From: an uncultured Ignavibacteria bacterium
GTDB lineage: Bacteria; Zixibacteria; MSB-5A5; CAIYYT01
Length of the DNA stretch: 64,000 nt
Direction: 5' to 3'
Assembly (NCBI GenBank): GCA_964617645.1
Contig: CAZTYE010000007.1
Location: 88,203-152,202 of the forward strand
In this document: one piece after another, positions 1 through 64,000 of the stretch
Position numbering within the stretch: the first letter of the stretch is position 1
How the letters are laid out: every line of letters starts with the position of its first letter
Notes under the pieces: model-generated
The model's input: the letters and a program-made list of their open reading frames with translations, nothing else
What the model was told of the DNA's origin: nothing
Databases searched by the model: none
Translations under genes and position numbers: made by a program

Positions 1-127
1 ATTTAGGCGGCGTGGGATTTTCCTGAGCCTGAGCCGCCATGGCAAACAAGAGCCCGGCACTGAACGCGAAAAGCGCCGGGAAGATCAACGGGAATTCACT
101 CCAGAAAGTATGGCCGATAGCAATCAT
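1..127 (-). CDS. partial CDS (N-terminus only), exported/membrane protein of unknown function; continues beyond window start
   Basis: Reverse complement starts ATG at 125-127 and reads MIAIGHTFWSEFPLIFPALFAFSAGLLFAMAAQAQENPTPPK, open to the window edge. Hydrophobic, signal- or TM-like N-terminus. Confidence 0.3.
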   Translation of the reverse strand, partial: MIAIGHTFWSEFPLIFPALFAFSAGLLFAMAAQAQENPTPPK

Positions 128-767
128 GAATCACTTTTCTCCTTCATAGCTACTGTTACGCAAGCAGCGACATTCTATTAACGGCGAAGACGCAAAAATA
201 AGCCGGTCCGGAGATCCGGACAATGTGAATCGGCATAATCATCGCTGGCTCGGATGTGGTCGAAAAGGTAGATTCGGCAGTATGAACTTATCCCGCCTTT
301 CAATTCGGAAGCCGGCTGCCCGCCGCACTACACTGGTGGCGATCGCCGGACTACTCTGGACACTCGTTGGTATCGGCCTGGTGAGCGTTGCCGGCTACTG
401 GCTGTATCATGAGCCACTGGCGCGGGGTGTATTATTGGCTGTCATCGGGATTGCGGCCGGGTTGCTGCTATTTCGCCCACTGTTTACCAAATTGGTGGCG
501 GTGAATCTCGACCGCATCCATGCGATTGCACCGGCACAGGACGAGGTCTGCGTCTTTGCCTTTCAGAATGTTCGCAGCTACTTGATGATCTTTGTGATGA
601 TGGCTATGGGTTATGCGCTTCGCCATTCGCCGCTGCCGAAGGCCTTTCTCGGCGCCGGTTATCTCGCCATCGGTGTCGCGCTGATCGGGGCATCGCTGCA
701 TTACTACCGCCGCCTGCGGCGATAAGACTCATCCGACGAGCAGTCAGGGAAGATCGCGCCTTTGCGC

Positions 768-796
768 TTGTCAAGCAGGCAAAGTTGATCTATTCT
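768..796 (+). promoter_or_regulatory. putative sigma-70 promoter (TTGTCA-N17-TATTCT) just upstream of the ppsR ATG; would give a near-leaderless mRNA
   Basis: Hexamers read directly from the sequence with 17-nt spacing. The -10 ends 6 nt before ATG 803. Confidence 0.25.
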
Positions 797-802
797 AAAT
801 TC

Positions 803-1678
803 ATGGCTGTCCCAATAAGCGAATCAAAACCAATTATCATTGTCTCCGACGGAACCGGCCGGACCGCGCGCCGATTGCTTGACGCCGTGCTCGCCCAGTA
901 TGCCGAGCAGAAGGTGACATTCACGATCAGGCGGACGTTCCAGGCAGTTACCACCAAAGCGCAGGCGGAAAAGATCGTCGAAGAAATCAGCGACGAGTAC
1001 CTGGTGATCTACTCGATCATCTCGCTTGAACTCGGGACTTATTTTCATGAGATCCTCGAGGAACGGGGAATATTGCACCTTAACGTGCTTCGGCCAATGA
1101 TCAAAACGCTATCGAAGTTCCTGGGAGTACATCCGGAATTCAAACCGGGATTGCTGCAAATCGTCGATGACAATTACTACCGTAAGCTGGATGCCATCGG
1201 CTACACGGTTGAACACGACGACGGCCGCGGTCATCGCATCGAAGAGGCCGATTTAGTGCTTGTCGGGCTATCACGCACCTGCAAAACGCCGATTTCGATG
1301 TATCTGGCGTGCAACTTCGGACTCAAAATCGCAAATATTCCGGTCATCGCCGACTCGACGTTTCGCCATCAGATGCTCAACCGTCTGCGGGCGGTTCCGG
1401 CCGGCCGCATTATTGGTCTCATGATTCAGGCCAATGAACTGGTGCGGATTCGCGAGGAGCGAGCCGGGCTTCTGGTCGGCGATCCGGCGCGAAAGCATGA
1501 CCTGATCGCTTACCACGATGTAACGCAGATTCGTAACGAGTTGCGCTTCTGTCGGCAGTTGTATGCCGAGAATAATTGGGAGTCGATCGATGTGACGCGC
1601 CGGGCGATTGAGGAAGTCGGCGCGGAGATTCTCCAAACGTTGAAGATTCCGGTCGATAATCTGCGAGAAACGATGTAG
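803..1678 (+). CDS. ppsR: PEP synthetase / pyruvate phosphate dikinase regulatory protein (bifunctional kinase-pyrophosphorylase, DUF299)
   Basis: IIIVSDGTGRTA N-terminal motif, a second P-loop-like GLSRTCKTPISMYLA, and ~290 aa length match the PpsR/YdiA family. Confidence 0.85.
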   Translation: MAVPISESKPIIIVSDGTGRTARRLLDAVLAQYAEQKVTFTIRRTFQAVTTKAQAEKIVEEISDEYLVIYSIISLELGTYFHEILEERGILHLNVLRPMIKTLSKFLGVHPEFKPGLLQIVDDNYYRKLDAIGYTVEHDDGRGHRIEEADLVLVGLSRTCKTPISMYLACNFGLKIANIPVIADSTFRHQMLNRLRAVPAGRIIGLMIQANELVRIREERAGLLVGDPARKHDLIAYHDVTQIRNELRFCRQLYAENNWESIDVTRRAIEEVGAEILQTLKIPVDNLRETM

Positions 1679-1804
1679 CATCAAGCGGCTGAACCGCTGC
1701 CGCTCTCGGTCGACTATAAGTGCGCAGGGAACCGGCAGCTTGTTTTGCAGGAGCGTAATCGCGATTAGCTGACGTATATGCATCGGTGAGAGCATCGGAC
1801 AGAT

Positions 1805-3187
1805 ATGCAAACGAAATTCAACGCAAGTTCTGATCGCCAAGAGAAGTTCAGCCTTCAATCTTCGCTGATCTACTTCGTGTGGAACAGCGGAGCAGCTCCG
1901 TTGGGCGGTGAAGCGCACTTGGAAGTCGGCACAAGCTTTGTCGGGGACGGCGCCCCGATTGAGATCACAGCCAAAACCGCCGCTGGGAAAAGTGTCGGCA
2001 AAATTACCGACAAGATCCGTAACAACAAGTTCGTAGGCTCGATGCCGATTCCTGACAACTTGCGACTCGGTGACCTGGTCTATTTCAAAGTGAAGCTGTC
2101 GAGCCATGGTCTCGAAGGCGAGTCGAACCGGATTCCGGTCGTTCTGCCGATCATCGTCAGCGATCTCAGCTGGAGCGCGACCGAGGCGCGTCGCGGTGAT
2201 ACGCTGACTTTGAAAGCGAAAGTAAAGAACGTAATCAACGGCACTCCCGCTAAAGTTACAATATATGAATCCGATCAAGACGGCGCTCACGACAAGATTT
2301 GCGAGCTGGAAACCACCGTTCAGGATGAGAAGATTGAGCTACAATGGGAATATCAATATCACGAGGACACTGATGAAATCCCCAGCGAGCAGGAGTTGCA
2401 GCAGTACGGGCGCAGCTATAACCCGCCGGAGTACTTCTTCACGGTCAAACTCGAAAACGACGAATACGGCCGTGACCAATCGTCGGGGCTGCTGCTGTTT
2501 AAAGATTGGATAGAGATCGAACTCCGCGACGATGAAGGCCGCGTTGTGCCGAATCAGCACTATAAGATAACGCTGCCCGATGGGACAGAGCGGGAGGGCG
2601 ATCTCGATGATCAGGGCAAGGTACGCATCGAAGATGTGCCTCCCGGCCAGTTTACGATCACCTATCCCGGCGCGATTACGGCCGTCGATCAGGAGGAGTT
2701 AACCGAGAACGATACCGAAGCTGAACTCAGCGACTTCGAATTGGAAGTCGCGGATAAGGCCAAGATGATCATGGTTGATCCGAATCAATTGCCGGAAGGC
2801 ACTGACCAGTTCACGACGACATTGAAGCCGAGACTATCAGCAAGTTCCGACGATCGCGCAGCATTGAGGCAGAGTTTGGGAGAAGGCCCTCCCAATCATG
2901 ACGCGCACCACATCGTTCCTTGCGGTGACAGCGCCGCCGAAGAGGCCCAGAACATTCTCAAGGAATACGGTGTCGGAATCAATGAAAAAGTCAATGGTGT
3001 CTACCTCCCGAACTTAGCTCAAGGCGCTGACTCTGAGCGCGGAATGGAGCCCTTCGCGGCAACCAGTCATCAGGAGACTCAGAGCCCCGAATACGTTGAA
3101 GCCGTCACTGCCCGGCTTCGCGAGGCCAAAAGTGAGCAAGATGTGCGCGCCATTCTTGAGCAGATAAAGTCTGAGTTGATCGGGTGA
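1805..3187 (+). CDS. protein with C-terminal AHH-type HNH/EndoVII nuclease toxin domain; N-terminal repeats of unknown function
   Basis: C-terminus DAHHIVPCGDSAAEEAQNILKEYGVGINEKVNGVYLPN matches the two signature blocks of the AHH nuclease family (AHH-I-V-P and NGV-Y/W-LP). No signal peptide, PAAR or Rhs region. Confidence 0.6.
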   Translation: MQTKFNASSDRQEKFSLQSSLIYFVWNSGAAPLGGEAHLEVGTSFVGDGAPIEITAKTAAGKSVGKITDKIRNNKFVGSMPIPDNLRLGDLVYFKVKLSSHGLEGESNRIPVVLPIIVSDLSWSATEARRGDTLTLKAKVKNVINGTPAKVTIYESDQDGAHDKICELETTVQDEKIELQWEYQYHEDTDEIPSEQELQQYGRSYNPPEYFFTVKLENDEYGRDQSSGLLLFKDWIEIELRDDEGRVVPNQHYKITLPDGTEREGDLDDQGKVRIEDVPPGQFTITYPGAITAVDQEELTENDTEAELSDFELEVADKAKMIMVDPNQLPEGTDQFTTTLKPRLSASSDDRAALRQSLGEGPPNHDAHHIVPCGDSAAEEAQNILKEYGVGINEKVNGVYLPNLAQGADSERGMEPFAATSHQETQSPEYVEAVTARLREAKSEQDVRAILEQIKSELIG

Positions 3188-3246
3188 TTTTGTAATCTTA
3201 TCACCGCCACAGGATATTATGTGAGCATTGAGAGACGATATCAGGT

Positions 3247-5643
3247 ATGACAAACGATACAACAGATTCAGTTCATAGTGTCTCGTCAGGTCAGGCTTCG
3301 ACAACACGACTTAGCAACCGGATTGCCGTCATTCTGAGCCGCTTCAACTACGTTACATACGATGCCTTGGGAAGCAATCTGCCGCCCCAGGGTTTCTTCG
3401 GCTTCATTGGCCGGATACTCAACGGCTCCGGCGGTCAGTTCCGCTACGTTGAGACTCAGGACGACTTGCTCACACTCTTCAAAGAAGACCATCTTACTGA
3501 CATACCGTGGCGGATGCGGCCGCTCGTATCCGAGGCGACTGACCGATGGATCTACATTTACTGCCAGCCACGGGAAGTGATTTGGCAGATTCACTACCGG
3601 GGCATCCTCGATTGGGACTGCGATGAATTTCTGCGGGATGGAGATGGCGACTTCCAGCCACAACGGAGCGAGAGTTCGGGCGGCAGGCTCTATGAGATTT
3701 CTCGGCGCGACCTTCCCGATTGTTTTGGCATTGCTCTGCCGAGCCAGGTGGACATGAAGACCGCCGACATGATTTTCACAGGCGGTTACCGGGCAAATTC
3801 CGATTTCCTGCGCTTTGCTAAGCTGCGACTTATCAACCGACTCAGCACGCAAGGGCCCGCGGAGGCGCGCTTGATCGTATTCGATCCCGGAAATCTGGTT
3901 GATATGACGATTGATGCTTTGTCCGCCTACGAGCGTCTGATGACACTTGTCGATATCCGCCTGCCTTCCGGGCGTCTTTCGGCGGAGCAACGACGCATTC
4001 GACTCAAGGGGATACTGGCGTGCCTCTGCAAGCAGTTGGCGGAAGCAGACAGCGCGTTGGAAGACGACTTCAACATGGGGCAATTGGACGCGGAGTTTAC
4101 GCGCTACGCTGATTACGGAGCGCGACGCTGCCGCCTCATCGACAATCTCTATAATTTCCTGTCGCGACCGGTGATGCTTGATCTTCAGAAGCAGTTTATG
4201 GTATTCAGCGAAGGCGACCAGCGCCCGGACGGCAAAGTGTGGCTGCAGATCATCGCCGCGATGACTTCAATCGCCGGCGATCACGAGTTGCTCTCCGACT
4301 ATCTTGTCGATCAGGCGCGCGCCGAAACGAGCGAGAATGCTTGGGCGGCGTTCTTCAAGGCCTCCCTGGGCCGCGGCGGTCCGCAAGAAACGGCGATGGC
4401 GAACGCGTGGAAGACGGGTTTTAGCCAGGTTGACGCCGCCGAGATGATTTCGTCGACGTTTACAGTTGCCGCGTACGAACTGCTTTTCGCTTACGTCGGG
4501 CGGCCCGCAGATTTCTCCGGTTATGTTGACGAACTGCAGGCGCTCAGAGACTGTGTCGGCCGCAATGTCCGGGCATTGGGCGCGGCCAATGTGACTGAAG
4601 GCGCAATGGCAAAGATTGCCAGCGTCTATCGGGTTGCCAACGGGCTTGGCGAACTCAAAGCGATTCTCGAAGGACGAGTAGATGCCGGACGAATCGCGAG
4701 TGTCTCCGACAGCCTGGCCAACGCGGCGACATTGGCGGGCGCTAAGGGTCTGGCGATGAAAGCGCTCGTCGTCAAGAACATCTTTGATATTTATGCCAGT
4801 GGATCGGGAGCGGTGGATCGCATCCAGATGGAGGACTACAACGCCGCCGTCGGGCACGCGATGGTCGTTGGTGCCGGACTCGCAGAACTGGGCCTGATCG
4901 GTTATGGAGTCGCTACAGGGGCGAGCGTTGGTGGACCTGTTGGCGCGATCATCGGTCTTGTATCGGCTGCCGGAGCGGTGATCGTAATTTTGGCGACGGA
5001 CAGCGACACGGAGTACTTTGCGCGTCGCTGTATGTGGGGGCAAACTCCGGGGGAGGGAACTGCAAGCCCCGGCTGGATCGTGGGAACCTGCGATGATTGG
5101 CGGGCCGACGATCAAGGTTTGAAAAAGCAACTTCACTCTCTGATCAATTGCCTGCATCGATTCACGGTGGCGCATAGTTTTGATCCAACGCCGAGAGTCG
5201 TGGAAATCAACATTCGAACGAAATTCCTGCCCGATGCCGCCAAATTCGTATTTCGCGGCGAGTTCAAGACGGCCGGTGGACGTACGTCGAGGACGCTGTT
5301 TACTCTGCGTTTTCCGTCTCATCGCCGCGATCGCTATCAGGATTTCACAGTCCCGACTTCCGGAGGACGGTCAATCATCTCCGCCAATTACCGCGTGCAA
5401 CAAGACGGCGAGGAATTCCTGATCACGGTCAATCTGAAGATGGCAGAAGGCTATACAACAGGCGAGGGATGGTTGACTTGCCAGCCATTTGGCCATCAAG
5501 AATTTACTGTTCCGCACGATGGACAAGCCTTCCATCTGCAGCAGCTCATCGAACACTCGAATATCCTCATCAATCGCGATCGCGACTATGCTTTTGACAC
5601 CGATGAGTGGGATTCGATGCCCGGCTGGACGACACGGGGATGA
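3247..5643 (+). CDS. large hypothetical protein (798 aa) with central glycine-zipper transmembrane segment
   Basis: Long ORF with protein-like composition. Residues ~530-580 are GHAMVVGAGLAELGLIGYGVATGASVGGPVGAIIGLVSAAGAVIVILA (GxxxG/A repeats). No recognisable catalytic motifs. Lies 60 nt downstream of the AHH gene. Confidence 0.5.
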   Translation: MTNDTTDSVHSVSSGQASTTRLSNRIAVILSRFNYVTYDALGSNLPPQGFFGFIGRILNGSGGQFRYVETQDDLLTLFKEDHLTDIPWRMRPLVSEATDRWIYIYCQPREVIWQIHYRGILDWDCDEFLRDGDGDFQPQRSESSGGRLYEISRRDLPDCFGIALPSQVDMKTADMIFTGGYRANSDFLRFAKLRLINRLSTQGPAEARLIVFDPGNLVDMTIDALSAYERLMTLVDIRLPSGRLSAEQRRIRLKGILACLCKQLAEADSALEDDFNMGQLDAEFTRYADYGARRCRLIDNLYNFLSRPVMLDLQKQFMVFSEGDQRPDGKVWLQIIAAMTSIAGDHELLSDYLVDQARAETSENAWAAFFKASLGRGGPQETAMANAWKTGFSQVDAAEMISSTFTVAAYELLFAYVGRPADFSGYVDELQALRDCVGRNVRALGAANVTEGAMAKIASVYRVANGLGELKAILEGRVDAGRIASVSDSLANAATLAGAKGLAMKALVVKNIFDIYASGSGAVDRIQMEDYNAAVGHAMVVGAGLAELGLIGYGVATGASVGGPVGAIIGLVSAAGAVIVILATDSDTEYFARRCMWGQTPGEGTASPGWIVGTCDDWRADDQGLKKQLHSLINCLHRFTVAHSFDPTPRVVEINIRTKFLPDAAKFVFRGEFKTAGGRTSRTLFTLRFPSHRRDRYQDFTVPTSGGRSIISANYRVQQDGEEFLITVNLKMAEGYTTGEGWLTCQPFGHQEFTVPHDGQAFHLQQLIEHSNILINRDRDYAFDTDEWDSMPGWTTRG

Positions 5644-5767
5644 CGAGTATCGATTCAATGCGGAAGCCCCTCGTTGCATCCTGCCAACAGTGAAAATCGG
5701 ACTGACACTGCGTGGCTCGCAGAACTCCCACACGCGTTTCGTTTTGGGGTATAGGGAATCATCTACA

Positions 5768-5840
5768 TCGGGGCGAGCAGACTTGAACTGCCGACCTCTC
5801 GCACCCCAAGCGAGCACGCTACCAACTGCGCCACGCCCCG
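5768..5840 (-). tRNA. tRNA-Pro (anticodon GGG)
   Basis: Reverse complement CGGGGCGTGGCGCAGTTGGTAGCGTGCTCGCTTGGGGTGCGAGAGGTCGGCAGTTCAAGTCTGCTCGCCCCGA folds as a cloverleaf: 7-bp acceptor CGGGGCG/CGCCCCG, D-arm GCGC..GCGT, anticodon stem CTCGC/GCGAG with loop TTGGGGT, T-loop TTCAAGT, discriminator A. Confidence 0.75.
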
Positions 5841-5903
5841 ATACGGTCGAGCGACCGCAGTCATTATAGCGTCACCGCCGATTCGGAACAACCGAAATAT
5901 CGC

Positions 5904-7466
5904 TTGTCGCCCCTGAAGACCTACCTATATTCCTCCGAAAATTCGGATGTCGGATGCAGGTTGATTAAAGTGATTTACTGGTTTCTAATCTGGCTCTTCG
6001 TAGTTTTGACCCTCCCAAGCGCTGACTTGTCAGCTCAGGTAGCGAGCGCACAGGCGCGCACGCTGCGCCCCGGTGATCTCTATGAGGAGGGCGACCGCGT
6101 CGAGTTTAAGATCGAGCGGCGTGGTGAGGTCATTGGCCGCCAAAGGGCAACATGCGTCGGCAGTCGGTTGGTTGAGGGCGACTCACTTCTCTATTTTGAG
6201 ATGGAGACCAAGTCGGTATTCGAGCGCTCGGGCAAGATGCTCGATATGAATGTAAAATGCGAAATCGGCTATCAGCCGAACGGCGCTGCGCGACGGTACG
6301 ATTACGAGCTATCGTTGCTCAACGCCAGCGTCACGCATCACGGTGTGCTCACCGGAACAGAATATGTTGGCGAAACGACTCGACTGGGGATTCGCCAGCC
6401 GTTCAACATACCCCTTCAACGCTGGCCGGTCATTTTCGACAACAATTTCGCGCTGCAATGGGAGATTGCGCTTTATCCGATTCGCCGCAATCCGGGCGAC
6501 ACACTGCACGCCGAGACTCTGATTCCGCAGTTGGATCGGCTGGTAGCGGTCACAATTGTCGTTCAGCCGAACGAAACCATTGTTTACGGCGGACAGACGG
6601 TTACGACTCGCGTACTCAAACTCGATCAACTCAATCAAACGATCTACTTGGACGAGCGGGGTGTGCTTCTGAAGGCTGTTGACAAACAAAGCGGAATTTC
6701 CGTGACCCGTCTCGCCGCCGGCGAAACCGCGGAGTTGCCTACTCAGCCATTTCTCGACACGTTCATGAGCCGCATCCCCGGCTATGGAATGCTCGCGGCT
6801 TTGGCGGCCGTCTGGGCGGCAGGATTCGGTTGGCGCCGTGTCAATTCTTCATGGCCGTGGGTGATTCTCGTAGTCGGAGCGAGCCTATACGTCCTGTCGC
6901 TGCAGATCCTGCCATGGGTTCAGGAACGATATTTCTCGTTCGTGCTTGACCCGCGGTCGCCTTCGACGAGCATCTATATTCCGCTGCTTGGCTCGGCGTT
7001 GATATTCGCTCTGGTTGAGCTATTAGCGATCGTGTCGCCTCTGGTCGTTCTCAATGGAGCGAAAAGGCTGACGGCTACGCGAGCCGCAATTGCGATTGGC
7101 GCATTCTCCGGGATCGGTTTCGGACTGATTCAGGCTTGCAACCTGACCGGGTTTGGTCCCGACGGATCGCTCCTCATCAGGGCCGACCTGCTGCAGAAGT
7201 TCGCATTAATTGGTTTGAACGCCGTTTGCGGCGCGTGGCTCGCCCAGTTGATCGTGAGGCGACAACCGGCAGTATTCTACCTTTTTCCCATCGGATTCAA
7301 GATGTTATTCAATTGGACGGCGGCGTTCCTGCAGAAGGGCGCGCTAACGGTTGCCCAACATGCCGTGCTGGGGTTAGTGGTCACTCTCCTGGCATTAGTC
7401 GCATACTTCTTGATTTACCGCCGCGAACCGTTGCCGGCACAGCTAAAACCCGCCCGGAAATCTTGA
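5904..7466 (+). CDS. hypothetical polytopic membrane protein (N-terminal ~280-aa extracytoplasmic domain + ~8 TM helices)
   Basis: N-terminal TM/signal (IYWFLIWLFVVLTL), then a soluble domain, then a hydrophobic helix-rich C-terminal half. Confidence 0.5.
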   Translation: MSPLKTYLYSSENSDVGCRLIKVIYWFLIWLFVVLTLPSADLSAQVASAQARTLRPGDLYEEGDRVEFKIERRGEVIGRQRATCVGSRLVEGDSLLYFEMETKSVFERSGKMLDMNVKCEIGYQPNGAARRYDYELSLLNASVTHHGVLTGTEYVGETTRLGIRQPFNIPLQRWPVIFDNNFALQWEIALYPIRRNPGDTLHAETLIPQLDRLVAVTIVVQPNETIVYGGQTVTTRVLKLDQLNQTIYLDERGVLLKAVDKQSGISVTRLAAGETAELPTQPFLDTFMSRIPGYGMLAALAAVWAAGFGWRRVNSSWPWVILVVGASLYVLSLQILPWVQERYFSFVLDPRSPSTSIYIPLLGSALIFALVELLAIVSPLVVLNGAKRLTATRAAIAIGAFSGIGFGLIQACNLTGFGPDGSLLIRADLLQKFALIGLNAVCGAWLAQLIVRRQPAVFYLFPIGFKMLFNWTAAFLQKGALTVAQHAVLGLVVTLLALVAYFLIYRREPLPAQLKPARKS

Positions 7467-7544
7467 CGAATTTTGCTTTTTCTGATCTGCCGCAGCGGTT
7501 ATATTCGGCGTGACACGATGTTGTCAGCAGGAGGTTAATGTAAT

Positions 7545-7730
7545 ATGGCGATGAAGATCACTGATGAGTGCACGGCCTGCGGACTCTGTCTGCCGGAGTG
7601 CCCGAACGACGCCATTGCCGAAGGGGACATTTACGTCATTGACGCCGTCAAGTGTGATGAATGCGCAAACGTGGAAGGCGGAAGCCGCTGCGTGGCCATT
7701 TGCCCGGTTGACTGCATTATCAAAGCGTAA
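7545..7730 (+). CDS. 2x[4Fe-4S] ferredoxin
   Basis: CTACGLCLPECP and CDECANVEGGSRCVAICP cysteine clusters, 61 aa. Followed by a terminator. Confidence 0.85.
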   Translation: MAMKITDECTACGLCLPECPNDAIAEGDIYVIDAVKCDECANVEGGSRCVAICPVDCIIKA

Positions 7731-7754
7731 AGTGGCCGATTTGAAATAACCCTC

Positions 7755-7788
7755 GTGCCGTCTCTCGACAGACGGCACGTTTTTTTTC
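7755..7788 (+). terminator. rho-independent terminator after ferredoxin gene
   Basis: GTGCCGTCTctcgacAGACGGCAC hairpin followed by TTTTTTTT. Confidence 0.6.
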
Positions 7789-7791
7789 GAT

Positions 7792-7995
7792 ATGTTTACC
7801 GGCAAGCAAGCGTTTATCATCATCCTGATTTTACTCACGGTTCTCCTGCTGTTTCAGAATTGGCGGATCGTCGATCTCCATTTCACCTTGATTCGTTTCC
7901 CGATACCGCTACCGGTGTTGATTCTGGGTTGCGTCGGAATCGGCATCATCTTCGGCTTCTGGCTTGATCGCCCCAAAAAAAGTGGCAAGAAGTAG
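7792..7995 (+). CDS. small inner-membrane protein, LapA/DUF1049-like
   Basis: 67 aa, two TM helices separated by QNWRIVDLHF, basic C-terminus. Resembles the LapA (YciS) family. Confidence 0.45.
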   Translation: MFTGKQAFIIILILLTVLLLFQNWRIVDLHFTLIRFPIPLPVLILGCVGIGIIFGFWLDRPKKSGKK

Positions 7996-8416
7996 CTTTC
8001 GTTACCTGGAGGATGTCGCAACCGCCGACGCGGCGTTCGTGGCCTTTGGCGAAAATCTATCCGAGCTGTTTTGCCATGCCGCGCAGGCGCTGTTCAATGT
8101 GATGGCGCCACTGGAGTTGATCCGCCCCGACAAACAGCGCACACTATCCGTGACTGCCGATTCATTGGATGAACTGCTGTTTACCTTTCTATCCGACTTG
8201 GTTTACATGAAGGACGTTTACTCGGAGTTGTATTCGCAGTTCGACATCGAGATTGCCAAGAGCGAGACCTGGGCGCTGACCGCCAATATCGCCGGTCGGT
8301 CGCTCACCGAGCTGCGGTCCAATACGCACACGGACGTGAAGGCCGTGACGTATTATCGTCTGGCGATTACGCAAACTGAAAACGGTTTCGAAGCGATGGT
8401 TGTTTTGGACTTATGA
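7982..8416 (+). CDS. archease (RtcB activator)
   Basis: ~145 aa with FRYLEDVATADAAFVAFGENLSELF N-terminal motif (the E-x-x-ADxxF archease signature). Immediately upstream of and overlapping the rtcB start. Probable GTG start at 7982; the ORF is open from TTG 7964. Confidence 0.7.
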   Translation: MARSSFRYLEDVATADAAFVAFGENLSELFCHAAQALFNVMAPLELIRPDKQRTLSVTADSLDELLFTFLSDLVYMKDVYSELYSQFDIEIAKSETWALTANIAGRSLTELRSNTHTDVKAVTYYRLAITQTENGFEAMVVLDL

Positions 8417-9864
8417 GATACGCACTGCAGAAGATTCGTGACGGTGTCTGGGAAATCCCGACCTTCGCCAAGCAGGGAATGCGAGTTCCGGCGCGATTGT
8501 ACACCAGCGAAAAGCTTCTGGCGTCCCTCGATGACGGCGTTTTCGAGCAGGTGACCAATGTTGCGACACTGCCCGGAATCGTCGGCCCGGCACTCTGCAT
8601 GCCGGATGGCCATTGGGGCTACGGTTTTCCCATCGGTGGCGTGGCGGCGTTTTCGGTTGATGAGGGTGTGATCTCACCCGGCGGAATCGGTTTCGATATC
8701 AACTGCGGCATGCGTTTGATCCGCACGAATCTGACTCGCGAAGAAGCGGAACCCAAACTCCCGCAGCTCCTCGACCGGCTCTTTCAGTTGGTTCCCGCCG
8801 GAGTTGGAGTCAATGGATCCATCAGCCTGAATAAGAAAGAGTTCGCCAATGTTTTGGTCGACGGCGTCGAGTGGTGTCGCAAGCACGGCTACGCCAACGA
8901 ATCCGATCAAATGTCGATCGAACAGCGCGGCAGAATTCCCGGCGGCGATCCTGATCAGGTTTCGGCCAAAGCGTTCGAGCGCGGCCGCAACCAGCTTGGC
9001 ACCTTGGGTTCTGGAAATCACTACCTCGAAGTTGAAGTCGTCAGACCCGAGAATGTCTACGAACCGGAAATCGCTGCGCGATTCGGCCTCGATCGACCCA
9101 ATCAGATTGTGGTTTTGATTCACTGCGGCTCGCGCGGGTGCGGTCATCAGGTGGCAACCGATCATCTCCAATCGTTTACGAAGGCGATGCCCAAGTACGG
9201 CATCAAGACCAATGATCGGGAACTCGCTTGCGCGCCGTTTAGCTCGCCGGAAGGGCAATCCTATTTCAAAGCGATGACCTGCGCCGCCAATAGCGCCTTT
9301 GCCAACCGCCAGCTCATCGTTCATCATGTCCGGCAGGCGTTCGTCGAAGTATTCGGCAAAGCCGAGCATTTGCTCGGACTTGAGACGATCTATGATGTTG
9401 CCCATAATATTGCTAAGATCGAGCGCTACAAAATCGACGGTCGCGAACAAAAGGTGATCGTGCACCGCAAGGGTGCGACGCGCGCTTTCGGGCCAAATTC
9501 TCCCGATGTGCCGGAGAAATATCGCGAAGTTGGCCAGCCGGTATTGGTCGGTGGCTCGATGCAGACCGGGTCATATCTTCTCGTCGGAACGCAGAAGGCG
9601 ATGAACGAGACTTACGGTTCGACTCTTCACGGTTCCGGCCGCACGATGTCGCGCATGCAAGCCAAGAAAATGGTGCGCGGCTCCGATCTGCTCGTGGAAA
9701 TGAAAAACGCGGGAATCATGGTACGCGCGGCTTCGCTTTCCGGTCTGGCCGAAGAAGTCGGCTTCGCCTACAAAGAAATCGACGACGTGATTGCGGCCGT
9801 CGACGCAATCGGAATCTCCCGCAAAGTCGCCAAACTGGTGCCGATCGGTAATATCAAGGGCTAA
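8413..9864 (+). CDS. rtcB: RNA-splicing ligase RtcB (3'-phosphate/5'-hydroxyl RNA ligase)
   Basis: DINCGMRL, GSGNHYLEVE, HCGSRG and a C-terminal HGSGR motif; 483 aa. Confidence 0.9.
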   Translation: MRYALQKIRDGVWEIPTFAKQGMRVPARLYTSEKLLASLDDGVFEQVTNVATLPGIVGPALCMPDGHWGYGFPIGGVAAFSVDEGVISPGGIGFDINCGMRLIRTNLTREEAEPKLPQLLDRLFQLVPAGVGVNGSISLNKKEFANVLVDGVEWCRKHGYANESDQMSIEQRGRIPGGDPDQVSAKAFERGRNQLGTLGSGNHYLEVEVVRPENVYEPEIAARFGLDRPNQIVVLIHCGSRGCGHQVATDHLQSFTKAMPKYGIKTNDRELACAPFSSPEGQSYFKAMTCAANSAFANRQLIVHHVRQAFVEVFGKAEHLLGLETIYDVAHNIAKIERYKIDGREQKVIVHRKGATRAFGPNSPDVPEKYREVGQPVLVGGSMQTGSYLLVGTQKAMNETYGSTLHGSGRTMSRMQAKKMVRGSDLLVEMKNAGIMVRAASLSGLAEEVGFAYKEIDDVIAAVDAIGISRKVAKLVPIGNIKG

Positions 9865-9925
9865 CCGCGACGCACACTCGTGGCTTGCGTTTCGTGTAAA
9901 CATTGTTTAGATCAACCGCCGCAAT

Positions 9926-11629
9926 GTGCGGGTGAGAGCGAAGCTCGATGACCCGCCGGGTGTCAATGGCGTGGCTGAATTCATAGACCTTCTCGCAAAC
10001 AACAAACTGTTATTGCTTTTCATTGTAATCGGGCTCGGTTACCTGGTGGGGAGCATCAAGGTGTTCGGGTTCAATCTCGGCATCGCCGCGGTGCTGTTTG
10101 TCGGCATCGCGTTTGGGGCGCTCGACAAGCGTCTTGCGCTTCCCGAAGAAATCTACATCATCGGCCTCGTCGTCTTCGTTTATGCGCTCGGATTGCAGGC
10201 CGGCCCGGGGTTTTTTGCATCGTTCCAGAAGCGCGGTGTCAAATTCAGCCTGATCGCCGTCTCGGTGTTGACCGCGGGCGCACTGGTTGCGGCTCTGATC
10301 GGAAACTTGCTGGGAATGTCGGCCCCAAGCATTGCCGGCTTGTTTTGCGGCGCGCTGACGAACACGCCGGCGTTGGCGGCGGCGGTCGAGGCGGTCAAAA
10401 ATCTCGCCGGAAGTTATCCCGCTGGGCTAACCGAGATCTACATGCAGAGCCCGGTCGTGACCTATGGATTGGCTTATCCGTTCGGTGTGTTCGGCGTGAT
10501 TCTCTGGCTTTATGTGTTTTCGCGCTTCTACAAAGTAGACTTCGCGAAGGAAGCGGCGGATCGGTCATCAAGCGATGTGCCGGAAGAGATCGTCTTCCAA
10601 ACGTTCAGGATTACGAACCCCGCGGTCGCCGGCACAACTGCCGAACACGCGCTGGAGCTACTGGGCAACGCCGGCTTCACCTTGAGCCGAGTAAAACACG
10701 GCGACGCCATTCGCATTGTTCAGCCTGATACGGTCTTGCAGCAGAACGACCTGGTAGTTGCCGTTGGTACTCCGACCGCGTTGTCGCGGGCGACCGTGCT
10801 TTTCGGCGAGCGTTCGACGGAAGCGATCGCGCAACAGCGTGACGACACCAGCTACGCCCAACTCTTCATCTCCAACAAGCAGGTCGTCGGACGAACGATT
10901 CGCGAACTGCAGACCAGCAAGCAGTTCGAGGGCGCGATTACGCGCCTGCGCCGAGCCGGTGTCGAGTTCGTTCCCAAGCCGGACACGATACTCGAGATGG
11001 GCGATCAAATCATGGTGGTCATTCCCCGACGGCAGGAGGAGGGCGTATCTAAGTTCTTTGGCAACTCCATTCAGGCCTTGTCGGAGACTGATTTTCTCTC
11101 GTTGTCTCTCGGAATCGTGCTCGGAGTTTTCCTCGGGATGATTCCGCTGCCGCTGCCCGGCGGTGGGGAATTCAAGCTTGGTTTCGCCGGCGGGCCGCTG
11201 GTCGCCGGATTGATACTCGGTCGCCTCGAGCGCACCGGACCGATTCAATGGGGCTTGCCCCATGCGGCGAATCTCGTATTGCGCCAAATCGGATTGGTGT
11301 TCTTTCTCGCCGCCATCGGCACCAAAGCCGGGTATGGCTTCGGTGAGACGTTTCAGAGCGGATCATGGGGGCTGTTCCTCGCTGGCGGCGCCGTGACAAC
11401 GTTTGTCACGGTCAGCGTCATTATGATTGGATATCGCTATCTTAAACTGCCGATGCTGGGAGTGATGGGCATGATGTCCGGAATCCAGACGCAGCCGGCG
11501 TGTTTGGCCTACGCCAATCAACAGGCGGAATCCGACTTGCCCAACGTCTGGTATGCGACAGTTCAACCGGCTTCGATGATCGCGAAGATCATGCTCGCCC
11601 AAATCATCGTCACAACACTCATTCTTTAG
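9926..11629 (+). CDS. YidE/YbjL (AspT/AAE) family transporter with two internal TrkA-C/RCK_C domains
   Basis: N- and C-terminal polytopic membrane halves flank two RCK_C-like soluble repeats (…DLVVAVGTP… and …DQIMVVIP…). Start codon uncertain (GTG 9926 or later). Confidence 0.75.
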   Translation: MRVRAKLDDPPGVNGVAEFIDLLANNKLLLLFIVIGLGYLVGSIKVFGFNLGIAAVLFVGIAFGALDKRLALPEEIYIIGLVVFVYALGLQAGPGFFASFQKRGVKFSLIAVSVLTAGALVAALIGNLLGMSAPSIAGLFCGALTNTPALAAAVEAVKNLAGSYPAGLTEIYMQSPVVTYGLAYPFGVFGVILWLYVFSRFYKVDFAKEAADRSSSDVPEEIVFQTFRITNPAVAGTTAEHALELLGNAGFTLSRVKHGDAIRIVQPDTVLQQNDLVVAVGTPTALSRATVLFGERSTEAIAQQRDDTSYAQLFISNKQVVGRTIRELQTSKQFEGAITRLRRAGVEFVPKPDTILEMGDQIMVVIPRRQEEGVSKFFGNSIQALSETDFLSLSLGIVLGVFLGMIPLPLPGGGEFKLGFAGGPLVAGLILGRLERTGPIQWGLPHAANLVLRQIGLVFFLAAIGTKAGYGFGETFQSGSWGLFLAGGAVTTFVTVSVIMIGYRYLKLPMLGVMGMMSGIQTQPACLAYANQQAESDLPNVWYATVQPASMIAKIMLAQIIVTTLIL

Positions 11630-11647
11630 CGATCGAGATCTACGTCA

Positions 11648-12409
11648 TTGGAATACCTTTCCGTCTCCGAGGGAATTCTTCTCTTTATCGCCGCTTTAGT
11701 TGCCGGCTGGATCGACTCGATTGCGGGGGGCGGCGGGCTGATTACTTTGCCGTCATTGCTCGCCGTCGGATTGCCGCCGCACTTGGCCCTCGGAACGAAC
11801 AAGCTTCAGTCCAGCTTCGGCAGCCTGACCGCGACGCTGAGTCACTGGCGTAATGGCGTGATTCAATTGCGCGAGGCAAAGTGGGGAATCTTCTTCGCCG
11901 CCGCAGGCGCAGCTTCCGGTGCCTGGGTTGTGCAGCGCGTGTCGTCGGATTTCCTCGACAAAGTGATACCGTTCTTGCTTCTGGCGCTGGTGATCTACTT
12001 CATATTCTCGCCGCGACTCGGAACGGCAGATCGCACGCCGAAAATCACGCCGTTCGCCTACGCGGTCACCGCCGGATTTGCGATCGCCTTTTATGACGGA
12101 TTCTTCGGTCCGGGGACCGGCTCGTTCTTTGTTATGACATTCATGGTGCTGCTCGGCTACAACATGGTCAAAGCTACCGGCTACACCAAGCTCCTGAACT
12201 TCGTCTCCAACATCCTCTCGCTTCTCGCGTTTGCTATCGGTGGTCAAGTCGTCTGGATCGTCGGTCTGACGATGGCAGGTGGACAGGTGATCGGCGCGTA
12301 TTTGGGTTCACACCTGGTAATCTCAAGAGGTGCAAAGTTGATTCGGCCGATTTTCATCGTTGTAGTTTTGATGACGACGGCAAAACTGTTCTATGATAAC
12401 TTCAAATAA
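11648..12409 (+). CDS. TauE/SafE family sulfite/anion exporter (DUF81)
   Basis: 253 aa, 8 TM helices, GWIDSIAGGGGLITLPSLL motif typical of the family. TTG start. Confidence 0.8.
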   Translation: MEYLSVSEGILLFIAALVAGWIDSIAGGGGLITLPSLLAVGLPPHLALGTNKLQSSFGSLTATLSHWRNGVIQLREAKWGIFFAAAGAASGAWVVQRVSSDFLDKVIPFLLLALVIYFIFSPRLGTADRTPKITPFAYAVTAGFAIAFYDGFFGPGTGSFFVMTFMVLLGYNMVKATGYTKLLNFVSNILSLLAFAIGGQVVWIVGLTMAGGQVIGAYLGSHLVISRGAKLIRPIFIVVVLMTTAKLFYDNFK

Positions 12410-12518
12410 CTCCCGTAATGCCCTTATAGACAACGTGTTACAATTGCGCATGAACAAATTTCGCTCGCTTGCGTTCTAAATGTGAACCGAATTAGGCCAA
12501 GTTAACGGACGTTCGCTT

Positions 12519-14666
12519 TTGTTCAACAGATTCAATCAACACAAGTGCCTCAGATTCGCCACCAGAGCGCGGTTGCATGCTGGCGTAATTGCGCTTGCGC
12601 TCTCATTGCTGCCAGAAATGGCAGCGACAGAGTCGGTTCGTCGGGATCATATCGCGGTTGAACTCGTCTCGGATCGAACGAGCATCGCCCCGGGAGATAC
12701 ATTCATCGTCGCACTGCGAATGATCCCCGATCACGAGTGGCATGTGTATTGGAAGAACCCCGGAGACGCCGGATTGGCGCCGCGGGTTCGCTGGAAGTTG
12801 CCGGAGGGCTTCACGGTGGGAGAACTCGAATTTCCAATCCCGAAGAAGATTCCTGCCGGCCCGTTGGTGAGTTTCGGCTATGAAGGTGAGGTGCTGTATC
12901 CATCCAGGGTCATCGCACCACCAAACTTAGTCGGGGGTAGTACAATTTCGCTGCTCGCAGATGTCGACTGGCTTGTCTGCAAAGTGGAGTGCATTCCCGG
13001 CGACGCGATGCTGCACCTTGACTTGGCCGTATCCAACGACCGCGCTGTTGACAGCGAATGGGAAAGCCGGCTGGCTGGCTGGCACAACTCACAACCAGCC
13101 GCAAGCTCCGATTGGGACATAACGGCGAACGCTTCAGGATCATTCGTCACTCTGACAGGCAGAAGAGCCAACCCTCAGGTGCGGCTCCCATCAACACTGA
13201 CATTCTTCCCGGAGCAAAAGGGCGTTTTGGAGAACGCCGCGACGCAATCGTTCGAGCTCGCCGACGATGGGTTTAGGCTTTCAGTTACGCGCAACCGACT
13301 CTTTTTGGATTCGCTCACGCATCTCTCCGGCTTGTTGGTGGCCGATTCGGCTTGGCTTGATGGCGAACGCCGAGCGCTCGCGGTCTCGACGCCCGTGCAG
13401 CCGCTCGCAGCAAGCCGAGCAGTCGAGCCAGAGTTGTCTTGGTGGCAGGCGGTGCTGTTTGCATTTGTTGGCGGGATCATTTTGAACCTCATGCCGTGTG
13501 TGCTGCCAGTTTTGTCGATCAAGATCATGGGCGTTGTCGGGAAGACAACTTCAACGAGGCGCGAGACTTTCCGGCACAACCTGTTCTATCTGTGCGGCGT
13601 ACTCATTTCCTTTTGGTCGCTGGCGTCCGTGCTTCTCTTTCTGAAAGCGAGTGGGCGACAACTCGGCTGGGGATTTCAGTTGCAGTCACCGGAATTCATC
13701 GTTGTTCTCGCGACATTCATGTTTCTCCTCGGGCTGAATTTAATGGGCGTATTCGAAGTTGGCGCGTCTCTCACTGGAATCGGCGGTCGCAGCCGCTCCG
13801 GGGATATCGGCTCGTTTATTTCCGGCGTGACGGCAACGGTCGTAGCGACGCCGTGCACGGCGCCGTTCATGGGCGCGGCGCTGGGTTTTTCGCTTACGCA
13901 ACCGGCGCTGACTTCGCTTTCGATCTTCACCGCTTTGGGACTGGGAATGGCGGCTCCATACATTCTGGTCACAAGCTCGCCACGGTTCTTAAGATTCATG
14001 CCCAAGCCCGGCCGTTGGATGGAATCGCTTAAGCAGTTCATGGGGTTCTTGATTTTCGGCACTGTCGTCTGGCTCGTCTGGGTGCTCGGCGCTCAAGCCG
14101 GGACCAATGCCGTCGGATTGCTGCTTTTGGGGCTGCTCGTTGTTGCCGCTGGCGCTTGGGTGTTGGGTCGGTGGGGAAGTCTGATGGCGGACACGCGGCA
14201 GCGCATGATCGCGCGCGTCATGGCGACGCTATTGATCGTCGGCGCCGTCGGCGCTGTCATCGTCAATCTGCCAATGGCATCAACGACGATCCACATTATC
14301 GACAATGTTTCGGGAGTCAAATGGGAACCATTCTCGCCGCAGCGGGTAGCAGAACTAAGGCAAGTGGGCCGGCCGGTGCTGATCGACTTCACCGCGGCGT
14401 GGTGCCTAAGTTGTCAGGTCAACGAGCGTGTCGCATTCGGTTCTGCGGATGTGCAATCGCGACTGCGCGAGTTGGGGGTCGCGACGCTCAAAGCCGATTG
14501 GACCTCCCGCGACGATGTAATCACCAGGGCGCTGGCCGAATTCGGTCGAAACAGCGTGCCGCTATACGTCCTTTATCGCGGCGACGCCCATTCGCCACCG
14601 CGGCTCTTGCCCGAAATACTGACGCCGGCGATCGTCTTGTCGGCGCTGAACGAAATTGAAAGTTAA
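12519..14666 (+). CDS. dsbD: thiol:disulfide interchange protein DsbD (protein-disulfide reductase)
   Basis: N-terminal periplasmic alpha domain, central membrane domain with CVLP and TPCTAPF motifs, C-terminal thioredoxin domain with WCLSC active site. Confidence 0.85.
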   Translation: MFNRFNQHKCLRFATRARLHAGVIALALSLLPEMAATESVRRDHIAVELVSDRTSIAPGDTFIVALRMIPDHEWHVYWKNPGDAGLAPRVRWKLPEGFTVGELEFPIPKKIPAGPLVSFGYEGEVLYPSRVIAPPNLVGGSTISLLADVDWLVCKVECIPGDAMLHLDLAVSNDRAVDSEWESRLAGWHNSQPAASSDWDITANASGSFVTLTGRRANPQVRLPSTLTFFPEQKGVLENAATQSFELADDGFRLSVTRNRLFLDSLTHLSGLLVADSAWLDGERRALAVSTPVQPLAASRAVEPELSWWQAVLFAFVGGIILNLMPCVLPVLSIKIMGVVGKTTSTRRETFRHNLFYLCGVLISFWSLASVLLFLKASGRQLGWGFQLQSPEFIVVLATFMFLLGLNLMGVFEVGASLTGIGGRSRSGDIGSFISGVTATVVATPCTAPFMGAALGFSLTQPALTSLSIFTALGLGMAAPYILVTSSPRFLRFMPKPGRWMESLKQFMGFLIFGTVVWLVWVLGAQAGTNAVGLLLLGLLVVAAGAWVLGRWGSLMADTRQRMIARVMATLLIVGAVGAVIVNLPMASTTIHIIDNVSGVKWEPFSPQRVAELRQVGRPVLIDFTAAWCLSCQVNERVAFGSADVQSRLRELGVATLKADWTSRDDVITRALAEFGRNSVPLYVLYRGDAHSPPRLLPEILTPAIVLSALNEIES

Positions 14667-14735
14667 TAGTGTCGTCGCCGATGACCCTGCAACGGCGACG
14701 TGATCACGATGAAGCCAGGGTGGAAAGGTTCAGAC

Positions 14736-15374
14736 ATGAACAAGCTGAAAGCAATAATCGCACTGGGCGTGTTAGCCGTCTTTGTCGTCGCGCTGATCGC
14801 CACAGCGCAGAGCAAACCAGAAGCAGCAATCGGTAGTGTGACCATCGATCAGCCGGCGCCGGACTTCGCTTTGAAAGACGTTGACGGCAAGGAGCACAAG
14901 CTCTCGCAATACAAGGGCAAGCATGTCGTTCTCGAATGGGTCAACTACGACTGTCCGTTCGTGAAGAAGCACTACGGTAGCGGCAATATGCAGTCGTTGC
15001 AGGGAATGTTTACCAAGAAGGATGTTGTCTGGTTATCGATCTGTTCTTCCGCTCCGGGAAAGCAAGGGCATTTCCCGACGGCCGATCTGAAGAAGCGGAT
15101 TGTGACTGAGAAAGCAACTCCGACTGCCTACCTGATTGATGAAAACGGCGCGGTAGGCAAGATGTACGGCGCGAAGACCACGCCGCATATGTTCATTGTC
15201 GATCCGGCCGGGATGCTTCGCTATGCCGGCGCGATCGACGATACGCCCTCGACGCGCGCTGCCGATATCGAAAAATCGACGAACTATGTGCGCTCAGCGC
15301 TCGACAATCTTCTGACCGGCAAATCGGTTGCCGTCAAGTCGTCTGCGCCTTACGGTTGTTCGGTCAAGTACTAA
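14736..15374 (+). CDS. secreted thioredoxin-fold / redoxin family protein
   Basis: Signal peptide MNKLKAIIALGVLAVFVVALIATAQS, thioredoxin-like fold signature LEWVNYDCPFVKKHY. Adjacent to dsbD. Confidence 0.6.
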   Translation: MNKLKAIIALGVLAVFVVALIATAQSKPEAAIGSVTIDQPAPDFALKDVDGKEHKLSQYKGKHVVLEWVNYDCPFVKKHYGSGNMQSLQGMFTKKDVVWLSICSSAPGKQGHFPTADLKKRIVTEKATPTAYLIDENGAVGKMYGAKTTPHMFIVDPAGMLRYAGAIDDTPSTRAADIEKSTNYVRSALDNLLTGKSVAVKSSAPYGCSVKY

Positions 15375-15491
15375 GGAAAATCGCCATTGCGGTGACCTCA
15401 GCCGCGACGTTAAGTTATCTTGATGCGCAGCAGATCTCCTGCTTCGTTGCGTCAAACGGCTACGTTGTTTAGTTTCATGGAGGGAAGAAAA

Positions 15492-15992
15492 ATGCGAAAG
15501 CTAAGCGGAATTTATCTCGCGGCACTTCTCTTGTTGTCCGTTGCGGCCAACGCCGGTCCACGTGCCTTCGGTGCGCACGGATTCGGGCCGCGCGTTGGAG
15601 TTTCTATCGATCCCGATCAGATTCATTTTGGCGGTCATCTTGATCTTGGCGATCTCGCGCCAAACTTGATGCTGCTTCCCAATGCCGATATCGGCATCGG
15701 TGACGACCTGACGATCGTGACGGCGCTGTTCGAGCTCGACTATCGCTTTCGTTCTGATTGGGGTAGCTGGAACCCGTATCTTGGCGGCGCGATTGGGCCG
15801 TCGTTCTGGTCATTTGACGGTGGTCGGGGCCGTGGCGACAATAGCGACAGCGGGCTGGCGGCCTCAGTACAAGGCGGCATCGCTCGACGACTCGGCTCGC
15901 AATCCGGATTCATGTTTCTGGAGTTTCGGCTGGGCATGGGCGATATGCCCGATTTTAAATTCACGGCGGGATGGTGTTTCGGCAGCAAGTAG
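15492..15992 (+). CDS. hypothetical small outer-membrane beta-barrel-like protein
   Basis: Signal peptide MRKLSGIYLAALLLLSVAANA, alternating hydrophobic/Gly-rich strands, C-terminal aromatic (…FTAGWCFGSK). Confidence 0.4.
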   Translation: MRKLSGIYLAALLLLSVAANAGPRAFGAHGFGPRVGVSIDPDQIHFGGHLDLGDLAPNLMLLPNADIGIGDDLTIVTALFELDYRFRSDWGSWNPYLGGAIGPSFWSFDGGRGRGDNSDSGLAASVQGGIARRLGSQSGFMFLEFRLGMGDMPDFKFTAGWCFGSK

Positions 15993-16007
15993 GAACTGAT
16001 CGAGTCG

Positions 16008-16352
16008 CTAAGAATTTCCGCTGTCATGTCGGTAGGCAATCACGCGCACATTCTCGAGAGTCATAAGGCCCTCCGTGATGATCTTGTCCAGTTCGGTGAC
16101 GAAGGCTTGGATCTTCTGAGGCTGATCAACGATTTCGATTATCATCGGCAAGTCCTCTGACAATCGAAGCACCTTGGCGGTGTGAATCCGGCTGTTCGCG
16201 CCGAAACCGAGAGTACCGCGCACCACGGTGGCGCCGGCTAATCCCGCCGTGCGCGCCATCTCCACGATCGCTTCATAAAGCGGTTTTCCCGAGTGGCGGT
16301 CGCTCTCGCCGACGAAAATTCTCAGCAATTGTGCGTCGCCGTCCAACTTCAT
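16008..16352 (-). CDS. DUF190 (PII-like) protein commonly paired with CrcB
   Basis: 114 aa, MKLDGDAQLLRIFVGESDRH…VVRG…GFG motif of DUF190. Directly downstream of crcB. Confidence 0.7.
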   Translation of the reverse strand: MKLDGDAQLLRIFVGESDRHSGKPLYEAIVEMARTAGLAGATVVRGTLGFGANSRIHTAKVLRLSEDLPMIIEIVDQPQKIQAFVTELDKIITEGLMTLENVRVIAYRHDSGNS

Positions 16353-16360
16353 GATTCACC

Positions 16361-16738
16361 TCAAATCGTTTTTCCCAGCGCCATTCCGGCCAGAAGCGCG
16401 CCATATCCTAAGAGCGTCTGGCCGGCGAAATTGATGAATGCCGTCGTATACTGCGCGTCGCGCATCAATTCTCCGGTCTCGAAGACCAGCGTCGAAAATG
16501 TTGTGAACGAACCGACGAATCCGACCAGAAGGATGAGTCGCCACTCCGCTGAGATTATCAACCGCTGTTCCGCGAGCGGCCAGATTAGTCCAAACACAAA
16601 GCAACCGAGGACGTTTACCACAAAGGTTCCGGCCGGAAAGCTGATTCCGGAGATCCGCTGCACCATGCCGGCCAATGCGAACCGCAATACCGCACCGCCG
16701 GCGCCGAGCAACGCGATCCAGAACACCTTCTGCAGCAT
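16361..16738 (-). CDS. crcB: fluoride ion channel CrcB/Fluc
   Basis: 125 aa, 4 TM, GGAVLRF…GTFVVNVLGCFVFG motifs. Confidence 0.85.
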   Translation of the reverse strand: MLQKVFWIALLGAGGAVLRFALAGMVQRISGISFPAGTFVVNVLGCFVFGLIWPLAEQRLIISAEWRLILLVGFVGSFTTFSTLVFETGELMRDAQYTTAFINFAGQTLLGYGALLAGMALGKTI

Positions 16739-17518
16739 CTACGACCTCTTGCCCATGAACTCGCGGCGGCTGAAGAGCCACAGCGATAGAGCCATCAGCA
16801 TCACAGCCCATACTGCATAGTAAGCCATTACGCGCCCAACCGGTGCTAAGCTGCTGATGTCGGCGTTGAGAAACTGCTCGAGTCCAATTGCCTGGTCGCG
16901 ATCAATCGAAACAAACTTCAGCGCCCTGCCGATGGAGGTCAGCGTCGATTCTTGAAATTGCGCCAAGACCGCGCCTAACGCGCCAAGAAGATAATACACT
17001 ATCGCCAAGCATGCGGCCAAGAGCGGAGCGCTGACATTGGAAAAGAACAGGCCGACGGAGTAGGTCGCCAGCCAACTCATGAAAAGCTGCGGCACATATA
17101 ACCAAGTCACGGCCGGGATCGGGAAACGCAGAAAAATCACGTAGATCACCGCATAGAGCAGAAATGCGATGGCGAAAAAAGCCAACAGCGCATAGATCGA
17201 TCCCAGAATCTTTCCCACAATTATCTCAATTCGCGAGATCGGCCGGGCGGCAAAGGTCAAGAGCGTGCCGTCCTTGTAGTCTTGTCGCCACGTCGTGACG
17301 CCCAAAATCAAAGCGGCCAGATGCCCCATGGCGACAACGAACTGGAAATAGCCGACAGCCGTATCCGGCGCGGGAATATCAACATCCATCGCCTTGGCGA
17401 AGATGATTGTCGGCAGGACGGTGATCGCTCCGAGAAAAACACAGACGATCGCGAATACTAACATGATCTTGGACGACCGCAGTTTCCGCAAGCGATGAAG
17501 CGCGAGTTGATGAATCAC
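16739..17518 (-). CDS. ABC-2 type transporter permease
   Basis: 259 aa, 6 TM. Stop/start coupled to the upstream ATPase gene and the downstream crcB. Confidence 0.6.
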   Translation of the reverse strand: MIHQLALHRLRKLRSSKIMLVFAIVCVFLGAITVLPTIIFAKAMDVDIPAPDTAVGYFQFVVAMGHLAALILGVTTWRQDYKDGTLLTFAARPISRIEIIVGKILGSIYALLAFFAIAFLLYAVIYVIFLRFPIPAVTWLYVPQLFMSWLATYSVGLFFSNVSAPLLAACLAIVYYLLGALGAVLAQFQESTLTSIGRALKFVSIDRDQAIGLEQFLNADISSLAPVGRVMAYYAVWAVMLMALSLWLFSRREFMGKRS

Positions 17519-18453
17519 GCGCCGCTCTCCTGTCCCGAGACCAGGTCAACGAACTTGTCCAACAACGATGCCGCCAATGGTTTGAGTTCAATGACTTCCG
17601 CTCCGGACATGACGAGCTTCATTAGTGTCCGGTCCTTGGCGGCGCGATCGCCGCAATTGATCGTGACGAAAGCATCCGTCTTGACAATACCAACGCCGCC
17701 AAGCTCCGCAAGCACCGCGTCCGAGACGCCCCGCGCCGTAATCGCGAATGCGCGGCTACCCTCGCGCAACAACCGATCAAGAGTATCGACGGCTAAAAGC
17801 TCACCGCGGTTGATGATCGCCACTCGATCCGCGATATCTTCAATGTCCGAGAGAATGTGAGTCGACAGAAAAACAGTCTTTCCCTCGGAGCGCAGCTTGA
17901 CCAGCAGGCGCTTGACCTTGTCCTTGGCAATCGGGTCCATGCCCGAAGTCGGCTCATCGAGCACAAGCACCTGCGGATCGGCGATCAGCGCTTGCGCCAG
18001 CCCGATCTTCTGCGTCATCCCCTTGGAATAGTTGCGAATCCGCACAGTACCGGCGTCGGGAAGATCGAGCCAGTCCAGCAGTTCGCGGGCACGCCCCGAA
18101 ACTCTGGACTTGTCGGCGTGTCCCAAGCGTGCGAATAGGTTGAGAAAGCGATTGCCCGTGAGAAAGCCGTCGAAATTGAAAATCTCTGGCAAAAATCCGA
18201 TAGCCCGACGTGACTCAGGATCGCGCGAATTCCGGCCAAGAATCTCGGTTTGGCCCGCCGTCGGGAAGATGAAGTCCATGAGGATGTGCATGGCGGTGGT
18301 TTTTCCGGCTCCGTTAGGACCGAGAAAACCAAAGATCTCGCCGGCGGGAACATCGAACGAGATGTTCTTGAGCGCATCCTTGCGATTTCCGCGCTCGCGG
18401 TAAGTCTTGCTCAGGTTGACGAAACGCAGTGCATTTCCGTGGCTCTGCATCAA
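17515..18453 (-). CDS. ABC transporter ATP-binding protein
   Basis: Walker A GPNGAGKTT, signature YSKGMTQK, Walker B LVLDEPTSGMD. Confidence 0.85.
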   Translation of the reverse strand: MMQSHGNALRFVNLSKTYRERGNRKDALKNISFDVPAGEIFGFLGPNGAGKTTAMHILMDFIFPTAGQTEILGRNSRDPESRRAIGFLPEIFNFDGFLTGNRFLNLFARLGHADKSRVSGRARELLDWLDLPDAGTVRIRNYSKGMTQKIGLAQALIADPQVLVLDEPTSGMDPIAKDKVKRLLVKLRSEGKTVFLSTHILSDIEDIADRVAIINRGELLAVDTLDRLLREGSRAFAITARGVSDAVLAELGGVGIVKTDAFVTINCGDRAAKDRTLMKLVMSGAEVIELKPLAASLLDKFVDLVSGQESGA

Positions 18454-19022
18454 AACACCTTGACCGAAGCGCCATGGCGCTCGAACGCCCGCAGCTTCGT
18501 TACCTGATCCAGTCGGCTCTTGAACAGTCCCTCCGAGTAGCCCTGGTCGACGGTCAGAATCAATCCCTCCGGATTGAGCACGACCACTACCGGGAGCGAA
18601 CGAATCTGATAACGCTCGATGAATTCCCCGGTCGGGGCATAACCGAAGGGAAGCGCGAGATTGTCGAAGTTCACGGCGTCGCGGATCGCCGGCAACGAAT
18701 CGGAGACATTGACTAAATAGAACTGAGCGATGGAGTCGTACTCGCCGCCGACTATCAACTGCGCCGCCTCGCCGAGCGCCAGCTTGCTGCGCTCCGATTC
18801 TACCGACCAGAGAACCAGAAATTGGTAGTACTGCGATGTGCCCGGCAATGATACCGAATCACCGCTATTCAGGGTGAACTGTATATCCGTGAACGTGGGG
18901 TTCGATTTGAGCGGCTCAGTATCGGCGGTGACGAGCGCAAAATTCCAAAAGCCGAGACCGATCGCCGCGATGAGAGCGACCAGCGGGTACGCTTTGATTG
19001 GAATGCGCCGCCAGATCGTCAT
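18450..19022 (-). CDS. hypothetical periplasmic/membrane-anchored protein (operon member)
   Basis: N-terminal TM (AYPLVALIAAIGLGFWNFALV). 4-nt overlap with the ABC ATPase start. Confidence 0.4.
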   Translation of the reverse strand: MTIWRRIPIKAYPLVALIAAIGLGFWNFALVTADTEPLKSNPTFTDIQFTLNSGDSVSLPGTSQYYQFLVLWSVESERSKLALGEAAQLIVGGEYDSIAQFYLVNVSDSLPAIRDAVNFDNLALPFGYAPTGEFIERYQIRSLPVVVVLNPEGLILTVDQGYSEGLFKSRLDQVTKLRAFERHGASVKVF

Positions 19023-19034
19023 AAATCGTCCAAA

Positions 19035-19262
19035 CTATCTTTGGCGACCGAGAATAATGCCGATACCGTAGGCGATGAAGCCAAAACAAAAGCCGATTCC
19101 CGATACGCCAAGCGCTGCAGCCAGCTTGAGTTTCTCGGCCATGTTGTACACGCCGTCGGAGTGCAAGATCGCCGTAATAAAATCGTTTTCCGTCTGGACT
19201 TCGCGAAGGTTGATCTGGCTCTTCATCCAGAAGGCGATAGCCACCGCGACGACAAAGATCAA
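19035..19262 (-). CDS. small hypothetical membrane protein
   Basis: 75 aa, two hydrophobic segments. Lies between the Omp85-like gene and the ABC genes. Confidence 0.3.
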   Translation of the reverse strand: MIFVVAVAIAFWMKSQINLREVQTENDFITAILHSDGVYNMAEKLKLAAALGVSGIGFCFGFIAYGIGIILGRQR

Positions 19263-19376
19263 TACGCCGACGGTTTTGTAGAGCTTCGAAATAGATTTCT
19301 CCTTCCCCGATACGTTAATTCGCCCCTAACTAACAACACTTGAAAGATCGCGGCAACGAGTTTTGTCCGGGGCACT

Positions 19377-20690
19377 CTAAAAGAACTGCGATGTCGCCAG
19401 ATACACCGACCAATCGCCGTCCCGCGGACTGAAGGCGAGATCGAGCCGCCCGACACGACCCAGAAACTGCTTGATCGAGCCGCGCAACCCGCCACCGACC
19501 GACCAATAAGGATGGTGAGCGGCATCACTCGCACGCCGAAAGCGCCCCCAGATAAAGCCGCCATCAATAAACATCGCGGTCTGGACATAGAGCACTTTGC
19601 GATCCAGCACGCGTTGCCGCCACTCGATGTTGCCAAACAAGAGATGATCGCCCCGTTCGATTTCGCTGCGATAGCCGCGGATGTTGAAGTCGCCGGAGAC
19701 CGCGAACGGCTGCACCCGTTCATCCGCCGACGAGGTCTGCGCCTGCAGGCGGACCGCGAGATTGGTGAATCCGAAAATTCGATAAAGACGAAACGACGCG
19801 ACATGCCGCCACTTGTCCCAGTTACCCTGCGGGCGCTCGTTGATCACAGCTAAATCCTGTCCCATGTCCCAGCCGTCGTAGAAGAAATGCTCGTAGTAAA
19901 CACGACCGATGCTAACAGCCCCGGCGACGAAATAGCGCGGGTAATCAATCGTCGTTGGCAGACCCGCCGCCGGAGCACCAAGGAGCGACCAGTTCTCTCG
20001 CGAATAGCCGCCCGACAATGAGGCATAAAGCCGCTCATGCAGGCGTCGGCCAACACCGAGCGCCAGAGTCTTATTCAGATAGTCGAAGTCCCCCGAGCCG
20101 GCCCGGAACGTCAGCGGTTCGACTTCACGTCGACGCGACATTGCCACTGTGACGGCGATATCCTCGCCGAAGGCGCGCAGCCACGACAACGTCAAGTATC
20201 CCGAATTGCGATTCTCGTAGCGCCGGTAGAGAATCGCCGCTTGCAGATAGTAACCGAGGAGATTTCTCTCGCTGAGACCGATCGACCAGTCCAAGCGCCC
20301 GTCAGTGCTGCCGATCGAAGCGAGAGGCAGGAGCGTCCAGACCTCTTGCAGATGAAAGCGGATATCAACCGAATCGCCGGCCGCCGCGGCGTCAGCCCGG
20401 GTGCTCGCAAAAATGCCCAGACCTTCGATCTTGCGTCGGTCGCGGCTCAGCCGTTTCCAATTGAACAGCGCTCCCGGTCGGGAATCAATCTCATTGCGCA
20501 AAATGACTTGGCGCAACCTGTACTTGCCGGCAAAAATTATCGTCCGAACCGGCCTGCCCTCGAGCTTGGCAGAATCAAGAACCGTTGTGGTTTCTGATCG
20601 AACAGGAACGAACAGCGCGGACGCAAGCATCAGGGCGAGCAGTTCGTGAACGAGAGACGGCGAAGATCGCCGGTGGAATGCAGTTGTCAT
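19377..20690 (-). CDS. Omp85/BamA-TamA family outer membrane protein (single POTRA + beta-barrel)
   Basis: Start re-set to ATG 20690 (MTTAFHRR…, signal-like LLALMLASALFVPV). POTRA-like segment GKYRLRQVILRNEIDSRPG…, C-terminal beta-barrel ending …YLATSQFF (aromatic terminus). Confidence 0.55.
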   Translation of the reverse strand: MTTAFHRRSSPSLVHELLALMLASALFVPVRSETTTVLDSAKLEGRPVRTIIFAGKYRLRQVILRNEIDSRPGALFNWKRLSRDRRKIEGLGIFASTRADAAAAGDSVDIRFHLQEVWTLLPLASIGSTDGRLDWSIGLSERNLLGYYLQAAILYRRYENRNSGYLTLSWLRAFGEDIAVTVAMSRRREVEPLTFRAGSGDFDYLNKTLALGVGRRLHERLYASLSGGYSRENWSLLGAPAAGLPTTIDYPRYFVAGAVSIGRVYYEHFFYDGWDMGQDLAVINERPQGNWDKWRHVASFRLYRIFGFTNLAVRLQAQTSSADERVQPFAVSGDFNIRGYRSEIERGDHLLFGNIEWRQRVLDRKVLYVQTAMFIDGGFIWGRFRRASDAAHHPYWSVGGGLRGSIKQFLGRVGRLDLAFSPRDGDWSVYLATSQFF

Positions 20691-20749
20691 TCGCGATAAA
20701 ATCCATCTTTCCAGCGCAATATAGTTTGTCATACGACTGAGAATTACGA

Positions 20750-20777
20750 TAAAATACTGTGAGCAAGCCGCCGATAA
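20750..20777 (+). promoter_or_regulatory. putative sigma-28 (FliA) promoter TAAAATAC-N12-GCCGATAA upstream of CheY-like gene
   Basis: Perfect GCCGATAA -10 box at 20770-20777. -35-like TAAAATAC. Sits ~27 nt upstream of ATG 20804, with RBS AGGAGGG between. Confidence 0.4.
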
Positions 20778-20803
20778 TATAGAGCAGGAGGGTAGACTCA
20801 CAC

Positions 20804-21178
20804 ATGCCAAAGCAAGATTGTAAAGTACTGATCGTCGATGACTTCGGCAATACCGCAAAGGTGTTGAGCGAGATGTTCAGTCACTTACACGTGAACACGG
20901 ATGCCGCCGAGACTCCCGAAGAAGCCTTTATCAAGTTGAAGGCGCGCAAGTACGAGTTGGTGATCGCCGATTCGCGAATGCCGAAAGTCGACGGAGTCAG
21001 TCTGCTGAAGGAGATCCGCTCCAGTAATCCAACCACGAAAGTGGCCGTCATGTCCACTTTTGATTCCGGGCAGACGCATAAGATGGTCGTTGCCGACGGC
21101 ATCGACTATTATCTGCCCAAGCCGGTCAAGCTCATCCATATCCAGCAAATGCTTGATAAACTGAGCCTGAATTTGTAA
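20804..21178 (+). CDS. single-domain response regulator (CheY-like receiver)
   Basis: KVLIVDDF…, phospho-acceptor Asp context LVIADSRMPKVDG, conserved T/K residues; 124 aa. Confidence 0.8.
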   Translation: MPKQDCKVLIVDDFGNTAKVLSEMFSHLHVNTDAAETPEEAFIKLKARKYELVIADSRMPKVDGVSLLKEIRSSNPTTKVAVMSTFDSGQTHKMVVADGIDYYLPKPVKLIHIQQMLDKLSLNL

Positions 21179-21250
21179 TCGGGCGTGTCCGCTCGGGTTA
21201 TTGCCTTCATTTGATAACGATTCGCATCCTTGACGAGGAGGAGAAATATC

Positions 21251-22192
21251 ATGATCAAATCTCGCCACATACTCTGCGCCTTCTTCTTGTTGTGTATCGC
21301 TGCCGCGCTCTGCGGTTGCGGCGACGATAAAGCGGCAAACGAAACGAACCAGCCGGTAACCACTGAGCAACTCGCGCGAGTACGCACGATGAATGACTCG
21401 ACCATTATTCCGCTACTGAACTCGTTGCTCGCGGGCGGAATGGATTTCGTCGATAGCGTCGACGCCGGCGACTTCGGATTTGACTTGGGCAAGATGGCCG
21501 CACCCGAACACGACTCGACTTGGTTGACCTACCACGTTCTCAGTGGCTGGTGGGAAGGGTACCTGGAAACGGAAGGCATCGACGAAGACGACTCGGTCGC
21601 CTATCATTTGGTCGTGCGCGATTCATTGCAGTTTCGCAGCAACGGCGGCCAGCCACAGTTCGTGCCCGACGCCAATACGGATTACCTGCGTAACATCGGG
21701 CGCTTGCGGGCCAACGGCGTAGCTCCCGACGGTGACGAGCTCACGATCGATTGGCGCAGCGATATGATCTACGACGACCTGCTCGACGATACGATCACGA
21801 TCGACGGTCCGATCACTCTCGCGATTGACGTGAAATTCGACACGCTCGGCCAAACGATCGAAGGGCAGTGGCTTTTCGCTCTTGACGTCGAGTCATTCCA
21901 GGTTCCCAAACCGATTAATGAAGACGATCTGGTTTGTCCGCTGGCCGGTGTCGTGACCTATTCGGTTCGGGAGAATCTCTCTTCACAGTTCGTGACCGGC
22001 GAAGCCACATTTGTCACGTGGTCGGTGGAGATTGTTGTTCTTGACGAGTCCCACTTCGATGTGACCATCACTGCCGGAGCGATCGAGTTTGAAACCTATA
22101 CCGTGGAAATCCCGTGTGACGGCATTTCCGAGGGAATCGTCGTCGCCGACAAGCGGCTGCGCGAAGCGATGGTGAGTGCTCTCAAACGCTGA
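21251..22192 (+). CDS. hypothetical lipoprotein
   Basis: RBS AGGAGGAG then ATG. Signal peptide with lipobox LCGCGDDK. Acidic protein. Confidence 0.5.
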   Translation: MIKSRHILCAFFLLCIAAALCGCGDDKAANETNQPVTTEQLARVRTMNDSTIIPLLNSLLAGGMDFVDSVDAGDFGFDLGKMAAPEHDSTWLTYHVLSGWWEGYLETEGIDEDDSVAYHLVVRDSLQFRSNGGQPQFVPDANTDYLRNIGRLRANGVAPDGDELTIDWRSDMIYDDLLDDTITIDGPITLAIDVKFDTLGQTIEGQWLFALDVESFQVPKPINEDDLVCPLAGVVTYSVRENLSSQFVTGEATFVTWSVEIVVLDESHFDVTITAGAIEFETYTVEIPCDGISEGIVVADKRLREAMVSALKR

Positions 22193-22218
22193 CTGCAATC
22201 GGTAGCAAGAAGAGTACG

Positions 22219-22253
22219 GCCAACGCCGGCGCGCGCACCGGCGTTGGCTTTTC
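22219..22253 (+). terminator. rho-independent terminator
   Basis: GCCAACGCCGG…CCGGCGTTGGC hairpin followed by TTTTC. Confidence 0.6.
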
Positions 22254-22279
22254 AATTGATCCACGGAAGTACTTTGGCC

Positions 22280-22308
22280 TTGCTTTTTTCTGCACGGTAG
22301 TGTATAAT
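22280..22308 (+). promoter_or_regulatory. sigma-70 promoter TTGCTT-N17-TATAAT (with TG just upstream of the -10)
   Basis: Read directly from the sequence. Sits ~105 nt upstream of ATG 22414. Confidence 0.5.
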
Positions 22309-22413
22309 GAAAAAGTTCATTAGCCCCATGAGGAGTGCTTCTTTAGGACTGTTGCTCACGACCGAAACGTCATTTGGATAGCGAATTTCGCTTTTCGACA
22401 GCGAGGTCTTAGC

Positions 22414-23292
22414 ATGCAGTCATCTTCCCGGATTTGTACAATTGCAGTCCTACTTCTGTCCTGCACTGTTGGCGCGATTGCAGCTCCGCCGATCGGCGTC
22501 AGGGTCTGGGCGCCGCGAGGTGTTGAGCCCGGCAGCCAGATCAACGTGAAAGTCATGGTCGAATCGGGAAGGGCCGTTGGTGGTTTAGACTTCACGTTGA
22601 AGTACAACGACAGCCTGTTCAGCTTTATCTCGGTTGACCAGGATACGGGTCTCAACCGTTGGGAGCTGTTCAACATCACCCATGATCTGCCCAATGCCAA
22701 GGTAGGCATCTTCACCATCGCCGATATCGACAACGGCCCGGCGCATCCCGCGCCGGATGACTTTATCCCCAAGGGAGCGATTGCCAACTACAAGTTCTTT
22801 GTCGCTCCTAACTGGTTAGACTCCAGTATCCAGCGCTTTGAGTTTGTCTGGGCATTGTGCGGCGACAACGCCGCTTCGAATACGCGGGGAGACACGCTCA
22901 TCTTGCTCAATAGTGTTCGCGATTACGATGGAAGCGTTCTCTGGGTTGAACCGGACAGTATCAACTATCCGGAGAGCGCCCGACTGCCGAACATCGGTAC
23001 TCCGGATAGCTGTTTGATTGCCGCCAATAAACTTCTGTTTGACATTGATTTCCGGAATGGTGGCGCGGCCAACTACTTCGTCTGCGGTGACGCTGACGCC
23101 AACGGAGCAGTCTCTATTGCGGACGCGGTAGCGATAATCGGATTCATCTTTTCTGGCGGGGCGGCGCCGAATCCCGATGCCGCCGGCGATGTTGACTGCA
23201 ATAGTCAAGTTTCGATTGCGGACGCAGTCTACTTGATTAATTACATTTTTGCGGGTGGTCCAGCGCCGTGCGCGTGCCAGCCTGGACGCTAA
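22414..23292 (+). CDS. secreted protein with C-terminal dockerin-like double repeat
   Basis: Signal peptide MQSSSRICTIAVLLLSCTVGAIAAP. C-terminus GDADANGAVSIADAVAIIGFIFSGG…GDVDCNSQVSIADAVYLINYIFAGGPAPCAC (two Ca-binding DxDxxG-type repeats). Confidence 0.6.
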   Translation: MQSSSRICTIAVLLLSCTVGAIAAPPIGVRVWAPRGVEPGSQINVKVMVESGRAVGGLDFTLKYNDSLFSFISVDQDTGLNRWELFNITHDLPNAKVGIFTIADIDNGPAHPAPDDFIPKGAIANYKFFVAPNWLDSSIQRFEFVWALCGDNAASNTRGDTLILLNSVRDYDGSVLWVEPDSINYPESARLPNIGTPDSCLIAANKLLFDIDFRNGGAANYFVCGDADANGAVSIADAVAIIGFIFSGGAAPNPDAAGDVDCNSQVSIADAVYLINYIFAGGPAPCACQPGR

Positions 23293-23427
23293 TCCTTCAG
23301 GATCAGGCGATGTGCTCCAGTTCCGGCGCAACGGGACTTTATCGACGACTGGAGCCCGAGCGTTTCGGCTGCAAGAGGTTCATTTTCTGGTAATTGCGGG
23401 ACAAAAGAAGCCGATAATTCCAACATC

Positions 23428-24216
23428 ATGTCGACCGAAAGCCTGTTGTCAGTCTACGCGCTCGCTTTGGGCGCATTCATCGGCTCATTTCTGAACGTCT
23501 TGATTTATCGCCTGCCCCGTCAAGAAAACTTTGTTGCCGGTCGATCCCATTGCCCTCATTGTGGCCTTGTCATTCGCTGGTACGACAACATTCCGCTAAT
23601 CAGTTTTCTGTTGCTCCGCGCGAAATGTCGCAATTGCAAGGCGAACATATCTTGGCGCTATCCGATCGTCGAGCTTCTCACGGCCCTCTTCTTCCTCATG
23701 GCTTTTCGCCTTTATGGGCTCGATTTCCAAGCGCTGATTGCTGCGGTTTTGTTTGCCATGCTTCTCGTGGTGACCTTTATCGATTTCGAGTACCTCATCA
23801 TTCCTGATCGCATCACCTATCCGGGCATGGCCCTCGGCGTCGTCCTTTCGTTTGTGAGTCCGCTCATCACACCGCTGGAATCGATTATCGGCTTGCTGGC
23901 GGGAGGCGCGACTCTCTATCTGCTGGCCGTGGTTGGCGATAAGATGCTCAAGAAAGAATCGCTGGGCGGCGGCGACATCAAATTGGCGGCGATGTTAGGC
24001 GCCTTTCTCGGGTGGAAAAACATTTTCATAATTTTCTTCGGCGCCGCGCTATTGGGTCTGATTTACGCTCTGATTCGCATGGCGTTGGCGCGGCATTCCG
24101 CGGTCGGTCGGATGATTCCGTTCGGGCCGTTCTTGGCGGCGGCCGCGATGTTGGCCTTCTTCTTCGGCCATCGCCTGCTCGACTTTTACTTCACCCGCGT
24201 GCTTGCCCTCAACTAA
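23428..24216 (+). CDS. pilD: type IV prepilin peptidase (A24 family)
   Basis: N-terminal TM then a CPHCG…CRNC zinc-finger-like motif; GGGDIKL active-site region; 262 aa. Confidence 0.85.
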   Translation: MSTESLLSVYALALGAFIGSFLNVLIYRLPRQENFVAGRSHCPHCGLVIRWYDNIPLISFLLLRAKCRNCKANISWRYPIVELLTALFFLMAFRLYGLDFQALIAAVLFAMLLVVTFIDFEYLIIPDRITYPGMALGVVLSFVSPLITPLESIIGLLAGGATLYLLAVVGDKMLKKESLGGGDIKLAAMLGAFLGWKNIFIIFFGAALLGLIYALIRMALARHSAVGRMIPFGPFLAAAAMLAFFFGHRLLDFYFTRVLALN

Positions 24217-24284
24217 CGAAAATCGTTCCACCCGGTTGCACAATCACCGTGCGGTGAGTTCTCGCTCGCGCCGATAAAGACGAT

Positions 24285-26195
24285 ATGAGCGCAAACTCCA
24301 ATCCGGGCGAAAGCCTTCTGCAACGACTGGGCATTACCTACGAGATTCGCATTCGGATCACGCTCGGTCTGCTCTTCATTCTCATCGTAATCGCCAACCT
24401 GAATTCGCTCCGATTCTTCAATCAAACGATCTCGTTGGAAGAGGAAAATCAACGACAGCAAATCGCGCAAAATCTTAATCTCATCGCAGCCACGTTGCGC
24501 AGTGGGCCGATCGAGCGCCTGCAGAGTTCGGCTGTTCGCGATCTGGCAGCGGCGGCGGGCTTTGACCGACTGCTGATCGTCGAGACCGATTTGCTGCGCG
24601 ACACCGTCTCCGGCCACAGCGACTTTCTCACTGACGAGAAATTGCGCGAGATCAGGCGGCTCTACACTCTGCCGAAGACCATTGCCGGCGGCATCCGCAA
24701 TGCGTTGCCTTCGACGATCAGCGAGACCTTCTCCGCTCCCGACGGTCAGACCTATCGTAATGCCTACTTTCACTTTCTCGGCTTCGACGGCAGGCCGTTG
24801 ACTTTGGTGGCATGGTTTGATGCTGCAGTCATCGCTGAACTGGAAAGATTCGCTCTCTTCAACACGCTGTTTCAGATCGTGAGTTTGCTTGCAGCGTCGG
24901 CCATCGCGCTACTGCTGTTAAAAATAACGTTTCGACCTTACGAACAAATCAAGAGTGAAGCAATTGCCGCCGACGTGGCGCAGACAGACAAACCCGAAGC
25001 TGTCGACTTTGCCGTCACTGCTTTTCATAACGTCATCGCCGAACTTCGCGCCAAAGAAGCCAAACTTCAGGACCTGTATGCCGAGCAGAAGCAACGCGCT
25101 GCCAGCTTGGAGCGCTACAACGAGTACGTACTCCGGGCCATGCCGACCGGGGTAATCAGTTGTGATGTGGAAGGGAAGTTGACGCGCCTGAACGAAGCCG
25201 GAGAATCGATTCTGGGATTGAATTCAGCGACGGTAATCGGCCAGCACTATCAGAATGTCCTCCGGCCATTTGCGCAACTGGCGGACCTCTTCACAATAAT
25301 TCTTCTGCGATCGGAATCAACGGCGGCGGCGGAGATCGAACTCAAGAGCACGACCGGTAAACGCCTGGCGTTGAGCGTCACCGGGTCGCCGCTTCGCGAC
25401 GCCTCCCAGCAGGTACAGGGCGCGATGATCCTGCTTACCGATCTGTCGGAGTTGCGTAGTCTGGAAGCCCAGATGCGGCTCAACGAACACATGGCGGCGT
25501 TGGGAGAAATGTCCGCCGGGCTGGCGCACCAATTGCGGAACTCGATGGGGGCGATTGTCGGTTTCGCACAACTCCTGAACAAGATTGGAGCTGCCGGCAC
25601 CGCTGCCGGGATCGCCGACAATATTCTTGCCGAAGCGCGACTGACCGGTGAAATGCTCGATCGTTTTCTCAGGCTTTCGCGGCCAAGCGAGCTGGCGCTT
25701 TCCGAAGTTAACTGGCGCGACCTAATCGACGGTGTGGCTCGTCAATTCGAAGGCATACTCCAAAGTAGAAGGCTGAAACTCCGATTGAGCATTGCCGATC
25801 TCCTGCCGGCGCTGACCGGGGACGTCGTCCTACTGAGCAACACACTGGCGAACTTGCTTCACAACGCAATACAAGCCTCGACGAACGACTCCGAGATCGT
25901 CATCGCTATTGACCACGACAACGTCGCCGGGTGCATCGAAATACGTGTTGTCGACTACGGTCGGGGAATCCCCGATGCGGACATTGACAAGCTGTTTACT
26001 CCGTTTTTCACCTCCGGTAAAGCCGGCGGCACCGGACTTGGGTTGGCGCTGGCGCAAAAGTGGGTTAATGCTCATGGCGGCCGTATCCTGGTTTCCTCGA
26101 AACTCGGCCAAGGCACGACTTTCCGTATCCAGTTGCCGACACCGCGCCAAGGCGCCAACACGGCAGAGAAGATATTGCTTGCCAACAACGGCTAA
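24285..26195 (+). CDS. PAS-domain sensor histidine kinase
   Basis: Two TM segments flank a periplasmic region. PAS region (…VISCDVEGKLTRLNEAGESILGL…). HisKA H-box HQLRNSMGAI. HATPase_c motifs (N-box LLHNAIQAS, VVDYGRGIP, GGTGLGLAL). Confidence 0.8.
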   Translation: MSANSNPGESLLQRLGITYEIRIRITLGLLFILIVIANLNSLRFFNQTISLEEENQRQQIAQNLNLIAATLRSGPIERLQSSAVRDLAAAAGFDRLLIVETDLLRDTVSGHSDFLTDEKLREIRRLYTLPKTIAGGIRNALPSTISETFSAPDGQTYRNAYFHFLGFDGRPLTLVAWFDAAVIAELERFALFNTLFQIVSLLAASAIALLLLKITFRPYEQIKSEAIAADVAQTDKPEAVDFAVTAFHNVIAELRAKEAKLQDLYAEQKQRAASLERYNEYVLRAMPTGVISCDVEGKLTRLNEAGESILGLNSATVIGQHYQNVLRPFAQLADLFTIILLRSESTAAAEIELKSTTGKRLALSVTGSPLRDASQQVQGAMILLTDLSELRSLEAQMRLNEHMAALGEMSAGLAHQLRNSMGAIVGFAQLLNKIGAAGTAAGIADNILAEARLTGEMLDRFLRLSRPSELALSEVNWRDLIDGVARQFEGILQSRRLKLRLSIADLLPALTGDVVLLSNTLANLLHNAIQASTNDSEIVIAIDHDNVAGCIEIRVVDYGRGIPDADIDKLFTPFFTSGKAGGTGLGLALAQKWVNAHGGRILVSSKLGQGTTFRIQLPTPRQGANTAEKILLANNG

Positions 26196-26281
26196 TGAAG
26201 CTATATTCTGCTCTGACAAGTAGTTAACCGCCGTCTACTGCTGCCGTTTAGCTGGCTTTGCCGAGTCAAGGAGTTCCGAGC

Positions 26282-28489
26282 ATGTCATCCCGAAGCTTGA
26301 TCGCTGTAGCAACTGCAATCTTGATGGTCATTCTCTTCAGCGTCGCCGGCGTTGCAGAGCAATTGTCGCAGGTGAAAGTTTCCATCAGCTCCCGCGACGA
26401 ACTTTCCCGCCTTGGGCAGCTTCATCTCGATGAAGTTGAGGCCGAAGATGGTAGCGTGATTGTCGTTGTCACGCACAACCAACTGCAGCTATTGGCTCAA
26501 AGTGGTCTATCCTACAGTATTGAGATCCCCGATTTGAAGGCGTTTTTCAAGAGCAGATTCGAGCCGGGCCGGGCCATGGGCGGCTATCGGACGCTGGCGG
26601 AAATCGAATTGGTAATGGACTCGATCGCCAACGCCAATCCAACGATCGTGAAGCCGAAGTGGTCGATCGGCAACACCATTGAGGGTCGACCGATCTACGT
26701 GATGAAGATCTCCGATAACCCCAACGTCGACGAAAGCGAACCCGAGGTATACTACTACGCGGCAATCCATGCTCGCGAGGTAATCACGCCGGAAGTGCTG
26801 ATCTACTTAATGCGGCACCTGACGAATTCCTACGGTGTGAACCCGGCGGTGACAGAGCTGGTAAACAGCCGCGAGATTTTTGTGTCGTGCGTCACCAATC
26901 CGGACGGTTACTACTACAACGAGTTTACCGATCCGGACGGCGGCGGCATGTGGCGGAAGAATCGCCGCGCGAATCCCGGCGGAACTTTCGGCGTCGATCT
27001 CAATCGCAATTTCGGATATCAATGGGGCTACGATAATTCCGGATCTTCGCCTGATCCCGAGGACCTGACATATCGGGGAAGCGGCCCGTTTTCGGAGCCG
27101 GAAACGCAAGCGCTGCGTGATTTCTGTATCGCCCGCAATTTCAAGGTCATTCTGACCTACCATTCCTATTCCGACTTGTTGCTCTGGCCCTGGGGCTATT
27201 TTACCGGCTACACTCCCGATCAGGATATATTCGAGCAAATTGGCGACACAATCCGCGCTATGGCCGGCTATCAAATCGGGACGCCGTGGGAGTTGTTGTA
27301 CCCCGTAAACGGCTCGACCGACGACTGGGGCTACGGCGAGCAGACACTGAAAGACAAAGCGTATTCGATGACCATTGAGGTCGGATCGAGTAGTGACAAT
27401 TTCTGGCCGCCAACGAATCGCATTACACCGCTGGTCCAGAAGAATCTCAACCCCAACCTGTTTGTCGCACGCATCGCCGACCGCCCGGAGAAGCTGCGGG
27501 TTCCGGTTTTTCCGACAATTTATCCAGTCGGCCTCATTCAAACGACAACCGTTGATCTCTACTGGCACCATGTCGATGCCGAAAATCCTGCCGTGAGTTT
27601 CGAGCTGGAGCAATTATCGAACAAGCAACGAGTCGCGGACAATCTCGAGGCGGGAAATAGCAATTGGCTTGAGAGCGGGTTTGCGATCTCAACTACCAGA
27701 GCGAAGTCGGGGACAAAATCCTACTTTGGCGGCTTTGGCGCCAACCAGAACAACGGAGTGACAACGAAATTTCCTACTGTGGTCAATTCCGGAGATAGCC
27801 TGAAATTCTGGATCTGGTACGACACCGAAAATAACTACGACTACGGATACGTTCAGGTATCGAGCAACGGCGGTCAAAGCTGGACGAACATCGCCGGCAA
27901 TATTACGACCACTAACAATCCCTTCGGGCAGAATCTGGGCAACGGCATCACCGGCAGTAGCGGTAGTGCGTGGGTGTTCGCCAAGTTCAGCCTCGCGGCT
28001 TTTGCTGGACAGGACGTACTGATTCGGTTCAAGTACATTACCGACGGCTTCGTCAATAACCCCGGAATCTGGATCGACGATGTCGAATCGATCGACGCCT
28101 TCGGCACACAATTGATGCTCTCGACCACGCTCACCGATACAACATTTCAAGTCACCGGCTTGACGCAGGATGATTATTACTACCGCGTGCGCGCCAAAGA
28201 TGCCGAGGGTCAGTACTCCGCCTACAGCGCGCTTGAACAGGTTACCGTTTCGCTGTGCGACTGGCTGGTGGGTGACGCCGACAACTCCGGTGGGTACTCG
28301 ATTGCCGACGCGGTTTTTGTTATCAACTACATTTTCAGTGGGGGAGTTGCTCCGCAGCCGAATGTCGTCGGGTCCGGCGATACCGACTGTAGCGGCGCGG
28401 TGAGTATTGCCGACGCGGTCTACCTGATCAACCACATCTTTTCTGGTGGGCCCGGGCCGGCGCCGTCCTGCGACTGTCTCGATTTCTAA
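26282..28489 (+). CDS. secreted M14-family zinc carboxypeptidase with C-terminal dockerin-like double repeat
   Basis: Signal peptide. M14 motifs HAREVITPE (zinc His/Glu) and TYHSYSDLLLWPWGY. C-terminus GDADNSGGYSIADAVFVINYIFSGG…GDTDCSGAVSIADAVYLINHIFSGGPGP…CDC. The same ~70-aa tail as the 22414 gene. Confidence 0.8.
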   Translation: MSSRSLIAVATAILMVILFSVAGVAEQLSQVKVSISSRDELSRLGQLHLDEVEAEDGSVIVVVTHNQLQLLAQSGLSYSIEIPDLKAFFKSRFEPGRAMGGYRTLAEIELVMDSIANANPTIVKPKWSIGNTIEGRPIYVMKISDNPNVDESEPEVYYYAAIHAREVITPEVLIYLMRHLTNSYGVNPAVTELVNSREIFVSCVTNPDGYYYNEFTDPDGGGMWRKNRRANPGGTFGVDLNRNFGYQWGYDNSGSSPDPEDLTYRGSGPFSEPETQALRDFCIARNFKVILTYHSYSDLLLWPWGYFTGYTPDQDIFEQIGDTIRAMAGYQIGTPWELLYPVNGSTDDWGYGEQTLKDKAYSMTIEVGSSSDNFWPPTNRITPLVQKNLNPNLFVARIADRPEKLRVPVFPTIYPVGLIQTTTVDLYWHHVDAENPAVSFELEQLSNKQRVADNLEAGNSNWLESGFAISTTRAKSGTKSYFGGFGANQNNGVTTKFPTVVNSGDSLKFWIWYDTENNYDYGYVQVSSNGGQSWTNIAGNITTTNNPFGQNLGNGITGSSGSAWVFAKFSLAAFAGQDVLIRFKYITDGFVNNPGIWIDDVESIDAFGTQLMLSTTLTDTTFQVTGLTQDDYYYRVRAKDAEGQYSAYSALEQVTVSLCDWLVGDADNSGGYSIADAVFVINYIFSGGVAPQPNVVGSGDTDCSGAVSIADAVYLINHIFSGGPGPAPSCDCLDF

Positions 28490-28880
28490 TTTCGTGGCAA
28501 CTTGTCAGAAAAATAAATTGGCGGGAATCTTTTGGGATTCCCGCCAGTGGATAGTTTGGTAAGACACTACTGGCCAAGATAACTCAAGTAACAGCAATTG
28601 ATGTGCCAATCGTCTGGAACAAGGCAAAATGCTAAACAACAACGGTTTAACATTTCGGCCTCGTTATTTTGCGACCGCAACTGTCGGATTATTGGACACA
28701 CGAACAACGCCTTGCTCTTTCTGCATATCGTAACGTCTTACGCGATAACGTATTAGAATGCTGTAAAGAGACGATTACAGGAAATTGAGATTTTCGCTCC
28801 GGCTGCCTCAAGCTGCTCAGAACTCCCAGCGCGCAATTATTTTTTTCGCGAACTAATTGAAGAGTATAATCTCCGAAGCG

Positions 28881-30080
28881 ATGACTGATTCCGGCTCAGA
28901 AATGGTCTATACGGTCGCTCAATTGACGAGAGCGATCAAGGAAGTACTCGAAGGAGAATTTACCTCAGTTTGGGTGGAAGGCGAGATTTCGAATTACCTT
29001 CATCACACGTCAGGGCATCGTTACTTCACACTCAAAGATTCCGAGGCACAACTCAAGGCGGTGATTTGGAAGTTTTCCGCATCGGGTCTGTCGTTTCAGC
29101 CCAAGGATGGTCTCAAGGTGAGAGCATTCGGTGATATCACGCTCTATGAAAAGGGCGGATACTATCAACTGAGGGTGATTCGGCTTCTTCCACAGGGAAA
29201 GGGATCTCTTGAGGAGCAATTCCAGCGCCTGAAGGCCAAATTGGCGGCCGAAGGACTTTTCGATGAAGAACGCAAACGGGCGATTCCGCAGTATCCGCAA
29301 GCCATTGGCATCGTGACCTCGCCGACGGGAGCCGCGGTCCGGGACATTCTCAATATCTGTCGCCGTCGCGCGCCGATGGTAAGGCTGATATTGCGACCCA
29401 CAAAGGTGCAGGGCGATGGCGCGGCTGAGGACATTGCCGACGCAATTCGCGAATTCAATCAGTTTAGAGCGCTTGACACGCTGATCGTGGGTCGCGGCGG
29501 TGGATCGCTCGAAGATCTCTGGGCCTTCAATGAGGAGACCGTGGCGCGCGCGATCTTTGCGTCCGAAATTCCCGTGATTTCCGCCGTAGGACATGAGATC
29601 GATTTTTCGATAGCCGATTTCGTTGCCGATCTACGGGCTGCGACGCCTTCGGCGGCGGCGGAGCTTGCAACGTTTGATGCGACAAAACTCGTGGAAACGA
29701 TTCTGGCGGCCACGCAGCGGCTCACAGCGGGATTGCGGCGCCATGCTGACCGCCGGCGGGAGCGCTGGCAGATGCTGCAACGGTCGCGGGTCTTCGCGCA
29801 GCCACTAATGATTCTCGAGCCGTTCGCGCAACAGCGCGATGAAGCGGTTACGGCCTTGACCCACGGGATCGAGCTCCAACTACTTCGCACACGAAATCAC
29901 TATGAGCGGCTTGCCGACCGACTGCAGGCCCTTTCACCGCTTCGCGTGCTGGAGCGCGGTTACGCGGTCGTGCGGCGTCGTGACGACAGTCGGCTGGTCA
30001 AGAGCGCCGAATCGCTAAAGTCCGGAGATGAAGTTGCCATCGAGTTCGTTGACGGCCGTCGCGACGCAACAATCGAATAA
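28881..30080 (+). CDS. xseA: exodeoxyribonuclease VII large subunit
   Basis: OB-fold N-terminus VWVEGEISN…SGHRYFTLKD, catalytic core. Start placed at ATG 28881 by alignment logic to XseA N-termini; the ORF is open from TTG 28857. Confidence 0.85.
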   Translation: MTDSGSEMVYTVAQLTRAIKEVLEGEFTSVWVEGEISNYLHHTSGHRYFTLKDSEAQLKAVIWKFSASGLSFQPKDGLKVRAFGDITLYEKGGYYQLRVIRLLPQGKGSLEEQFQRLKAKLAAEGLFDEERKRAIPQYPQAIGIVTSPTGAAVRDILNICRRRAPMVRLILRPTKVQGDGAAEDIADAIREFNQFRALDTLIVGRGGGSLEDLWAFNEETVARAIFASEIPVISAVGHEIDFSIADFVADLRAATPSAAAELATFDATKLVETILAATQRLTAGLRRHADRRRERWQMLQRSRVFAQPLMILEPFAQQRDEAVTALTHGIELQLLRTRNHYERLADRLQALSPLRVLERGYAVVRRRDDSRLVKSAESLKSGDEVAIEFVDGRRDATIE

Positions 30081-30148
30081 GATTAGATCGTTGCGCGACC
30101 CGTCAAAACGCATATAATGCGGCGTCTTGAATTGGAGAGTGAGAGGCT

Positions 30149-30391
30149 GTGACCGAGCCAGTAGCGACATTTGAAGAAAACCTCAAGCGCCTCGATGAAG
30201 TCGTGGCTCGACTTGAACAGGGCGATCTTCCGCTCGACGAGGCGATCAAGTTGTTTCAGGAGGGCATGCGCCTCGGCAAACTTTGCGGCGAGCGCCTGAC
30301 GGCGGTCGAGACCGAAATCAAACAGTTAGTCGCGGATGCCGGCGGTTTCAAACTGGAGAATTTCGGGATTGTCGGGAGCAAGGATGCCTGA
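30149..30391 (+). CDS. xseB: exodeoxyribonuclease VII small subunit
   Basis: 80 aa, FEENLKRLDEVVARLEQGDLPLDEAIKLFQEG motif. GTG start. Confidence 0.8.
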   Translation: MTEPVATFEENLKRLDEVVARLEQGDLPLDEAIKLFQEGMRLGKLCGERLTAVETEIKQLVADAGGFKLENFGIVGSKDA

Positions 30392-31259
30392 GTTGTTACA
30401 GACGGACCTCGACGCCTTGCGACAGGTGCGAGAAACGGTCGATCGCCGACTTGACGAACTATTGCCGAAAGTCCAGTCGGCGCCTTCGGAGTTGCACGCC
30501 GCGATGCGGTACTCGATTATGGCCGGAGGTAAACGGTTGCGCCCGGTACTGGCCGTTACAGCGTTTACGGCCTGCAACGGCGCTGGCGACAAAATTTACG
30601 ACTGCGCCGCGGCGCTGGAGATGCTGCACACTTACTCGCTGATTCACGACGATCTACCGTGCATGGATGATGACGACTTTCGCCGTGGCCAGCCGACGTT
30701 GCACAAAAAGTACCCCGAGTATATCGCGGTTCTGGCCGGCGACGCACTGCACGCCCTGGCATTCGAGATTCTGGCCGGAAGCGGTGGTCGCGAGATCGTC
30801 ATTGAGGTCAGTCGCGCGATCGGCACACGCGGCATGATCGGCGGCCAGGTGGCGGACGTGCAAGCCGAGGGGCGTCCGGTGACGATTGCCGAAGTGGAGG
30901 CCATTCACCGCCGGAAGACAGCCGCGCTCATTACCTCTTCCGTAAAGATTGGCGCCATGCTGGCGCAAGCCCCGGCGGCGACGATTCTTCAACTCGAACG
31001 ATACGGCGAGAATCTCGGTTTGGCGTTTCAGATCATTGACGATGTCTTGGACATTGAAGGCGATTTTGCCGCTTTGGGCAAATCCGTGGGCGCCGATCAG
31101 TTGCATGAAAAGGCGACCTATCCGAAAGTTGTTGGCGTCGAGGAATCGCGGCGAATCGCCGCCCGATTCATTGAGAACGCCAAGGCGTCGATCCACGATT
31201 TACATTCATGCGAGCCGCTGTGTCGTCTGGCGGATTTCATCTTGGCGCGCGAGCAATAA
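30384..31259 (+). CDS. ispA: polyprenyl (farnesyl/geranylgeranyl) diphosphate synthase
   Basis: FARM LIHDDLPCMDDDDFRRG and SARM FQIIDDVLD. ATG 30384 overlaps the xseB stop by 8 nt. Confidence 0.85.
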   Translation: MPELLQTDLDALRQVRETVDRRLDELLPKVQSAPSELHAAMRYSIMAGGKRLRPVLAVTAFTACNGAGDKIYDCAAALEMLHTYSLIHDDLPCMDDDDFRRGQPTLHKKYPEYIAVLAGDALHALAFEILAGSGGREIVIEVSRAIGTRGMIGGQVADVQAEGRPVTIAEVEAIHRRKTAALITSSVKIGAMLAQAPAATILQLERYGENLGLAFQIIDDVLDIEGDFAALGKSVGADQLHEKATYPKVVGVEESRRIAARFIENAKASIHDLHSCEPLCRLADFILAREQ

Positions 31260-31295
31260 TCAAACCATTTGACTTGGGAATAGTATCATCGTTAT

Positions 31296-33260
31296 ATGGC
31301 CGACCTGCTGAGATCAATAAACAACCCGAAGGACCTGCAGAAGCTCCCGCTTGAATCGTTGCCGCAGTTGGCGTCCGAAGTTCGCGAGGAACTGCTCTCG
31401 GTTTTATCTCAGGTAGGCGGGCATCTCGGCGGCAATCTCGGTGTCGTCGAATTGACGATTGCGCTGCATTATGTCTATGACAGCCCCACTGACCGTTTGG
31501 TCTGGGACACAGGCCACCAGAGCTATGTGCACAAGATACTGACCGGCCGGCGCGATCAACTCAAAACTATTCGTCAGATGGGCGGGCTTTCCGGGTTTGC
31601 GAAAATCACCGAGTCCGAGCACGATGTTTATGGCGCCGGCCACGCTTCGACCTCGATCTCTGCGGCTTTCGGCATGGCCGTGAGTCGCGATTTGTCGGCG
31701 CAAAAACACCACGTCGTTGCCGTTATTGGCGACGGCTCGATGACGGGTGGCATGGCCTTTGAGGCGCTGAACAATTTGGGACATTCCGGCCGCAACATGC
31801 TCGTGGTGCTTAACGACAACTCGATGTCGATCGACAAGAACGTCGGCGCGCTCAACGAGTATCTCACCGAGATGCGCACCGACGAAACCTACAACAAGAT
31901 CAAGGATCACATCTGGGCATTGACCGGAAAGCTGAGCAAAGGTTCGAAAATCCGCGAAGTTGTCGGCCGGATCGACGACGCCGTTAAAGGCGCTCTGGTT
32001 CCCGGCGTGTTTTTCGAGAAACTCGGACTGCGTTACTTCGGCCCGATCGATGGTCACGATGCGCTTGGTCTGGTGAAAACTCTCAGCCATATCAAAGCGC
32101 TTCACGGCCCCATGGTTCTTCATATCCGCACGCAGAAGGGTAAGGGTTACGCCCCCGCAGAAGCCGACGCATGCTGCCTGCATGGTGTCAGCAAGTTCGA
32201 TAAAGTCACCGGAAAATCCGAGAAGACGGGCGGTGTCGCCTACACCAAAGTATTCGGCAAGACAATGGTCGAACTCGGTAAGCTGCATCCGGATTTGGTG
32301 GCTATTACGGCCGCGATGCCGACGGGCACCGGTTTGAGTGAATTTGCCGGCGAGTTTCCGGATCGATTCTTTGATGTCGGCATTGCAGAAATGCACGGCG
32401 CGGTGTTTGCCGCGGGCTTGTCTCGCGAAGGTAAGAAACCGGTGTTCGCCGTTTACTCGACATTTTTGCAGCGTGCATACGATCCTGTGATCCACGATCT
32501 TGCGCTTCAGCATCTGCCGGTGATCTTGGCCCTTGATCGCGCCGGATTAGCCGGCAACGACGGTCCCACGCATCATGGCACGTTCGACATTTCGTACCTG
32601 CGCCCGGTACCCGGCATGGTGATTGTCGCCCCACGCGACGGTACCGAGTTGCGCCAGGCATTGCACCTGGCGGTGGCGAATCTCGCGACGCCGACGGCGA
32701 TAAGGTGGCCGCGTGCTGACATCCCGGAAGCAGCGCTTGATATGAATCGTCCAATGTTCGAGTGGGGAACCTGGGAGGCGCTTGAAGTCGGTGATGACGT
32801 CGCCATTCTCGCGGTTGGAACGATGGTCGAGCAGTCGCTTCAGGCAAGGGCTTTGCTGATGGAGCAAGGGATTAATGCGGCGGTGATCAATTGCCGATTT
32901 GTTAAGCCGTTTGATGAAGCGCGGCTGGTCGAAATTGCCTCGCGATATTCGCGTCTGGTCACGGCGGAGGAAGGCTCTTTGATCGGCGGATTTGGATCGG
33001 GAATCAACGACTGGCTTGCCGATCGGGGGCTTAGCCAGATCAAGTTGTTGCGCTTGGGAATTCCTGATAATTTCGTCGAGCACGGCAGCCGCGAGCAGCT
33101 ATTAGAGATGCTTGGCTTGCACGCCCAAGGCATTGCCGACGCGATCAAACGCTTCGTCGGCGCTGCCGGGACGCGCAGTGGCGCAATCAGAGGTATCGAG
33201 TCGTCGGCAGTCGTCAATCGCATCGCCGACTTAGGGGTCTCGAGCAAAGGCAAGAAGTGA
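31296..33260 (+). CDS. dxs: 1-deoxy-D-xylulose-5-phosphate synthase
   Basis: TPP-binding GHxGxxLG region (GGHLGGNLGVVELTIALHYV), transketolase-like domains. ~30-aa C-terminal extension relative to typical Dxs. Confidence 0.9.
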   Translation: MADLLRSINNPKDLQKLPLESLPQLASEVREELLSVLSQVGGHLGGNLGVVELTIALHYVYDSPTDRLVWDTGHQSYVHKILTGRRDQLKTIRQMGGLSGFAKITESEHDVYGAGHASTSISAAFGMAVSRDLSAQKHHVVAVIGDGSMTGGMAFEALNNLGHSGRNMLVVLNDNSMSIDKNVGALNEYLTEMRTDETYNKIKDHIWALTGKLSKGSKIREVVGRIDDAVKGALVPGVFFEKLGLRYFGPIDGHDALGLVKTLSHIKALHGPMVLHIRTQKGKGYAPAEADACCLHGVSKFDKVTGKSEKTGGVAYTKVFGKTMVELGKLHPDLVAITAAMPTGTGLSEFAGEFPDRFFDVGIAEMHGAVFAAGLSREGKKPVFAVYSTFLQRAYDPVIHDLALQHLPVILALDRAGLAGNDGPTHHGTFDISYLRPVPGMVIVAPRDGTELRQALHLAVANLATPTAIRWPRADIPEAALDMNRPMFEWGTWEALEVGDDVAILAVGTMVEQSLQARALLMEQGINAAVINCRFVKPFDEARLVEIASRYSRLVTAEEGSLIGGFGSGINDWLADRGLSQIKLLRLGIPDNFVEHGSREQLLEMLGLHAQGIADAIKRFVGAAGTRSGAIRGIESSAVVNRIADLGVSSKGKK

Positions 33261-34126
33261 TGCGTTTCGGCATCATCGCCAATCGTAAACGCCCCAACGC
33301 CGATCAGGTTATCAAGCGGGCGCTCAACTGGCTCTCTGCAAACGATCATGAGTACCTGCTCGCGGACGATCTCAGGGAGTTCGCGCCGAAGAACGGCGTA
33401 ACAATCTCGCGCAAGCTGCTCGCCGAGCATTGCGACATGATTATATCGATGGGCGGCGACGGCACGCTTCTGGCGGCGGCCCGCGACGTAGCGCCGCGCG
33501 ATGTGCCGATTCTCGGAATCAATCTTGGATCACTCGGCTTTCTGACGCAGATTGCGGCCGACGAGGTCGAAACGAGGCTGGCGGAAGTCGTCAGCGGGCG
33601 GCACCAGATTCAAAAGCGGATGCTGCTCGAGGCCGTCGTTGTCGGCGATCAATCCGAATCCAAGTATTTTGCGCTGAATGATGTTGTAGTCGATCGCGGG
33701 AGTTTGGCGCGACTGGTGCAACTTGACTTGTATGTGAACGACGAGTTCATTTGTACATACCGTGCCGACGGTTTAATCATCTGCACGCCGACCGGCTCGA
33801 CAGCCTACAATTCGGCAGTCGGCGGCCCGATTCTGAATCCGAACATGGAAGCGATGGTGGCATCACCGATGGCGCCGCAATCGCTGGCGGCGCGGCCGCT
33901 GCTGTTCGCGGCAGACGATGTCATTCTGATTCGCATTTCTTCACCGCAGCATACTTGTCTGATGAGTGTTGATGGCCAGGTCTCGGTCAATCTGACAAAT
34001 CACTCCGCCGTTGTAATCCGAAAGGCCGCCTTCTCCACGAAATTAGTTACTTTCTCGCACAACTCCTTTTACCAGATCCTGCGAAAGAAGCTCCACTGGG
34101 CAGTTTTGCCCCGAAGCGAAAACTGA
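33260..34126 (+). CDS. nadK: NAD(+) kinase
   Basis: GGDGTLL, NDVVV and DGLIICTPTGSTAYNSAVGGPIL motifs. ATG overlaps the dxs stop. Confidence 0.85.
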   Translation: MRFGIIANRKRPNADQVIKRALNWLSANDHEYLLADDLREFAPKNGVTISRKLLAEHCDMIISMGGDGTLLAAARDVAPRDVPILGINLGSLGFLTQIAADEVETRLAEVVSGRHQIQKRMLLEAVVVGDQSESKYFALNDVVVDRGSLARLVQLDLYVNDEFICTYRADGLIICTPTGSTAYNSAVGGPILNPNMEAMVASPMAPQSLAARPLLFAADDVILIRISSPQHTCLMSVDGQVSVNLTNHSAVVIRKAAFSTKLVTFSHNSFYQILRKKLHWAVLPRSEN

Positions 34127-34170
34127 TCGCAAAGCCGGTTGCATTTGCGACTTCCCGTCCACCGAATCAG

Positions 34171-34196
34171 CTAAGTTCGCCGCCGTTTCCTGCCGA
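34171..34196 (+). promoter_or_regulatory. putative sigma-28 promoter (cTAAGTTc-N13-GCCGATAA)
   Basis: Perfect GCCGATAA at 34189-34196 with a TAAGTT -35-like element upstream. Sits ~37 nt upstream of ATG 34233. Confidence 0.35.
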
Positions 34197-34232
34197 TAAA
34201 CTCAGAGACAGGACTGAGGAGCATTGGCATTA

Positions 34233-34442
34233 ATGCGTGAAACGAGAGCTACCACCAAGTGCAAATATACGGACGTTTGTTACTTGGCCGAAGCGCTTCA
34301 GTGCTACGGTTACAAGTTGGACTGCATACTATACACCGAGACCAACGGTGTGCCGGTTACAGAAGAAGAATTTCATGCGGCCATCAATCAACTGATCGAT
34401 AAAGCGAAAGCCGAAGACTTCTACAAAGCCTTCAGTAAGTAG
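34233..34442 (+). CDS. small hypothetical protein (69 aa, 4 Cys), low GC relative to neighbours
   Basis: MRETRATTKCKYTDVCYLAEALQCYGYKLDCILYTETNGVPVTEEEFHAAINQLIDKAKAEDFYKAFSK. ORF GC ~47% against ~60% locally. Flanked by sigma-28-like and sigma-54-like elements. Confidence 0.35.
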   Translation: MRETRATTKCKYTDVCYLAEALQCYGYKLDCILYTETNGVPVTEEEFHAAINQLIDKAKAEDFYKAFSK

Positions 34443-34561
34443 ATTCGTTCTCTTGTGCGGGAATTCCTTTCCGCACCGCACGACATATCAGCGCCAGTCA
34501 CCAGTCATTCACAATTCTCAACCAGATCAAGTTCAACGACTTGCGTTCCCGATGCCGCGTT

Positions 34562-34577
34562 CGGCACGGGGCTTGCC
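34562..34577 (+). promoter_or_regulatory. putative sigma-54 promoter (cGGCACG-N4-TTGCc)
   Basis: GG (34563-4) and GC (34575-6) spaced exactly as in TGGCACG-N4-TTGCW. Sits 22 nt upstream of the flgF ATG. Confidence 0.5.
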
Positions 34578-34598
34578 TTGCTCAGTGCGGAGTAATGC

Positions 34599-35324
34599 AT
34601 GATTAAGGGAATTTTCTCAACCGCCGCCTCGATGATTCCGCGCGTGAAGCAGCAGGAAGTTATCGCCAACAATCTCGCCAATGCCGAGACCGTCGGCTAC
34701 AAGCGCGATTCGCTATTCATGCGCATGGTCAAAAACCAAATGGGACTCAGGGAACGGTTGGCGCCGTCATGGGAGACGCGAATGATCGACAAGCTGTATA
34801 CCGATTATGCGAGCGGCGCATTGGATGCCACCGGTCGCGAACTCGACCTCGCCATTCAAGGCGACGGGTTCTTCACGGTCTTGACGCCAAACGGCGAGGC
34901 GTATACGCGCAACGGCGCGTTCAACGTCGGCGCCGATGGAATGCTGGTCAACTCCGACGGCTTTCCAGTGTTAACCGACGGCGGTCCGGTCGTTCTTCAG
35001 GGCAGCTCACTGACAGTTGCACAGGATGGCCAGATCTCAGTCGGCAATCAGGTTGTCGGCAAGCTGCGCATCGTCGATTTCGTCGAGCCGGAGAGCATCA
35101 AGAAGGTCTCAGGCTCGTTGTTCACGCTCAACCCCGGCGCGGTGCCCGTGACGCCGCAGCAACTGAACGTACGCCAAGGCTATCTCGAAAAATCGAATGT
35201 CGACGTACTGCGCGAGATGGCCAACATGATCGACTCCTACCGCCGCTTCGAGACCGGCCAGAAGATGATCCAGATTCAGGATGACACGCTCGGGAAAGCT
35301 GTCAACGAGCTACCGCGAGTTTAA
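34599..35324 (+). CDS. flgF: flagellar basal-body rod protein FlgF
   Basis: N-terminal rod motif SMIPRVKQQEVIANNLANAETVGYK. C-terminal flg_bbr_C-like YLEKSNVDVLREMANMI. Confidence 0.8.
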   Translation: MIKGIFSTAASMIPRVKQQEVIANNLANAETVGYKRDSLFMRMVKNQMGLRERLAPSWETRMIDKLYTDYASGALDATGRELDLAIQGDGFFTVLTPNGEAYTRNGAFNVGADGMLVNSDGFPVLTDGGPVVLQGSSLTVAQDGQISVGNQVVGKLRIVDFVEPESIKKVSGSLFTLNPGAVPVTPQQLNVRQGYLEKSNVDVLREMANMIDSYRRFETGQKMIQIQDDTLGKAVNELPRV

Positions 35325-35337
35325 GGAGTAGATAGTC

Positions 35338-36126
35338 ATGATTAGATCACTGCGTACCGCAGCTTCGGGCATGATGGCCCAACAAATGAATGTCGATAAC
35401 ATCGCGAACAATCTCGCGAACGTTAATACCACCGGCTTCAAGAAGTCGAAGGTCGAATTTCAGGACATCATGTATCAGAGCCTGCGCAAGCCGGGTGTCA
35501 CGGCGGCAACGGGAGCAATCGTGCCGACCTCGCTCGACATCGGTTACGGCACGCGTCCCGTCGCGACTACGAGGCAATACTCGGTCGGTGAGCTGTCACA
35601 GACCGGGAATCCGCTTGATGTGGCCATCGACGGTGACGGATTTTTCCAGATTCAAAAGACCGACGGCACTACGGCGTTCACGCGCGACGGTAGCCTCAAG
35701 TTGACAGCTGACGGCAGATTGGCCACCTCGGACGGGTTTTATCTCACTCCAGAGATCACGATTCCTGAAGACGCCGTGTCGATCGCAATCGGCTTTGACG
35801 GTCAAGTGTCGGTTGTTCAGGCCGGTTCCAATGACCCGCAGGAAATTGGCCAGATCGAACTCGCGCGATTCATCAATCCGGCCGGGCTTTCGGCAATTGG
35901 GCATAACCTCTACGAAGAAACACCGTCCTCCGGTGCGCCAATCACGGGAGCCGCCGGCGAAAACGGCTTTGGCAAGATCAATCAGGGCTATCTGGAAATG
36001 TCCAATGTCGACGTCGTGACGGAAATGGTGAATATGATCGTGGCGCAGCGCGCCTATGAAATCAACTCGAAAGCGATTCAGACGGCGGATGACATGAGCA
36101 GTCTGGTCAATAACCTGAAGCGCTAA
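35338..36126 (+). CDS. flgG: flagellar distal rod protein FlgG
   Basis: MIRSLRTAASGMMAQQMNVDNIANNLANVNTTGFKKSKVEFQD; C-terminal GYLEMSNVDVVTEMVNMIVAQRAYE; 262 aa. Confidence 0.85.
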   Translation: MIRSLRTAASGMMAQQMNVDNIANNLANVNTTGFKKSKVEFQDIMYQSLRKPGVTAATGAIVPTSLDIGYGTRPVATTRQYSVGELSQTGNPLDVAIDGDGFFQIQKTDGTTAFTRDGSLKLTADGRLATSDGFYLTPEITIPEDAVSIAIGFDGQVSVVQAGSNDPQEIGQIELARFINPAGLSAIGHNLYEETPSSGAPITGAAGENGFGKINQGYLEMSNVDVVTEMVNMIVAQRAYEINSKAIQTADDMSSLVNNLKR

Positions 36127-36127
36127 T

Positions 36128-36823
36128 ATGAAATCGATTGCAGCGATAATTCTGTTGGTTACCACTCCCCTCTGGTTGATGCCGGCGACGGCGCTATCAC
36201 AAGCGACCACGCCGGCGTCAGCAATCGAAGCGGCGATAAAGGCGCGGCTAAACGATCCGCGATTCGACTACGTCGTCAGCGTCAATCAATTGCCCGTCGG
36301 CTTTCCCGAGAAGTGCGACTCACTGCGTGTCGAGCCGATCGGCGACGGCCAGACATTCGGCAACTGCTGGGTGAAGACATTCGCCTTCAGTGGCAATGTG
36401 GTCTCATTTACGGCAACAGTCAATGTCTACGTGCATTGGTACCAAGACGCGCTGGTCAGCACAGCGGCGATCGCCCGCGGCGAGAAACTCACTTCCGACA
36501 TGTTCACCGCGCAGCGCCGCGAGATCGTCTCCCAGTCCGACCCGCTGGTAACGTCGCTCGACGAGATCTCGGGGATGGAAGTCAATCGCAGCCTTCCGCC
36601 GGGGAAGGCGCTGTCGTACTCGATGCTCAAGCCGGAAGAGTTGATTCGTCGCGGCGAGCAGGTGACAATCCTGTACCAACGGGGAAGCGTGCAGATTACC
36701 GCCACCGGCGAAGCCAAGCAATCCGGAGCCCGAGGCGAACTAATCAAAGTCCGCAATCTAAATACGAACAAAGTAATCACTGCCGAGGTGCAAGATGAAG
36801 AATCGGTGCGTGTTTCTCGCTAA
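36128..36823 (+). CDS. flgA: flagellar P-ring assembly chaperone FlgA
   Basis: Signal peptide, SAF-like C-terminal domain (GEQVTILYQRGSVQITATGEA…GELIKVRNLNTNKVI). Position between flgG and flgH. Confidence 0.65.
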   Translation: MKSIAAIILLVTTPLWLMPATALSQATTPASAIEAAIKARLNDPRFDYVVSVNQLPVGFPEKCDSLRVEPIGDGQTFGNCWVKTFAFSGNVVSFTATVNVYVHWYQDALVSTAAIARGEKLTSDMFTAQRREIVSQSDPLVTSLDEISGMEVNRSLPPGKALSYSMLKPEELIRRGEQVTILYQRGSVQITATGEAKQSGARGELIKVRNLNTNKVITAEVQDEESVRVSR

Positions 36824-37451
36824 ATCCGCATATGCGGCGACACCGCGCGTAATGGTCAATCCATATGTGATCATCAAGGCTGCAGTGGCGGTTATCTTCG
36901 TAATCATTGCGGTCGTTCCGAATGCGTCGTACGCCCAGCGGGTCGGTTCTGACGGATCATTCTTTACAGACATCAAAGCGGCCCGTATCGGCGACCTCCT
37001 CACAGTTATCGTTTACGAGAACACCGAAGCGTCGAATGAGTCGCAACTGAAGACCGAAGAGAAGAGCGATGCCTCAACAAGTTCGGGCGGCGGCGTCGGG
37101 CCGCTCAATTTTATCCCGTTGTTCGCCGCGGACAATCAGAGCGACAACACCTATGACGGCAAGGGCACCAATTCGCGGCGCGGCACGATTCGCGCGCGAA
37201 TGACCGTGGAAGTCATCGCTGAACGCAACAACGGCGATTTGGTAATCCAGGGCAATCGCGTAATCGAGATCAATTCCGAGAAGGAGACGATGACGCTCAC
37301 GGGCATCGTGCGTCGCGCGGATATCGGCCCGGACAATACGATTGACTCTTACAACATCGCCAACGCCAAAATCGAATACACCGGCAAGGGACCGGCCGCT
37401 GACGGTTCCAAGCCCGGGCTTATCACCCGGATTCTGAACTGGATATTGTAA
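36795..37451 (+). CDS. flgH: flagellar L-ring protein FlgH
   Basis: GDLLTVIVYENTEASN, NTYDGKG and TLTGIVRRADIGPDNTI motifs. Start at ATG 36795 or 36852. Confidence 0.8.
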   Translation: MKNRCVFLAKSAYAATPRVMVNPYVIIKAAVAVIFVIIAVVPNASYAQRVGSDGSFFTDIKAARIGDLLTVIVYENTEASNESQLKTEEKSDASTSSGGGVGPLNFIPLFAADNQSDNTYDGKGTNSRRGTIRARMTVEVIAERNNGDLVIQGNRVIEINSEKETMTLTGIVRRADIGPDNTIDSYNIANAKIEYTGKGPAADGSKPGLITRILNWIL

Positions 37452-37469
37452 CGGTAAAGCAGGGAAGCT

Positions 37470-38588
37470 ATGCGCCTCGTGCGAATTTTGATCATCGGAT
37501 TGATCATCTTCGTGCTGGTTAACATCGTGCAATTGATGGAAGCCCGCGCGGATGTAAGAATCAAAGACATCGCTCGAATCAACCAGGCCGGCGAGATTGA
37601 TCTCGTCGGTTACGGTTTGGTGGTCGGACTTAATGGCACCGGCGACGGCAAAGGAGCGCTGTTTACCGTCCAGTCGATTACCAACATGCTGCAGCGAATG
37701 GGCATCACTGTTCCCGCGACGCAGGTAAAAATCAAGAACGTCGCGTCGGTTCTCGTGACCGCAAAAGTAACACGCGGCGCCGTGATCGGCGACAAGCTGG
37801 ATGTTACGGTGTCATCGATCGGTGACGCTTCGACCTTGGAAGGCGGGACCCTGGTGCTGACACCGTTGTCCGATCGCAGCGGGGTTTTGTACGGCTATGC
37901 TCAAGGTTCGGTCTCCATCGGCGGATTCAATGTGCAGGTTGGCGACAACAAAATTGTCAGCAACTACACCTTGGTTGGCCGCATACCAAATGGTCTGAGC
38001 CTGGAACGCGAAACACCGCGAGAGGTAGTCGATCCGAACACGATTCGTCTATCGCTTCTAAATCCAGATTACACGACTGCCGAGCGGATCAAGAATTCGA
38101 TCAATGAAGTGCACCCGCAGTCGGCAACGCTGATCGCCGACGGCGCGATTGCGATGACCTTGCCCAGCGAAATGGGTACCGACGACGGCCGCGCGCGTTT
38201 CATCGCCTCGATCGAGAACATCACGGTCGTGCCCGATACGCGTGCACGGATCGTCATCAACGAAAAGACCGGCACTATTGTGGCCGGTGGCAACGTCACC
38301 ATTGCGCCCGTGGCGCTGGCGCACGGCAACATCACGATTGAAGTCCGCTCACTTCCCGTCATCAGCCAGCCGGAACCCTTTGGCAAGGGAGAAACGGTTC
38401 AGACTCAGGATACGCAGGTTGACATCACCGAGGAGGAAGCGCGCGTCGTGCACTTCGAAGAACGTACCAGCATCTCGGAAATCGCGGCCGCGCTGAATGC
38501 GATCGGAGCCTCGCCACGCGACATCATTGCCATCTTCCAAGCATTGAAACAGGCCGGCGCCCTGCGTGCCGAGCTGGTCGTCTTATGA
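37470..38588 (+). CDS. flgI: flagellar P-ring protein FlgI
   Basis: Signal peptide, RIKDIARINQAGEIDLVGYGLVVGLNGTGD signature. Confidence 0.85.
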   Translation: MRLVRILIIGLIIFVLVNIVQLMEARADVRIKDIARINQAGEIDLVGYGLVVGLNGTGDGKGALFTVQSITNMLQRMGITVPATQVKIKNVASVLVTAKVTRGAVIGDKLDVTVSSIGDASTLEGGTLVLTPLSDRSGVLYGYAQGSVSIGGFNVQVGDNKIVSNYTLVGRIPNGLSLERETPREVVDPNTIRLSLLNPDYTTAERIKNSINEVHPQSATLIADGAIAMTLPSEMGTDDGRARFIASIENITVVPDTRARIVINEKTGTIVAGGNVTIAPVALAHGNITIEVRSLPVISQPEPFGKGETVQTQDTQVDITEEEARVVHFEERTSISEIAAALNAIGASPRDIIAIFQALKQAGALRAELVVL

Positions 38589-39478
38589 TCAAGATCAATC
38601 CGTTGCCGCAACCGCTGGAAGTCAAATCAGCCGGGCCAATATTCGACGAAAGCTCTCAACGACGCCTGAAGCTCAAGCAGGCGACACAGGCCTTTGAGTC
38701 GATCTTCATTGCCGAACTGCTCAGGAACATGCGAGCGAGTTCGCTGATCGAGAAGAAAGAGGATGGGTTTGGCAAGGACATCATGATGGCAATGGCCGAT
38801 GAAGGCGTCGCACGGCAATTGGCCAAGTCGGGCATGTTTGGTATCGGCGAGAAGCTCTATCGGAATCTCGTGAAGCGCATTGACGCCGGTAATGAACCAG
38901 CGAGCAAGCTCAAGATCACTCAACCACGCCAAATTGACGGCATCGCGCCACCAATTGCACCAAAGATCGCAAACGTATCCGGCGCCGAACAAACAATCGC
39001 CGCGAGGGAGACTGAACAGCCGACACAAGCCACGGTCGTCAAGTCACAAGTCGCCAAAGAAGCAACACCGCGAAGTTCGCATCCGAGCCTCCAAAAATTC
39101 ATCAAGCACATCGAATCCGCCGCCGCAGCGAACGATCTTCCGGTTGATCTACTGGAAAAAATCATCATACAAGAGTCCGCGGGCAACTCCCGTGCGATTT
39201 CACCGAAAGGCGCAGTCGGCCTGATGCAGTTGATGCCGGACACGGCGCGAGCGGTGGGAGTGCGCAATCGCTTTGATCCGGCGCAAAACATTCACGGCGG
39301 GGCGCGTTATCTCCGCCAGATGATCGATCGTTTCGGCGATTTGGAACAGGCGATTGCCGCCTACAACGCCGGACCGGGAAATGTCGTGAAATACGGCGGA
39401 GTGCCGCCCTTTGCTGAGACGCAGGATTACGTACGCACTGTGCTCGGCGACCGATCGGCTGCTCCGACAGTTAAGTAA
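38585..39478 (+). CDS. flgJ: FlgJ-like rod-binding protein fused to SLT-type lytic transglycosylase domain
   Basis: N-terminal rod-binding motif LKQATQAFESIFIAELLRNMRAS. C-terminal SLT motifs ESAGNSRAISPKGAVGLMQLMP…AYNAGPG. Confidence 0.7.
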   Translation: MIKINPLPQPLEVKSAGPIFDESSQRRLKLKQATQAFESIFIAELLRNMRASSLIEKKEDGFGKDIMMAMADEGVARQLAKSGMFGIGEKLYRNLVKRIDAGNEPASKLKITQPRQIDGIAPPIAPKIANVSGAEQTIAARETEQPTQATVVKSQVAKEATPRSSHPSLQKFIKHIESAAAANDLPVDLLEKIIIQESAGNSRAISPKGAVGLMQLMPDTARAVGVRNRFDPAQNIHGGARYLRQMIDRFGDLEQAIAAYNAGPGNVVKYGGVPPFAETQDYVRTVLGDRSAAPTVK

Positions 39479-39519
39479 ACAACGCCGATTTCCGACAAGA
39501 TTAGTGAAGAGGAACCGCT

Positions 39520-40023
39520 TTGGATAACAAGGTCTTACAACTAATCAAGCTGATTGGCGAGGAAGTCCACATTTTTGAGACTTTCCTTGAACACCTCAAC
39601 CGCCAGCAGGATGCGCTGGTAGCGAACGACATCACGGCACTCGAGGCGGTTACCCGCGATCAGGAGGAATTGGGTCTGCGTACTCAGCAGCTCGAACAAG
39701 AACGTCGCGCCCTGGTGACGGCGATCTGCGGAGAACTGAAGCGCGGTGACTCGGACATCACTCTCAGCGAATTGCGCAAGCTCGTGAGCGAACCGGAATC
39801 CATGCAAATTCACGCCATGCAGTCAACACTGCTATCGCTTCATGATCAGATTGCCAAGATCAAGCAGCGCAATGATTTTCTGATCCGCAAATCCATGGAG
39901 TATATCACCGACACAATAAACCATCTTGGTCTGGCTGAGACGCCTGCGAAAGCGGCCTATACGGTCGAATCGGTGCGCACGACTCCGTTCGTGAAAACCT
40001 CGTTGGTGGATCGGAGAGCGTAG
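39520..40023 (+). CDS. putative FlgN-like flagellar export chaperone
   Basis: 167-aa helical protein immediately upstream of flgK (conserved synteny). TTG start with RBS GAAGAGGA. No motif-level confirmation. Confidence 0.45.
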   Translation: MDNKVLQLIKLIGEEVHIFETFLEHLNRQQDALVANDITALEAVTRDQEELGLRTQQLEQERRALVTAICGELKRGDSDITLSELRKLVSEPESMQIHAMQSTLLSLHDQIAKIKQRNDFLIRKSMEYITDTINHLGLAETPAKAAYTVESVRTTPFVKTSLVDRRA

Positions 40024-40025
40024 CG

Positions 40026-41408
40026 ATGTCGGGACTCTTTTTCGGGTTGGAGTTGGGCAAACGCGCATTGATGGCGCAGCAGCTCGCTCTCAACACCGGT
40101 GGGCACAATATCGCCAATGCGGCAACACCGGGGTACTCGCGCCAGCGCGTATCCTTGACGCCGACGCTGCCGCTCGACACTCCGCGAGGGAGCATCGGTA
40201 CCGGAGTTATCGCGCAGAACGTGCGTCATGTCCGCGACCTGTTCCTGGGAGCCCAACTACGCACCGACACCGGCAGCATGAACCGTTGGCAATCGACGCA
40301 TAAGACGCTCTCGCAAGTTGAGCTGTTCTTCAACGAGCCGGGCGAGAAGGGGCTCGCCCAGCTCATCACCGATTTCTGGAATTCGTGGGAGAATCTGGCG
40401 ACAAATCCGAACGCAAGGTCGACAGTAATCGAAAAGTCAAAAGTGCTGATAAACGCCTTCCATGAACATGCCAATCAGTTGACGGACCTGCGCGCAAGCG
40501 TTGACACCGACATCAAGAATCGCGTGCTGCAGATCAACCAACTGGCCATGCAGATCGCGTCGATCAACCGGCAAATCGCTTCAGCCGAAGGTGGCGGCGA
40601 CATGGCCAATGACCTGCGCGACCAACGCGATCTGCTCATCGACCAGCTGGCGCAGTTCGCCAACGTGCGCACAATCGAGCGCGACAACGGCACGACGGCG
40701 GTCATGATTGGCTCGATGTCGCTGGTCGATGGCGTGGACTACTTGCAGATCGAAACGCGCACAGTCACCCGCAACGGCGGCAAAGCAACGATTTCGGTTT
40801 GGCAGGACACGAACTTCGAGATCGATTTCTCAGGCGGCGAAATCTTCGCGCTCGAGCAGTTGCGCGACAAGACGATTCCCGACATGCAGTCGCAACTCGA
40901 CACCCTGGCGCGAACAATCGCCGAACAGGTGAATCAAATCCACCGTGGTGGCGTCGGTGCGACCGGATCGACAAACATCGATTTCTTCGACGCGATGAAT
41001 GTGTCGGCGGCAACGATTGCGCTCAATACCGAAGTGGAAAACGATCCGAATTTGATCGCAGCCTCGCTATCGGGAGAGCCGGGGGACACGCGCAATGCGC
41101 AGGCCATCGCCGAATTGCGCTATGAGCGCGTGATGTCGGCCGGATCAACAACGATCAACGAGTACTATGCGAATATGGTCGGCACGCTCGGTATCCGCAC
41201 TGAGGAGGCTGAAACACTGAAAGATAATTATGGCCTGCTCGTTACGCAGCTCGACAACGCGCGCCAGGCGGTGCAGGGCGTTTCGATCGATGAAGAAGTC
41301 ACGGACATGATCCGCTTTCAGCGGGCGTATGAAGCGGCAGCGCGGGTGATCACCTTCGTTGACGGCGCGCTGCAAACGATAATCTCAGGCATGGGCGTGA
41401 CACGATAG
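40026..41408 (+). CDS. flgK: flagellar hook-associated protein 1 FlgK
   Basis: MSGLFFGLELGKRALMAQQLALNTGGHNIANAATPGYSRQ N-terminus. C-terminal rod/hook-family helix. Confidence 0.85.
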   Translation: MSGLFFGLELGKRALMAQQLALNTGGHNIANAATPGYSRQRVSLTPTLPLDTPRGSIGTGVIAQNVRHVRDLFLGAQLRTDTGSMNRWQSTHKTLSQVELFFNEPGEKGLAQLITDFWNSWENLATNPNARSTVIEKSKVLINAFHEHANQLTDLRASVDTDIKNRVLQINQLAMQIASINRQIASAEGGGDMANDLRDQRDLLIDQLAQFANVRTIERDNGTTAVMIGSMSLVDGVDYLQIETRTVTRNGGKATISVWQDTNFEIDFSGGEIFALEQLRDKTIPDMQSQLDTLARTIAEQVNQIHRGGVGATGSTNIDFFDAMNVSAATIALNTEVENDPNLIAASLSGEPGDTRNAQAIAELRYERVMSAGSTTINEYYANMVGTLGIRTEEAETLKDNYGLLVTQLDNARQAVQGVSIDEEVTDMIRFQRAYEAAARVITFVDGALQTIISGMGVTR

Positions 41409-41426
41409 ACAACCACGGAGGGTGGA

Positions 41427-41765
41427 TTGCTCATTCTAACAAGGAAGTTAGGCGAGTCCATCACGATCGGCGATAACATCAAAGTTACGGTGTTGGGCAT
41501 TTACGGCCGCCAGGTGCGACTCGGCATCGACGCGCCGCTGAAGGTTGTCGTACACCGCGAAGAAGTGTACGTCAAGATTCAGCAGGAGAATCGCAAAGCT
41601 GCGCAGGCGGCCAAGAAGGACCTGATGTCGGTCGTGACGATGCTCCGCAACAAGTTCAAGGGCGAGATCAAGGACTCCGGCGAACAAAAATCGGAGCTTG
41701 AATATCGCGACAACAAAGGCAAGAAGGACCGCAACGACGATCGCAGACCGGAATCAAAACGATAA
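41427..41765 (+). CDS. csrA: carbon storage regulator CsrA with ~50-aa charged C-terminal extension
   Basis: [25 protein letters not shown]…GIDAP core, TTG start with RBS GGAGGG. 112 aa against a typical 60-75. Confidence 0.85.
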
Positions 41766-41918
41766 GACAAGGGACTTATGCGGGACAGCAAGGACAGCAA
41801 AAGCGGCAAGGAGCCGGCCACCGATCCGAAAAAGGACCAGGGAAAAGACGGCGGTCGCATGCCGAACCCAATGGATGAAGGATTTGTCTTCTACGAAGAC
41901 TAATCGAGACGAATAACT

Positions 41919-43847
41919 ATGCGCGTAACGCACGAAATGATCGCCAAGCAGGTTGTCTTCAACCTGTCCAACAACATCGAGCGCTTCTTCAAGCTCCAGA
42001 ATATGATGTCGACCAACCGGCGGATCAACAAAGTGTCCGATGATCCGATCGGCACGATCAAAGATCTGTCGTACCGCGAACGCCTGACCGAAATCGGCCA
42101 GTACAAGGCCAATATCGCGATTGGGTCGACGTGGTTGGCGTCGAGCGATCGTGCGCTCAATGACGTCAATACGGCGGTCGCCGACGCGCATTCGATTGCG
42201 GTCGAGATGTCGAACGACACGTTCGACGCCGTTGCGCGAAACGTCGCCGCGAACGAAGTGCAATCGTTGCTCGACCAGATTCTCGCCGCGGGCAATTCGC
42301 AGTTGCAAAACAACTATCTCTTCTCCGGTTATCGCACGCGCACGCAGCCGTTCGAGGCTTCGGGAACCGGTGTGGTCTATCGCGGTGACCAGGGAGTGAT
42401 CCAATACAGCATCGACGCCAAAGCCAAGGTGCAGGTCAACACGATTGGCTCTAACCTTCTGACCAAGCCCTTTCAGGTAATCGGCGCCGATTCGGACTTG
42501 AGCATCGGCATCGTCGGCGCAACGCCGCTGGCGATTCTCAATGCCGGGACAGGTGTCGACGCAGCGCCCGGCACCTTTGTGGTCCGAGACGACAACTTAA
42601 ATATCGCGGCGACAATAGACATCTCCGCCGCGACTACAGTCGCCGATGCCATTTCTGCGATCAACACGCAGCTTGCCGCCGCCGGGATCACGAACTTGAC
42701 GGCGTCGTTGGGACTGGAAGGCAACAACCTGCGCCTGGTGGCAACGGGTCGTCCCGAAATCTCGTTAACTACGCCGCTGGCTAACTTGAATCAGGGTACC
42801 GGCATCGACGCTAATCCCGGAAAGTTCACAATTCGCAACGGTTCGGGAACGATCACCGCGACGGTCGACTTATCGGCTGCGGTAACCATCGGGGATGCGC
42901 TCAACGCAATCAATACTCAATTGGCTGCTGCGGGCGCGACGAACGTGACGGCCGCTTTGAACGGAAGCGGGACAGCGATCGAAATCACCGATACCAACGG
43001 CGTGCCGTTGGGATTGTACATCGAAGAGAATTCCGCCTTTGACACGACGGCGCGAACTCTGGGTCTGGTCGGCTCGATCGGCGCGATCCTGACGGGTTTG
43101 CCGCTCGATCCGCGTCCGGCGTTCACGGTCAGCGAGTCAGCTTCCGGCGAAACCACCGCTGCGAATCTCGGGCTAATCGGATCGTTCACTTACAACCACA
43201 TCGGCGCGGCGCTTGAGCCGCAACTGGAACCGACAACGCTGCTGGCGCAAATCCAGAACAACCTCGGCGCGCCATTGGGCACGCTGCGCATCTCGCAAGG
43301 TGAAGCAAGCGTAGTCATAAACACGAGTAGCCCCGGCATCACGACGGTTCAAGACTTAATCGATGCGATCAACAACGCGGGGCTAAACATCACTGCGGCG
43401 ATCAATCCCGGCGCTACCGGCATTCAGATCACGAACAACGATCCGACCCGGACGCTGATGATTGCGAACAATGACGATCAACGTGTAGCGACGATGCTCG
43501 GCATCGCGGGAGCGGCAGATGTCCTGGGGACAATTATGCTGCTGGTGGACGCCCTGCGAAACGATGATCGCAAAACCGTCGAAAATCTTGTCGGCACGTT
43601 GGACACGGCGCTCAATGCCGTGCTGAACGAACGCGCTTCAGTCGGAGCCAAAGTGATTCGGATGGATACAACGCTGAGCCGACTGGAGGAATACGAAGTC
43701 AATTACACGAAGTTGCTGTCGGAAGTCGAAGACGCCGACATTACGAAACTGATCACCGATCTGGCCATGCAGGAAAACGCCTATTCGGCCGCGCTGAATT
43801 CGGCGGCAAAAATCCTGCAGCCGTCGCTGCTCAATTTTATCCGGTGA
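41919..43847 (+). CDS. flgL: flagellar hook-associated protein 3 FlgL (flagellin-fold, with internal repeats)
   Basis: N-terminus MRVTHEMIAKQVVFNLSNNIERFFKLQNMMSTNRRINKVSDDP, C-terminal flagellin-like helix. 642 aa with three internal ~80-aa repeats. Confidence 0.8.
   Translation: MRVTHEMIAKQVVFNLSNNIERFFKLQNMMSTNRRINKVSDDPIGTIKDLSYRERLTEIGQYKANIAIGSTWLASSDRALNDVNTAVADAHSIAVEMSNDTFDAVARNVAANEVQSLLDQILAAGNSQLQNNYLFSGYRTRTQPFEASGTGVVYRGDQGVIQYSIDAKAKVQVNTIGSNLLTKPFQVIGADSDLSIGIVGATPLAILNAGTGVDAAPGTFVVRDDNLNIAATIDISAATTVADAISAINTQLAAAGITNLTASLGLEGNNLRLVATGRPEISLTTPLANLNQGTGIDANPGKFTIRNGSGTITATVDLSAAVTIGDALNAINTQLAAAGATNVTAALNGSGTAIEITDTNGVPLGLYIEENSAFDTTARTLGLVGSIGAILTGLPLDPRPAFTVSESASGETTAANLGLIGSFTYNHIGAALEPQLEPTTLLAQIQNNLGAPLGTLRISQGEASVVINTSSPGITTVQDLIDAINNAGLNITAAINPGATGIQITNNDPTRTLMIANNDDQRVATMLGIAGAADVLGTIMLLVDALRNDDRKTVENLVGTLDTALNAVLNERASVGAKVIRMDTTLSRLEEYEVNYTKLLSEVEDADITKLITDLAMQENAYSAALNSAAKILQPSLLNFIR
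42531..43030 (+). repeat. two tandem ~250-nt (83-aa) protein-level repeats inside flgL; a third degenerate copy at ~43313-43450
   Basis: ILNAGTGVDAAPGTFVVRDDNLNIAATIDISAATTVADAISAINTQLAAAGITNLTA aligns with NLNQGTGIDANPGKFTIRNGSGTITATVDLSAAVTIGDALNAINTQLAAAGATNVTA. Confidence 0.55.
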
Positions 43848-43853
43848 GGGACA

Positions 43854-44333
43854 ATGGAACTGCAAACGCGTCAATTTGGAATGATTCAGGTCGCCGAAGG
43901 CGAAATCCTCTCCGTCCCACGGGGGCTGCTCGGCTTCGAGGGCTTTGAGCGCTTCGTCTTGATCGACTCGCCCGACTGCCGGCCGTTCCGCTGGTTGCAG
44001 TCGGTCGACGCGCCCGACCTGTCCTTCGTAGTCGTCAATCCGACCGTGTTCTTTCCCGAATACCGGGTGACGGTACATGCCAAGGAAGTTGCCGATATCA
44101 ATGTTGCGCAGCCACAGGACGTAGAAATCTTCGTCATCGTCACCGTGCCGGAACACTGGGAAGAGATGTCGGCCAACCTGCAAGGGCCCATCTTGATAAA
44201 TCGGCGCAACAATAAGGTCAAGCAATTAGTGCTGACCGACTCGAGCTACGGCGTGCAGCATTCGATTGCCCGCCAGTTGGAACGCACTCGCGTCGAGGTC
44301 GCATCGGGAAACGCGATCGTTACAATTTCGTAA
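43854..44333 (+). CDS. fliW: flagellar assembly factor FliW (CsrA antagonist)
   Basis: MELQTRQFGMIQVAEGEILSVPRGLLGFEGFERFVLIDSPD…PFRWLQSVD signature; 159 aa. Confidence 0.85.
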   Translation: MELQTRQFGMIQVAEGEILSVPRGLLGFEGFERFVLIDSPDCRPFRWLQSVDAPDLSFVVVNPTVFFPEYRVTVHAKEVADINVAQPQDVEIFVIVTVPEHWEEMSANLQGPILINRRNNKVKQLVLTDSSYGVQHSIARQLERTRVEVASGNAIVTIS

Positions 44334-44384
44334 GCGAATTTATCCGCCTCGTGGATCGAGGCGCATTCAGGCATAGGAGCCGGC

Positions 44385-45959
44385 ATGAGCCCGTCGAACT
44401 CAGCGCGAATCAACTCAGAGACAGTTCCATCAGTCGCCGACCAGATCGCAACGCTACTGGAGACGGCAACCGCGGCGGCTAACCGCGGCGATTTCCAAGC
44501 TGCCGGACTTACATTGCGCAGTGCCTGCGCCCAAATGCCTTTAGTGCACGATCTGTGGTTACAGTGCGCCGATCTACTTCACCGTAGCAGTGACCTCGAA
44601 TCGACCGAGGCATGCCTGCGCGAGGCAATCTCCTTTCATCCGCGAAGCCGGGAGCTCAATCACAGTCTGGGCTTGATTCTCATGCAGGCAGGGCGGAGCG
44701 CAGAAGCTAAAGAGTACTTGGAGAACGCGCTCTCCTTGGCGCCCGAAAACGTTGACGTGCTCAATGACTATGCGGTATTACTCGACCATCTCGGCGAATT
44801 CGATGCTGCTCTTGACCGATACGCAACGGGATTGACGCTGGCCGATGTCAGCCGGAAACTGGTCGCTAACTACATCGATTTAGCGCGGCGATTACGAAGC
44901 CGCGTGGATTTCGACCGCGCTACTGCGGTTTACCGCTCCAAGTGGGGCGCCGACAGCGAATCGTTCGAATGGGAGACCGTTGCCGGCGCCGTGACGCCGA
45001 TTGCGACGACACCACGCCGAGCCAAAATCGCGTTTTTCGCGTCGAGCAAAACTTTCATCGATTCAACGATCCGAGAGTTGCAAAAACATCACGAAGTGCG
45101 GGTCGTGGAACGCCTCGACAATTCGCTCATGCAGTCAACGCTCCAGTGGTGTGATTTGGCTTGGATCGAGTGGTGCGATCAGTTTGTAATTGCCGCATCC
45201 AAGCTGCCGAAGACCTGCAAAATCATCTGTCGCCTGCACAGCTATGAAGTGTTCACCGACTTACCGCGACAGGTGGATTGGAGCAAAATCGATCACCTCG
45301 TCTTGGTGAACGAGTCAGTCAAAGAGCTGCTCGCCTATAACACTCAAATATCTACGCCGACCAGCGTGATTTATAATGGCGTAGATATCGACAAGTTCAC
45401 GATACCGGCGAATAAGGTTCGCAGTAAGAGCATCTGCTCAATCGGCTACATTAACTACAAGAAGAATCCGGCGCTGCTGCTTTACTGCTTTAAGGCCATT
45501 CATGAGTGGGATCCGGAATTCACGTTTCATATCGCCGGTGAGCATCAAGACGCGCGCATTCAGGTCTATTGGGCACATCTCCTGCCAAAGTTGGGAATTC
45601 CGCTGCAATTTGACGGCTGGACCCACGACGTCCCCGAATATCTGCGCGACAAGGACTATGTGATCTCGACGTCGCTGTTCGAGTCATTTCACTATTCGAT
45701 TGCCGAGGGCATGGCATCCGGAGCGCTGCCGCTGATCCATGACTGGTTCGGCGCCGACAAGCTTTATCCGCGTGAATTTTTGTTCACGACGCCCGCTGAT
45801 TGCCTTCGATTGCTGAGGGAACTCGAGACTCAGGATCGTTGCCGCCTGCAACAAAGTTGTCGCCGTCATATCGTCTCGAGATTCGATCAGAAGAAGCAAC
45901 AGAGGCTTACGGAAAACCTAATTGATCAAGTTCTCTGGGGCAAGAGTGGGGAAGCATGA
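44385..45959 (+). CDS. TPR-repeat + GT-B (family 4/GT1-like) glycosyltransferase
   Basis: N-terminal TPR repeats. C-terminal glycos_transf_1-like EGMASGALPLIHDWFGA motif. Confidence 0.7.
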   Translation: MSPSNSARINSETVPSVADQIATLLETATAAANRGDFQAAGLTLRSACAQMPLVHDLWLQCADLLHRSSDLESTEACLREAISFHPRSRELNHSLGLILMQAGRSAEAKEYLENALSLAPENVDVLNDYAVLLDHLGEFDAALDRYATGLTLADVSRKLVANYIDLARRLRSRVDFDRATAVYRSKWGADSESFEWETVAGAVTPIATTPRRAKIAFFASSKTFIDSTIRELQKHHEVRVVERLDNSLMQSTLQWCDLAWIEWCDQFVIAASKLPKTCKIICRLHSYEVFTDLPRQVDWSKIDHLVLVNESVKELLAYNTQISTPTSVIYNGVDIDKFTIPANKVRSKSICSIGYINYKKNPALLLYCFKAIHEWDPEFTFHIAGEHQDARIQVYWAHLLPKLGIPLQFDGWTHDVPEYLRDKDYVISTSLFESFHYSIAEGMASGALPLIHDWFGADKLYPREFLFTTPADCLRLLRELETQDRCRLQQSCRRHIVSRFDQKKQQRLTENLIDQVLWGKSGEA

Positions 45960-48571
45960 GCAAGCGAACTAAGGGCCGCACGGCGAAGAAGAATAGAGCG
46001 ACCGAAGCAGTCACCGACCCCGCAGAATTGACCGAGTTGTACAGAGCGGGAAACTATCGCAAGTGCTGGGATTGTGGTCGCGGTCAGCAGCTTCCTGACT
46101 CCGCCGGCGATGCCATTCTCGCAGTTGTCTGGAGCGGCTTCAGGCTCGGCTGCCTGGAACCGGCCGCCGGATTGCTCAGTCGATCGAGGGAACAGGTGCC
46201 GAGCTTTCGCCGCGCAGTTGCGTCTGCCGTCCTCGCGCATGGCGCAGGTGAATTCACCGAGTGCGTGGAGATCGCGCACGCAGTGCTTACGAATGATCAG
46301 GATCTAATCTCCGGCCTGACAGCCTCCGGACACCAATTCGAAGAAACCCGTGAATTCGTCACCGCAGTCGCGAACTCACTTCTACAGTTGCGGAAGCCGC
46401 AGGCGGCGGAAGAACTATTGCGCCGGGCCATATCGATCCGTGACAATGTCGCTGAATTCTACATTGAGCTTTACCAAATCGCGCGCCGTGAGGCCGATCA
46501 AGAGAAGCAACGGCGGATCTTAACTGATGGCATGGTGCGGGCCGCTCATAAGGACGACTTGGCAAAATTCGCCGCAAACTTGCTTGGTGAGCAACGCATC
46601 TCGGTGTGCATGATCGTCAAGAATGAGGAGAAGCTGCTCCCGCGAGCGCTGGCCAGCATTCACGAATTGGCCTACGAGATTATCGTGGTCGACACCGGCT
46701 CGACGGATCTGACGGTTGAGATCGCCGAGAGTTTCGGAGCCAAGGTCTTTCATCATGAATGGCAGAACGATTTTTCGCTCCACCGCAACCAGTCGTTAGC
46801 TTATGCAACCGGCGAGTGGGTGATGATTCTCGACGCGGACGAAGAACTTGTCGGCCAAGACGTCGGTAGACTACGGCAGGCGCTCTTAATCCCGAATCTC
46901 AACATTCTCTCGATCTCCGTGCACAACCAGCACCTGCGTACCGGTGAGACTACATCGTTTTTGCCGTCAGTCCGTTTGTGGCGCCGCAAGTTGAATCTCC
47001 ACTACGAAGGCATCGTCCACAACGAGCTGCGATTGCCGCCGACAGAACCGATCCTGCGCGTTGATGTCCGGCTAAACCACTTCGGTTACGGCCTTGACTG
47101 GGAGCAAATGAAGACGAAGATCGCGCGCAGTCGGGCGCTGCTGGAACAGCAGCTTGCGGACAACCCGAACCATGCATTCGCCAACTTCAATTTGGCACAA
47201 CTGCTGCGTGGCGAGTCGCAGAATCCATCTGCGGACACCTGCCGCAGGATAATCGAGCATGCCGGTCGGACCGTGAAATTCACCGATCCAGACAATCGGG
47301 ATCAGCGTCACCTGCACTTGATGGCGCTGGATCAGATGACGACCGCTTACTTCTATCTGAAAGATTATGAAAATGCCGAATCGTGCGCAAAACGCGCACT
47401 CGCGATCGACCCCGGTTATCTTGATCCGCTGTTCGCATTGGGGCATATCTATGCCGCACAACGCAACTTTGACGAGGCCATTCCCGCTTACCGGAATTTC
47501 ATTACCGCCGCCAACGCCTACGATCCCGGAAAAGAAACGACGAATTTTATACTACAGCACAGTCAGGATCAAGCATCCGCACACTTTGCGCTCGGGCTGA
47601 TTTACGAAGAGAAGCAAGATTGGGCCGCCGCCGAGTCGCATTTCCTGCAAGCATCCAAACTTCGCGAGCACCATCAGGACGTCGACACGCACCTGGCGTA
47701 CATCGCCTACCGGCGGGGCGAGTATGATACGGCGCAGAAGTATGCCGAACGACAGCTTAGGTCAACCGAGACTGATGTCCCGGCTCGATGGCTGTTGGCG
47801 AAGATTGCGCGCGCACGCGGCCTTTCGGCTGACGCACTTCGGCAATGTGAGATTATTCTGCAACATCATGCCGACCACAATCAAGCGCAGCAACTCAAGA
47901 TCGAGCTTCTCCGCGAACTGGGAAAGGAATCCGCCGCTGCGGCTGCGATTGATCAGGCGCTAAGAGCTGATCCGGAGAATCCGACGGTGCTCAATCAGCA
48001 AGCGGAAATGCTCATCGCGAGCGGCCGGCACGAGCAGGCGTTGGCAGTGTACAGCCGCCTTGTAAAGCACAACGCTCAAGACGCCGAGACGCACAACAAT
48101 ATCGGCAATTGCTACTACCGCCTCTGCGATTACGCCGCGGCGGCTCGCGCTTATGAACTCGCGCTTTCGATTCGGCCGCAGCTTGTGCCGGCGCTGAGAA
48201 ACCTCGGCCTGACGTATTGTAAGCTCGATGATCCGGCGGCGGCGATTGCGCATCTCAGTCGCTACCTCGACTACGCCAAGGGTGATCTTGAGATCGAGTA
48301 CCTGGTCGCGCGCTTGCTCTTCGATCTCAATCGCTACAGCGAGGCGATTCACTTTGTTGAGCGCGGCCTGCAGAAGCATCCGCGTTCAGCGGAGTTGGTC
48401 GCGTTTCTTGCCGACTGTTACAACCGTTTGGGACACTTCGATAGCGCGCGGCTCGGATACCGGCAGGCGCTGCAGCTCGATCCGAGCATGACGCAAGTGC
48501 GCGACATTCTCTCGCAACTCGAAACACAGTTGGCGCAGACGTCGAAAATCCCGGTGGTAAAGGAGCGCTAA
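45956..48571 (+). CDS. TPR-GT2-TPR glycosyltransferase (candidate flagellin O-glycosyltransferase, FgtA-like architecture)
   Basis: Central GT-A/GT2 domain (CMIVKNEEKLLPRALASIHELAYEIIVVDTGSTD…ILDADEEL) flanked by many TPR repeats. ATGA start/stop overlap with the upstream gene. Confidence 0.75.
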   Translation: MSKRTKGRTAKKNRATEAVTDPAELTELYRAGNYRKCWDCGRGQQLPDSAGDAILAVVWSGFRLGCLEPAAGLLSRSREQVPSFRRAVASAVLAHGAGEFTECVEIAHAVLTNDQDLISGLTASGHQFEETREFVTAVANSLLQLRKPQAAEELLRRAISIRDNVAEFYIELYQIARREADQEKQRRILTDGMVRAAHKDDLAKFAANLLGEQRISVCMIVKNEEKLLPRALASIHELAYEIIVVDTGSTDLTVEIAESFGAKVFHHEWQNDFSLHRNQSLAYATGEWVMILDADEELVGQDVGRLRQALLIPNLNILSISVHNQHLRTGETTSFLPSVRLWRRKLNLHYEGIVHNELRLPPTEPILRVDVRLNHFGYGLDWEQMKTKIARSRALLEQQLADNPNHAFANFNLAQLLRGESQNPSADTCRRIIEHAGRTVKFTDPDNRDQRHLHLMALDQMTTAYFYLKDYENAESCAKRALAIDPGYLDPLFALGHIYAAQRNFDEAIPAYRNFITAANAYDPGKETTNFILQHSQDQASAHFALGLIYEEKQDWAAAESHFLQASKLREHHQDVDTHLAYIAYRRGEYDTAQKYAERQLRSTETDVPARWLLAKIARARGLSADALRQCEIILQHHADHNQAQQLKIELLRELGKESAAAAAIDQALRADPENPTVLNQQAEMLIASGRHEQALAVYSRLVKHNAQDAETHNNIGNCYYRLCDYAAAARAYELALSIRPQLVPALRNLGLTYCKLDDPAAAIAHLSRYLDYAKGDLEIEYLVARLLFDLNRYSEAIHFVERGLQKHPRSAELVAFLADCYNRLGHFDSARLGYRQALQLDPSMTQVRDILSQLETQLAQTSKIPVVKER

Positions 48572-49659
48572 TGATGCGAGTTGAATTGTGCGCGTTCGAT
48601 GCGACCAAGGCGAATGATCTACTGATGCGAATCCCGCACCATGTGCAGAACACGGCGGCATGGTTCGATTTCGTCCACGAGTTCAGTGGCGAAGAAGAAG
48701 TCTCGATCGGCTTTGCAATTGGCGGAGAATTCCGAGGCTTTGTGCGCGCGCTACGATTCAAGAATCTCATTCAGTCATTGCCGTATCCGGCAAGCTATTC
48801 GGGACCGGTGTTTGATCCGGAGGTCGGAGAAGGAGAGCGAATCGCTTGCCTCAATCTGCTCATCGAACACCTCGCCACACGCTGCGACGTTTTTTCAATC
48901 ACCGGTTCGCCGCTCATGCGCCAGGATTTCACCGGTATAACAGAATCGGTGCATGTGTTGCGTAACCGCATCGACGTAATCGACCTCAGCGCGCCGCCGC
49001 TCGCCGGCACAACATCCAAATTTCGCAACAATCTCAAGCGGAACTTGCGCAAAGCGGAAGCCGCCGGTGTCCGCGGCAAGCTACAGCACGATACCGAGCT
49101 GCTCGGCCGCTGGTATCAGGTTTACGAACGGCGTATGCGGCAGTTGAACGCGCCGACCCTGCCGCTGCGCTATTTCGAATTGATGTTCCGTCACCTGCAG
49201 CCGCACGGCCAAGTTGCCCTGCTCAGCTCGCTCAGCGGAAAAGAATATTTTGGGGGGACGATTGTCGTCTACAATCGACATTGCGCCGACTATTACCTCA
49301 GCGTCTATGACCGCGAATACGACGATCTACAGGCATCAACTGCCGGCCTCCACTTCTTAATTCACTGGCTGAAATCGCAGAGCGTCACGCTGTTCAACCT
49401 GCAGGCGTCGCCATCAACTCAAGGCGAGTTGGCGCACTTCAAACAATCGTGGGGCGCGCAGAGTCGTGAGCATGTCTACACTTCAGCAGTCCTAAATTCC
49501 GCGACAAACTTGTTGCAGACAATGCCGAAAGAAATTCGACAAAGTTATCCGTTTCACTTTGTCGTGCCATTCTCTGCTCTGGTGAACTGCCCGTCAGCGG
49601 GGCCGGTGGAGTTCGCAACGGACGATTCGCAGTGCGGCAAGGAGGTTGCAACGCCATGA
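48571..49659 (+). CDS. FemAB-like / GNAT-fold acyltransferase family protein
   Basis: 362 aa. Architecture and motifs resemble the FemAB-type (Acetyltransf_6-like) family often found in glycan loci. Weak assignment. Confidence 0.45.
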   Translation: MMRVELCAFDATKANDLLMRIPHHVQNTAAWFDFVHEFSGEEEVSIGFAIGGEFRGFVRALRFKNLIQSLPYPASYSGPVFDPEVGEGERIACLNLLIEHLATRCDVFSITGSPLMRQDFTGITESVHVLRNRIDVIDLSAPPLAGTTSKFRNNLKRNLRKAEAAGVRGKLQHDTELLGRWYQVYERRMRQLNAPTLPLRYFELMFRHLQPHGQVALLSSLSGKEYFGGTIVVYNRHCADYYLSVYDREYDDLQASTAGLHFLIHWLKSQSVTLFNLQASPSTQGELAHFKQSWGAQSREHVYTSAVLNSATNLLQTMPKEIRQSYPFHFVVPFSALVNCPSAGPVEFATDDSQCGKEVATP

Positions 49660-50678
49660 TTTCAGGAAAGACGATTTTCATTACCGGCGGCGCCGGGTTC
49701 ATTGGCTCGGCGCTGGCAGAACGGCTGGTCGAGGATAATCGCATAATCATTTATGATAATTTCCGGCGCAATTCGCTTGTCGACAAGTCTTGGCTGTCGT
49801 CGCACCGCAACATCGAACTGGTCGCTGGCGACATTCGCGATCGCGGCGCGCTCACGCATGCCATCGCCGGCGCAAACATCGTGATTCACGCGGCGGCGAT
49901 TGCCGGTGTCGACTCGGTGCTTCGCGACCCGGTGGGGACAATGGAAGTCAATGTCATCGGCACCTACAATGTGTTCATGACGTGCCTCGAATCCTGCGGG
50001 CGGCTGGAGCGTGTAATCGACTTTTCAACCAGCGAAGTATTTGGCGCTTACGCCTACAAAGTCACCGAAGAGAACCTCAAGCCGGCGCTCACCGTTGGTG
50101 AGGCACGCTGGTCTTATGCCGTCAGCAAACTGACCGGCGAGTTCTTCGCCAACAGTTTTTTCAGCAAACACGGGCTGCCGATTGTCTGCGTGCGGCCGTT
50201 CAATATTTATGGACCGGGCCAAGTCGGCGAAGGCGCCATTCACCATTTCGTCGTGAATGCCATTCAAAATCGCGACCTGACAATTCATGCCGACGGCAGC
50301 CAAATTCGCGCCTGGTGTTACATCGACGATATCCTCGACGCGCTGGTGGAAATTCTCTCCAACGATCGCGCCATCGGTCACGCATTCAACATCGGCAATC
50401 CGAAAAGCACGGTCACGATTTATCATCTCGCCCGCGAAGTCATCCGCGTGGCACAGTCGCGATCGGGATTGGTGTTCAAGGAGATGACCTCGCCGGACGT
50501 CGAAGTGCGCATTCCGGACATCCACAAGGCCCGCGAAATACTGGGATTTGAGCCGTTAGTCGAGTTAGAGGATGGTCTCAAGCGGACAATCGACTGGTAT
50601 CGACAGAAGCTCAACGGCGGTCTTGAACCGCGTCGCCGCGCACTGAAAATCAAAGAGGGAATTGGCCATGCCGTCTAA
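49656..50678 (+). CDS. NAD-dependent sugar epimerase/dehydratase (extended SDR)
   Basis: Rossmann motif FITGGAGFIGSALAERL and catalytic YxxxK (YAVSK). Confidence 0.85.
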   Translation: MISGKTIFITGGAGFIGSALAERLVEDNRIIIYDNFRRNSLVDKSWLSSHRNIELVAGDIRDRGALTHAIAGANIVIHAAAIAGVDSVLRDPVGTMEVNVIGTYNVFMTCLESCGRLERVIDFSTSEVFGAYAYKVTEENLKPALTVGEARWSYAVSKLTGEFFANSFFSKHGLPIVCVRPFNIYGPGQVGEGAIHHFVVNAIQNRDLTIHADGSQIRAWCYIDDILDALVEILSNDRAIGHAFNIGNPKSTVTIYHLAREVIRVAQSRSGLVFKEMTSPDVEVRIPDIHKAREILGFEPLVELEDGLKRTIDWYRQKLNGGLEPRRRALKIKEGIGHAV

Positions 50679-51705
50679 AATCACACTTGCCGCAAAACCG
50701 TGGGAACGCTTCTATGGATTTGCCAACGACAACGACAAGATTTTCCCCAACATGGTGCATCTGGATCTGATTAATATCTGCAACTTTCGATGTATCCACT
50801 GTCCTCAGCACGATATCAAGAAGTTTGTGCCCGACTACCAGCAAAACCAACTGGATTGGGATGTCTTCACCCGCGTCATCGACGAAGTCGCCGAACATGG
50901 CGCGACACTGCGCATTACCTGCGACGGTGAGCCATTCCTCTACAAGCACATCGTTAAAGCGATTCACTACATCAAGGATCGTGGCGTCAAAATCGCTACG
51001 ATCGTGACTAACGGTAGCGCGCTGAGCAAGCCAATTGCCGAGGCGATCCTGCGGCCTTCCGCGACGAAACTCGTCATCGACTTCAGCCTCGACAGCCTGT
51101 ACAAGTCGACTTACGAGAAAATCCGCCTGCAGGGGAACTTCGTTGAAGTGTACAGCAATGTGCTGTTCCTGCTGAAAAATCGATCGCTGAATCCTAATCT
51201 GCGCATCATCGTAAACATGATTGATCAAGACACTTTGGAAGCAGGCGAGCTGGAATCATTTGAGAAATTCTGGCGCCCGATCGCGGACGACGTGGTTGTG
51301 CGCACGTATCTCACGGTCAAGGGTATGGTCAACTCTTCGACTCTGCGGATGGATGATGACCAATATCGCTGGCCCTGCTCCTTGCTTTGGAATCGCATTT
51401 CGGTGTCGTCGCACGGTCGGCCGCGATTTTGCGTCGCCGATTGGCGTGAACAGTCGGCTTTTCGCGACTTCGACTTGCTCAAGATGTCAATCAAGGAAAT
51501 CTGGCAATCGGATCGCTACGATAAGTTGCGAAAGATCCATCTTGACAGGGAATTCTCGAAAATCAGGATTTGCGAACACTGCACCGATTGGTTCGGTCTG
51601 AAGTGGGATTATGACTACCGCACGTTGATTGACAAGCTCTTCGCCCCGAAGGAGCGCATCTCTGAAGCGTCCCGGATCTCAGTGGAGGCTCCGGTCAATG
51701 TCTGA
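50668..51705 (+). CDS. radical SAM enzyme with C-terminal auxiliary Cys cluster (SPASM/twitch-like)
   Basis: CNFRCIHCPQ (CxxxCxxC). C-terminal Cys-rich block CSLLWNRISVSSHGRPRFCVADW…ICEHCTDW. Confidence 0.75.
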   Translation: MPSKITLAAKPWERFYGFANDNDKIFPNMVHLDLINICNFRCIHCPQHDIKKFVPDYQQNQLDWDVFTRVIDEVAEHGATLRITCDGEPFLYKHIVKAIHYIKDRGVKIATIVTNGSALSKPIAEAILRPSATKLVIDFSLDSLYKSTYEKIRLQGNFVEVYSNVLFLLKNRSLNPNLRIIVNMIDQDTLEAGELESFEKFWRPIADDVVVRTYLTVKGMVNSSTLRMDDDQYRWPCSLLWNRISVSSHGRPRFCVADWREQSAFRDFDLLKMSIKEIWQSDRYDKLRKIHLDREFSKIRICEHCTDWFGLKWDYDYRTLIDKLFAPKERISEASRISVEAPVNV

Positions 51706-54118
51706 GGCTGTGACGATCCATGCCTTCGGTGAGCAAAACGCGGTTGCGGCATGGCTGAATCCATACTGCGACCTGCAATCCTCTACAGCCAAAGTTGTTG
51801 TCCGCCACGAAGGAGAATTCCAACTCGCCCGCTCGCAACAATTGCTCTCGAACGATAGCTGCCTGTGGATCGATCAACTCGACGCCGCGGTGGTAAGATT
51901 GACGCAAGTCGGAGTGCAGCATCGGGCGAGAACGATTCTGCGGGTTGAGTCATCGGATTTACTCGATAATGACCTATCGCAAATGCGCTGGGAGTTCTTC
52001 GACGCCGTCGTGCCGTCGGACAAGCTGGCGGAGGCCCTGCTCTTTGATGTCTGCGATCGTATCGAATCGTTCACGCGCGTTGTGCAACTGCCGATGGCAC
52101 TTGCCCTACCACATCTGGCCGTGGCCGACAAACGGCCGACCAAGACAATTGCCTACCGCGGGGCCTTGCGCCGTGACAATCGTTCGGAAATGCTGCTGCA
52201 ATTGCTCGCGGCGCTCGCGCGAGTCGATGCTCAATTCCGCTTGGTAATCGTTGGTGAATTCGAAAGCCGGAGTTGGCAAGCACATTTCGAGACGATGATT
52301 CAGGCGATGGGCTTGGCCGAACAGATCCGTTTCGAAGTGGCGCCACCGGACTGGATCGCATGGTATCGCGATAAGGATGCCATTATGCAACTGACGACAG
52401 ATTCAGTAAGCAGGCAGACGACACTTCTCGCTATGGCTTGCGGAGTCCGCCCAGTCGTTTACCGGCACTTTGGCGCCGAAAATCACTACATGCCCGACAT
52501 GATATTCTCGTCACTCGATGACGCCGCGCAGTTGATTCGGCACAGCCCGTGGGAACCGTTACGCTGGCGCAATCAGATCAGCGAACAACAAGATCCCGAG
52601 CAGAACTACGCCCGCTTCCGATCAATCGTGGAATTCGCGTCGAGCGAGGCGAGTCCCATGGTAAGCATACTGCTCCCTACTTTCAACCGGGCCAAAATGC
52701 TGGAGGGTACGTTGGCGCGGCTCGGCCGGCAGACATATCGCAACATTGAGATCGTGGCGGTTGATGACTGCTCCGAAGACGAAACACCGGAGGTACTGGC
52801 ACGGGCCGCCCGAGCCGATTCCCGTGTAGTCACGAGCAGAAACCCAGTGAATGAAGGCAATGCGCGAGCGATGGCGACTGCCGCGCGGATGGCTGCCGGC
52901 GAGTTCGTACTGGTATTCTCCGACGATGACGATTTGGCCGAAGACGCCGTCGAGAAGCTGGTCGAGTGCGTTCGCCGCAAACAACCGGATCTGATTTACT
53001 CCAATCTCGAAATCATCGACCAGAATGGCAATTCGCAAGGAGTGTGGCAATATCGCAATTATTACGACACGCGCGACCTTCTTCAGCGACTTGTCGCCAA
53101 CGACGGCAACTTGATCCCGGAAGTGTTTTTCTGCCGGCGCGAACTGTACGCGGAACTATATGAGGAAACGTACTCCCGGCGATTTCTCAACACCTATTAC
53201 CTGCCGCATCTTCGCCGACTGCGGATGCTTCATCTGCCGCTGCCGCTATATCGCTACCGCGTCCACGGCGGGAGCACGTTCAGTTCAGCCCGAGGATTGC
53301 TTGATCGCAGCAAGTCAACACAAAATTACATCAATGCGGCGTTGTTCATGTACTCGCCGCTGAACATTTTCGGCGGCAACTCGCAGAGCACGGTTGTCGA
53401 GCAATACGCTGCGGCATGCTATCAAGCGGCCGAACTGCTCATCGCGTTGGGAGACCGGCATCGTGAAGGCCGGAATTATGCCGGAGCCGAATTCACCGCG
53501 ACAGATCGATTATGGTGGGTGTACTACTTTAATGCCTTTCATTGGCTCATGCAGGCGAAGTTGCACAGCGACGATCATCGGATTCACGATGGGCTTCAGG
53601 CAAAGATCCTTGCCGAGTGCGACCCGGGTGCATTCAATCCCGAGCGGGATACGGCCTTGCCGAGTTTCTATCGAGAACTGCCGTGGTTCGCGAACAAGGG
53701 GTTCAATAATCTCGGTGATTTTGTCGCGCTCGACATGCTGACCATGGGCGCCAAGCCACCTCTGGATCAAAGCAGCTATACACTTTGGCGTGGTGGCAAG
53801 GCACATCTGCGCGCCGAGAACCGCATCGCCACTGACATCGACCAAGCAATCACCGAGTTGGAATCAAGGCCGATTACGGCAGTAAACGTCTGCGACGCAA
53901 AATATCTTGCGCCACTACTCAGTTACTTGATTGAGAACGGTCGACTGGCTGTGAACGTAATGAATCTTGCCGGGATTACGATTCCACAGCTTGAGACATA
54001 TCGCAACCTCTTCACTCCGGAAATTCCGATAGTATCGTTCGCCGACTATCTTCGCTGGATCACCAATGTAACGACGAGATGTAACTATGCGCGTTCCGTT
54101 GTCGAAGCCGCTGTTTGA
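51698..54118 (+). CDS. multi-domain glycosyltransferase (GT-B-like N-terminal region + GT2 domain + ~350-aa unknown C-terminal domain)
   Basis: GT2 motif SILLPTFNRAKMLEGTLARLGRQTYRNIEIVAVDDCSED…FSDDDD. N-terminal region resembles a glycos_transf_1 C-terminus. 807 aa. Confidence 0.65.
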   Translation: MSEAVTIHAFGEQNAVAAWLNPYCDLQSSTAKVVVRHEGEFQLARSQQLLSNDSCLWIDQLDAAVVRLTQVGVQHRARTILRVESSDLLDNDLSQMRWEFFDAVVPSDKLAEALLFDVCDRIESFTRVVQLPMALALPHLAVADKRPTKTIAYRGALRRDNRSEMLLQLLAALARVDAQFRLVIVGEFESRSWQAHFETMIQAMGLAEQIRFEVAPPDWIAWYRDKDAIMQLTTDSVSRQTTLLAMACGVRPVVYRHFGAENHYMPDMIFSSLDDAAQLIRHSPWEPLRWRNQISEQQDPEQNYARFRSIVEFASSEASPMVSILLPTFNRAKMLEGTLARLGRQTYRNIEIVAVDDCSEDETPEVLARAARADSRVVTSRNPVNEGNARAMATAARMAAGEFVLVFSDDDDLAEDAVEKLVECVRRKQPDLIYSNLEIIDQNGNSQGVWQYRNYYDTRDLLQRLVANDGNLIPEVFFCRRELYAELYEETYSRRFLNTYYLPHLRRLRMLHLPLPLYRYRVHGGSTFSSARGLLDRSKSTQNYINAALFMYSPLNIFGGNSQSTVVEQYAAACYQAAELLIALGDRHREGRNYAGAEFTATDRLWWVYYFNAFHWLMQAKLHSDDHRIHDGLQAKILAECDPGAFNPERDTALPSFYRELPWFANKGFNNLGDFVALDMLTMGAKPPLDQSSYTLWRGGKAHLRAENRIATDIDQAITELESRPITAVNVCDAKYLAPLLSYLIENGRLAVNVMNLAGITIPQLETYRNLFTPEIPIVSFADYLRWITNVTTRCNYARSVVEAAV

Positions 54119-55280
54119 CGGCGCTGAGCAGCGAGCAGTTTGCGAAGTTCTCGACTCGGGCTGGGTTATGCAGGGAAGTCGAGTTGCTGAACTGGAGCGC
54201 CGCTTTGCTGCATTTGTGGGGACACCGTGGGCAATCGCGACATCCTCATGCACAACGGCGCTGCATCTTGCAATGCGCGCTATCGGCGTCAGCCCGGGCG
54301 ATGAAGTGATCGTTCCCTCGTTGACCTGGGTAGCGACGGCCGCTGCCGTCGAGGAGTGCGGTGCGGAGACCGTCTTTGCCGATAGCCGGTTGGACACCTA
54401 CAACATGGACATCGAACACGCGCGTTCGCTCATCACCAGTCGTACGCGCGCCATTGTTGCCGTTAGCCTTTTCGGGCTTGCGGCAGATCTACCAGTCTTA
54501 ACTAAGTTGTGCGATGAGCATGGAATTATCTTGATCGAGGACGCAGCTTGTTCTTTGGGCGCGACTTGTGGCGGTCGACAAAGCGGCGGCTTTGGTCGCG
54601 TGGCTTGTTTCTCTCTGCATCCACGAAAGTCAATCACTACCGGTGAGGGAGGCGTTATCGTTGGCGCTGACGCGCGCGACGAAAGATATCTTCGACGAGC
54701 GCGCTCTCACGGCATCATTCTTCCCAGCGAAGGCGAATCGCTACCGCCCCATGAGATGGGAGATGTCGAACTCTGCGGCTACAATTATCGCTTGACGGAT
54801 CTACAGGCTTCACTCGGATTGGCGCAATTCGACAAACTAAGCGACATCCTTCGCCGCCGCCGCGAAATCGCCAGCATCTATACACGTGCCTTCTCAGATT
54901 TGGAGGGAATCAACACGCCGTTCGAGCCGGCAAGCTGCCGTCACAGTTATCAATCGTATGTCTTGCTTGTGACGGCGCCAACCGGCGACGATGCTGAATC
55001 CGAGCGCTTGCGTAACGCGATGATGATCCAACTCGAACGACGCGGAGTTTCAACTCGCCCCGGAACGCATGCTGTACATAGTCTGTCCTACTTTCGCGAC
55101 AAGTACAAACTGCATCGCAGGTCGCTCCCGAATGCTTATCGGGCCATGACGCGGACAATCGCGCTGCCGCTCTATCCTTCGATGACGCAAAGTGAAACAT
55201 GTTACGTCATAGAATCGGTGAGAGCGGTGTACGAGGAGATATTTACCTCGGTGAATAGCGGAACGTGTGGCGGCGATTGA
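54087..55280 (+). CDS. DegT/DnrJ/EryC1/StrS family PLP-dependent sugar aminotransferase
   Basis: N-terminus LSKPLFDGAEQRAVCEVLDSGW. PLP-Lys region SFHPRKSITTGEGG. Confidence 0.85.
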   Translation: MRVPLSKPLFDGAEQRAVCEVLDSGWVMQGSRVAELERRFAAFVGTPWAIATSSCTTALHLAMRAIGVSPGDEVIVPSLTWVATAAAVEECGAETVFADSRLDTYNMDIEHARSLITSRTRAIVAVSLFGLAADLPVLTKLCDEHGIILIEDAACSLGATCGGRQSGGFGRVACFSLHPRKSITTGEGGVIVGADARDERYLRRARSHGIILPSEGESLPPHEMGDVELCGYNYRLTDLQASLGLAQFDKLSDILRRRREIASIYTRAFSDLEGINTPFEPASCRHSYQSYVLLVTAPTGDDAESERLRNAMMIQLERRGVSTRPGTHAVHSLSYFRDKYKLHRRSLPNAYRAMTRTIALPLYPSMTQSETCYVIESVRAVYEEIFTSVNSGTCGGD

Positions 55281-55459
55281 AGTTGTTCAAGTTCTGAACA
55301 GCGCCTCGCGAGCATGAACCAACCTTGTCGCGAAGCACCACGGCAGAGCCGATCGCACCGGGACAGTGGGAATGAGCAATCAGAGACGTTAGAGTTCAAG
55401 TTATCGCGGTTCGCCGCCGAATTACTCTTATGTGACTGACAATTTCGCGCTTGCGCCCC

Positions 55460-55486
55460 TTTAGGGGCGTTCACTTGTGCCGATAA
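55460..55486 (+). promoter_or_regulatory. putative sigma-28 promoter for fliC (weak -35 TTTAGGGG, N11, perfect -10 GCCGATAA)
   Basis: GCCGATAA at 55479-55486. Predicted ~200-nt 5'UTR containing several GGA motifs, including AGGAGGA at the RBS. Confidence 0.4.
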
Positions 55487-55699
55487 TCTGAGCGTAAGAA
55501 AAAGTGAATCGATAGGGTTCATACGGTAACAGAAAAGAGGTCTACGCATCCAAACGGACCCCACTAACCGGGGACCACAAGCGGTTAGAAGGTCGAGTTG
55601 CTCCGGCCTTGGCAAACATCGGACGTCGCTGAATGCAGCGAGCAGTAGTAGAAATGTCGGAAACGGAATCCGACAGGGAAATTCAAGGAGGATGGTTAA

Positions 55700-57892
55700 A
55701 TGTCACTGCGCATTAACCACAACATAGCTGCACTGGATGCTCAGCGTAACTTGGCCATGACCACGCGCTCGATCAGCGGCGTCATGGAGAAGCTGTCGTC
55801 CGGCTACCGCATTAACCGCGCCGCCGATGATCCGGCCGGCCTGGTTATTTCCGAACAGTTCCGGGCTCAGATCGCCGGTCTCAATCGCGCGATCCAGAAT
55901 TCGGAAGGTTCGATCAACATGATCCAGACCGCGGAAGGTTCACTCAACGAAATCAACTCGCTGTTGGTCTCGATGCGCGAACTGGCCATCCACGCGGCCA
56001 ACGAAGGCTTCAACGACGCCAATCAGTTGGCTGCCGACCAGGCCGAAATCGAAAACGCGATCAAGACGATCGATCGTATTGCCGCGAACACGCAGTTCGG
56101 CACGAAGAAGCTGCTGGACGGCACCAAGGACAATATCGCGACAATCACGACCGCCAATTCGTCCGGTCTCACCGTGCTCAAGAGCTTCCTGTCTTCGGGA
56201 AGCCACTCGATCACCGCGACCAAGACCGCCGATTCGACTGCGACGATCAACACCACGTCGCTGGGCATTTCGCTCAATTCGACCGGCTCGCCGAGCAATC
56301 TCGAAGAGAAGATTCACAATCTCAACGTATTGCAGGCTTCAGCCGGCGCCGAGAAGACCTCGAGCGCAATGGCGATTAGCGACGCCTTCGGCAACGGCAT
56401 GACCATTGCCGCCACCGCTCAGTACGCCACCGTGTTCAGCGCCGCTTCGGTGCTGTCCGCCGCAACGGCGTCTCATGCCGGCACGTACACCGTCGTCCTG
56501 AACTATCAGGAAAACAACGAAGCCGTCTCCGGCGATCAGACCTTGCAGGTCGCGATTGCCGCGACGGACACTCGTGCCGCCATCATCAACAAGTGGAATC
56601 AGGCGATTGCCAACAATTCGTCGTTGGCCGGCAAGATCACTGTTGCCACGACGACTTCTGGCACCGGCCAGGGCATTCAATTCCGCGCCGTCAACAAGGG
56701 CGCTCAGTATTCGTTGAAGCTGACGTCGGCGACGACAACGGCGTCTTCGAATTACATGAGCATGGGCGCCAGCCGCTCCAGCCGTGGCGTGAGTTTGAAC
56801 GTGTTGAACTTTACGGTTACCACCGCGAAGAACAACAACACGACCGCAGCCGTGACCGTAGCGGCGTCGACCTATAGCTCGATGTCCACATTGGCGACCG
56901 CCATCCAGACCGGCTTAGCTTCCGCGTTTGGCACGGTTTCCACAGGCGCCGGCCAGACTTCGACGACCAACGACGTCGATGTTTCGGTTTCCGGCACCAG
57001 CCAGTTGAAGTTCTTCACCTATGATGAAGGCTCCGACTACAAGATCAAGCACAATTCCACGGGCACCGAATCCGAGCGTCTGTTCAACGCCCTCGGCCTG
57101 AGCGCCGACACGTTGTCGATCTCGGGTGCTGACGCGCTCGTGTCGTTTGACGGCTACACTTCGGCCGTGACGTCGGTCAAGTACGGCTCGACTTCAAATG
57201 TCACGCTGTACAACAAGGCCGCCGGCAGCGCCGGCCGTGGTTCGATTGCGTTGACGGTCGGAAAGGCGTCCAACGGTCTCAACGTTGGCAACCTGCTGCT
57301 TGACGTAAAGGCCGCCAAGTTTGACGTTCGTCTCGATGCCGGACCGGCTACCTCCGTGACGGCGGGAAAGGATGCGACCGTTTATAATTCGGATCGCACC
57401 CAGTCCTTGAACATTCGTTACGCACTGACCTCCAACGGTGGTTCGGAATCGATTACGAACACGGATCAGTCGCTGGTGTTCCAGATCGGCGGCAACGTCG
57501 GTCAGACCGCGGCGATCGGCCTGCGCAACATGACAACTTCCGCGTTGGGCAAGAACCTCGCTGGAAACTCATTTAGCAGTCTGGCCTCGATCAACGTCGA
57601 AACCGTCCTTGGCGCTCAGGACGCCCAGGCCGTGATTGACGCTGCGATCGACGAAGTCTCCAACGCTCGCGGTACGCTGGGTTCGTTCCAGAAGAACACT
57701 CTGGAATCCAATCTGCGCAACTTGCGAGTCGCTGCACAGAACCTCACGGCTTCCGAGTCCGGCATTCGTGACACCGATATGGCGTCCGCGATGTCCGATT
57801 TCGTGAAGAACCAGATCCTGCTTCAGGCTGGTACCGCCATGCTTGCGCAAGGCAACCAGTTGCCGCAGGTCGTGCTGTCTCTGTTCAGCTAA
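55700..57892 (+). CDS. fliC: flagellin (730 aa; conserved D0/D1 termini with very large Ser/Thr/Ala-rich central variable region)
   Basis: N-terminus MSLRINHNIAALDAQRNLAMTTRSISGVMEKLSSGYRINRAADDPAG. C-terminus …DFVKNQILLQAGTAMLAQGNQLPQVVLSLFS. Confidence 0.9.
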   Translation: MSLRINHNIAALDAQRNLAMTTRSISGVMEKLSSGYRINRAADDPAGLVISEQFRAQIAGLNRAIQNSEGSINMIQTAEGSLNEINSLLVSMRELAIHAANEGFNDANQLAADQAEIENAIKTIDRIAANTQFGTKKLLDGTKDNIATITTANSSGLTVLKSFLSSGSHSITATKTADSTATINTTSLGISLNSTGSPSNLEEKIHNLNVLQASAGAEKTSSAMAISDAFGNGMTIAATAQYATVFSAASVLSAATASHAGTYTVVLNYQENNEAVSGDQTLQVAIAATDTRAAIINKWNQAIANNSSLAGKITVATTTSGTGQGIQFRAVNKGAQYSLKLTSATTTASSNYMSMGASRSSRGVSLNVLNFTVTTAKNNNTTAAVTVAASTYSSMSTLATAIQTGLASAFGTVSTGAGQTSTTNDVDVSVSGTSQLKFFTYDEGSDYKIKHNSTGTESERLFNALGLSADTLSISGADALVSFDGYTSAVTSVKYGSTSNVTLYNKAAGSAGRGSIALTVGKASNGLNVGNLLLDVKAAKFDVRLDAGPATSVTAGKDATVYNSDRTQSLNIRYALTSNGGSESITNTDQSLVFQIGGNVGQTAAIGLRNMTTSALGKNLAGNSFSSLASINVETVLGAQDAQAVIDAAIDEVSNARGTLGSFQKNTLESNLRNLRVAAQNLTASESGIRDTDMASAMSDFVKNQILLQAGTAMLAQGNQLPQVVLSLFS

Positions 57893-57907
57893 TTCGCTGA
57901 TTATTTT

Positions 57908-57941
57908 CCCGGGTGGAAGGCCTAACCGCCTTCCACGCGGG
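57908..57941 (+). terminator. strong GC hairpin (putative terminator/attenuator) between fliC and flaG
   Basis: CCCGGGTGGAAGGC-ctaacc-GCCTTCCACGCGGG. No clean U-tract follows. Confidence 0.4.
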
Positions 57942-57958
57942 TATTCGCTGAGGTGAGA

Positions 57959-58351
57959 ATGAACACGATTTCGACGACGAGCGACGCGCGTATCAAAGAC
58001 GCGGTCGCGGAGTTAGTGCGCACCGCGTCTAATGCGGCGCGCTCTAATGGAGCCTCTCAGGCCTCGAAATCTCCTCAGACGGAAGTGGTGTTGGCGCTCA
58101 ATCCATCGGACGCGCTCGACCAAAAACGCAGCGATCAGTTAGAGAAGTTGATCGCTGAAATCAACCGAGAATATCAAGCGCGCAACATAGCTCTACAATT
58201 TCGCGTCGACAAATCTGCCGGCGCATTGGTAATCTCCGTCCTCGATGCCGCCAATGACAAGCTGATTCGACAAATTCCGCCCGACGCGATATTAGCTATT
58301 AAGCGCCACATGCGCTCACTATTGGGAGACATTTTCGACGCCGAGGCTTAG
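57959..58351 (+). CDS. flaG: flagellar protein FlaG
   Basis: ~130 aa. C-terminal LQFRVDKSAGALVISVLDAANDKLIRQIPPDAILAIKRHM matches the FlaG family. Position between fliC and fliD. Confidence 0.7.
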   Translation: MNTISTTSDARIKDAVAELVRTASNAARSNGASQASKSPQTEVVLALNPSDALDQKRSDQLEKLIAEINREYQARNIALQFRVDKSAGALVISVLDAANDKLIRQIPPDAILAIKRHMRSLLGDIFDAEA

Positions 58352-58411
58352 GATGTATGCGGTTGGGCCGCGATCGCAGCCCAACCGACTTCGGTGGTAA
58401 GGAGCAAGACT

Positions 58412-60763
58412 ATGGCTGGAATTCAAGGATCAATCCAGGGACTCAATTCCAACCTTGACACGCAGGCGATCATCGATGCGCTGTTGACCTTCGACAAAAA
58501 GAACATCACACTGCTGGAGTACGATCAAGTAGTCCGCACGAACCAGATCGCCACTTATCAGTCGATCAATACCCGCCTCTTGGCGTTTCAAACGCAGGCT
58601 GCCGCTATAGCGCGTGCGTCGACCTTCACTGCCACCAAACTCACCGTATCCGACGAAGACGTGCTGTCGGCAGTTGCGGCCGAAGATGCCGCGCTGGGCA
58701 ACTATTCGCTCAGTGTCAAGGCGCTGGCGCAGAATCATCAGATTGCCTCGCAAGGATACTCCGAGCAGGAAGCGGCCGCGTTGGGTACCGGCACGATTGC
58801 TATCACCGTCGGTGATGGCTCGACGAAAACCATCTCCATCGACTCCGCCAATGGATCGCTCGAAGGAATTCGCCGGGCGATCAACAGCGCCAAGATCGGA
58901 GTTACGGCGTCTGTCATCAACGACGGCTCAAGTTCCAATTCTTATCGTCTGATGTTGTCCTCCGACAAGACCGGAGAGAAGAACAAGATCACTGTTGCAG
59001 CGAACCTCAACGGTTCGAAATCCCTGAATTTTACCTCGGCAGCGTTTGACCAAGTCGAGAAGCTGTCGTTCTCCGGCGCGGCGACGTCGACGCCGACCCT
59101 CGGTCCGACCGCCGCGTACACGGGCAACAAAAACAAGACATACACACTCACCGTCGGCGGAACCGGTTCGCAAACCGTCGGTAGCGGCGACATCACGATC
59201 AACTGGACCGACGGTACCAATTCCGGAGCGATCCTCGTTAGCTCGGCCGACACCGAAGTCGAACTCACCGGCTCCGGCTCCGACGGGCTGCGGCTCAAAT
59301 TCGCCGCCGGACTGCTCGTCGCCGGCGATACGTTTCGCGTCCAGACCTTCGCGCCGTTGCTGCAGAAACCGCAGGATGCCGAAATCGCAATCGGATCCGA
59401 ACAGGGCGGTGGATCGCCGATTAATGTCACCAGCACGACCAATGTCTTCAAGGACATCATCGCCGGCGTAACGATTAATGCTAAGCAACTTTCAGGCTCA
59501 CAGCCCGTCATGATCTCGCTCGAGCGCGATCTGGAGAAAATCGAAGGCTCGATCGACGAGTTCATTACGAAGTTCAACGACGTCGTCGAGAGCATTGACG
59601 AGCAATTCAAGTTCGACCCCAAAAATACGGAAAAGACCGGCATTCTCTTCGGTGACAGCACACTGCTCATGATGCAGAATAGCCTGCGCTCAAGAGTCTC
59701 CTCGCGAATTCCGGGTCTTGCGTCGAGTTACAATATGCTTGCGGCTATCGGCATTCGGCTCGGCACATCAGGCAAGCTCGCGGTAGTAGATCGCAGCAAG
59801 CTGCAGACCGCGATTCGTGACAATGTGCAGGACGTTCAAAAGCTCTTCGCGGCATCGGGGGATTCGTCGAACGCCAAGATTGAATTTTTGTCGATGACCG
59901 CAAAGACCAAGGTGTCCGATGACGGCTACGCGGTCAACATTACGCAGGCAGCTAACAAAGGATATTTACGCACCGCCGCCATATCCGATCCGACTCTTAC
60001 GCCGATCACGATCGACTCGTCAAACCGTAACGTGCAATTTCGCGTGGACGGCGTCATTTCCGACAACATCACACTCACGGAAAAAACCTATTCGAGTTGG
60101 ACAGAATTGGTAGACGAACTGCAGCAGAAAGTCAATGCCGATGCCAAAATCGGCAAACTCGGCGCCGTTGTGTCGCACACCGACAACGGGGACAACGGTT
60201 ACTTGACGCTTTCTTCGGGATCGTACGGGAAGACATCAAAATTTGAAATCGTTTCCAGCACCGGAAACTCGGCCTATGCCGTGCTCGGACTCGCCACCGG
60301 CCAGGTGTTTGAGGGCAGTGACGTTGAGGGCACCATCAATGGCGAGGCCGCTACCGGCGCCGGCCAAATCCTGACCGGCAAGGAAGGCAATAAGAACACC
60401 GAAGGTCTGAAGATCAAGGTCACGCTGTCGGCCGCGGATCTGAACTCGCAAAACGAAGCCACGATTTCGGTTTTCCGCGGGATTGGCGCCCTGATGCAGG
60501 ATCACGTCGACTCGCTCGCCAAGAGTGTCGACGGCACGTTAGCGCGCCGCACGAAGGCGCTAGAGTCTCAGATCGACGACATCAAGTCGCGGGTCGAAGA
60601 TCTCAACCAGCGGATGGAGTTGAAGCGCCAGCGGCTGCTCGAGCGATTCCTCGCCATGGAGGAGACGCTGGGTCAGCTAAACTCGCAATCGTCGTATCTC
60701 TCCGCCCAGTTGAATCAGATCGCGGCAAACTTCAGTCAAATCAGCGCCAACGCGAAAGGCTAA
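58412..60763 (+). CDS. fliD: flagellar filament capping protein FliD
   Basis: N-terminal cap helix GIQGSIQGLNSNLDTQAIIDALL, C-terminal …LSAQLNQIAANFSQIS. RBS GGTAAGGAG precedes ATG 58412. Confidence 0.8.
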   Translation: MAGIQGSIQGLNSNLDTQAIIDALLTFDKKNITLLEYDQVVRTNQIATYQSINTRLLAFQTQAAAIARASTFTATKLTVSDEDVLSAVAAEDAALGNYSLSVKALAQNHQIASQGYSEQEAAALGTGTIAITVGDGSTKTISIDSANGSLEGIRRAINSAKIGVTASVINDGSSSNSYRLMLSSDKTGEKNKITVAANLNGSKSLNFTSAAFDQVEKLSFSGAATSTPTLGPTAAYTGNKNKTYTLTVGGTGSQTVGSGDITINWTDGTNSGAILVSSADTEVELTGSGSDGLRLKFAAGLLVAGDTFRVQTFAPLLQKPQDAEIAIGSEQGGGSPINVTSTTNVFKDIIAGVTINAKQLSGSQPVMISLERDLEKIEGSIDEFITKFNDVVESIDEQFKFDPKNTEKTGILFGDSTLLMMQNSLRSRVSSRIPGLASSYNMLAAIGIRLGTSGKLAVVDRSKLQTAIRDNVQDVQKLFAASGDSSNAKIEFLSMTAKTKVSDDGYAVNITQAANKGYLRTAAISDPTLTPITIDSSNRNVQFRVDGVISDNITLTEKTYSSWTELVDELQQKVNADAKIGKLGAVVSHTDNGDNGYLTLSSGSYGKTSKFEIVSSTGNSAYAVLGLATGQVFEGSDVEGTINGEAATGAGQILTGKEGNKNTEGLKIKVTLSAADLNSQNEATISVFRGIGALMQDHVDSLAKSVDGTLARRTKALESQIDDIKSRVEDLNQRMELKRQRLLERFLAMEETLGQLNSQSSYLSAQLNQIAANFSQISANAKG

Positions 60764-60769
60764 GATCAC

Positions 60770-61204
60770 ATGAATCGACAGCTCACGCACTATCAGAAGG
60801 CACAAGTCGACGGTTCAAGTCAGCGTGATTTGATAGTGATGTGCTACAAGGGCGGCATCAAGTATCTTCTCGATGGTCGGGAGAAGCTGAATAACGCCGA
60901 CGTTGCCGGTTTCTCCGAATGTATCGAGCGCACGCACCGCATTGTCTTTCATCTGTACACGACGCTCGACATGAATCAGGGCGGCGAGATTGCCCAGCGC
61001 CTCGCTGACTTGTACGTCTACATGATAAACCAGCTCTACCTTTTGAATGCGACAAAGAACGATGAATTGTTTGACGGATTGATTCGCGTCCTGACCACCC
61101 TCAAGGAAGGCTGGGAGCGGATCGATAACCATGGTATAGACGGGGCACCACTGGGGAGTCGCGCGTCGGAAACCAACGCGCAAGTTGTATCTGTAAAGAT
61201 CTGA
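60770..61204 (+). CDS. fliS: flagellin-specific export chaperone FliS
   Basis: YQKAQVDGSSQRDLIVMCYKGGIKYL…LADLYVYMINQL signature. Confidence 0.85.
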   Translation: MNRQLTHYQKAQVDGSSQRDLIVMCYKGGIKYLLDGREKLNNADVAGFSECIERTHRIVFHLYTTLDMNQGGEIAQRLADLYVYMINQLYLLNATKNDELFDGLIRVLTTLKEGWERIDNHGIDGAPLGSRASETNAQVVSVKI

Positions 61205-61211
61205 GGCGGAA

Positions 61212-61664
61212 ATGGAATACAGCGACGTAACGAAACTTGAGGCGCGTCTGGTGGCCGGCTTGAAGGAAGAATACTCCTTCTACCAATCACTCTTTATCAT
61301 TATTGACAAGCAGCGCGATTATATCAAGTACGACAAAGAGCAGAAAATCGTCGATCTCTACGGCGAGGTCGAACGCATCGTCCAGCGGATCAATGAGTCG
61401 GAAGCGGCTGTGGCCCAATTGAAAAACGAGAACAAGACACTATTCGGATTGGCCGCCTCGGCGCCGGAAGTGCGGCGATTGGTCAACTCGATTACAACGC
61501 TTATTGCGAAAACGCTGAAGCTTGTGCAGGAGAACGAAGAAATCGCCCAGGCCAAATACGACCAGATCAAGGACCATCTGGTGCAGTTGCAGAACGGTCG
61601 CAAGGTGAGCGATTATTTCACAATACCGCAAGCTTCGCCGCAATATGTCGATAAAAAACATTAG
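61212..61664 (+). CDS. hypothetical helical protein in the FliT/FlgN position
   Basis: 150 aa, coiled-coil-like. Lies between fliS and flgM. No diagnostic motif. Confidence 0.35.
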   Translation: MEYSDVTKLEARLVAGLKEEYSFYQSLFIIIDKQRDYIKYDKEQKIVDLYGEVERIVQRINESEAAVAQLKNENKTLFGLAASAPEVRRLVNSITTLIAKTLKLVQENEEIAQAKYDQIKDHLVQLQNGRKVSDYFTIPQASPQYVDKKH

Positions 61665-61679
61665 GGGGCGACAGAACCA

Positions 61680-61997
61680 ATGACCGTAAATCGTGTAGGA
61701 CCGGGTGGCTTGCCGCCGCTCGGAGACGATATGGGCAAGAGAAAATCTCAGGCTGTCAAGACGCGGCAGGATGCCGGCCAAAATCCGCCGGTAACAGCGG
61801 CTGCCGACAGCGCCGGCGCGCCGACAAAGCCCAAGCCGGCGACGGATGAGTACGTCTCGACGCGATCAAACAATGAAGCGCCGTTGCGCTCGGACAAACT
61901 CGCCCATGCGCGCCGCATGATCGAGAACGGTTCGTACAATGATCCCAAAGTAATCGCCGAGATTATTGATCGGCTGATGCATGCCTTGAAAAGCTAA
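61680..61997 (+). CDS. flgM: anti-sigma-28 factor FlgM
   Basis: ~105 aa, disordered N-terminal half. C-terminal KLAHARRMIENGSYNDPKVIAEIIDRLM matches the FlgM C-terminal helices. Confidence 0.65.
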   Translation: MTVNRVGPGGLPPLGDDMGKRKSQAVKTRQDAGQNPPVTAAADSAGAPTKPKPATDEYVSTRSNNEAPLRSDKLAHARRMIENGSYNDPKVIAEIIDRLMHALKS

Positions 61998-62003
61998 AGG
62001 GCT

Positions 62004-62900
62004 ATGGTTACCGAGCTAACGATTACTCCCGAAGAAAAATTGCGACGCCGCCTCAGCAGCATTACCAATCTGCCGACGCCGCCGGTCGTGTTTACGCAGA
62101 TAACGCGCATCATCAATAATCCTCGCACGTCGGTGAACGACGTTGCCGCCATCATGTCGGAAGACGCGGCGATGAGCGCCAAGGTGCTGCGCCTTTCAAA
62201 CTCGGCCTTTTACGGAGCGCGCAGCGAGATTACCAGCATTCGTCAAGCGGTATTAGTGCTTGGTCTCGAAGCCATCAAATCGCTCGTGTTGTCCTCGTCG
62301 GTGTTCGATATGTTCAAGTCGCAAAAACTCGATCCCGACTATCAGGATAACTACTGGCGGCATTCACTGGCCGTTGCCCTCGCCGGGCGGCTGGTCGGTC
62401 GACTCGTTAGAGCGTCGCGTGACATCGATCCGGAAGTCGCTTTTTCGGCGGGGCTGCTGCACGACATCGGAAAGTTGATCACTTATTGCTTCTTGCGTGA
62501 GGAACACAAGGCCATTTCCGAGCATCTCGCCCAGAATCGCGTTTCCGACTATCAAGCCGAAATGGCCGTTGTCGGCCACGCCCATACGCTTGTCGGACGC
62601 ATGTTGGCGGCGAATTGGCGTCTGCCGCTGACGATTCAACGTCCGATCGAATTCCATCATTTTCCGTTTCACGATGCTGAAGAAACCCGCGATTATTCGC
62701 TGGTCTGCCATGTTGCCAACTACGTAGCATATCGAACCTTCAAACAGCGCCTACCGGAACTTGAAGGCTGGGAGCTGATTCAGCCCGAAGCGACTGCCGA
62801 ATTACGACTAAGCGAAGAGATGCTTCAGGCGCTCTGCGAAAAGCTCCTTGAGGAGTACGCCCGCAGTTCGACCTTCCTTCAGCTTGCCGTAAATTCTTGA
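62004..62900 (+). CDS. HDOD domain signalling protein
   Basis: HDOD N-terminal region (…NDVAAIMSEDAAMSAKVLRLSNSAFYG…) and HD motif LLHDIGKL. Confidence 0.8.
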   Translation: MVTELTITPEEKLRRRLSSITNLPTPPVVFTQITRIINNPRTSVNDVAAIMSEDAAMSAKVLRLSNSAFYGARSEITSIRQAVLVLGLEAIKSLVLSSSVFDMFKSQKLDPDYQDNYWRHSLAVALAGRLVGRLVRASRDIDPEVAFSAGLLHDIGKLITYCFLREEHKAISEHLAQNRVSDYQAEMAVVGHAHTLVGRMLAANWRLPLTIQRPIEFHHFPFHDAEETRDYSLVCHVANYVAYRTFKQRLPELEGWELIQPEATAELRLSEEMLQALCEKLLEEYARSSTFLQLAVNS

Positions 62901-63073
62901 GAGCCGCGCATACAGCTTTTGTCGTCGGCGCTTCTCGACATCTAATCTAATCGCGCCTATCTGAAGAGATTATCGAAAGCAATCTGGTCGCTGGCGGATC
63001 ATTCGACTCGCCTAACATTTTTACTTTACTGATTGACGGGACATCCGTATCTATCGACAAGGGTATCTTGAAT

Positions 63074-64000
63074 ATGAGCGCTATTGATACGACTACACGA
63101 ACTATGAATGTTCCATTCTACCGTCTGACACTGTCGCAAGACGAGATTGATGCCGTGACATCCGTACTGCGTTCGGGTTGGTTGACGACGGGCAAGGTGA
63201 CTCACCAATTTGAGGCAGAATTTGCAGAGCATGTCGGCGCCAAGTACGCTGTCGCCGTGAATTCGTGCACGGCCGCCTTACATCTTTCACTCATCGCCGC
63301 CGGAGTTGATCCGGGAGATGAGGTCATCACGACACCCTATACCTTCGTGGCGACCACAGAAACGATTATCCAGACTGGCGCCAAAGTCGTCTTCGCGGAC
63401 ACGCGGAAGGATTCACTGAATATCGATTTGGACAGTGTCGAGCGCGCCGTTTCCAAGCGGACGAAAGCCATCGTCCCGGTGTACATCGCCGGCGAGCCAA
63501 TCGACCTCGGCGCGATCGAACGCTTGCGCCGTAAGTACGGCGTCAAGGTCATTCACGACGCGGCGCACGCTCTTGGCACTTACTGGCGGGGAACTCCGGT
63601 CGGCGCGACGAACGACTTCACTTGCTTTTCATTCTACTCGACGAAGAATCTGACAACCGGCGAAGGCGGGATGATCACGCTCAACAACAAACGTCTGGCC
63701 GATAGGCTGCGCGTCATCGGACTGCACGGCATGTCGAAAGGCGCGTGGAAACGGTATTCAGGCGCAGGATCATGGAAGTATGAGATTCTCGACCTGGGCT
63801 ATAAGTACAACTTAACTGATATTGCGAGCGCGCTGGGGCTGATGCAGCTTCGCAATTTCAGCAAAATCCAGGAGTGCAGAGCTCGCGCCGCCGAATGGTA
63901 TCGCCGGCATCTGGGTGATATCGATGAGCTGGTCTTGCCGGAAACCCCCGATGGTGGCGTGCACGCCTGGCACCTGTACATTATTAAGCTGCGCCGCGGT
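63074..64000 (+). CDS. DegT/DnrJ/EryC1/StrS family sugar aminotransferase (partial, continues past window end)
   Basis: Hand translation from ATG 63074 gives MSAIDTTTRTMNVPFYRLTLSQDEIDAVTSVLRSGWLTTGKVTHQFEAEF…NSCTAALHLSL…FSFYSTKNLTTGEGG (PLP-Lys context), open to position 64000. Confidence 0.8.
   Translation, partial: MSAIDTTTRTMNVPFYRLTLSQDEIDAVTSVLRSGWLTTGKVTHQFEAEFAEHVGAKYAVAVNSCTAALHLSLIAAGVDPGDEVITTPYTFVATTETIIQTGAKVVFADTRKDSLNIDLDSVERAVSKRTKAIVPVYIAGEPIDLGAIERLRRKYGVKVIHDAAHALGTYWRGTPVGATNDFTCFSFYSTKNLTTGEGGMITLNNKRLADRLRVIGLHGMSKGAWKRYSGAGSWKYEILDLGYKYNLTDIASALGLMQLRNFSKIQECRARAAEWYRRHLGDIDELVLPETPDGGVHAWHLYIIKLRRG

Follow-up and report, generated by a model that had tools for sequence, protein, structure and literature searches.

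Seven genes (G1–G7) lying on the forward strand at 44385-55280, with fliW upstream and the flagellin gene downstream in an uncultured Zixibacteria-like bacterium, probably constitute a cytoplasmic protein O-glycosylation operon for the flagellar filament, in which a module for a tailored sugar is combined with three soluble glycosyltransferases (GTs). The window, that is, the whole stretch of DNA analysed, comprises 64,000 nucleotides. A preliminary description had put the locus forward as a candidate flagellin glycosylation island, and this proposal was supported by synteny, by the likeness of two GTs to GmaR and FlmG, by the solubility of the enzymes, and by the lack of lipid-carrier and export genes in the block. 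We infer glycosylation, the substrates, the order of the steps, and the identities of the sugar and the amino acid from gene structure, homologies, motifs, folds, synteny, and distribution. The features of the locus are listed in Table 1.

Table 1. Features of the flagellin locus; positions are those of the window.
Feature	Position	Strand	Length (aa)	Assignment	Basis
csrA	41427..41765	+		CsrA	Pfam CsrA, E 2e-24; flgK-flgL interval in all relatives
fliW	43854..44333	+		FliW	Pfam FliW, 133 bits; NCBIfam FliW over cutoff; 52-nt gap before G1
G1	44385..45959	+	524	TPR (N-terminal) and GT-B, GT4-like (C-terminal)	Pfam
G2	45956..48571	+	871	GT2 (GT-A) and long C-terminal TPR array	Pfam
G3	48571..49659	+	362	Fem-family double-GNAT transferase	Pfam Acetyltransf_6, 51.8 bits
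G4	49656..50678	+	340	Extended SDR nucleotide-sugar 4-oxidase (predicted; decarboxylase or dehydratase type)	Pfam Epimerase, 160 bits
G5	50668..51705	+	345	Radical SAM enzyme with single-cluster twitch-type auxiliary domain, BtrN-like	Cys pattern, profile, fold
G6	51698..54118	+	806	Multidomain GT	Half GT-B-like region, GT2 domain, ~300-aa C-terminal region
G7	54087..55280	+	397	DegT-family PLP sugar aminotransferase	DegT_DnrJ_EryC1, 357 bits
Flagellin promoter(s) and ~200-nt conserved leader	55397..55699	+			Two sigma-28-type elements (predicted)
Flagellin gene	55700..57892	+	730	Flagellin, presumed acceptor	Flagellin_N and Flagellin_C
Second DegT gene	63074..64000 (cut by window end)	+		DegT aminotransferase	ArnB best PDB match, 248 bits over 294 aa

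Organization of the Gene Block

The block had been counted as eight genes; it contains seven, and the enumeration given in the preliminary description also came to seven items. All six coupled junctions were reproduced at the positions reported there. They comprise ATGA at the G1 stop and G2 start (45956), TAATG between G2 and G3 (48571), ATGA between G3 and G4 (49656), and overlaps of 11 nt for G4/G5 (50668-50678), 8 nt for G5/G6 (51698-51705), and 32 nt for G6/G7 (54087-54118). Within the preceding gene, a Shine-Dalgarno-like motif accompanies most internal starts; it is weaker for G2 and weak for G7. Overlaps or abutments were also found among the neighboring flagellar genes (flgA/flgH, 29 nt; flgI/flgJ, 4 nt), and since tight packing is common to these genes too, the run of six overlaps points to an operon rather than to a statistical oddity. 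The G+C content of the block (0.53–0.57) is the same as that of its flanks; therefore, the earlier term “inserted” is retained for the position between fliW and the flagellin gene and is purely descriptive, with no sign of recent acquisition.

The domain assignments made earlier were all recovered with Pfam and NCBIfam. No transmembrane segments were found in G1–G6, and G7 has a marginal hydrophobic stretch (maximum KD19 1.76) that is far under the membrane-protein controls. Genes for a flippase, a polymerase, a priming phosphoglycosyltransferase, a chain-length regulator, and an exporter were absent from the block according to Pfam (no Bac_transf, Wzx, Wzy, or ABC genes). Neither a nucleotidyltransferase nor a UDP-glucose dehydrogenase is encoded nearby.

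The gene order flgK-csrA-flgL-fliW-block-flagellin-flaG-fliD-fliS recurs in about 12 contigs of relatives (Zixibacteria or Ignavibacteria by label), and the location between fliW and flagellin is common to all relatives recovered (58–83% identity of the radical SAM enzyme). The 32-nt G6/G7 overlap is retained in L001 and L002, and G1 is relocated 3′ of the DegT gene in L002 and L003. According to the preliminary description, an operon unlinked to flagellar genes in relatives and associated with LPS/EPS loci would speak against the glycosylation island; this objection fails, since the block occupies the same position in the related contigs and stays linked to flagellar genes.

Glycosyltransferases

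In G1, the TPR_19, TPR_2, and related models cover residues ~24–160, and Glycos_transf_1 and Glyco_trans_1_4 cover residues ~344–456; its PDB matches are confined to the TPR part (OGT-type TPRs). The same bipartite layout, TPR then GT-B, is found in FlmG, and the likeness is by domain architecture only. FlmG of Caulobacter crescentus is a flagellin pseudaminic-acid transferase in which flagellin is bound by the TPR domain at the N-terminus, the GT-B domain being C-terminal (PMC7591256).

G2 carries Glycos_transf_2 at residues 216–332, with a DxD motif (DAD, residues 293–295), and many TPR models at residues ~470–860. The closest solved relative of its GT domain is GmaR (22ao_A, E 8.7e-28, residues 215–402), followed by SunS and related S-glycosyltransferases. 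GmaR of Listeria monocytogenes is an experimentally established flagellin O-GlcNAc transferase, whose TPR domain was proposed to recognize flagellin (PMC9638930), and the order GT then TPR is common to both proteins. Thus, the earlier statement that the TPR-GT2 architecture is that of known flagellin O-glycosyltransferases found agreement in the closest match, and G2 is a candidate flagellin-priming O-glycosyltransferase. In contrast to GmaR, G2 has an extra N-terminal region of ~215 aa and a much longer TPR array, and it is encoded in one operon with genes for sugar tailoring. An antirepressor domain and the MogR partner are features of GmaR, whereas the C-terminus of G2 is all TPR by Pfam and a MogR-like gene was not noticed.

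The Pfam matches of G6 are Glyco_trans_1_4 (weak) and Glycos_transf_2 (95.7 bits). Its GT2 domain is similar to chondroitin and heparosan synthases and has a DDDD motif at residues ~408–411; the N-terminal 170 aa and the C-terminal 298 aa gave no Pfam match.

Sugar-Tailoring Enzymes

Of the seven genes, G4 is conserved best, with 73–81% identity in relatives, and contains the motifs GGAGFIGS, STSE (residues 124–127), and YAVSK (residues 154–158). The STSE and YxxxK motifs are also carried by UXS and ArnA. The best PDB match was 8vr2_A (E 1e-107), then came UXS1 (UDP-glucuronate decarboxylase, 142 bits), which is the best characterised match, and the dTDP-glucose 4,6-dehydratases (~108 bits). 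The entry of the close solved homologue 8vr2 bears no functional name. In NCBIfam, the models for dTDP-glucose 4,6-dehydratase and LegB were on top, whereas the PDB favors UXS1, and the assignment of G4 as a decarboxylase or a 4,6-dehydratase is ambiguous from its sequence.

In the PDB, G7 matched ArnB best (216 bits), ahead of perosamine synthetase (201 bits). The PLP-binding lysine is present (K181 in SLHPRKS), which indicates an aminotransferase and not a dehydratase. Both G4 and G7 score below the NCBIfam equivalog cutoffs: G4 reached 148 against 365 bits for its best model (dTDP-glucose dehydratase) and 102 against 777 bits for ArnA, and G7 reached 277 against 423 bits for PseC and 244 against 631 bits for ArnB. 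They are relatives, not members, of the ArnA/ArnB, RmlB, LegB, and PseC equivalogs. Because no sugar enzyme of the block attains such a cutoff, the substrates are assigned by analogy. The pathway from ArnA (C-terminal part) and ArnB to UDP-4-amino-4-deoxy-L-arabinose is one such model, with ArnB as the best solved match of G7 and with STSE and YxxxK shared by G4 and ArnA/UXS. Unlike the Arn pathway, the locus has no ArnC, ArnD, ArnT, or formyltransferase domain, and its product is proposed for protein rather than for lipid A. An Ara4N-type 4-amino-pentose is at least as likely as a deoxy-sugar. An aminated, possibly acylated and radical-modified deoxy-sugar had been suggested earlier; the enzyme content agrees with amination, acylation, and radical SAM chemistry.

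All nine PDB matches of the G3 family profile (A4) are Fem or aminoacyl-tRNA-dependent enzymes (FemX, FmhB, FemA, and peptide synthases); the acceptor of FemX is UDP-linked. The invariant residues F290-K291 of G3 align with F304-K305 of FemX, in which K305 is the catalytic lysine (PMC12945691). The AF2 model of G3 (pLDDT 84) has a double-GNAT fold, the top folds being Sba18/Sbb17, FemX, FemA, and MprF; the best of them, Sba18/Sbb17, has the amino sugar streptothrisamine bound (TM 0.78 on target). In the biosynthesis of BD-12 (streptothricin-type), Orf11 moves Gly from Gly-tRNA onto an amino sugar (PMC12945691). The sequence identity of G3 to Orf11/Sba18 and FemX is 13–17%. Judged by sequence and model, G3 probably uses aminoacyl-tRNA to N-acylate an amino sugar, and the FemAB/GNAT-like acyltransferase named earlier was confirmed and narrowed to a Fem-type, probably aminoacyl-tRNA-dependent enzyme. 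To our knowledge, no Fem-type enzyme is known in a protein-glycan or flagellin pathway, and none was found in a literature search.

G5 contains the CX3CX2C motif (C38, C42, and C45) and four auxiliary cysteines (C237, C255, C302, and C305). The 18 sequences compared have all of these in common and no other conserved cysteine, which fits a single auxiliary 4Fe-4S site and not the seven-Cys SPASM pattern. BtrN was the best PDB match of the G5 profile (E 1e-16, over core and twitch domain alike) and ranked first in Foldseek with the AF2 model (pLDDT 82; 4m7t, E 1.8e-11). Of the previous label, radical SAM/SPASM, the radical SAM part stands, and the auxiliary domain is of the four-Cys twitch type, BtrN-like. 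In the butirosin pair BtrN/BtrS, a radical SAM dehydrogenase is combined with a DegT-family aminotransferase; the four-Cys twitch pattern is common to BtrN and G5, and genes of the G5 family also adjoin DegT genes. The identity of G5 to BtrN is ~15%, and its substrate is presumably a nucleotide sugar, whereas that of BtrN is an aminocyclitol. Homologues of G5 adjoin SDR and DegT genes in many phyla, and natural fusions of the family to DegT (P0231), sugar formyltransferase, and WbqC domains occur; by these neighbors and fusions, G5 presumably acts in NDP-amino-sugar chemistry. By analogy, a NeoN-type epimerase is as possible as a BtrN-type dehydrogenase. The DegT fusions are consistent with, and not proof of, the oxidation of a secondary alcohol to a ketone.

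Flagellin and Flanking Genes

The flagellin gene is followed by flaG, fliD, and fliS. The Ser/Thr-rich center of flagellin noted earlier was borne out, as Ser+Thr amount to 27.6% in residues 151–640 (490 residues, local peak 46%) against ~13% in the N-terminal 150 residues. Such richness is frequent in variable flagellin domains, and the enrichment is therefore weak evidence alone and not distinctive.

The predicted sigma-28-type -10 elements are GCCGAATT at 55416-55423 and GCCGATAA at 55479-55486, and TAAAG-N15-GCCGATAA is present in relatives. The operon may terminate at a GC hairpin at 55453-55469. Two hairpins lie in the leader, one at 55589-55610 and one, with GGA in its loop, at 55656-55674; AGGGA comes next, before the Shine-Dalgarno sequence AAGGAGGA at 55685-55692. 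Because of these predicted promoter(s), flagellin would be transcribed apart from the operon, on a transcript with a CsrA-type leader. CsrA is the partner of FliW in the translational control of flagellin.

Pfam annotation of the window, covering most ORFs of at least 130 aa, revealed no NeuB/PseI synthase, CMP-NulO synthetase/CMP-transferase, or Maf, and no nonulosonic-acid genes were detected in the ~10 kb past the window end in two relatives. The reported absence of Pse/Leg synthase genes is thus valid for the annotated ORFs of the window. Since Pse/Leg biosynthesis genes are absent in the window and just beyond it, the donor, in contrast to that of the FlmG system, is probably not a nonulosonic acid. 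The second DegT gene starts at the position given previously. In the relatives L166 and L167, a PglC-like Bac_transf gene comes next, ahead of the housekeeping genes thrS-infC-rplT-pheST. The second DegT gene probably lies outside the pathway of the operon and serves a separate lipid-linked glycan.

Alternative Explanations

It is unlikely that other flagellar or surface proteins (FliD, FlgL, and FlgK) are glycosylated instead of or besides flagellin, or that the genes encode a general cytoplasmic O-glycosylation system residing in a late flagellar operon. The TPR domains alone do not specify flagellin, both FliD (unusually large at 789 aa, 20% Ser+Thr) and FlgL (642 aa) are fairly Ser/Thr-rich, and the operon comes after flgK-csrA-flgL-fliW, while its own promoter separates flagellin from it. 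However, the block is always immediately 5′ of the flagellin gene, and flagellin is the substrate of both closest characterised TPR-GT relatives, which were matched by sequence (GmaR) or by architecture only (FlmG).

Less likely still is a locus for a cell-envelope polysaccharide (LPS, EPS, or capsule) or a flagellar sheath that lies among flagellar genes by chance. The missing priming, flipping, polymerizing, chain-length, and export functions, the soluble G1–G6 with only a marginal stretch in G7, the protein-binding TPR domains on two of the three GTs, and the fixed position beside flagellin in all close relatives argue against such a locus, even though distant SDR-Fem-rSAM (radical SAM) homologues are accompanied by a Wzx-type flippase and formyltransferases in L004 or by an O-antigen ABC transporter in L005, and the DegT and PglC-like pair lies ~8 kb downstream in relatives. 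A RiPP-type cluster is already disfavored and can be considered very improbable. In this reading, a small secreted peptide would be the target of a SunS-like S-glycosyltransferase, a Fem-like peptide aminoacyl transferase, and a maturase of the radical SAM/SPASM kind. G2 does match the SunS S-glycosyltransferase model and the SunS/ThuS structures, but its score for the model is 72 against a cutoff of 350 bits, and GmaR scores better. Similarly, the C-terminal domain of G5 is called SPASM by Pfam and many of its NCBIfam matches are peptide maturases, whereas only four auxiliary cysteines (twitch) are present, BtrN is the best match, and the relatives of G5 lie among sugar enzymes or form fusions with them. 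Moreover, the block leaves no space for a precursor-peptide gene and lacks a protease and an exporter, and the SDR and DegT genes would have no role in such a cluster.

Proposed Pathway

In the preferred reading, glycosylation of flagellin, G4 would oxidize a common NDP-sugar at C4, most likely UDP-glucuronate with decarboxylation (ArnA/UXS-like), a 4,6-dehydratase reaction being the alternative. The 4-keto sugar would be converted to a 4-amino sugar by G7 (ArnB/perosamine-synthase-like), its amine would be acylated by G3 with an amino acid from aminoacyl-tRNA, and G5 would perform a further two-electron oxidation or epimerization of the nucleotide sugar. G2 (GmaR-like) and G1 (FlmG-like) would recognize flagellin via their TPRs and place sugars onto Ser/Thr of the surface-exposed central domain, and G6 would extend the glycan. 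We suggest tentatively, as a possibility on the doubtful side, that the filament bears an O-glycan with a 4-amino sugar, N-aminoacylated by the Fem-type enzyme and oxidized or epimerized by the BtrN-like radical SAM enzyme, and that the module defines a widespread class of nucleotide sugars. If true, this would be the first protein-glycan pathway with tRNA-dependent and radical SAM chemistry; in the searched literature, neither a Fem-type transferase nor a BtrN-like radical SAM enzyme had been linked to flagellin glycosylation or protein glycans.

The viosamine-type islands of Pseudomonas syringae, Pseudomonas aeruginosa, and Burkholderia are characterized by N-acylated 4-amino-4,6-dideoxyhexoses and FgtA-type TPR-GT2 enzymes. 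The logic that the present locus would share includes an SDR and a DegT enzyme leading to a 4-amino sugar, N-acylation, transfer to Ser/Thr of flagellin by soluble GTs, and GT genes adjacent to flagellin. The acyltransferase here is of the Fem type and predicted to be aminoacyl-tRNA-dependent, whereas theirs are acyl-CoA/ACP-dependent, and further differences are the twitch radical SAM enzyme and the presence of three GTs that belong to different classes. Assembly of the filament, motility, and recognition by phages and the immune system are all influenced by glycosylation of flagellin, the chemistry of which has been learned mostly from a few cultured pathogens. The locus would extend it to an uncultured phylum, with two flagellin-GT classes combined.

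Distribution of the Sugar Module

The compact four-gene nucleotide-sugar module SDR-DegT-Fem-rSAM occurs across several phyla (Zixibacteria, Ignavibacteriota, Gemmatimonadota, Nitrospirota, Omnitrophota, and Acidobacteriota), repeatedly near flagellar genes. In Gemmatimonadota and Nitrospirota, it lies near fliW/flgL/csrA; copies elsewhere belong to polysaccharide loci. In a Gemmatimonadales MAG, the module adjoins flgL-fliW; in a Nitrospiraceae MAG, it is located ~9 kb from csrA-fliW together with a multi-GT and TPR protein of >1466 aa; and in a Melioribacter roseus MAG, it adjoins a 1726-aa multi-GT and a TPR protein. Since remoter copies lie in polysaccharide loci of the Wzx or ABC-transporter type, the sugar is not flagellum-specific in general. 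The module represents a defined, soluble, and easily expressible protein set for enzymologists seeking a new sugar modification, and it offers annotators a marker for flagellar glycan loci that now carry generic names only. At 50% identity, the radical SAM family falls into ~2,000 clusters. SAR11 has a related triad, SDR-rSAM-DegT, that lacks the Fem gene.

Architecture of the block and its flagellar context

The region between fliW and the flagellin gene comprises seven ORFs, G1 to G7 (Table), and not the eight consecutive coupled genes of the preliminary description; the coupling itself is borne out. The junctions (ATGA at 45956 and 49656, TAATG at 48571) and the overlaps of 11 nt at 50668, 8 nt at 51698, and 32 nt at 54087 are exactly as first reported. 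Earlier GTG or TTG starts are possible for some of these ORFs; a Shine-Dalgarno-like motif (AAGGAGG, GAGGG, or GGAGG) precedes the originally chosen ATG instead. Because the neighboring flagellar genes of the same genome are also tightly packed, the packing of the block indicates an operon and not a statistical oddity. A scan of the + strand within the block for sigma-70 promoters and terminators, which is weak evidence, detected nothing convincing and fits a single transcript.

The block lies in a late flagellar cluster. The upstream genes are flgF, flgG, flgA, flgH, flgI, flgJ, flgN, flgK, csrA, flgL, and fliW, and those downstream encode a 730-aa flagellin, FlaG, FliD, FliS, a FliT/FlgN-like protein, a small ORF product, an HDOD protein, and a second DegT aminotransferase, whose gene is truncated where the window stops. 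Two of the flagellar proteins are exceptionally large and could be further glycosylation targets: FlgL has 642 aa and contains a Flagellin_IN motif, and FliD has 789 aa, 20% of them Ser+Thr. The small ORF (105 aa), which lies between the FliT/FlgN-like and HDOD genes, has a weak match to the anti-sigma-28 factor FlgM (E 0.017), and its position is kept in the related loci L166 and L167. A recent horizontal insertion of the block was rejected: its GC content is that of the flanks, mobile-element genes are not adjacent, and its position is kept in all relatives.

Coordinates of the features in the window
Feature	Position	Strand	Type
AHH protein region	1805-7466		region with nuclease-domain protein
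tRNA gene	5768-5840	-	tRNA
Archease-RtcB pair	7964-9864		gene pair
Poorly annotated region	16739-23292		ORFs
ORFs near ABC transporter pair	18450-21370	-	ORFs
Prepilin peptidase	23428-24216		gene
flgL	41919-43847		gene
G1 (TPR, GT-B)	44385-45959	+	ORF
G2 (GT2, TPR)	45956-48571	+	ORF
G3 (Fem-type)	48571-49659	+	ORF
G4 (SDR)	49656-50678	+	ORF
G5 (radical SAM)	50668-51705	+	ORF
G6 (multidomain GT)	51698-54118	+	ORF
G7 (DegT)	54087-55280	+	ORF
Flagellin promoter and leader region	55397-55699		tandem sigma-28-type elements
GC-rich hairpin	55453-55469		hairpin
Sigma-28-type element	55479-55486		promoter element
First leader hairpin	55589-55610		hairpin
Second leader hairpin	55656-55674		hairpin
Flagellin gene	55700-57892	+	gene
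fliD	58394-60763		gene
FlgM-like small ORF	61680-61997		ORF
Second DegT gene	63074-64000		gene (partial)

Flagellin promoter and leader

The flagellin gene is preceded by its own tandem pair of sigma-28-type promoter elements, one of which is GCCGATAA; the relatives carry TAAAG-N15-GCCGATAA. A GC-rich hairpin in this region may end the operon transcript. The leader of about 200 nt is highly conserved in the loci compared (L002 and L007-L015) and matched no known RNA family in Rfam. Its first hairpin shows one compensatory AU-to-GC change (in L014), and the loop of the second displays GGA, with AGGGA and the Shine-Dalgarno sequence AAGGAGGA downstream of this hairpin. The FliW-CsrA-flagellin circuit includes control by CsrA, and by analogy the leader looks like a candidate CsrA-binding leader of this circuit.

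Glycosyltransferases

The domain assignments proposed earlier for the block genes were all reproduced using Pfam and NCBIfam, and none of the sugar proteins reached an NCBIfam equivalog cutoff. Among all solved structures, the closest to the GT-A domain of G2 was GmaR, the flagellin O-GlcNAc transferase of Listeria (E 8.7e-28), followed by S-glycosyltransferases of the SunS type. The DxD motif of G2 is DAD (residues 293-295), and its C-terminal part is a long TPR array. The same order is found in GmaR, in which a TPR domain, proposed to recognize flagellin, lies C-terminal to the GT domain (PMC9638930). In G1, the TPR domain is N-terminal and the GT-B domain C-terminal; by domain layout alone, this bipartite protein resembles FlmG of Caulobacter, the TPR half of which binds flagellins while the GT half transfers the sugar (PMC7591256). 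G6 contains a weak GT-B-like stretch and a clear GT2 domain resembling those of chondroitin and heparosan synthases; the Pfam scan assigned nothing to its N- and C-terminal regions, with about 300 C-terminal residues lacking any match.

Nucleotide-sugar enzymes and the Fem-type transferase

G4 is an extended SDR with the motifs GGAGFIGS, STSE, and YAVSK, and its best characterized matches were UDP-glucuronate decarboxylases, followed by dTDP-glucose 4,6-dehydratases. The nearest solved structure is 8vr2 (E 1e-107), which bears a generic name only and shares about 50% identity with G4 and about 60% with the corresponding SDRs from other phyla (G4, L016-L019, and L004 compared). It was deposited together with two DegT aminotransferases, 8vr3 and 8vr5. 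Literature searches retrieved no publication on these three entries, and the structure gives no functional information on G4; the ligands of 8vr2 could show the substrate of the sugar module. G7 belongs to the DegT aminotransferases and retains the PLP lysine (K181); its best matches were ArnB and perosamine synthetase.

Every PDB match of the profile of G3 and its homologues was an enzyme of the Fem family or one dependent on aminoacyl-tRNA, namely FemX (E 4e-9), FmhB (E 2e-8), an aminoacyl-tRNA-dependent peptide synthase, and FemA. The AlphaFold model of G3 (pLDDT 84) is a double-GNAT fold, the best structural matches of which were Sba18/Sbb17 (TM 0.78 on target), followed by FemX, FemA, and MprF. 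Sba18/Sbb17 are aminoacyl-tRNA-dependent enzymes crystallized with the amino sugar streptothrisamine, and their homologue Orf11, the BD-12 enzyme, moves glycine from Gly-tRNA onto that sugar (PMC12945691). Phe290-Lys291, invariant across the G3 family, aligns with Phe304-Lys305 of FemX, Lys305 being the catalytic residue (PMC12945691). The Pfam scan gave no assignment for the N-terminus of G3. From the profile, lysine, and fold matches, the activity of Orf11, and the UDP-linked acceptor that FemX uses, G3 is best read as an enzyme predicted to N-acylate an NDP-amino sugar with an amino acid from aminoacyl-tRNA.

Radical SAM enzyme

Besides the CX3CX2C motif, G5 has only four further invariant cysteines, arranged CX12GX4C...CX2C, which indicates that its auxiliary part is a single-cluster twitch and not a full SPASM domain. 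The best match, both by sequence profile (E 1e-16, covering core and twitch) and by predicted fold, was BtrN, which acts as a radical SAM dehydrogenase in the butirosin pathway. An exhaustive profile search (E <= 1e-30) yielded 2,120 clusters of this family when clustering was at 50% identity. Among the larger matches, the BtrN-like domain is naturally fused to WbqC in P0221, to a DegT aminotransferase in P0231, and to a sugar-type formyltransferase in P0285. Several other members of about 460-580 aa bear an unannotated N-terminal extension of about 200 aa.

Relatives and distribution of the sugar module

Homologues of G5 with at least 58% identity were found only in MAGs labeled Zixibacteria or 'uncultured Ignavibacteria'. 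Wherever the length of their contigs allowed the gene order to be read (about 12 contigs), it was flgK-csrA-flgL-fliW-[block]-flagellin-flaG-fliD-fliS, and the proposed linkage to flagellar genes is thus upheld in the relatives. The 32-nt overlap of G6 and G7 is kept in L001 and L002. The SDR and radical SAM genes are the most conserved (73-83%), and the glycosyltransferase and Fem genes the most divergent (34-56%). The sole rearrangement, in L002 and L003, places G1 downstream of the DegT gene; thus, because G1 passed from first to last position, the glycosyltransferases were shuffled in one sublineage while the sugar genes stayed fixed. The relocated TPR-GT-B gene, last in the operon, is shorter, encoding 429 aa (L002, 14691-15980; L003, 13940-15229).

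In other phyla (G5 identity 32-41%), a smaller unit of SDR, DegT, Fem-like, and radical SAM genes, the sugar module, is found, usually contiguous. In a Gemmatimonadales MAG, it lies between glycosyltransferase genes and abuts a convergent flgL-fliW pair; in a Nitrospiraceae MAG, it is about 9 kb from csrA-fliW, and after it comes a gene for a protein of >1466 aa that contains several GT domains as well as TPRs; a Melioribacter roseus MAG has it upstream of genes for a multi-GT/methyltransferase protein of 1726 aa and for a TPR protein. In L004 and Magnetospirillum fulvum, radical SAM and SDR copies are accompanied by either a Wzx-type flippase or an ABC transporter of the O-antigen type, and their loci also hold formyltransferases or WbqC. 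SAR11 genomes contain SDR-radical SAM-DegT units without a Fem gene. These locus comparisons show the module to be a mobile cassette that would serve both flagellar and non-flagellar glycans, the flagellar association being seen in three phyla only. Because of these loci, the SAR11 units, and the fusions, G5 is assigned to predicted NDP-amino-sugar chemistry that does not depend on the Fem step.

A polysaccharide-deacetylase/WbmS-like gene lies directly 3' of the radical SAM gene in L004 (5835-6566) and L019 (10972-11688); it is a recurrent partner of the module in two distant loci and is absent from the operon of the window.

Proposed function and alternatives

The block is probably a cytoplasmic flagellin-glycosylation operon, and the chemical details of the pathway are tentative and somewhat doubtful as written. 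Since no nucleotidyltransferase or UDP-glucose dehydrogenase is encoded near the block, the pathway must take its starting sugar from the common pool. G4 would oxidize C4 of an NDP-sugar, most likely converting UDP-GlcA to UDP-4-keto-pentose or alternatively catalyzing 4,6-dehydration; G7 would transaminate the product to a 4-amino sugar, and G3 would acylate the amine with an amino acid taken from aminoacyl-tRNA. G5 would convert a hydroxyl to a ketone, as BtrN does, or epimerize a center in the manner of NeoN; the DegT-radical SAM fusion favors oxidation. The same fusion allows another order, in which G5 and not G4 would make the keto substrate of the aminotransferase. G2 and/or G1 would then dock on flagellin through their TPRs and transfer the first sugar(s) onto Ser/Thr of the central domain, and G6 would extend the chain, all steps being cytoplasmic and prior to flagellin export.

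Three other explanations fit less well, each being matched less closely by gene content and synteny. The protein target of the operon might be broader or different (FliD or FlgL). The block might be an envelope polysaccharide locus, a setting known for module genes elsewhere; genes for a priming phosphoglycosyltransferase, flippase, polymerase, or exporter are absent from it, and none of the six proteins G1-G6 has hydrophobic segments of transmembrane character, unlike the membrane-protein controls from the same window. A RiPP-type or glycocin cluster was rejected for its poorer fit to the gene content and synteny.

Flagellin glycosylation islands as such are an already known kind. What is new here is the host lineage, the joint presence of GmaR-like, FlmG-like, and multidomain glycosyltransferases, and the Fem-type transferase with a twitch radical SAM enzyme in a sugar pathway. 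Full-text literature searches returned no paper tying Fem-type or radical SAM enzymes to flagellin glycosylation, or to each other in sugar pathways, and searches for BtrN with nucleotide sugars or N-formyltransferase with radical SAM gave nothing relevant. The block is of value mainly as an enzymology lead.

Nonulosonate genes and the second DegT gene

As claimed earlier, nonulosonic acid synthase genes are absent: the annotated ORFs in the window (most ORFs of at least 130 aa) include no NeuB/PseI, CMP-nonulosonate synthetase, or Maf. In the relatives L166 (10001-11773) and L167 (10001-11797), the next gene after the second DegT gene encodes a small phosphoglycosyltransferase of the Bac_transf (PglC-like) type, and thrS, infC, rplT, and pheST come after that gene, so no hidden nonulosonate cluster lies just beyond the window. 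The best match of the second DegT protein was ArnB, and all matches in a metagenome scan had at most 52% identity. It more probably serves a lipid-linked glycan, and its pairing with the PglC-like gene suggests a separate undecaprenyl-phosphate-linked amino-sugar glycan.

Other features of the window

Near the window start, a 460-aa protein ends in an AHH nuclease domain typical of polymorphic toxins; downstream of its gene are two large ORFs (798 and 520 aa) to which Pfam assigned nothing, and the same region holds a tRNA gene. The stop and start codons of the archease and RtcB RNA ligase gene pair overlap. A further stretch contains mostly unannotatable ORFs, including minus-strand ORFs without a Pfam match, whose neighbors are an ABC transporter pair and a protein that weakly matches a cohesin domain. 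A prepilin peptidase gene is also present.

Follow-up and report, generated by a model that had tools for sequence, protein, structure and literature searches.

To our knowledge, few sugar-acting radical-SAM enzymes have been described (BtrN, DesII, AprD4, BlsE, HygY/NeoN and viperin), and almost all belong to antibiotic pathways. BtrN, the 2-deoxy-scyllo-inosamine dehydrogenase of the butirosin pathway (PDB 4m7t/4m7s), joins a radical-SAM core to a four-cysteine twitch domain and acts on an amino-carbohydrate beside a DegT-family aminotransferase. In both the BtrS/BtrN and the DesI/DesII pairs, a DegT aminotransferase makes the amine on which its radical-SAM partner acts; DesII, of about 480 residues, is the TDP-4-amino-4,6-dideoxy-D-glucose deaminase of the desosamine pathway (PDB 8hzy). 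The peptide-modifying SPASM or twitch enzymes anSME, SuiB, SkfB and EpeE are not encoded in sugar operons. Sets of SDR, DegT and hexapeptide genes for 4-amino-4-deoxy sugars are carried by Idiomarina and Pseudoalteromonas, and such cassettes use a simple N-acetyl- or N-formyltransferase. In the 64,000-nucleotide stretch of DNA analyzed here (the window), a FemX-like protein and a radical-SAM enzyme are found instead. On balance, we favor the view that this enzyme, of the twitch type and with two iron-sulfur clusters, performs a tailoring step of an amino-sugar cassette in a flagellin glycosylation island, so that it probably modifies an unusual sugar that the source bacterium places on its flagellin.

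The radical-SAM gene (50668..51705, forward strand) is an open reading frame of 345 codons for amino acids, with the Shine-Dalgarno sequence AGAGGGA 8 nt upstream of its ATG. Its start overlaps the stop of the preceding SDR gene by 11 nt, and the ATG of the following glycosyltransferase gene overlaps its own stop by 8 nt; it is translationally coupled to both neighbors. The protein belongs to the radical SAM superfamily (PF04055) by an above-threshold Pfam Radical_SAM match (47.3 bits against a cutoff of 29.5, E 3.5e-12) and by a partial TIM-barrel fold in an AF2 model of pLDDT 85.4. The motif CNFRCIHC (50779..50802, forward strand) supplies C38, C42 and C45 as the predicted ligands of the SAM-binding [4Fe-4S] cluster, and this C-x3-C-x2-C triad was invariant among 43 homologues. 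The cluster motif begins about 30 residues from the N terminus, and the protein is without an N-terminal RRE or peptide-binding domain. The first-pass annotation had proposed a radical-SAM enzyme with this triad, encoded inside a sugar-modification operon; both proposals hold, and the sugar operon lies within a flagellar locus.

A second, C-terminal set of cysteines forms a twitch (abridged SPASM) domain (51376..51585, forward strand) with the pattern C237-x12-G250-x4-C255 ... C302-x2-C305, which is covered by a Pfam SPASM match over residues 237 to 306 (34.8 bits against a cutoff of 21.5, E 2e-8). The same 43 homologues conserve C237, C255 and C302 invariantly and C305 nearly so. These four residues are the ligands expected of the twitch subclass, and are predicted to give full cysteine ligation of one auxiliary [4Fe-4S] cluster. 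A full SPASM domain with two auxiliary clusters has the seven-cysteine motif CX9-15GX4C ... CX2CX5CX3C ... C. Only CX12GX4C and CX2C are present here, with no cysteine after C305; the absence of the CX2CX5CX3C block, together with the four conserved cysteines, therefore indicates ligands for one auxiliary cluster and not two. Consistent with this reading, the twitch pattern was found in 174 of 187 relatives that carry CxxxCxxC and the full SPASM motif in none of them. Thus, the SPASM/twitch-like second cluster that had been proposed from the sequence was recovered both by Pfam and by conservation, and of the one or two auxiliary clusters envisaged, one stands and the second does not. The accompanying count of at least five further C-terminal cysteines was an error, as the strings quoted for it hold only four. 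The protein has eight cysteines in all (38, 42, 45, 85, 237, 255, 302 and 305). C85, in the radical-SAM core, is variable and is replaced by S, A, P or G in more distant homologues. The homologue alignment holds no conserved non-cluster cysteine that could serve as a hydrogen donor; of the tyrosines, Y149 never varies and Y101 hardly does.

The protein fell into no curated family: among the best 25 of 43 NCBIfam matches, on which the NCBIfam statements for this protein rest, every score was far under its cutoff. The best was spiro-SPASM (TIGR04321; 68.9 bits against a cutoff of 250, E 3e-19), with an alignment confined to profile positions 228 to 506; the roughly 225 residues that precede the radical-SAM part in spiro-SPASM proteins are absent here. 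N_Twi_rSAM (NF033640) followed with 66 bits against 170 (E 3e-18). Since both scores lie below their cutoffs, the protein is a member of neither of these curated but uncharacterized subfamilies. MoaA (GTP 3',8-cyclase), in which three cysteines hold an auxiliary cluster with an open iron site, was rejected on a score of 51.4 bits against 284 and on the presence of four cysteine ligands. For anSME, the protein has one auxiliary-cluster motif only and no anSME profile appeared among the best 25 of 43 matches; anSME and SuiB also differ in having at least seven cysteines, two auxiliary clusters and peptide substrates. Likewise, no DesII profile was found among these 25 matches, and the likeness to DesII is structural only. 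Collectively, these results agree with the earlier placement of the enzyme outside the characterized radical-SAM families. The alternative then foreseen, that profiles would assign it to a non-sugar family with a matching substrate gene close by, was not borne out, because all NCBIfam matches were below cutoff and no sulfatase or peptide substrate gene lay nearby (for sulfatase, among the open reading frames surveyed at 35 to 63 kb of the window). The protein is an uncharacterized subfamily of a known enzyme kind, a predicted SAM-cleaving enzyme with one auxiliary Fe-S cluster.

The nearest solved relatives, all fold matches at 13 to 18% identity, were BtrN, DesII (15 to 18%), BlsE, anSME and SuiB. 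BtrN was the top PDB match both by sequence and by Foldseek (E 7.7e-11, TMt 0.71); its C-terminal twitch domain aligns with that of the present protein, and the two share the cysteine spacing logic CXnGX4C ... CX2C. However, BtrN has 250 residues against 345 here, where the barrel is fuller, and the substrate here is presumably nucleotide linked and the reaction a prediction. Membership in the BtrN (DOIA dehydrogenase) family was rejected on a PDB phmmer E value of 3e-4, 14 to 17% identity and the flagellar and nucleotide-sugar neighbors; no 2-deoxystreptamine genes were found around the gene.

The island spans the interval from fliW (43854..44333) to the flagellin gene (55700..57892), with all genes on the forward strand and the radical-SAM gene inside. 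Downstream of FliW lie a TPR plus GT1 glycosyltransferase, the candidate flagellin glycosyltransferase (44385..45959), and a GT2 plus TPR glycosyltransferase with a SunS-like GT2 domain (45956..48571). The next gene encodes a FemAB/FemX-like transferase (48571..49659; Acetyltransf_6, Pfam PF13480, E 1.3e-13). A profile of 12 orthologues matched FemX (E 2.3e-9) as well as lipid II:glycine glycyltransferase and aminoacyl-tRNA-dependent peptide synthase, and the protein is probably an aminoacyl-tRNA-dependent N-aminoacyl transferase with a predicted donor. The radical-SAM gene is followed by a two-domain glycosyltransferase, GT1-like plus GT2 (51698..54118), and by a DegT/DnrJ/EryC1 sugar 4-aminotransferase of ArnB/PseC-like type (54087..55280; Pfam E 1.3e-106), whose best PDB match was ArnB (E 6.8e-63) and whose NCBIfam matches to PseC, LegC and ArnB were all below cutoff. 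The flagellin, of 730 residues, matched Pfam Flagellin_N/C, has a long Ser/Thr/Ala-rich central region and is presumed to be the acceptor of the glycan. A scan for promoters and terminators within the island yielded nothing above background. A second DegT gene starts at 63104 and runs past the end of the window; the island itself holds one.

The UXS/ArnA-like SDR (49656..50678; Pfam Epimerase/GDP_Man_Dehyd, motif FSTSEVFG) matched PDB entry 8vr2 with an E value of 1e-107, followed by human UXS1 (E 2e-40) and RmlB-type enzymes (about E 1e-30). We take the function of 8vr2 from its gene context and from work on Psychrobacter cryohalolentis; no paper on 8VR2, 8VR3 or triacetamido-arabinose decarboxylase was found in the literature. 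The O-antigen sugar of Psychrobacter cryohalolentis has been documented (PMC8040287). These matches suggest that the SDR is probably an NDP-hexuronate C4-oxidase/decarboxylase; it may instead be a 4,6-dehydratase, and dTDP-glucose 4,6-dehydratase was the best of its NCBIfam matches, all of which were below cutoff. No UDP-sugar 6-dehydrogenase for hexuronate supply was found within the window. The UXS/ArnA-like SDR and a DegT closest to ArnB resemble the Arn pathway to UDP-Ara4N, and the proposed destination is flagellin here as against lipid A or O-antigen in SDR-DegT-acyltransferase cassettes. A nonulosonic-acid pathway was rejected for the window, in which no NeuB, CMP-synthetase, WbqC or GFO homologue was found.

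The radical-SAM family is a large one: at E<=1e-30, some 2,100 representatives of 50%-identity clusters belong to it, from many phyla including SAR11. Relatives at 58 to 83% identity carry the same island; MAGs labeled Ignavibacteria or Zixibacteria are among the relatives. Across 27 diverse loci (Gemmatimonadota, Nitrospira, Omnitrophota, Melioribacter, Acidobacteriota, Alphaproteobacteria and SAR11), DegT was present in 21 and SDR in 20, and a FemAB-like or WbqC gene usually adjoined the radical-SAM gene directly. The radical-SAM tree divides by partner type, FemAB or WbqC. The idea of WbqC as a divergent FemAB-like protein found no support (hhalign probability 0.2%, no PDB match). Homologues at 30 to 41% identity occur together with the same sugar enzymes in polysaccharide loci that are not flagellar, and the SAR11 relatives in nonulosonic-acid clusters, where the radical-SAM gene lies between the SDR and DegT genes. 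In some relatives the radical-SAM domain is fused to an ArnB-like DegT, to WbqC or to an ArnA-like formyltransferase. About 18 of the top 150 relatives have an N-terminal extension of about 225 residues, as in spiro-SPASM proteins; sequence profiles gave only sub-threshold nucleotidyltransferase matches for this fused domain, and structure prediction assigns it a cytidylyltransferase-like fold. The link to sugars, first drawn from one operon, is strengthened by the partners kept across phyla (SDR, DegT and FemAB-like or WbqC proteins) and by the fusions to sugar enzymes.

In the proposed pathway, the radical-SAM enzyme would be the fourth component of a conserved cassette for amino sugars. The SDR would oxidize C4 of an NDP-hexuronate (or hexose) to give an NDP-4-keto sugar, which the ArnB-like DegT would convert to an NDP-4-amino-4-deoxy sugar. 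The FemX-like enzyme would N-aminoacylate the amine, the radical-SAM enzyme would tailor the amino sugar in either its free or its N-aminoacylated form, and the TPR-glycosyltransferases would place the product on flagellin. The substrate is probably a nucleotide-linked 4-amino sugar derivative, as the gene context indicates, and the BtrS/BtrN and DesI/DesII precedents support a radical-SAM enzyme acting on the amine product of a DegT. For the tailoring step itself, the C38/C42/C45 cluster would cleave SAM, and the 5'-deoxyadenosyl radical would take hydrogen from a C-H beside a carbon that bears a hydroxyl or amino group; an electron would then pass from the substrate radical to the auxiliary cluster, for a net two-electron oxidation like those of BtrN, SpeY and anSME. 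Such BtrN-type dehydrogenation is the most likely chemistry, held tentatively at somewhat under an even chance; epimerization as reaction type is an appreciable minority prospect, and DesII-type deamination or dehydration, or another reaction, takes the remainder.

Context suggests action on the nucleotide sugar itself rather than on the N-acyl group or another target. However, the closest genomic partner is the FemX-like or WbqC gene, which agrees with a role on the N-acyl group no less than with one on the ring. The FemX-like protein would then load an L-amino acid and the radical-SAM enzyme alter this substituent, possibly by C-alpha epimerization to the D-form of the kind seen with EpeE/YydG, by side-chain oxidation like that of anSME or by an oxidative decarboxylation resembling that of MftC. 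We regard this as possible but doubtful: the fusions to DegT, formyltransferase and cytidylyltransferase-like domains point to the sugar/nucleotide part, the SAR11 gene stands between those for SDR and DegT, no conserved non-cluster cysteine is available as hydrogen donor and C85 varies, and what the FemX-like protein uses as donor is itself a prediction. A broader two-step route, in which FemX-like aminoacylation of a nucleotide-linked 4-amino-4-deoxy sugar is followed by radical remodeling of the residue or the adjacent ring carbon, is likewise conceivable at well below an even chance.

A radical sugar epimerase such as HygY, NeoN or AviX12 would invert one ring stereocenter and leave the overall redox state as it was. 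In mechanism, BtrN and the twitch-type carbohydrate epimerases are closely related, and either Y149 or Y101 could donate the hydrogen; yet the conserved cysteine donor is lacking and this task usually falls to ordinary epimerases of the SDR or cupin type, which makes this reading unlikely. Rather improbable, too, is a DesII-like lyase that strips the NDP-4-amino sugar of its 4-amino group, or of a vicinal hydroxyl, to leave a 3-keto-4-deoxy sugar, for a second transamination and then N-acylation, the lyase and this sequel being judged jointly. The DesII profile was missing from the matches described above, and the extra DegT in related loci is mostly accounted for by a WbpB-like GFO oxidoreductase. 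A non-sugar enzyme that modifies flagellin or an unrecognized small peptide, like RiPP maturases or anSME, is very improbable given the lack of a peptide-binding domain, the homologues fused to DegT, WbqC or formyltransferase or residing in non-flagellar polysaccharide loci, and the failure of any peptide-maturase family to reach its cutoff among the best 25 of 43 NCBIfam matches.

A full-text literature search on radical SAM with flagellin glycosylation, on WbqC, on radical SAM with O-antigen and SPASM, and on BtrN with polysaccharide returned nothing relevant. The enzyme thus represents a large family, with neither a curated model nor literature found, that is consistently tied to surface-glycan pathways: flagellin glycans, O-antigen-like loci and SAR11 nonulosonic-acid loci, where its companions are a 4-aminotransferase and either a FemX-like protein or WbqC. 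Its reaction, once identified, would establish a new step in the tailoring of bacterial amino sugars and give a function to thousands of proteins annotated as 'radical SAM/SPASM domain protein', and might reveal tRNA-dependent aminoacylation of nucleotide sugars. If true, the two-step FemX-like/radical-SAM route would be previously undescribed, would bring new radical chemistry to nucleotide sugars and would be widespread in the surface glycans of uncultured phyla and SAR11, with flagellin decorated in the present case. Relatives are also carried by the cultivable species Melioribacter roseus and Magnetospirillum fulvum.

The open reading frame claimed in the first-pass annotation at 50668-51705 (+) was confirmed as real, and its 345-aa product, here termed rSAM, matched the Pfam families Radical_SAM (47.3 bits; cutoff, 29.5) and SPASM (34.8 bits; cutoff, 21.5). 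The sequence AGAGGGA precedes the ATG with a spacer of 8 nt. The upstream SDR gene ends 11 nt into the rSAM gene, whose own stop codon overlaps the ATG of the downstream glycosyltransferase gene (51698) by 8 nt, and a scan of the surrounding island detected no promoter- or terminator-like signals above background within it. Thus, the rSAM gene lies in a tightly packed operon.

The genes upstream of the island are flgG, flgA, flgH, flgI, flgJ, flgN, flgK, csrA, an FlgL-like gene, and fliW. These are followed by TPR-GT1 (44385-45959), GT2-TPR (45956-48571), the FemAB-like Acetyltransf_6 gene (48571-49659), SDR (49656-50678), rSAM, GT1+GT2 (51698-54118), DegT (54087-55280), flagellin, and fliD with a FliT/FlgN-like gene. 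The gene set between fliW and flagellin is a flagellin glycosylation island. NeuB, CMP-sugar synthetase, WbqC, and GFO oxidoreductase genes were absent from the island and a sugar 6-dehydrogenase gene was absent from the window; because all of these are missing, a pseudaminic or legionaminic acid pathway was rejected for this island. The FlgL-like protein (41919-43847, 642 aa) is unusually long and bears a Flagellin_IN motif, and the flagellin (55700-57892, 730 aa) is also unusually long, with a Ser/Thr/Ala-rich central region. The CsrA homologue (41427-41765 [+], 112 aa) has an unusually long charged C-terminal tail; its gene is flanked by flgK and the FlgL-like gene, and fliW is the second gene downstream of it.

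rSAM contains eight cysteines, at positions 38, 42, 45, 85, 237, 255, 302, and 305. Among 43 homologues with identity down to 22%, C38, C42, C45, C237, C255, and C302 were invariant and C305 nearly so, and the core residue C85 (ITCDGEP) gives way to S, A, P, or G in remoter homologues. The C-terminal block was initially credited with at least five further cysteines, a miscount for the four present. These are spaced C237-x12-G250-x4-C255 ... C302-x2-C305, and the CX2CX5CX3C block is absent, a pattern that marks it as an abridged SPASM domain of the "twitch" type. Since this spacing provides predicted ligands for a single cluster, the earlier suggestion of one or two auxiliary clusters held for one and failed for the second. 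The twitch pattern was found in 174 of 187 relatives having CxxxCxxC, and the full SPASM motif in none of the 187.

An AlphaFold2 model of rSAM built on 43 sequences was confident (pLDDT 85.4, pTM 0.86). Its top Foldseek match was BtrN (E 7.7e-11, TM 0.71 on target), followed by SuiB, MoaA, DesII, SkfB, anSME, and EpeE, while sequence searches of the PDB returned only BtrN (E 3e-4, via the twitch domain) and MoaA. The assignment to the SPASM/twitch radical-SAM fold class is secure. Identity to solved relatives was 13-19% throughout, and no single characterized enzyme is a close relative.

Profile assignment, a check suggested in the first-pass annotation, left rSAM below cutoff in every NCBIfam model and so outside any curated family. 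The best matches, spiro-SPASM (68.9 bits; cutoff, 250) and N_Twi_rSAM (66; cutoff, 170), are themselves uncharacterized, and remoter relatives likewise reached no NCBIfam cutoff. The kind of enzyme is already known; the subfamily is without a curated model. A word-indexed search of 5.8 billion proteins recovered 45 relatives (25 of them full-length with at least 35% identity). When 1.84 billion cluster representatives were searched exhaustively with a profile, 2,120 were recovered at E ≤ 1e-30, indicating a large subfamily. Genome matches at 77-83% identity were MAGs labeled Ignavibacteria or Zixibacteria with the same island as the window; those at 32-38% came from Gemmatimonadota, Melioribacter, Nitrospira, Omnitrophota, Acidobacteriota, Xanthobacteraceae, Thermodesulfobacteriota, and Pelagibacteraceae. 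In the literature searched, no description was found of the subfamily, its partners, or its place in flagellin or surface-glycan pathways.

In relatives at 58-83% identity, synteny extends over the entire island. Clustering of neighbors within 7 kb of rSAM homologues at 27 non-redundant loci placed DegT nearby in 21 and SDR in 20, and the survey also recovered a FemAB-like gene (usually the direct neighbor of rSAM) or a WbqC gene. TSE-type SDRs were seen in the clade closest to the window, with other types elsewhere. Because its type varies, the constant elements are a 4-aminotransferase, a FemAB-like or WbqC protein, and the radical-SAM enzyme. In a neighbor-joining tree of the radical-SAM proteins, FemAB-associated clades fell apart from WbqC-associated clades. 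FliW homologues were found near the cassette at one Gemmatimonadales and one Nitrospiraceae locus. In SAR11 loci, the rSAM gene lies between PseB/LegB-like and PseC/LegC-like genes and adjoins NeuB and a cytidylyltransferase gene. The Pelagibacteraceae homologues (L034-L039; 32-33% identity) lie within a nonulosonic-acid cluster of SDR, rSAM, DegT, NeuB, a 330-354-aa protein, and a cytidylyltransferase, and WbqC was detected in four of these six SAR11 loci. Polysaccharide loci L002, L022, and L027 carry B12-binding radical-SAM genes, probably methyltransferases, alongside the twitch rSAM, so that several radical enzymes are encoded in some surface-glycan clusters.

The window SDR strongly matched PDB structure 8vr2 (E 1e-107), named by its depositors only "NAD-dependent epimerase/dehydratase," followed by human UDP-glucuronate decarboxylase (E 2e-40) and RmlB-type dehydratases (~1e-30). 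Its top NCBIfam scores, to dTDP-glucose 4,6-dehydratase and LegB, were both under cutoff. The protein carries FSTSEVFG, which we take to be the T-S-E signature of UXS/ArnA decarboxylases, as opposed to the T-D-E of 4,6-dehydratases. Close 8vr2 relatives in Idiomarina and Pseudoalteromonas directly follow WbpA/B/D/E-type genes and precede DegT and a hexapeptide acetyltransferase gene, the layout expected for 2,3,4-triacetamido-pentose synthesis. This sugar is documented in Psychrobacter cryohalolentis (PMC8040287). A UXS/ArnA-like decarboxylase is the more probable assignment for the window SDR. The 8vr2 family is very large, with more than 7,900 clusters reaching E ≤ 1e-80 against 8vr2, and follows WbpA/B/D/E-type genes in marine gammaproteobacteria (L086-L088); the TSE motif suggests a hexuronate decarboxylase behind the bare annotation "epimerase/dehydratase." The best solved relatives of DegT were ArnB enzymes (E 6.8e-63). 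The FemAB-like protein as a single query had no PDB match; a 12-orthologue profile matched FemX (2.3e-9), lipid II:glycine glycyltransferase (4e-6), an aminoacyl-tRNA-dependent peptide synthase, and FemA. All of these enzymes use aminoacyl-tRNA as the donor of an amino acid for a primary amine, which in the case of FemX belongs to a UDP-linked substrate.

Among the 150 best rSAM family representatives, fusions of the radical-SAM protein to WbqC, to an ArnB-like DegT, and to an ArnA-like formyltransferase were found. About 18 of the 150 share a 200-aa N-terminal domain (including P0061, P0063, P0068, P0075, P0079, and P0081 of alignment A3) that had no Pfam match and contains the motifs DQxFxDP and YFTQWEHCRLPxGxGxR. 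Its AlphaFold2 model (pLDDT 88.9) has a cytidylyltransferase-like fold, matching the Leptospira cytidylyltransferase 6oew (E 2.4e-6), then CMP-Kdn and CMP-NeuAc synthetases and IspD. Since the usual nucleotidyltransferase profiles gave only sub-threshold matches, the domain may be binding rather than catalytic. The DegT-rSAM fusion P0080 (737 aa; JGI 3300078620 contig) is flanked by two large MptE-like (Maf-type flagellin glycosyltransferase domain) genes and adjoins WbqC; no SDR was visible on its 14-kb contig. At locus L089:2865-11141, the twitch rSAM genes form a paralogous pair, of which one is a fusion with an ArnA-like formyltransferase; the other genes there include GNAT, an asparagine-synthase-like gene, WbqC, SDR, an RmlA-like nucleotidyltransferase, and DegT.

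The evidence establishes rSAM as a twitch radical-SAM enzyme with two predicted clusters and as a dedicated part of pathways for nucleotide 4-amino sugars. Its substrate would be the amine product of DegT or the N-aminoacyl derivative of that product. The single likeliest chemistry, proposed tentatively, is dehydrogenation of the BtrN/SpeY/anSME type, in which hydrogen abstraction would be followed by passage of an electron to the fully Cys-ligated auxiliary cluster. This chemistry is preferred because BtrN is the best match by both sequence and Foldseek, the predicted auxiliary cluster has four Cys ligands like those of enzymes using it as electron acceptor, a conserved Cys hydrogen donor is lacking, and the DegT-rSAM fusion of relatives mirrors the BtrS/BtrN pairing. 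Adjacency and co-phylogeny argue for the main rival, a doubtful one, in which rSAM acts on the amino acid put in place by the FemX-like enzyme, as does the fact that a simple acetyltransferase seems to have been replaced. Less likely than either dehydrogenation or this rival are ring epimerization, which is improbable, DesII-type deamination, which is more improbable still, and peptide or flagellin modification, which is very improbable.

A second DegT/DnrJ/EryC1-type sugar aminotransferase gene (63104-64000 [+], ATG at 63104) lies after fliC, fliD, the FliT/FlgN-like gene, and an HDOD gene and continues past the end of the window. This gene leaves room for two-amination schemes, and a second sugar gene set may lie downstream of the filament genes.

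Follow-up and report, generated by a model that had tools for sequence, protein, structure and literature searches.

The hag leader of B. subtilis and the Hag-FliW-CsrA partner switch were reportedly described by Yakhnin in 2007 and Mukherjee in 2011. In hag, CsrA binds at two sites, one of them covering the Shine-Dalgarno (PMC7652899), and the flaA leader of C. jejuni contains two ANGGA loops located 21 nt apart (PMC4894983). Sites at such distances can be bridged by a CsrA dimer, the optimum spacing being ~18 nt and that in flaA 21 nt (PMC4894983), and high-affinity sites display the GGA triplet in hexaloops (PMC7652899, PMC4894983). Here, the flagellin locus of a Zixibacteria bacterium was analyzed in a 64-kb stretch of DNA (the window) and compared with about 50 Zixibacteria loci; the elements and genes of the flagellin locus described below lie on the + strand. 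The best explanation, which we hold with good confidence, is that the window carries a late (class III-type) flagellin gene whose expression would be controlled by FliW and CsrA via a long sigma-28 leader.

The flagellin gene and predicted CsrA sites

The flagellin gene (55700-57892) was identified from its open reading frame, Pfam matches and comparisons with structures and relatives. The 730-aa product originally predicted, with conserved termini, was borne out: Flagellin_N covers residues 5-143 (1.3e-34; PF00669, 119.7 bits) and Flagellin_C residues 645-729 (1e-20; PF00700, 74.3 bits), both exceeding the curated cut-offs for the helical D0/D1 termini of flagellin. The NCBIfam flagellin Hag model matched the protein at 1.2e-64, under the equivalog cut-off, and a marginal flagellinolysin match was restricted to the C-terminal helical region. 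The centre had been described as dominated by Ser, Thr, Ala, Asn and Gly. That composition was found (58% of residues 144-644 against 43% of the termini, and 27% against 14% for Ser plus Thr), but the centre is no low-complexity linker; its ~450 aa are conserved and confidently modelled as beta domains. Pfam detected no domain in the centre, and the top Foldseek matches of its model were the D2-D3 domains of FliD (E = 3e-6 to 5e-4). An enzymatic or unusual central domain was considered and rejected, as Foldseek gave FliD-like beta domains only.

Directly upstream of the ATG, three modules recur throughout the phylum. The first is ACAUnGGAaGUG, at about -85; the second, near -38, is a hairpin that covaries and has A(A/C)GGA(A/U) as its loop; the third is the Shine-Dalgarno UCAAGGAGGA, which is invariant. 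The several GGA triplets that had been noted in the leader amount to 8 in the predicted ~206 nt, where 3.1 are expected from the window frequency (Poisson P ~0.014), and five of the eight fall in the last 45 nt. Across loci, the positions of GGA peak at -12/-18, -36/-42 and -84/-90. The Shine-Dalgarno (55683-55692) holds two overlapping GGA and is a putative BS2-like CsrA site; the predicted AGGAGGA is present within it at 55686-55692, 7 nt before the ATG. Among 39 sequences the element is constant (CAAGGAGGA) apart from CACGGAGGA in two; GGAGGA never varies and the flanking CAA hardly does. Any gene with very high expression would also be expected to keep a strong Shine-Dalgarno without variation.

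The hairpin UGUCGGA-AACGGAA-UCCGACA (55655-55675) carries a GGA in its loop and is a putative BS1-like CsrA site. Compensatory changes occur in all 5 stem pairs among 73 distinct sequences, and of 48 loci, 39 have a hairpin with a stem of 4 bp or more and a GGA in the loop between -38 and -48, compared with 14.5% of shuffles. Its covariation score of 0.399 (0.117 in shuffled alignments) was matched by 0/500 shuffles, with slid controls at or below 0.112, and 87.6% of its cells are paired against 64.4% when shuffled, in an alignment fitted to the model's own structure, which inflates pairing counts. The window loop is a heptaloop, AACGGAA, the hexaloop being common in relatives. From the loop GGA at 55665, the Shine-Dalgarno GGAs in AAGGAGGA (55685-55692) lie at 22 and 25 nt. 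This hairpin, 22 nt upstream of the Shine-Dalgarno GGA, was absent from the original prediction. Between both sites, AGGGAAA (55675-55681) adds an extra GGA, conserved in the window's clade and coinciding with a GGA peak in the -24 bin. Further upstream, the motif that nearly all loci have at about -85 is represented in the window by AACAUCGGACGUC (55615-55627). It may be a distal CsrA site and is similar to RUACARGGAUGU, the consensus obtained by SELEX (PMC7652899), though longer by one base between ACA and GGA.

A covariance model of the proximal leader (R1) gave 51 matches at E < 1e-10 in 1.34 Mb, all ending at a flagellin ATG, the single match in the window being 55607-55702 (62.5 bits). 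The same hairpin-plus-Shine-Dalgarno design was also found upstream of Spirochaetota flagellin genes. CsrA control of the flagellin leader, as originally proposed, is thus supported by a GGA-loop hairpin followed by a GGA Shine-Dalgarno, covarying and flagellin-specific, as in hag and flaA, and the leader appears to bear conserved CsrA docking sites.

Predicted distal leader structure and transcript limits

The distal leader contains additional helices. S1 (CCCC/GGGG) and P1 (CUAACCG/CGGUUAG), at 55559-55588, are both retained in 19 members of the clade although their sequences differ. Because the loop of S1 doubles as the 5' strand of P1, the two would form an H-type pseudoknot or else represent two alternative folds. 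The P2 hairpin AAGGUCG/CGGCCUU (55589-55610), with the conserved loop AGUUGCUC, has 100% of its cells paired and a compensatory change, GGGGUC/GACCCC, in L048 and L086. In a structure-naive alignment P1 and P2 reach 99.3% pairing and include 5 compensatory pairs, and a further 8 metagenome sequences show these helices as well. For the distal leader, 19 sequences were available. UUGCUC, the loop of P2, and a downstream GAGCA are both invariant, a candidate pseudoknot pair for which covariation is uninformative.

It is possible, if somewhat unlikely, that the pseudoknot-like S1/P1 element and P2 (55559-55610), perhaps with the distal ACAUnGGA, constitute a second, independent cis-regulatory RNA, responding to a ligand, temperature, another protein or an sRNA or setting mRNA half-life, with the action of CsrA confined to the proximal hairpin and the Shine-Dalgarno. 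The compensatory changes of S1, P1 and P2 in the 19 sequences favour it, as do the strong conservation of a ~145-nt leader segment within the window's clade, the occurrence of long leaders phylum-wide and the inconsistency of GGA in S1/P1, where for instance L001 carries GGGGGCGA. Nevertheless, the element is limited to one clade, the distal leaders of distant Zixibacteria being different, and no conserved unpaired pocket or ligand-like core was identified. Rfam 15 gave no match in 55250-55760 at the gathering threshold and none in the leader even at E up to 10, its only match in the whole window being a tRNA (5768-5840). Moreover, the folding energy of the whole leader is ordinary (z = -0.5); its structure is supported by covariation, not by energy. 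As regards the proximal leader, this alternative is compatible with the best explanation.

The leader may also be richer than a two-site CsrA operator, a rather doubtful extension in which three to five conserved GGA sites over ~200 nt could bind at least two CsrA dimers and, the transcript being very abundant, serve as a CsrA sponge. Such a dual-function mRNA has been proposed for C. jejuni flaA (PMC4894983). S1/P1/P2 could then be a new structured RNA motif gating those sites, or mRNA stability, via a second signal.

The perfect sigma-28 -10 that had been predicted far upstream of the ATG was found as GCCGATAA at 55479-55486, 214 nt before the ATG, an exact match to a motif that is also present in relatives. 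Tested against the TAAA-N15-GCCGATAA type, the -35-like TTTAG (55460-55464) is degenerate, with 1-2 mismatches to the phylum consensus; it aligns to TAAAG/TTAAG in related loci. From the position of the -10, a 5' leader of ~206 nt (55494-55699) is predicted. The octamer GCCGATA[AT] has 15 copies in the window and a ~5% chance of occurring in the 419-nt spacer, and therefore is by itself weak evidence for a promoter. Its positional conservation in relatives is strong: the motif TWAAG-N14-16-GCCGATWA, alignable in close relatives of the window locus, occupies positions -170 to -260 relative to the flagellin ATG in 34 of 54 Zixibacteria loci, at 19 times its density in the rest of the upstream 420 nt. 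Transcription of the region, and a role for it as RNA, are indicated by the compensatory changes in the helices between -141 and -90, and the RNA-level constraint extends upstream to at least 55559. Together, positional conservation and helices support a long leader read from a putative sigma-28 promoter. When the window was scanned loosely for sigma-28 sites, with one mismatch permitted per element, the outcome was discarded as too unspecific: the scan gave 45 matches, mostly intragenic, against ~22 in shuffles, and overlooked the flagellin promoter itself. No fliA was found among the scanned ORFs of the window, and an FlgM-like ORF (61680-61997) matched weakly (E = 0.017).

A much shorter leader is very unlikely. 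The mRNA would then begin near the ATG with only the proximal hairpin and the Shine-Dalgarno, and the GCCGATAA motif at about -220 would be non-functional or drive a separate short transcript. The poor -35 and the frequent octamer would agree with that arrangement, and the flagellin leaders already known to be under CsrA control are short, that of C. jejuni flaA having 45 nt (PMC4894983). However, the covarying helices and the -85 motif lie far upstream of such a start, and no other conserved promoter motif was found closer to the ATG. A consensus scan of 54800-58500 gave no sigma-70-type promoter, and the spacer contains no sigma-54 promoter, the closest match having 3 mismatches and lacking GG/GC; a loose sigma-54 scan across the window showed no enrichment over shuffles. 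Neither a terminator-like element between promoter and ORF nor a conserved uORF in the leaders was detected.

Many relatives have a distal Shine-Dalgarno-like AGGAGG without a start codon ~50 nt past the predicted start. A uORF was rejected as its explanation, since just 5 of 54 leaders, the window's not among them, have a properly spaced start codon. Shine-Dalgarno-like mRNA stabilisers have been described in Gram-positive bacteria, and the distal AGGAGG resembles them. That the GGA richness reflects only selection for efficient translation and mRNA stability (strong Shine-Dalgarno, 5' stabiliser of this type, protective hairpins), with no CsrA repression and with other targets for csrA and fliW, is highly improbable. 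Flagellin is indeed among the most abundant proteins and the distal AGGAGG would suit such selection, but the loop A(A/C)GGA(A/U) is fixed while the stem varies, the hairpin-plus-Shine-Dalgarno design is shared with Spirochaetota and matches experimentally proven CsrA sites, and no locus has csrA and fliW outside the late flagellar cluster.

The two hairpins predicted to bound the transcript fared differently. The GC-rich stem-loop after the fliC stop (57908-57941), a terminator or 3' stabiliser with no U-tract, is strong (-28.8 kcal/mol with flanks, z = -4.5, equalled by 0/200 shuffles) and has a counterpart of different sequence in 29 of 30 loci. The one placed after the aminotransferase stop at 55283-55299 exists as a weak AT-rich hairpin of 8 bp (55282-55302; -9 kcal/mol, z = -1.8), but is unconvincing as a terminator, 13/200 shuffles folding equally well and a U-tract being absent. 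A further GC-rich hairpin, GCGCCCC-UUUA-GGGGCGU (55453-55470; z = -2.6), overlaps the -35, is not conserved in relatives and possibly terminates the upstream sugar operon.

Circuit genes, possible glycosylation and proposed mechanism

The gene order flgK-csrA-flgL-fliW-GT-fliC-fliD-fliS is conserved phylum-wide, and at each locus csrA and fliW form part of the cluster of late flagellar genes. In the window, csrA (41427-41765; Pfam CsrA 2e-24), between flgK and flgL, encodes 112 aa, with the CsrA domain in residues 1-53 followed by a FliW-type C-terminal extension and a charged tail. Its closest solved relative is the FliW-bound Geobacillus CsrA 5DMB_D, aligned over residues 2-75, and the extension is conserved among 18 Zixibacteria CsrAs. 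The product of fliW (43854-44333; Pfam FliW 4.4e-39) matches PDB 5DMB_A and 2AJ7, and fliS (60770-61204; Pfam FliS 3e-28) encodes the flagellin export chaperone. Both csrA and fliW are upstream of the flagellin gene, as had been stated, at 14.3 and 11.4 kb respectively, the original figure of 12 kb being approximate. The presence of the FliW-type extension, fliW and fliS supports an intact partner-switch circuit, as far as gene content can tell.

Adjoining fliW in many loci, a gene for a protein with N-terminal TPR (24-153) and a C-terminal GT-B glycosyltransferase (Glycos_transf_1, 344-456) was found at 44385-45959, with the architecture of Caulobacter FlmG, a flagellin O-glycosyltransferase in which TPR precede GT-B (PMC7591256). 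Domain matches assign to 45956-48571 a GT-A protein (GT2, SunS-like peptide glycosyltransferase domain) with C-terminal TPR, whose gene precedes fliC in almost every Zixibacteria locus; outside the window's clade, none of the other query genes intervenes. The block at 48571-55280, limited to the window's clade, encodes by domain matches sugar-modification proteins: a FemAB-like GNAT, a 4,6-dehydratase/epimerase, a radical SAM-SPASM protein, GT1/GT2 and a PseC/LegC-like aminotransferase. Matches of the PseC/LegC-like and LegB-like enzymes of this island are under their cut-offs, and no Maf (PF01973) or Pse/Leg synthase was found among the island proteins with Pfam and NCBIfam. Since FlmG-like TPR-glycosyltransferases lie between fliW and fliC phylum-wide, glycosylation of the flagellin is plausible; the heavy glycosylation originally proposed goes further than these genes show.

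From the presence and conservation of every element and gene, which were computed, we infer binding, transcription start, glycosylation and a feedback loop of the following kind. RNA polymerase with FliA/sigma-28 would initiate ~206 nt before the ATG, at TTTAG-N14-GCCGATAA, and the long leader would fold into a series of hairpins. A CsrA dimer on the loop GGA (55655-55675) and the Shine-Dalgarno GGA pair (55683-55692), 22-25 nt apart, would block 30S binding, and the third conserved site, ACAUCGGACGU (55615-55627), 44 nt further upstream, probably provides higher affinity or receives a second dimer. As flagellin accumulates in the cytoplasm it would sequester FliW, leaving CsrA free to repress. 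Completion of the hook-basal body and export of flagellin with FliS would then release FliW, which would bind the C-terminal extension of CsrA and allow translation to restart. Before export, the TPR-glycosyltransferases whose genes lie between fliW and fliC would probably attach O-glycans to the outer flagellin domains, and the GC-rich 3' hairpin would terminate or stabilise the transcript.

Significance and comparison with known systems

As judged from its elements and genes, the window system is the known FliW-CsrA feedback circuit, largely ordinary, in a phylum where it was undescribed. This FliW-CsrA-flagellin homeostasis circuit, which has been proposed to be ancestral to flagellated bacteria, would thereby be extended to the uncultured phylum Zixibacteria with comparative support beyond mere gene presence, and the hairpin-plus-Shine-Dalgarno operator recurs in flagellin leaders of Zixibacteria and Spirochaetota. 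What is new is modest and comprises the long leader, the third conserved GGA site and the clade-specific pseudoknot-like element at 55559-55610. Less expected were the phylum-wide extent of the long leader with its third CsrA-like site and the unusually conserved 450-aa block of flagellin outer domains, paired with dedicated TPR-glycosyltransferases. None of these Zixibacteria flagellin results overturns current understanding. Moreover, the ~50 leaders, in which stems covary and loops stay fixed, represent a natural mutagenesis set for the grammar of CsrA sites and for multi-site leaders.

Like the D2-D3 domains of FliD and the outer domains of flagellins, the centre of the window flagellin is modelled as beta domains. 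It differs from FliD in having several of them in tandem (residues ~145-590), and from other flagellin outer domains in that those of Zixibacteria are unusually conserved in length (719-744 aa overall) and sequence (~54% identity to distant members). The 44385-45959 protein and Caulobacter FlmG (PMC7591256), likened by architecture alone, are both encoded beside flagellar genes; in the window island neither pseudaminic acid synthase nor Maf was found, and a second enzyme, GT-A (SunS-like) with C-terminal TPRs, is present. The E. coli glgC and cstA leaders (PMC7652899) also are long with multiple GGA sites, up to four CsrA sites in E. coli, one over the Shine-Dalgarno. Those genes, however, are not flagellin genes, and CsrA is antagonised there by the sRNAs CsrB/C instead of FliW.

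With B. subtilis hag (PMC7652899) the window locus, as predicted from sequence, has in common a CsrA site in an upstream hairpin loop with another over the Shine-Dalgarno; the hag promoter is of the sigma-28/SigD type, as is the putative one of the window. Both have a CsrA with the C-terminal extension of the FliW-bound type, assigned by sequence in the window, and fliW, csrA and flagellin in a single late flagellar region. The B. subtilis hag leader is markedly shorter than the ~206 nt predicted for the window leader, which has at least three conserved GGA sites where hag has two. In B. subtilis, fliW and csrA are adjacent, whereas in the window csrA lies between flgK and flgL and fliW after flgL, with 11 kb of glycosylation genes between fliW and the flagellin gene, and the window CsrA, of 112 aa, has an extra charged tail.

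The C. jejuni flaA gene (PMC4894983) shares with the window a leader structure backed by compensatory changes, and has a sigma-28 promoter like the putative one of the window. Its ANGGA loops, the second over the ribosome-binding site, are ~21 nt apart, against a spacing of 22-25 nt in the window, and FliW antagonises CsrA there, as would be predicted from the window genes. The flaA leader, however, has 45 nt and probably binds one dimer, whereas the Zixibacteria leader extends over 170-235 nt and has the extra -85 site and additional structure.

Putative CsrA sites in the proximal leader

Three modules are common to the last 100 nt of 39 flagellin leaders: a distal motif, ACAUnGGAaGUGaC, at about −85 relative to the ATG (window 55615–55627), a hairpin at about −38 presenting the loop A(A/C)GGA(A/U), and a near-invariant Shine-Dalgarno, UCAAGGAGGA. 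The hairpin, overlooked in the original prediction, is the most telling feature, and its stem varies freely in sequence (GUCGGA/UCCGAC, GGGGU/ACCCC, GAGGU/ACCUC, CACCGGAA/UUCCGGUG and others). In the window (55655–55675) it has 7 bp and the loop AACGGAA, whose GGA lies 22 nt upstream of the Shine-Dalgarno GGA. Hairpins of at least 4 bp with a GGA loop are present in 39 of 48 distinct loci, versus 14.5% of shuffled controls. A covariance model of the three modules was searched against the window and 78 loci (1.34 Mb, both strands); it gave 51 matches with E < 1e-10, every one ending at a flagellin ATG, and a single match in the window (55607–55702). The alignment derived from the model, and therefore fitted to it, contains compensatory changes at all five hairpin pairs, with a covariation score of 0.399 against 0.117 for shuffled alignments; none of 500 shuffles reaches that score and slid controls stay at or below 0.112, the fit being a caveat on both pairing and score. 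Over the 51 leaders GGA peaks at −12/−18, −24, −36/−42 and −84/−90, with a broad peak from −144 to −174.

CsrA is known to bind GGA in short hairpin hexaloops, with the SELEX consensus RUACARGGAUGU, and its targets have one site over the Shine-Dalgarno and two sites some 18–21 nt apart that one dimer bridges (PMC7652899, PMC4894983). The leader modules match these features, although the Zixibacteria distal motif has one additional base between ACA and GGA. The conserved, covarying GGA hairpin and the near-invariant Shine-Dalgarno thus argue for the proposal that the GGA-rich leader is a CsrA target. The model also matches Brevinematales/Spirochaetota loci (L059–L075, E = 2e-8 to 0.025), about 90 nt upstream of flagellin genes, where CCGCAAGGACGCGG-type hairpins are followed by AUCAAGGAGGA; a hairpin-plus-Shine-Dalgarno operator would hence be common to more than one phylum.

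Predicted promoter, distal leader and transcript boundaries

When the eleven closest loci are aligned, the block TAAAGCAAnAAnCnnTTGnnGCCGATAA is conspicuous amid poorly conserved flanks. A phylum-wide scan (TAAA with at most one mismatch, N14–16, GCCGAT with at most one mismatch) placed the motif at −260 to −170 in 34 of 54 loci, where it is 19 times as dense as outside that interval; the consensus is TWAAG-N14-TGCCGATWA. Since the motif is kept there, and consensus scans of the spacer upstream of flagellin detected no sigma-70-like or sigma-54-like site, a predicted leader of 170–235 nt is a phylum-wide trait. The sigma-28 promoter originally proposed, with its long leader, is supported by this positional conservation, although the octamer GCCGATA[AT], with 15 copies in the window, is weak evidence by itself, and the window −35 is TTTAG, not TAAAG. 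A GC-rich hairpin, GCGCCCC-UUUA-GGGGCGU (55453–55470), overlaps the −35 and is not present in relatives; it may be the terminator of the sugar operon upstream, and may account for the degenerate −35.

A second sigma-28-like promoter, CTAAGT-N15-GCCGATAA (34163–34199, +), occupies the spacer ahead of an ORF of 72 aa (34224–34442) that contains Cys and has no match in Pfam. The ORF precedes the string flgF-flgG-flgA-flgH-flgI-flgJ-flgN-flgK-csrA-flgL-fliW (34599 onward), which lies upstream of flagellin, and this arrangement suggests that sigma-28 may control csrA and fliW as well. A 105-aa ORF at 61680–61997 (+) has a C-terminal segment, IENGSYNDPKVIAEIIDRL, resembling the anti-sigma-28 factor FlgM (Pfam E = 0.017, under the cut-off). 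A perfect sigma-54 consensus match, TGGCACATCAATTGCT (28593–28608, − strand), between an M14 peptidase gene and xseA, is directed toward the 3′ end of the peptidase gene, with no obvious ORF downstream.

In the window's clade the distal leader (55559–55610, −141 to −90) contains the helices S1 (CCCC/GGGG), P1 (CUAACCG/CGGUUAG) and P2 (AAGGUCG/CGGCCUU). In a structure-naive alignment P1 and P2 reach 99.3% pairing, and five of the pairs are compensatory. Each helix has compensatory variants, further ones occurring in eight additional metagenome sequences; the distal leader is thus apparently transcribed and under constraint as RNA. Because the 5′ strand of P1 forms the S1 loop, S1 and P1 would make up an H-type pseudoknot or else alternate between two folds. 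Rfam contains no match to the distal leader. In its place, distant Zixibacteria have an AGGAGG that resembles a Shine-Dalgarno but lacks a start codon, together with another GGA hairpin. These distal parts may offer additional docking for CsrA, stabilise the mRNA or bring in a second regulatory input.

Of the two hairpins proposed to delimit the transcript, the one after the aminotransferase stop is unremarkable; the 3′ one finds support, since 29 of 30 loci have a GC-rich hairpin of 10–15 bp after the stop codon, its sequence differing between loci (mean z −4.9). Many, including that of the window, have no U-tract, and the data support either a 3′ boundary of the transcript or a 3′ stabiliser.

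The flagellin locus and its products

All coordinates of the original prediction were correct on checking. The flagellin gene (55700–57892, +; 730 aa; Pfam Flagellin_N, residues 5–143, and Flagellin_C, 645–729) is followed by flaG (57953–58351), fliD (58394–60763), fliS (60770–61204), an FlgN/FliT-like gene and an HDOD gene. Seven genes separate it from fliW, encoding in order TPR plus GT-B, GT-A plus TPR, a FemAB-like acyltransferase, a 4,6-dehydratase/epimerase, a radical SAM-SPASM protein, GT1/GT2 and a PseC/LegC-like aminotransferase. All of the nearest genomes are MAGs of Candidatus Zixibacteria, of which some bear the label Ignavibacteria, and the order flgN-flgK-csrA-flgL-fliW-(TPR-GT)-fliC-(flaG)-fliD-fliS is maintained phylum-wide. 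Two members of the Zixibacteria flagellin family, locus L041 (labelled Burkholderiales, 87% identical to the window flagellin) and protein cluster P0068 (Thorarchaeota, 66%), are filed under unrelated taxa, probably through mis-binning. In the close relative L048 (10001–12176) the flagellin frame ends at codon 485 of the stored sequence, so that the gene is a pseudogene or the assembly is in error. The window also encodes, unrelated to flagellin, a protein of 460 aa that ends in an AHH nuclease toxin domain (1805–3187) and an archease-RtcB RNA ligase pair (7964–9864).

In every Zixibacteria locus examined csrA (window 41427–41765; loci L009–L057) lies between flgK and flgL, not beside fliW. 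The window CsrA keeps the conserved core, including VHREEV, and among solved structures it is closest to Geobacillus CsrA in complex with FliW (5DMB_D); the alignment runs through residue 75 and so covers the C-terminal extension. Eighteen other Zixibacteria CsrAs (103–119 aa) share this FliW-type extension, which is followed by a conserved Y(K/R) motif and a charged tail rich in Lys/Arg/Asp/Glu. FliW matches 2AJ7 and 5DMB_A. With both partners present and the gene order kept phylum-wide, the partner switch is, as anticipated, probably intact.

The protein at 44385–45959 has an N-terminal TPR region and a C-terminal GT-B domain, the architecture of FlmG (PMC7591256), and the next one has TPRs alongside a GT-A domain of the SunS-like peptide-glycosyltransferase kind. 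Almost every locus has at least one of the two genes between fliW and fliC, and flagellin glycosylation is therefore a reasonable inference. The sugar-modifying genes are confined to the window's clade; neither Maf nor a nonulosonic-acid synthase was found among the glycosylation genes.

AlphaFold2 modelled flagellin residues ~150–590 at pLDDT 80–95 as several beta-rich domains, for which FliD D2–D3 are the best structural matches. The central region is thus no low-complexity linker. The full architecture is common to more than 120 protein clusters; in 40 that were aligned (719–744 aa), 46 of 127 central Ser/Thr positions are conserved as Ser/Thr, and identity between distant members is ~54% in the centre versus ~83% in the N-terminal helical region. 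The outer domains of flagellins are usually hypervariable; here (P0001–P0120) their length and sequence are unusually conserved over the whole phylum.

Relation to known systems

The flagellin finding is real, and its original interpretation is borne out as far as computation reaches. Judged from its sequence, the locus would be the ancestral FliW-CsrA-flagellin circuit, of an already-known type, together with a sigma-28 promoter and genes for flagellin glycosylation. It is distinguished by the long leader, the third conserved site, the clade-specific structured element and the conserved outer domains, variations that merit a note and would be no surprise to a specialist.
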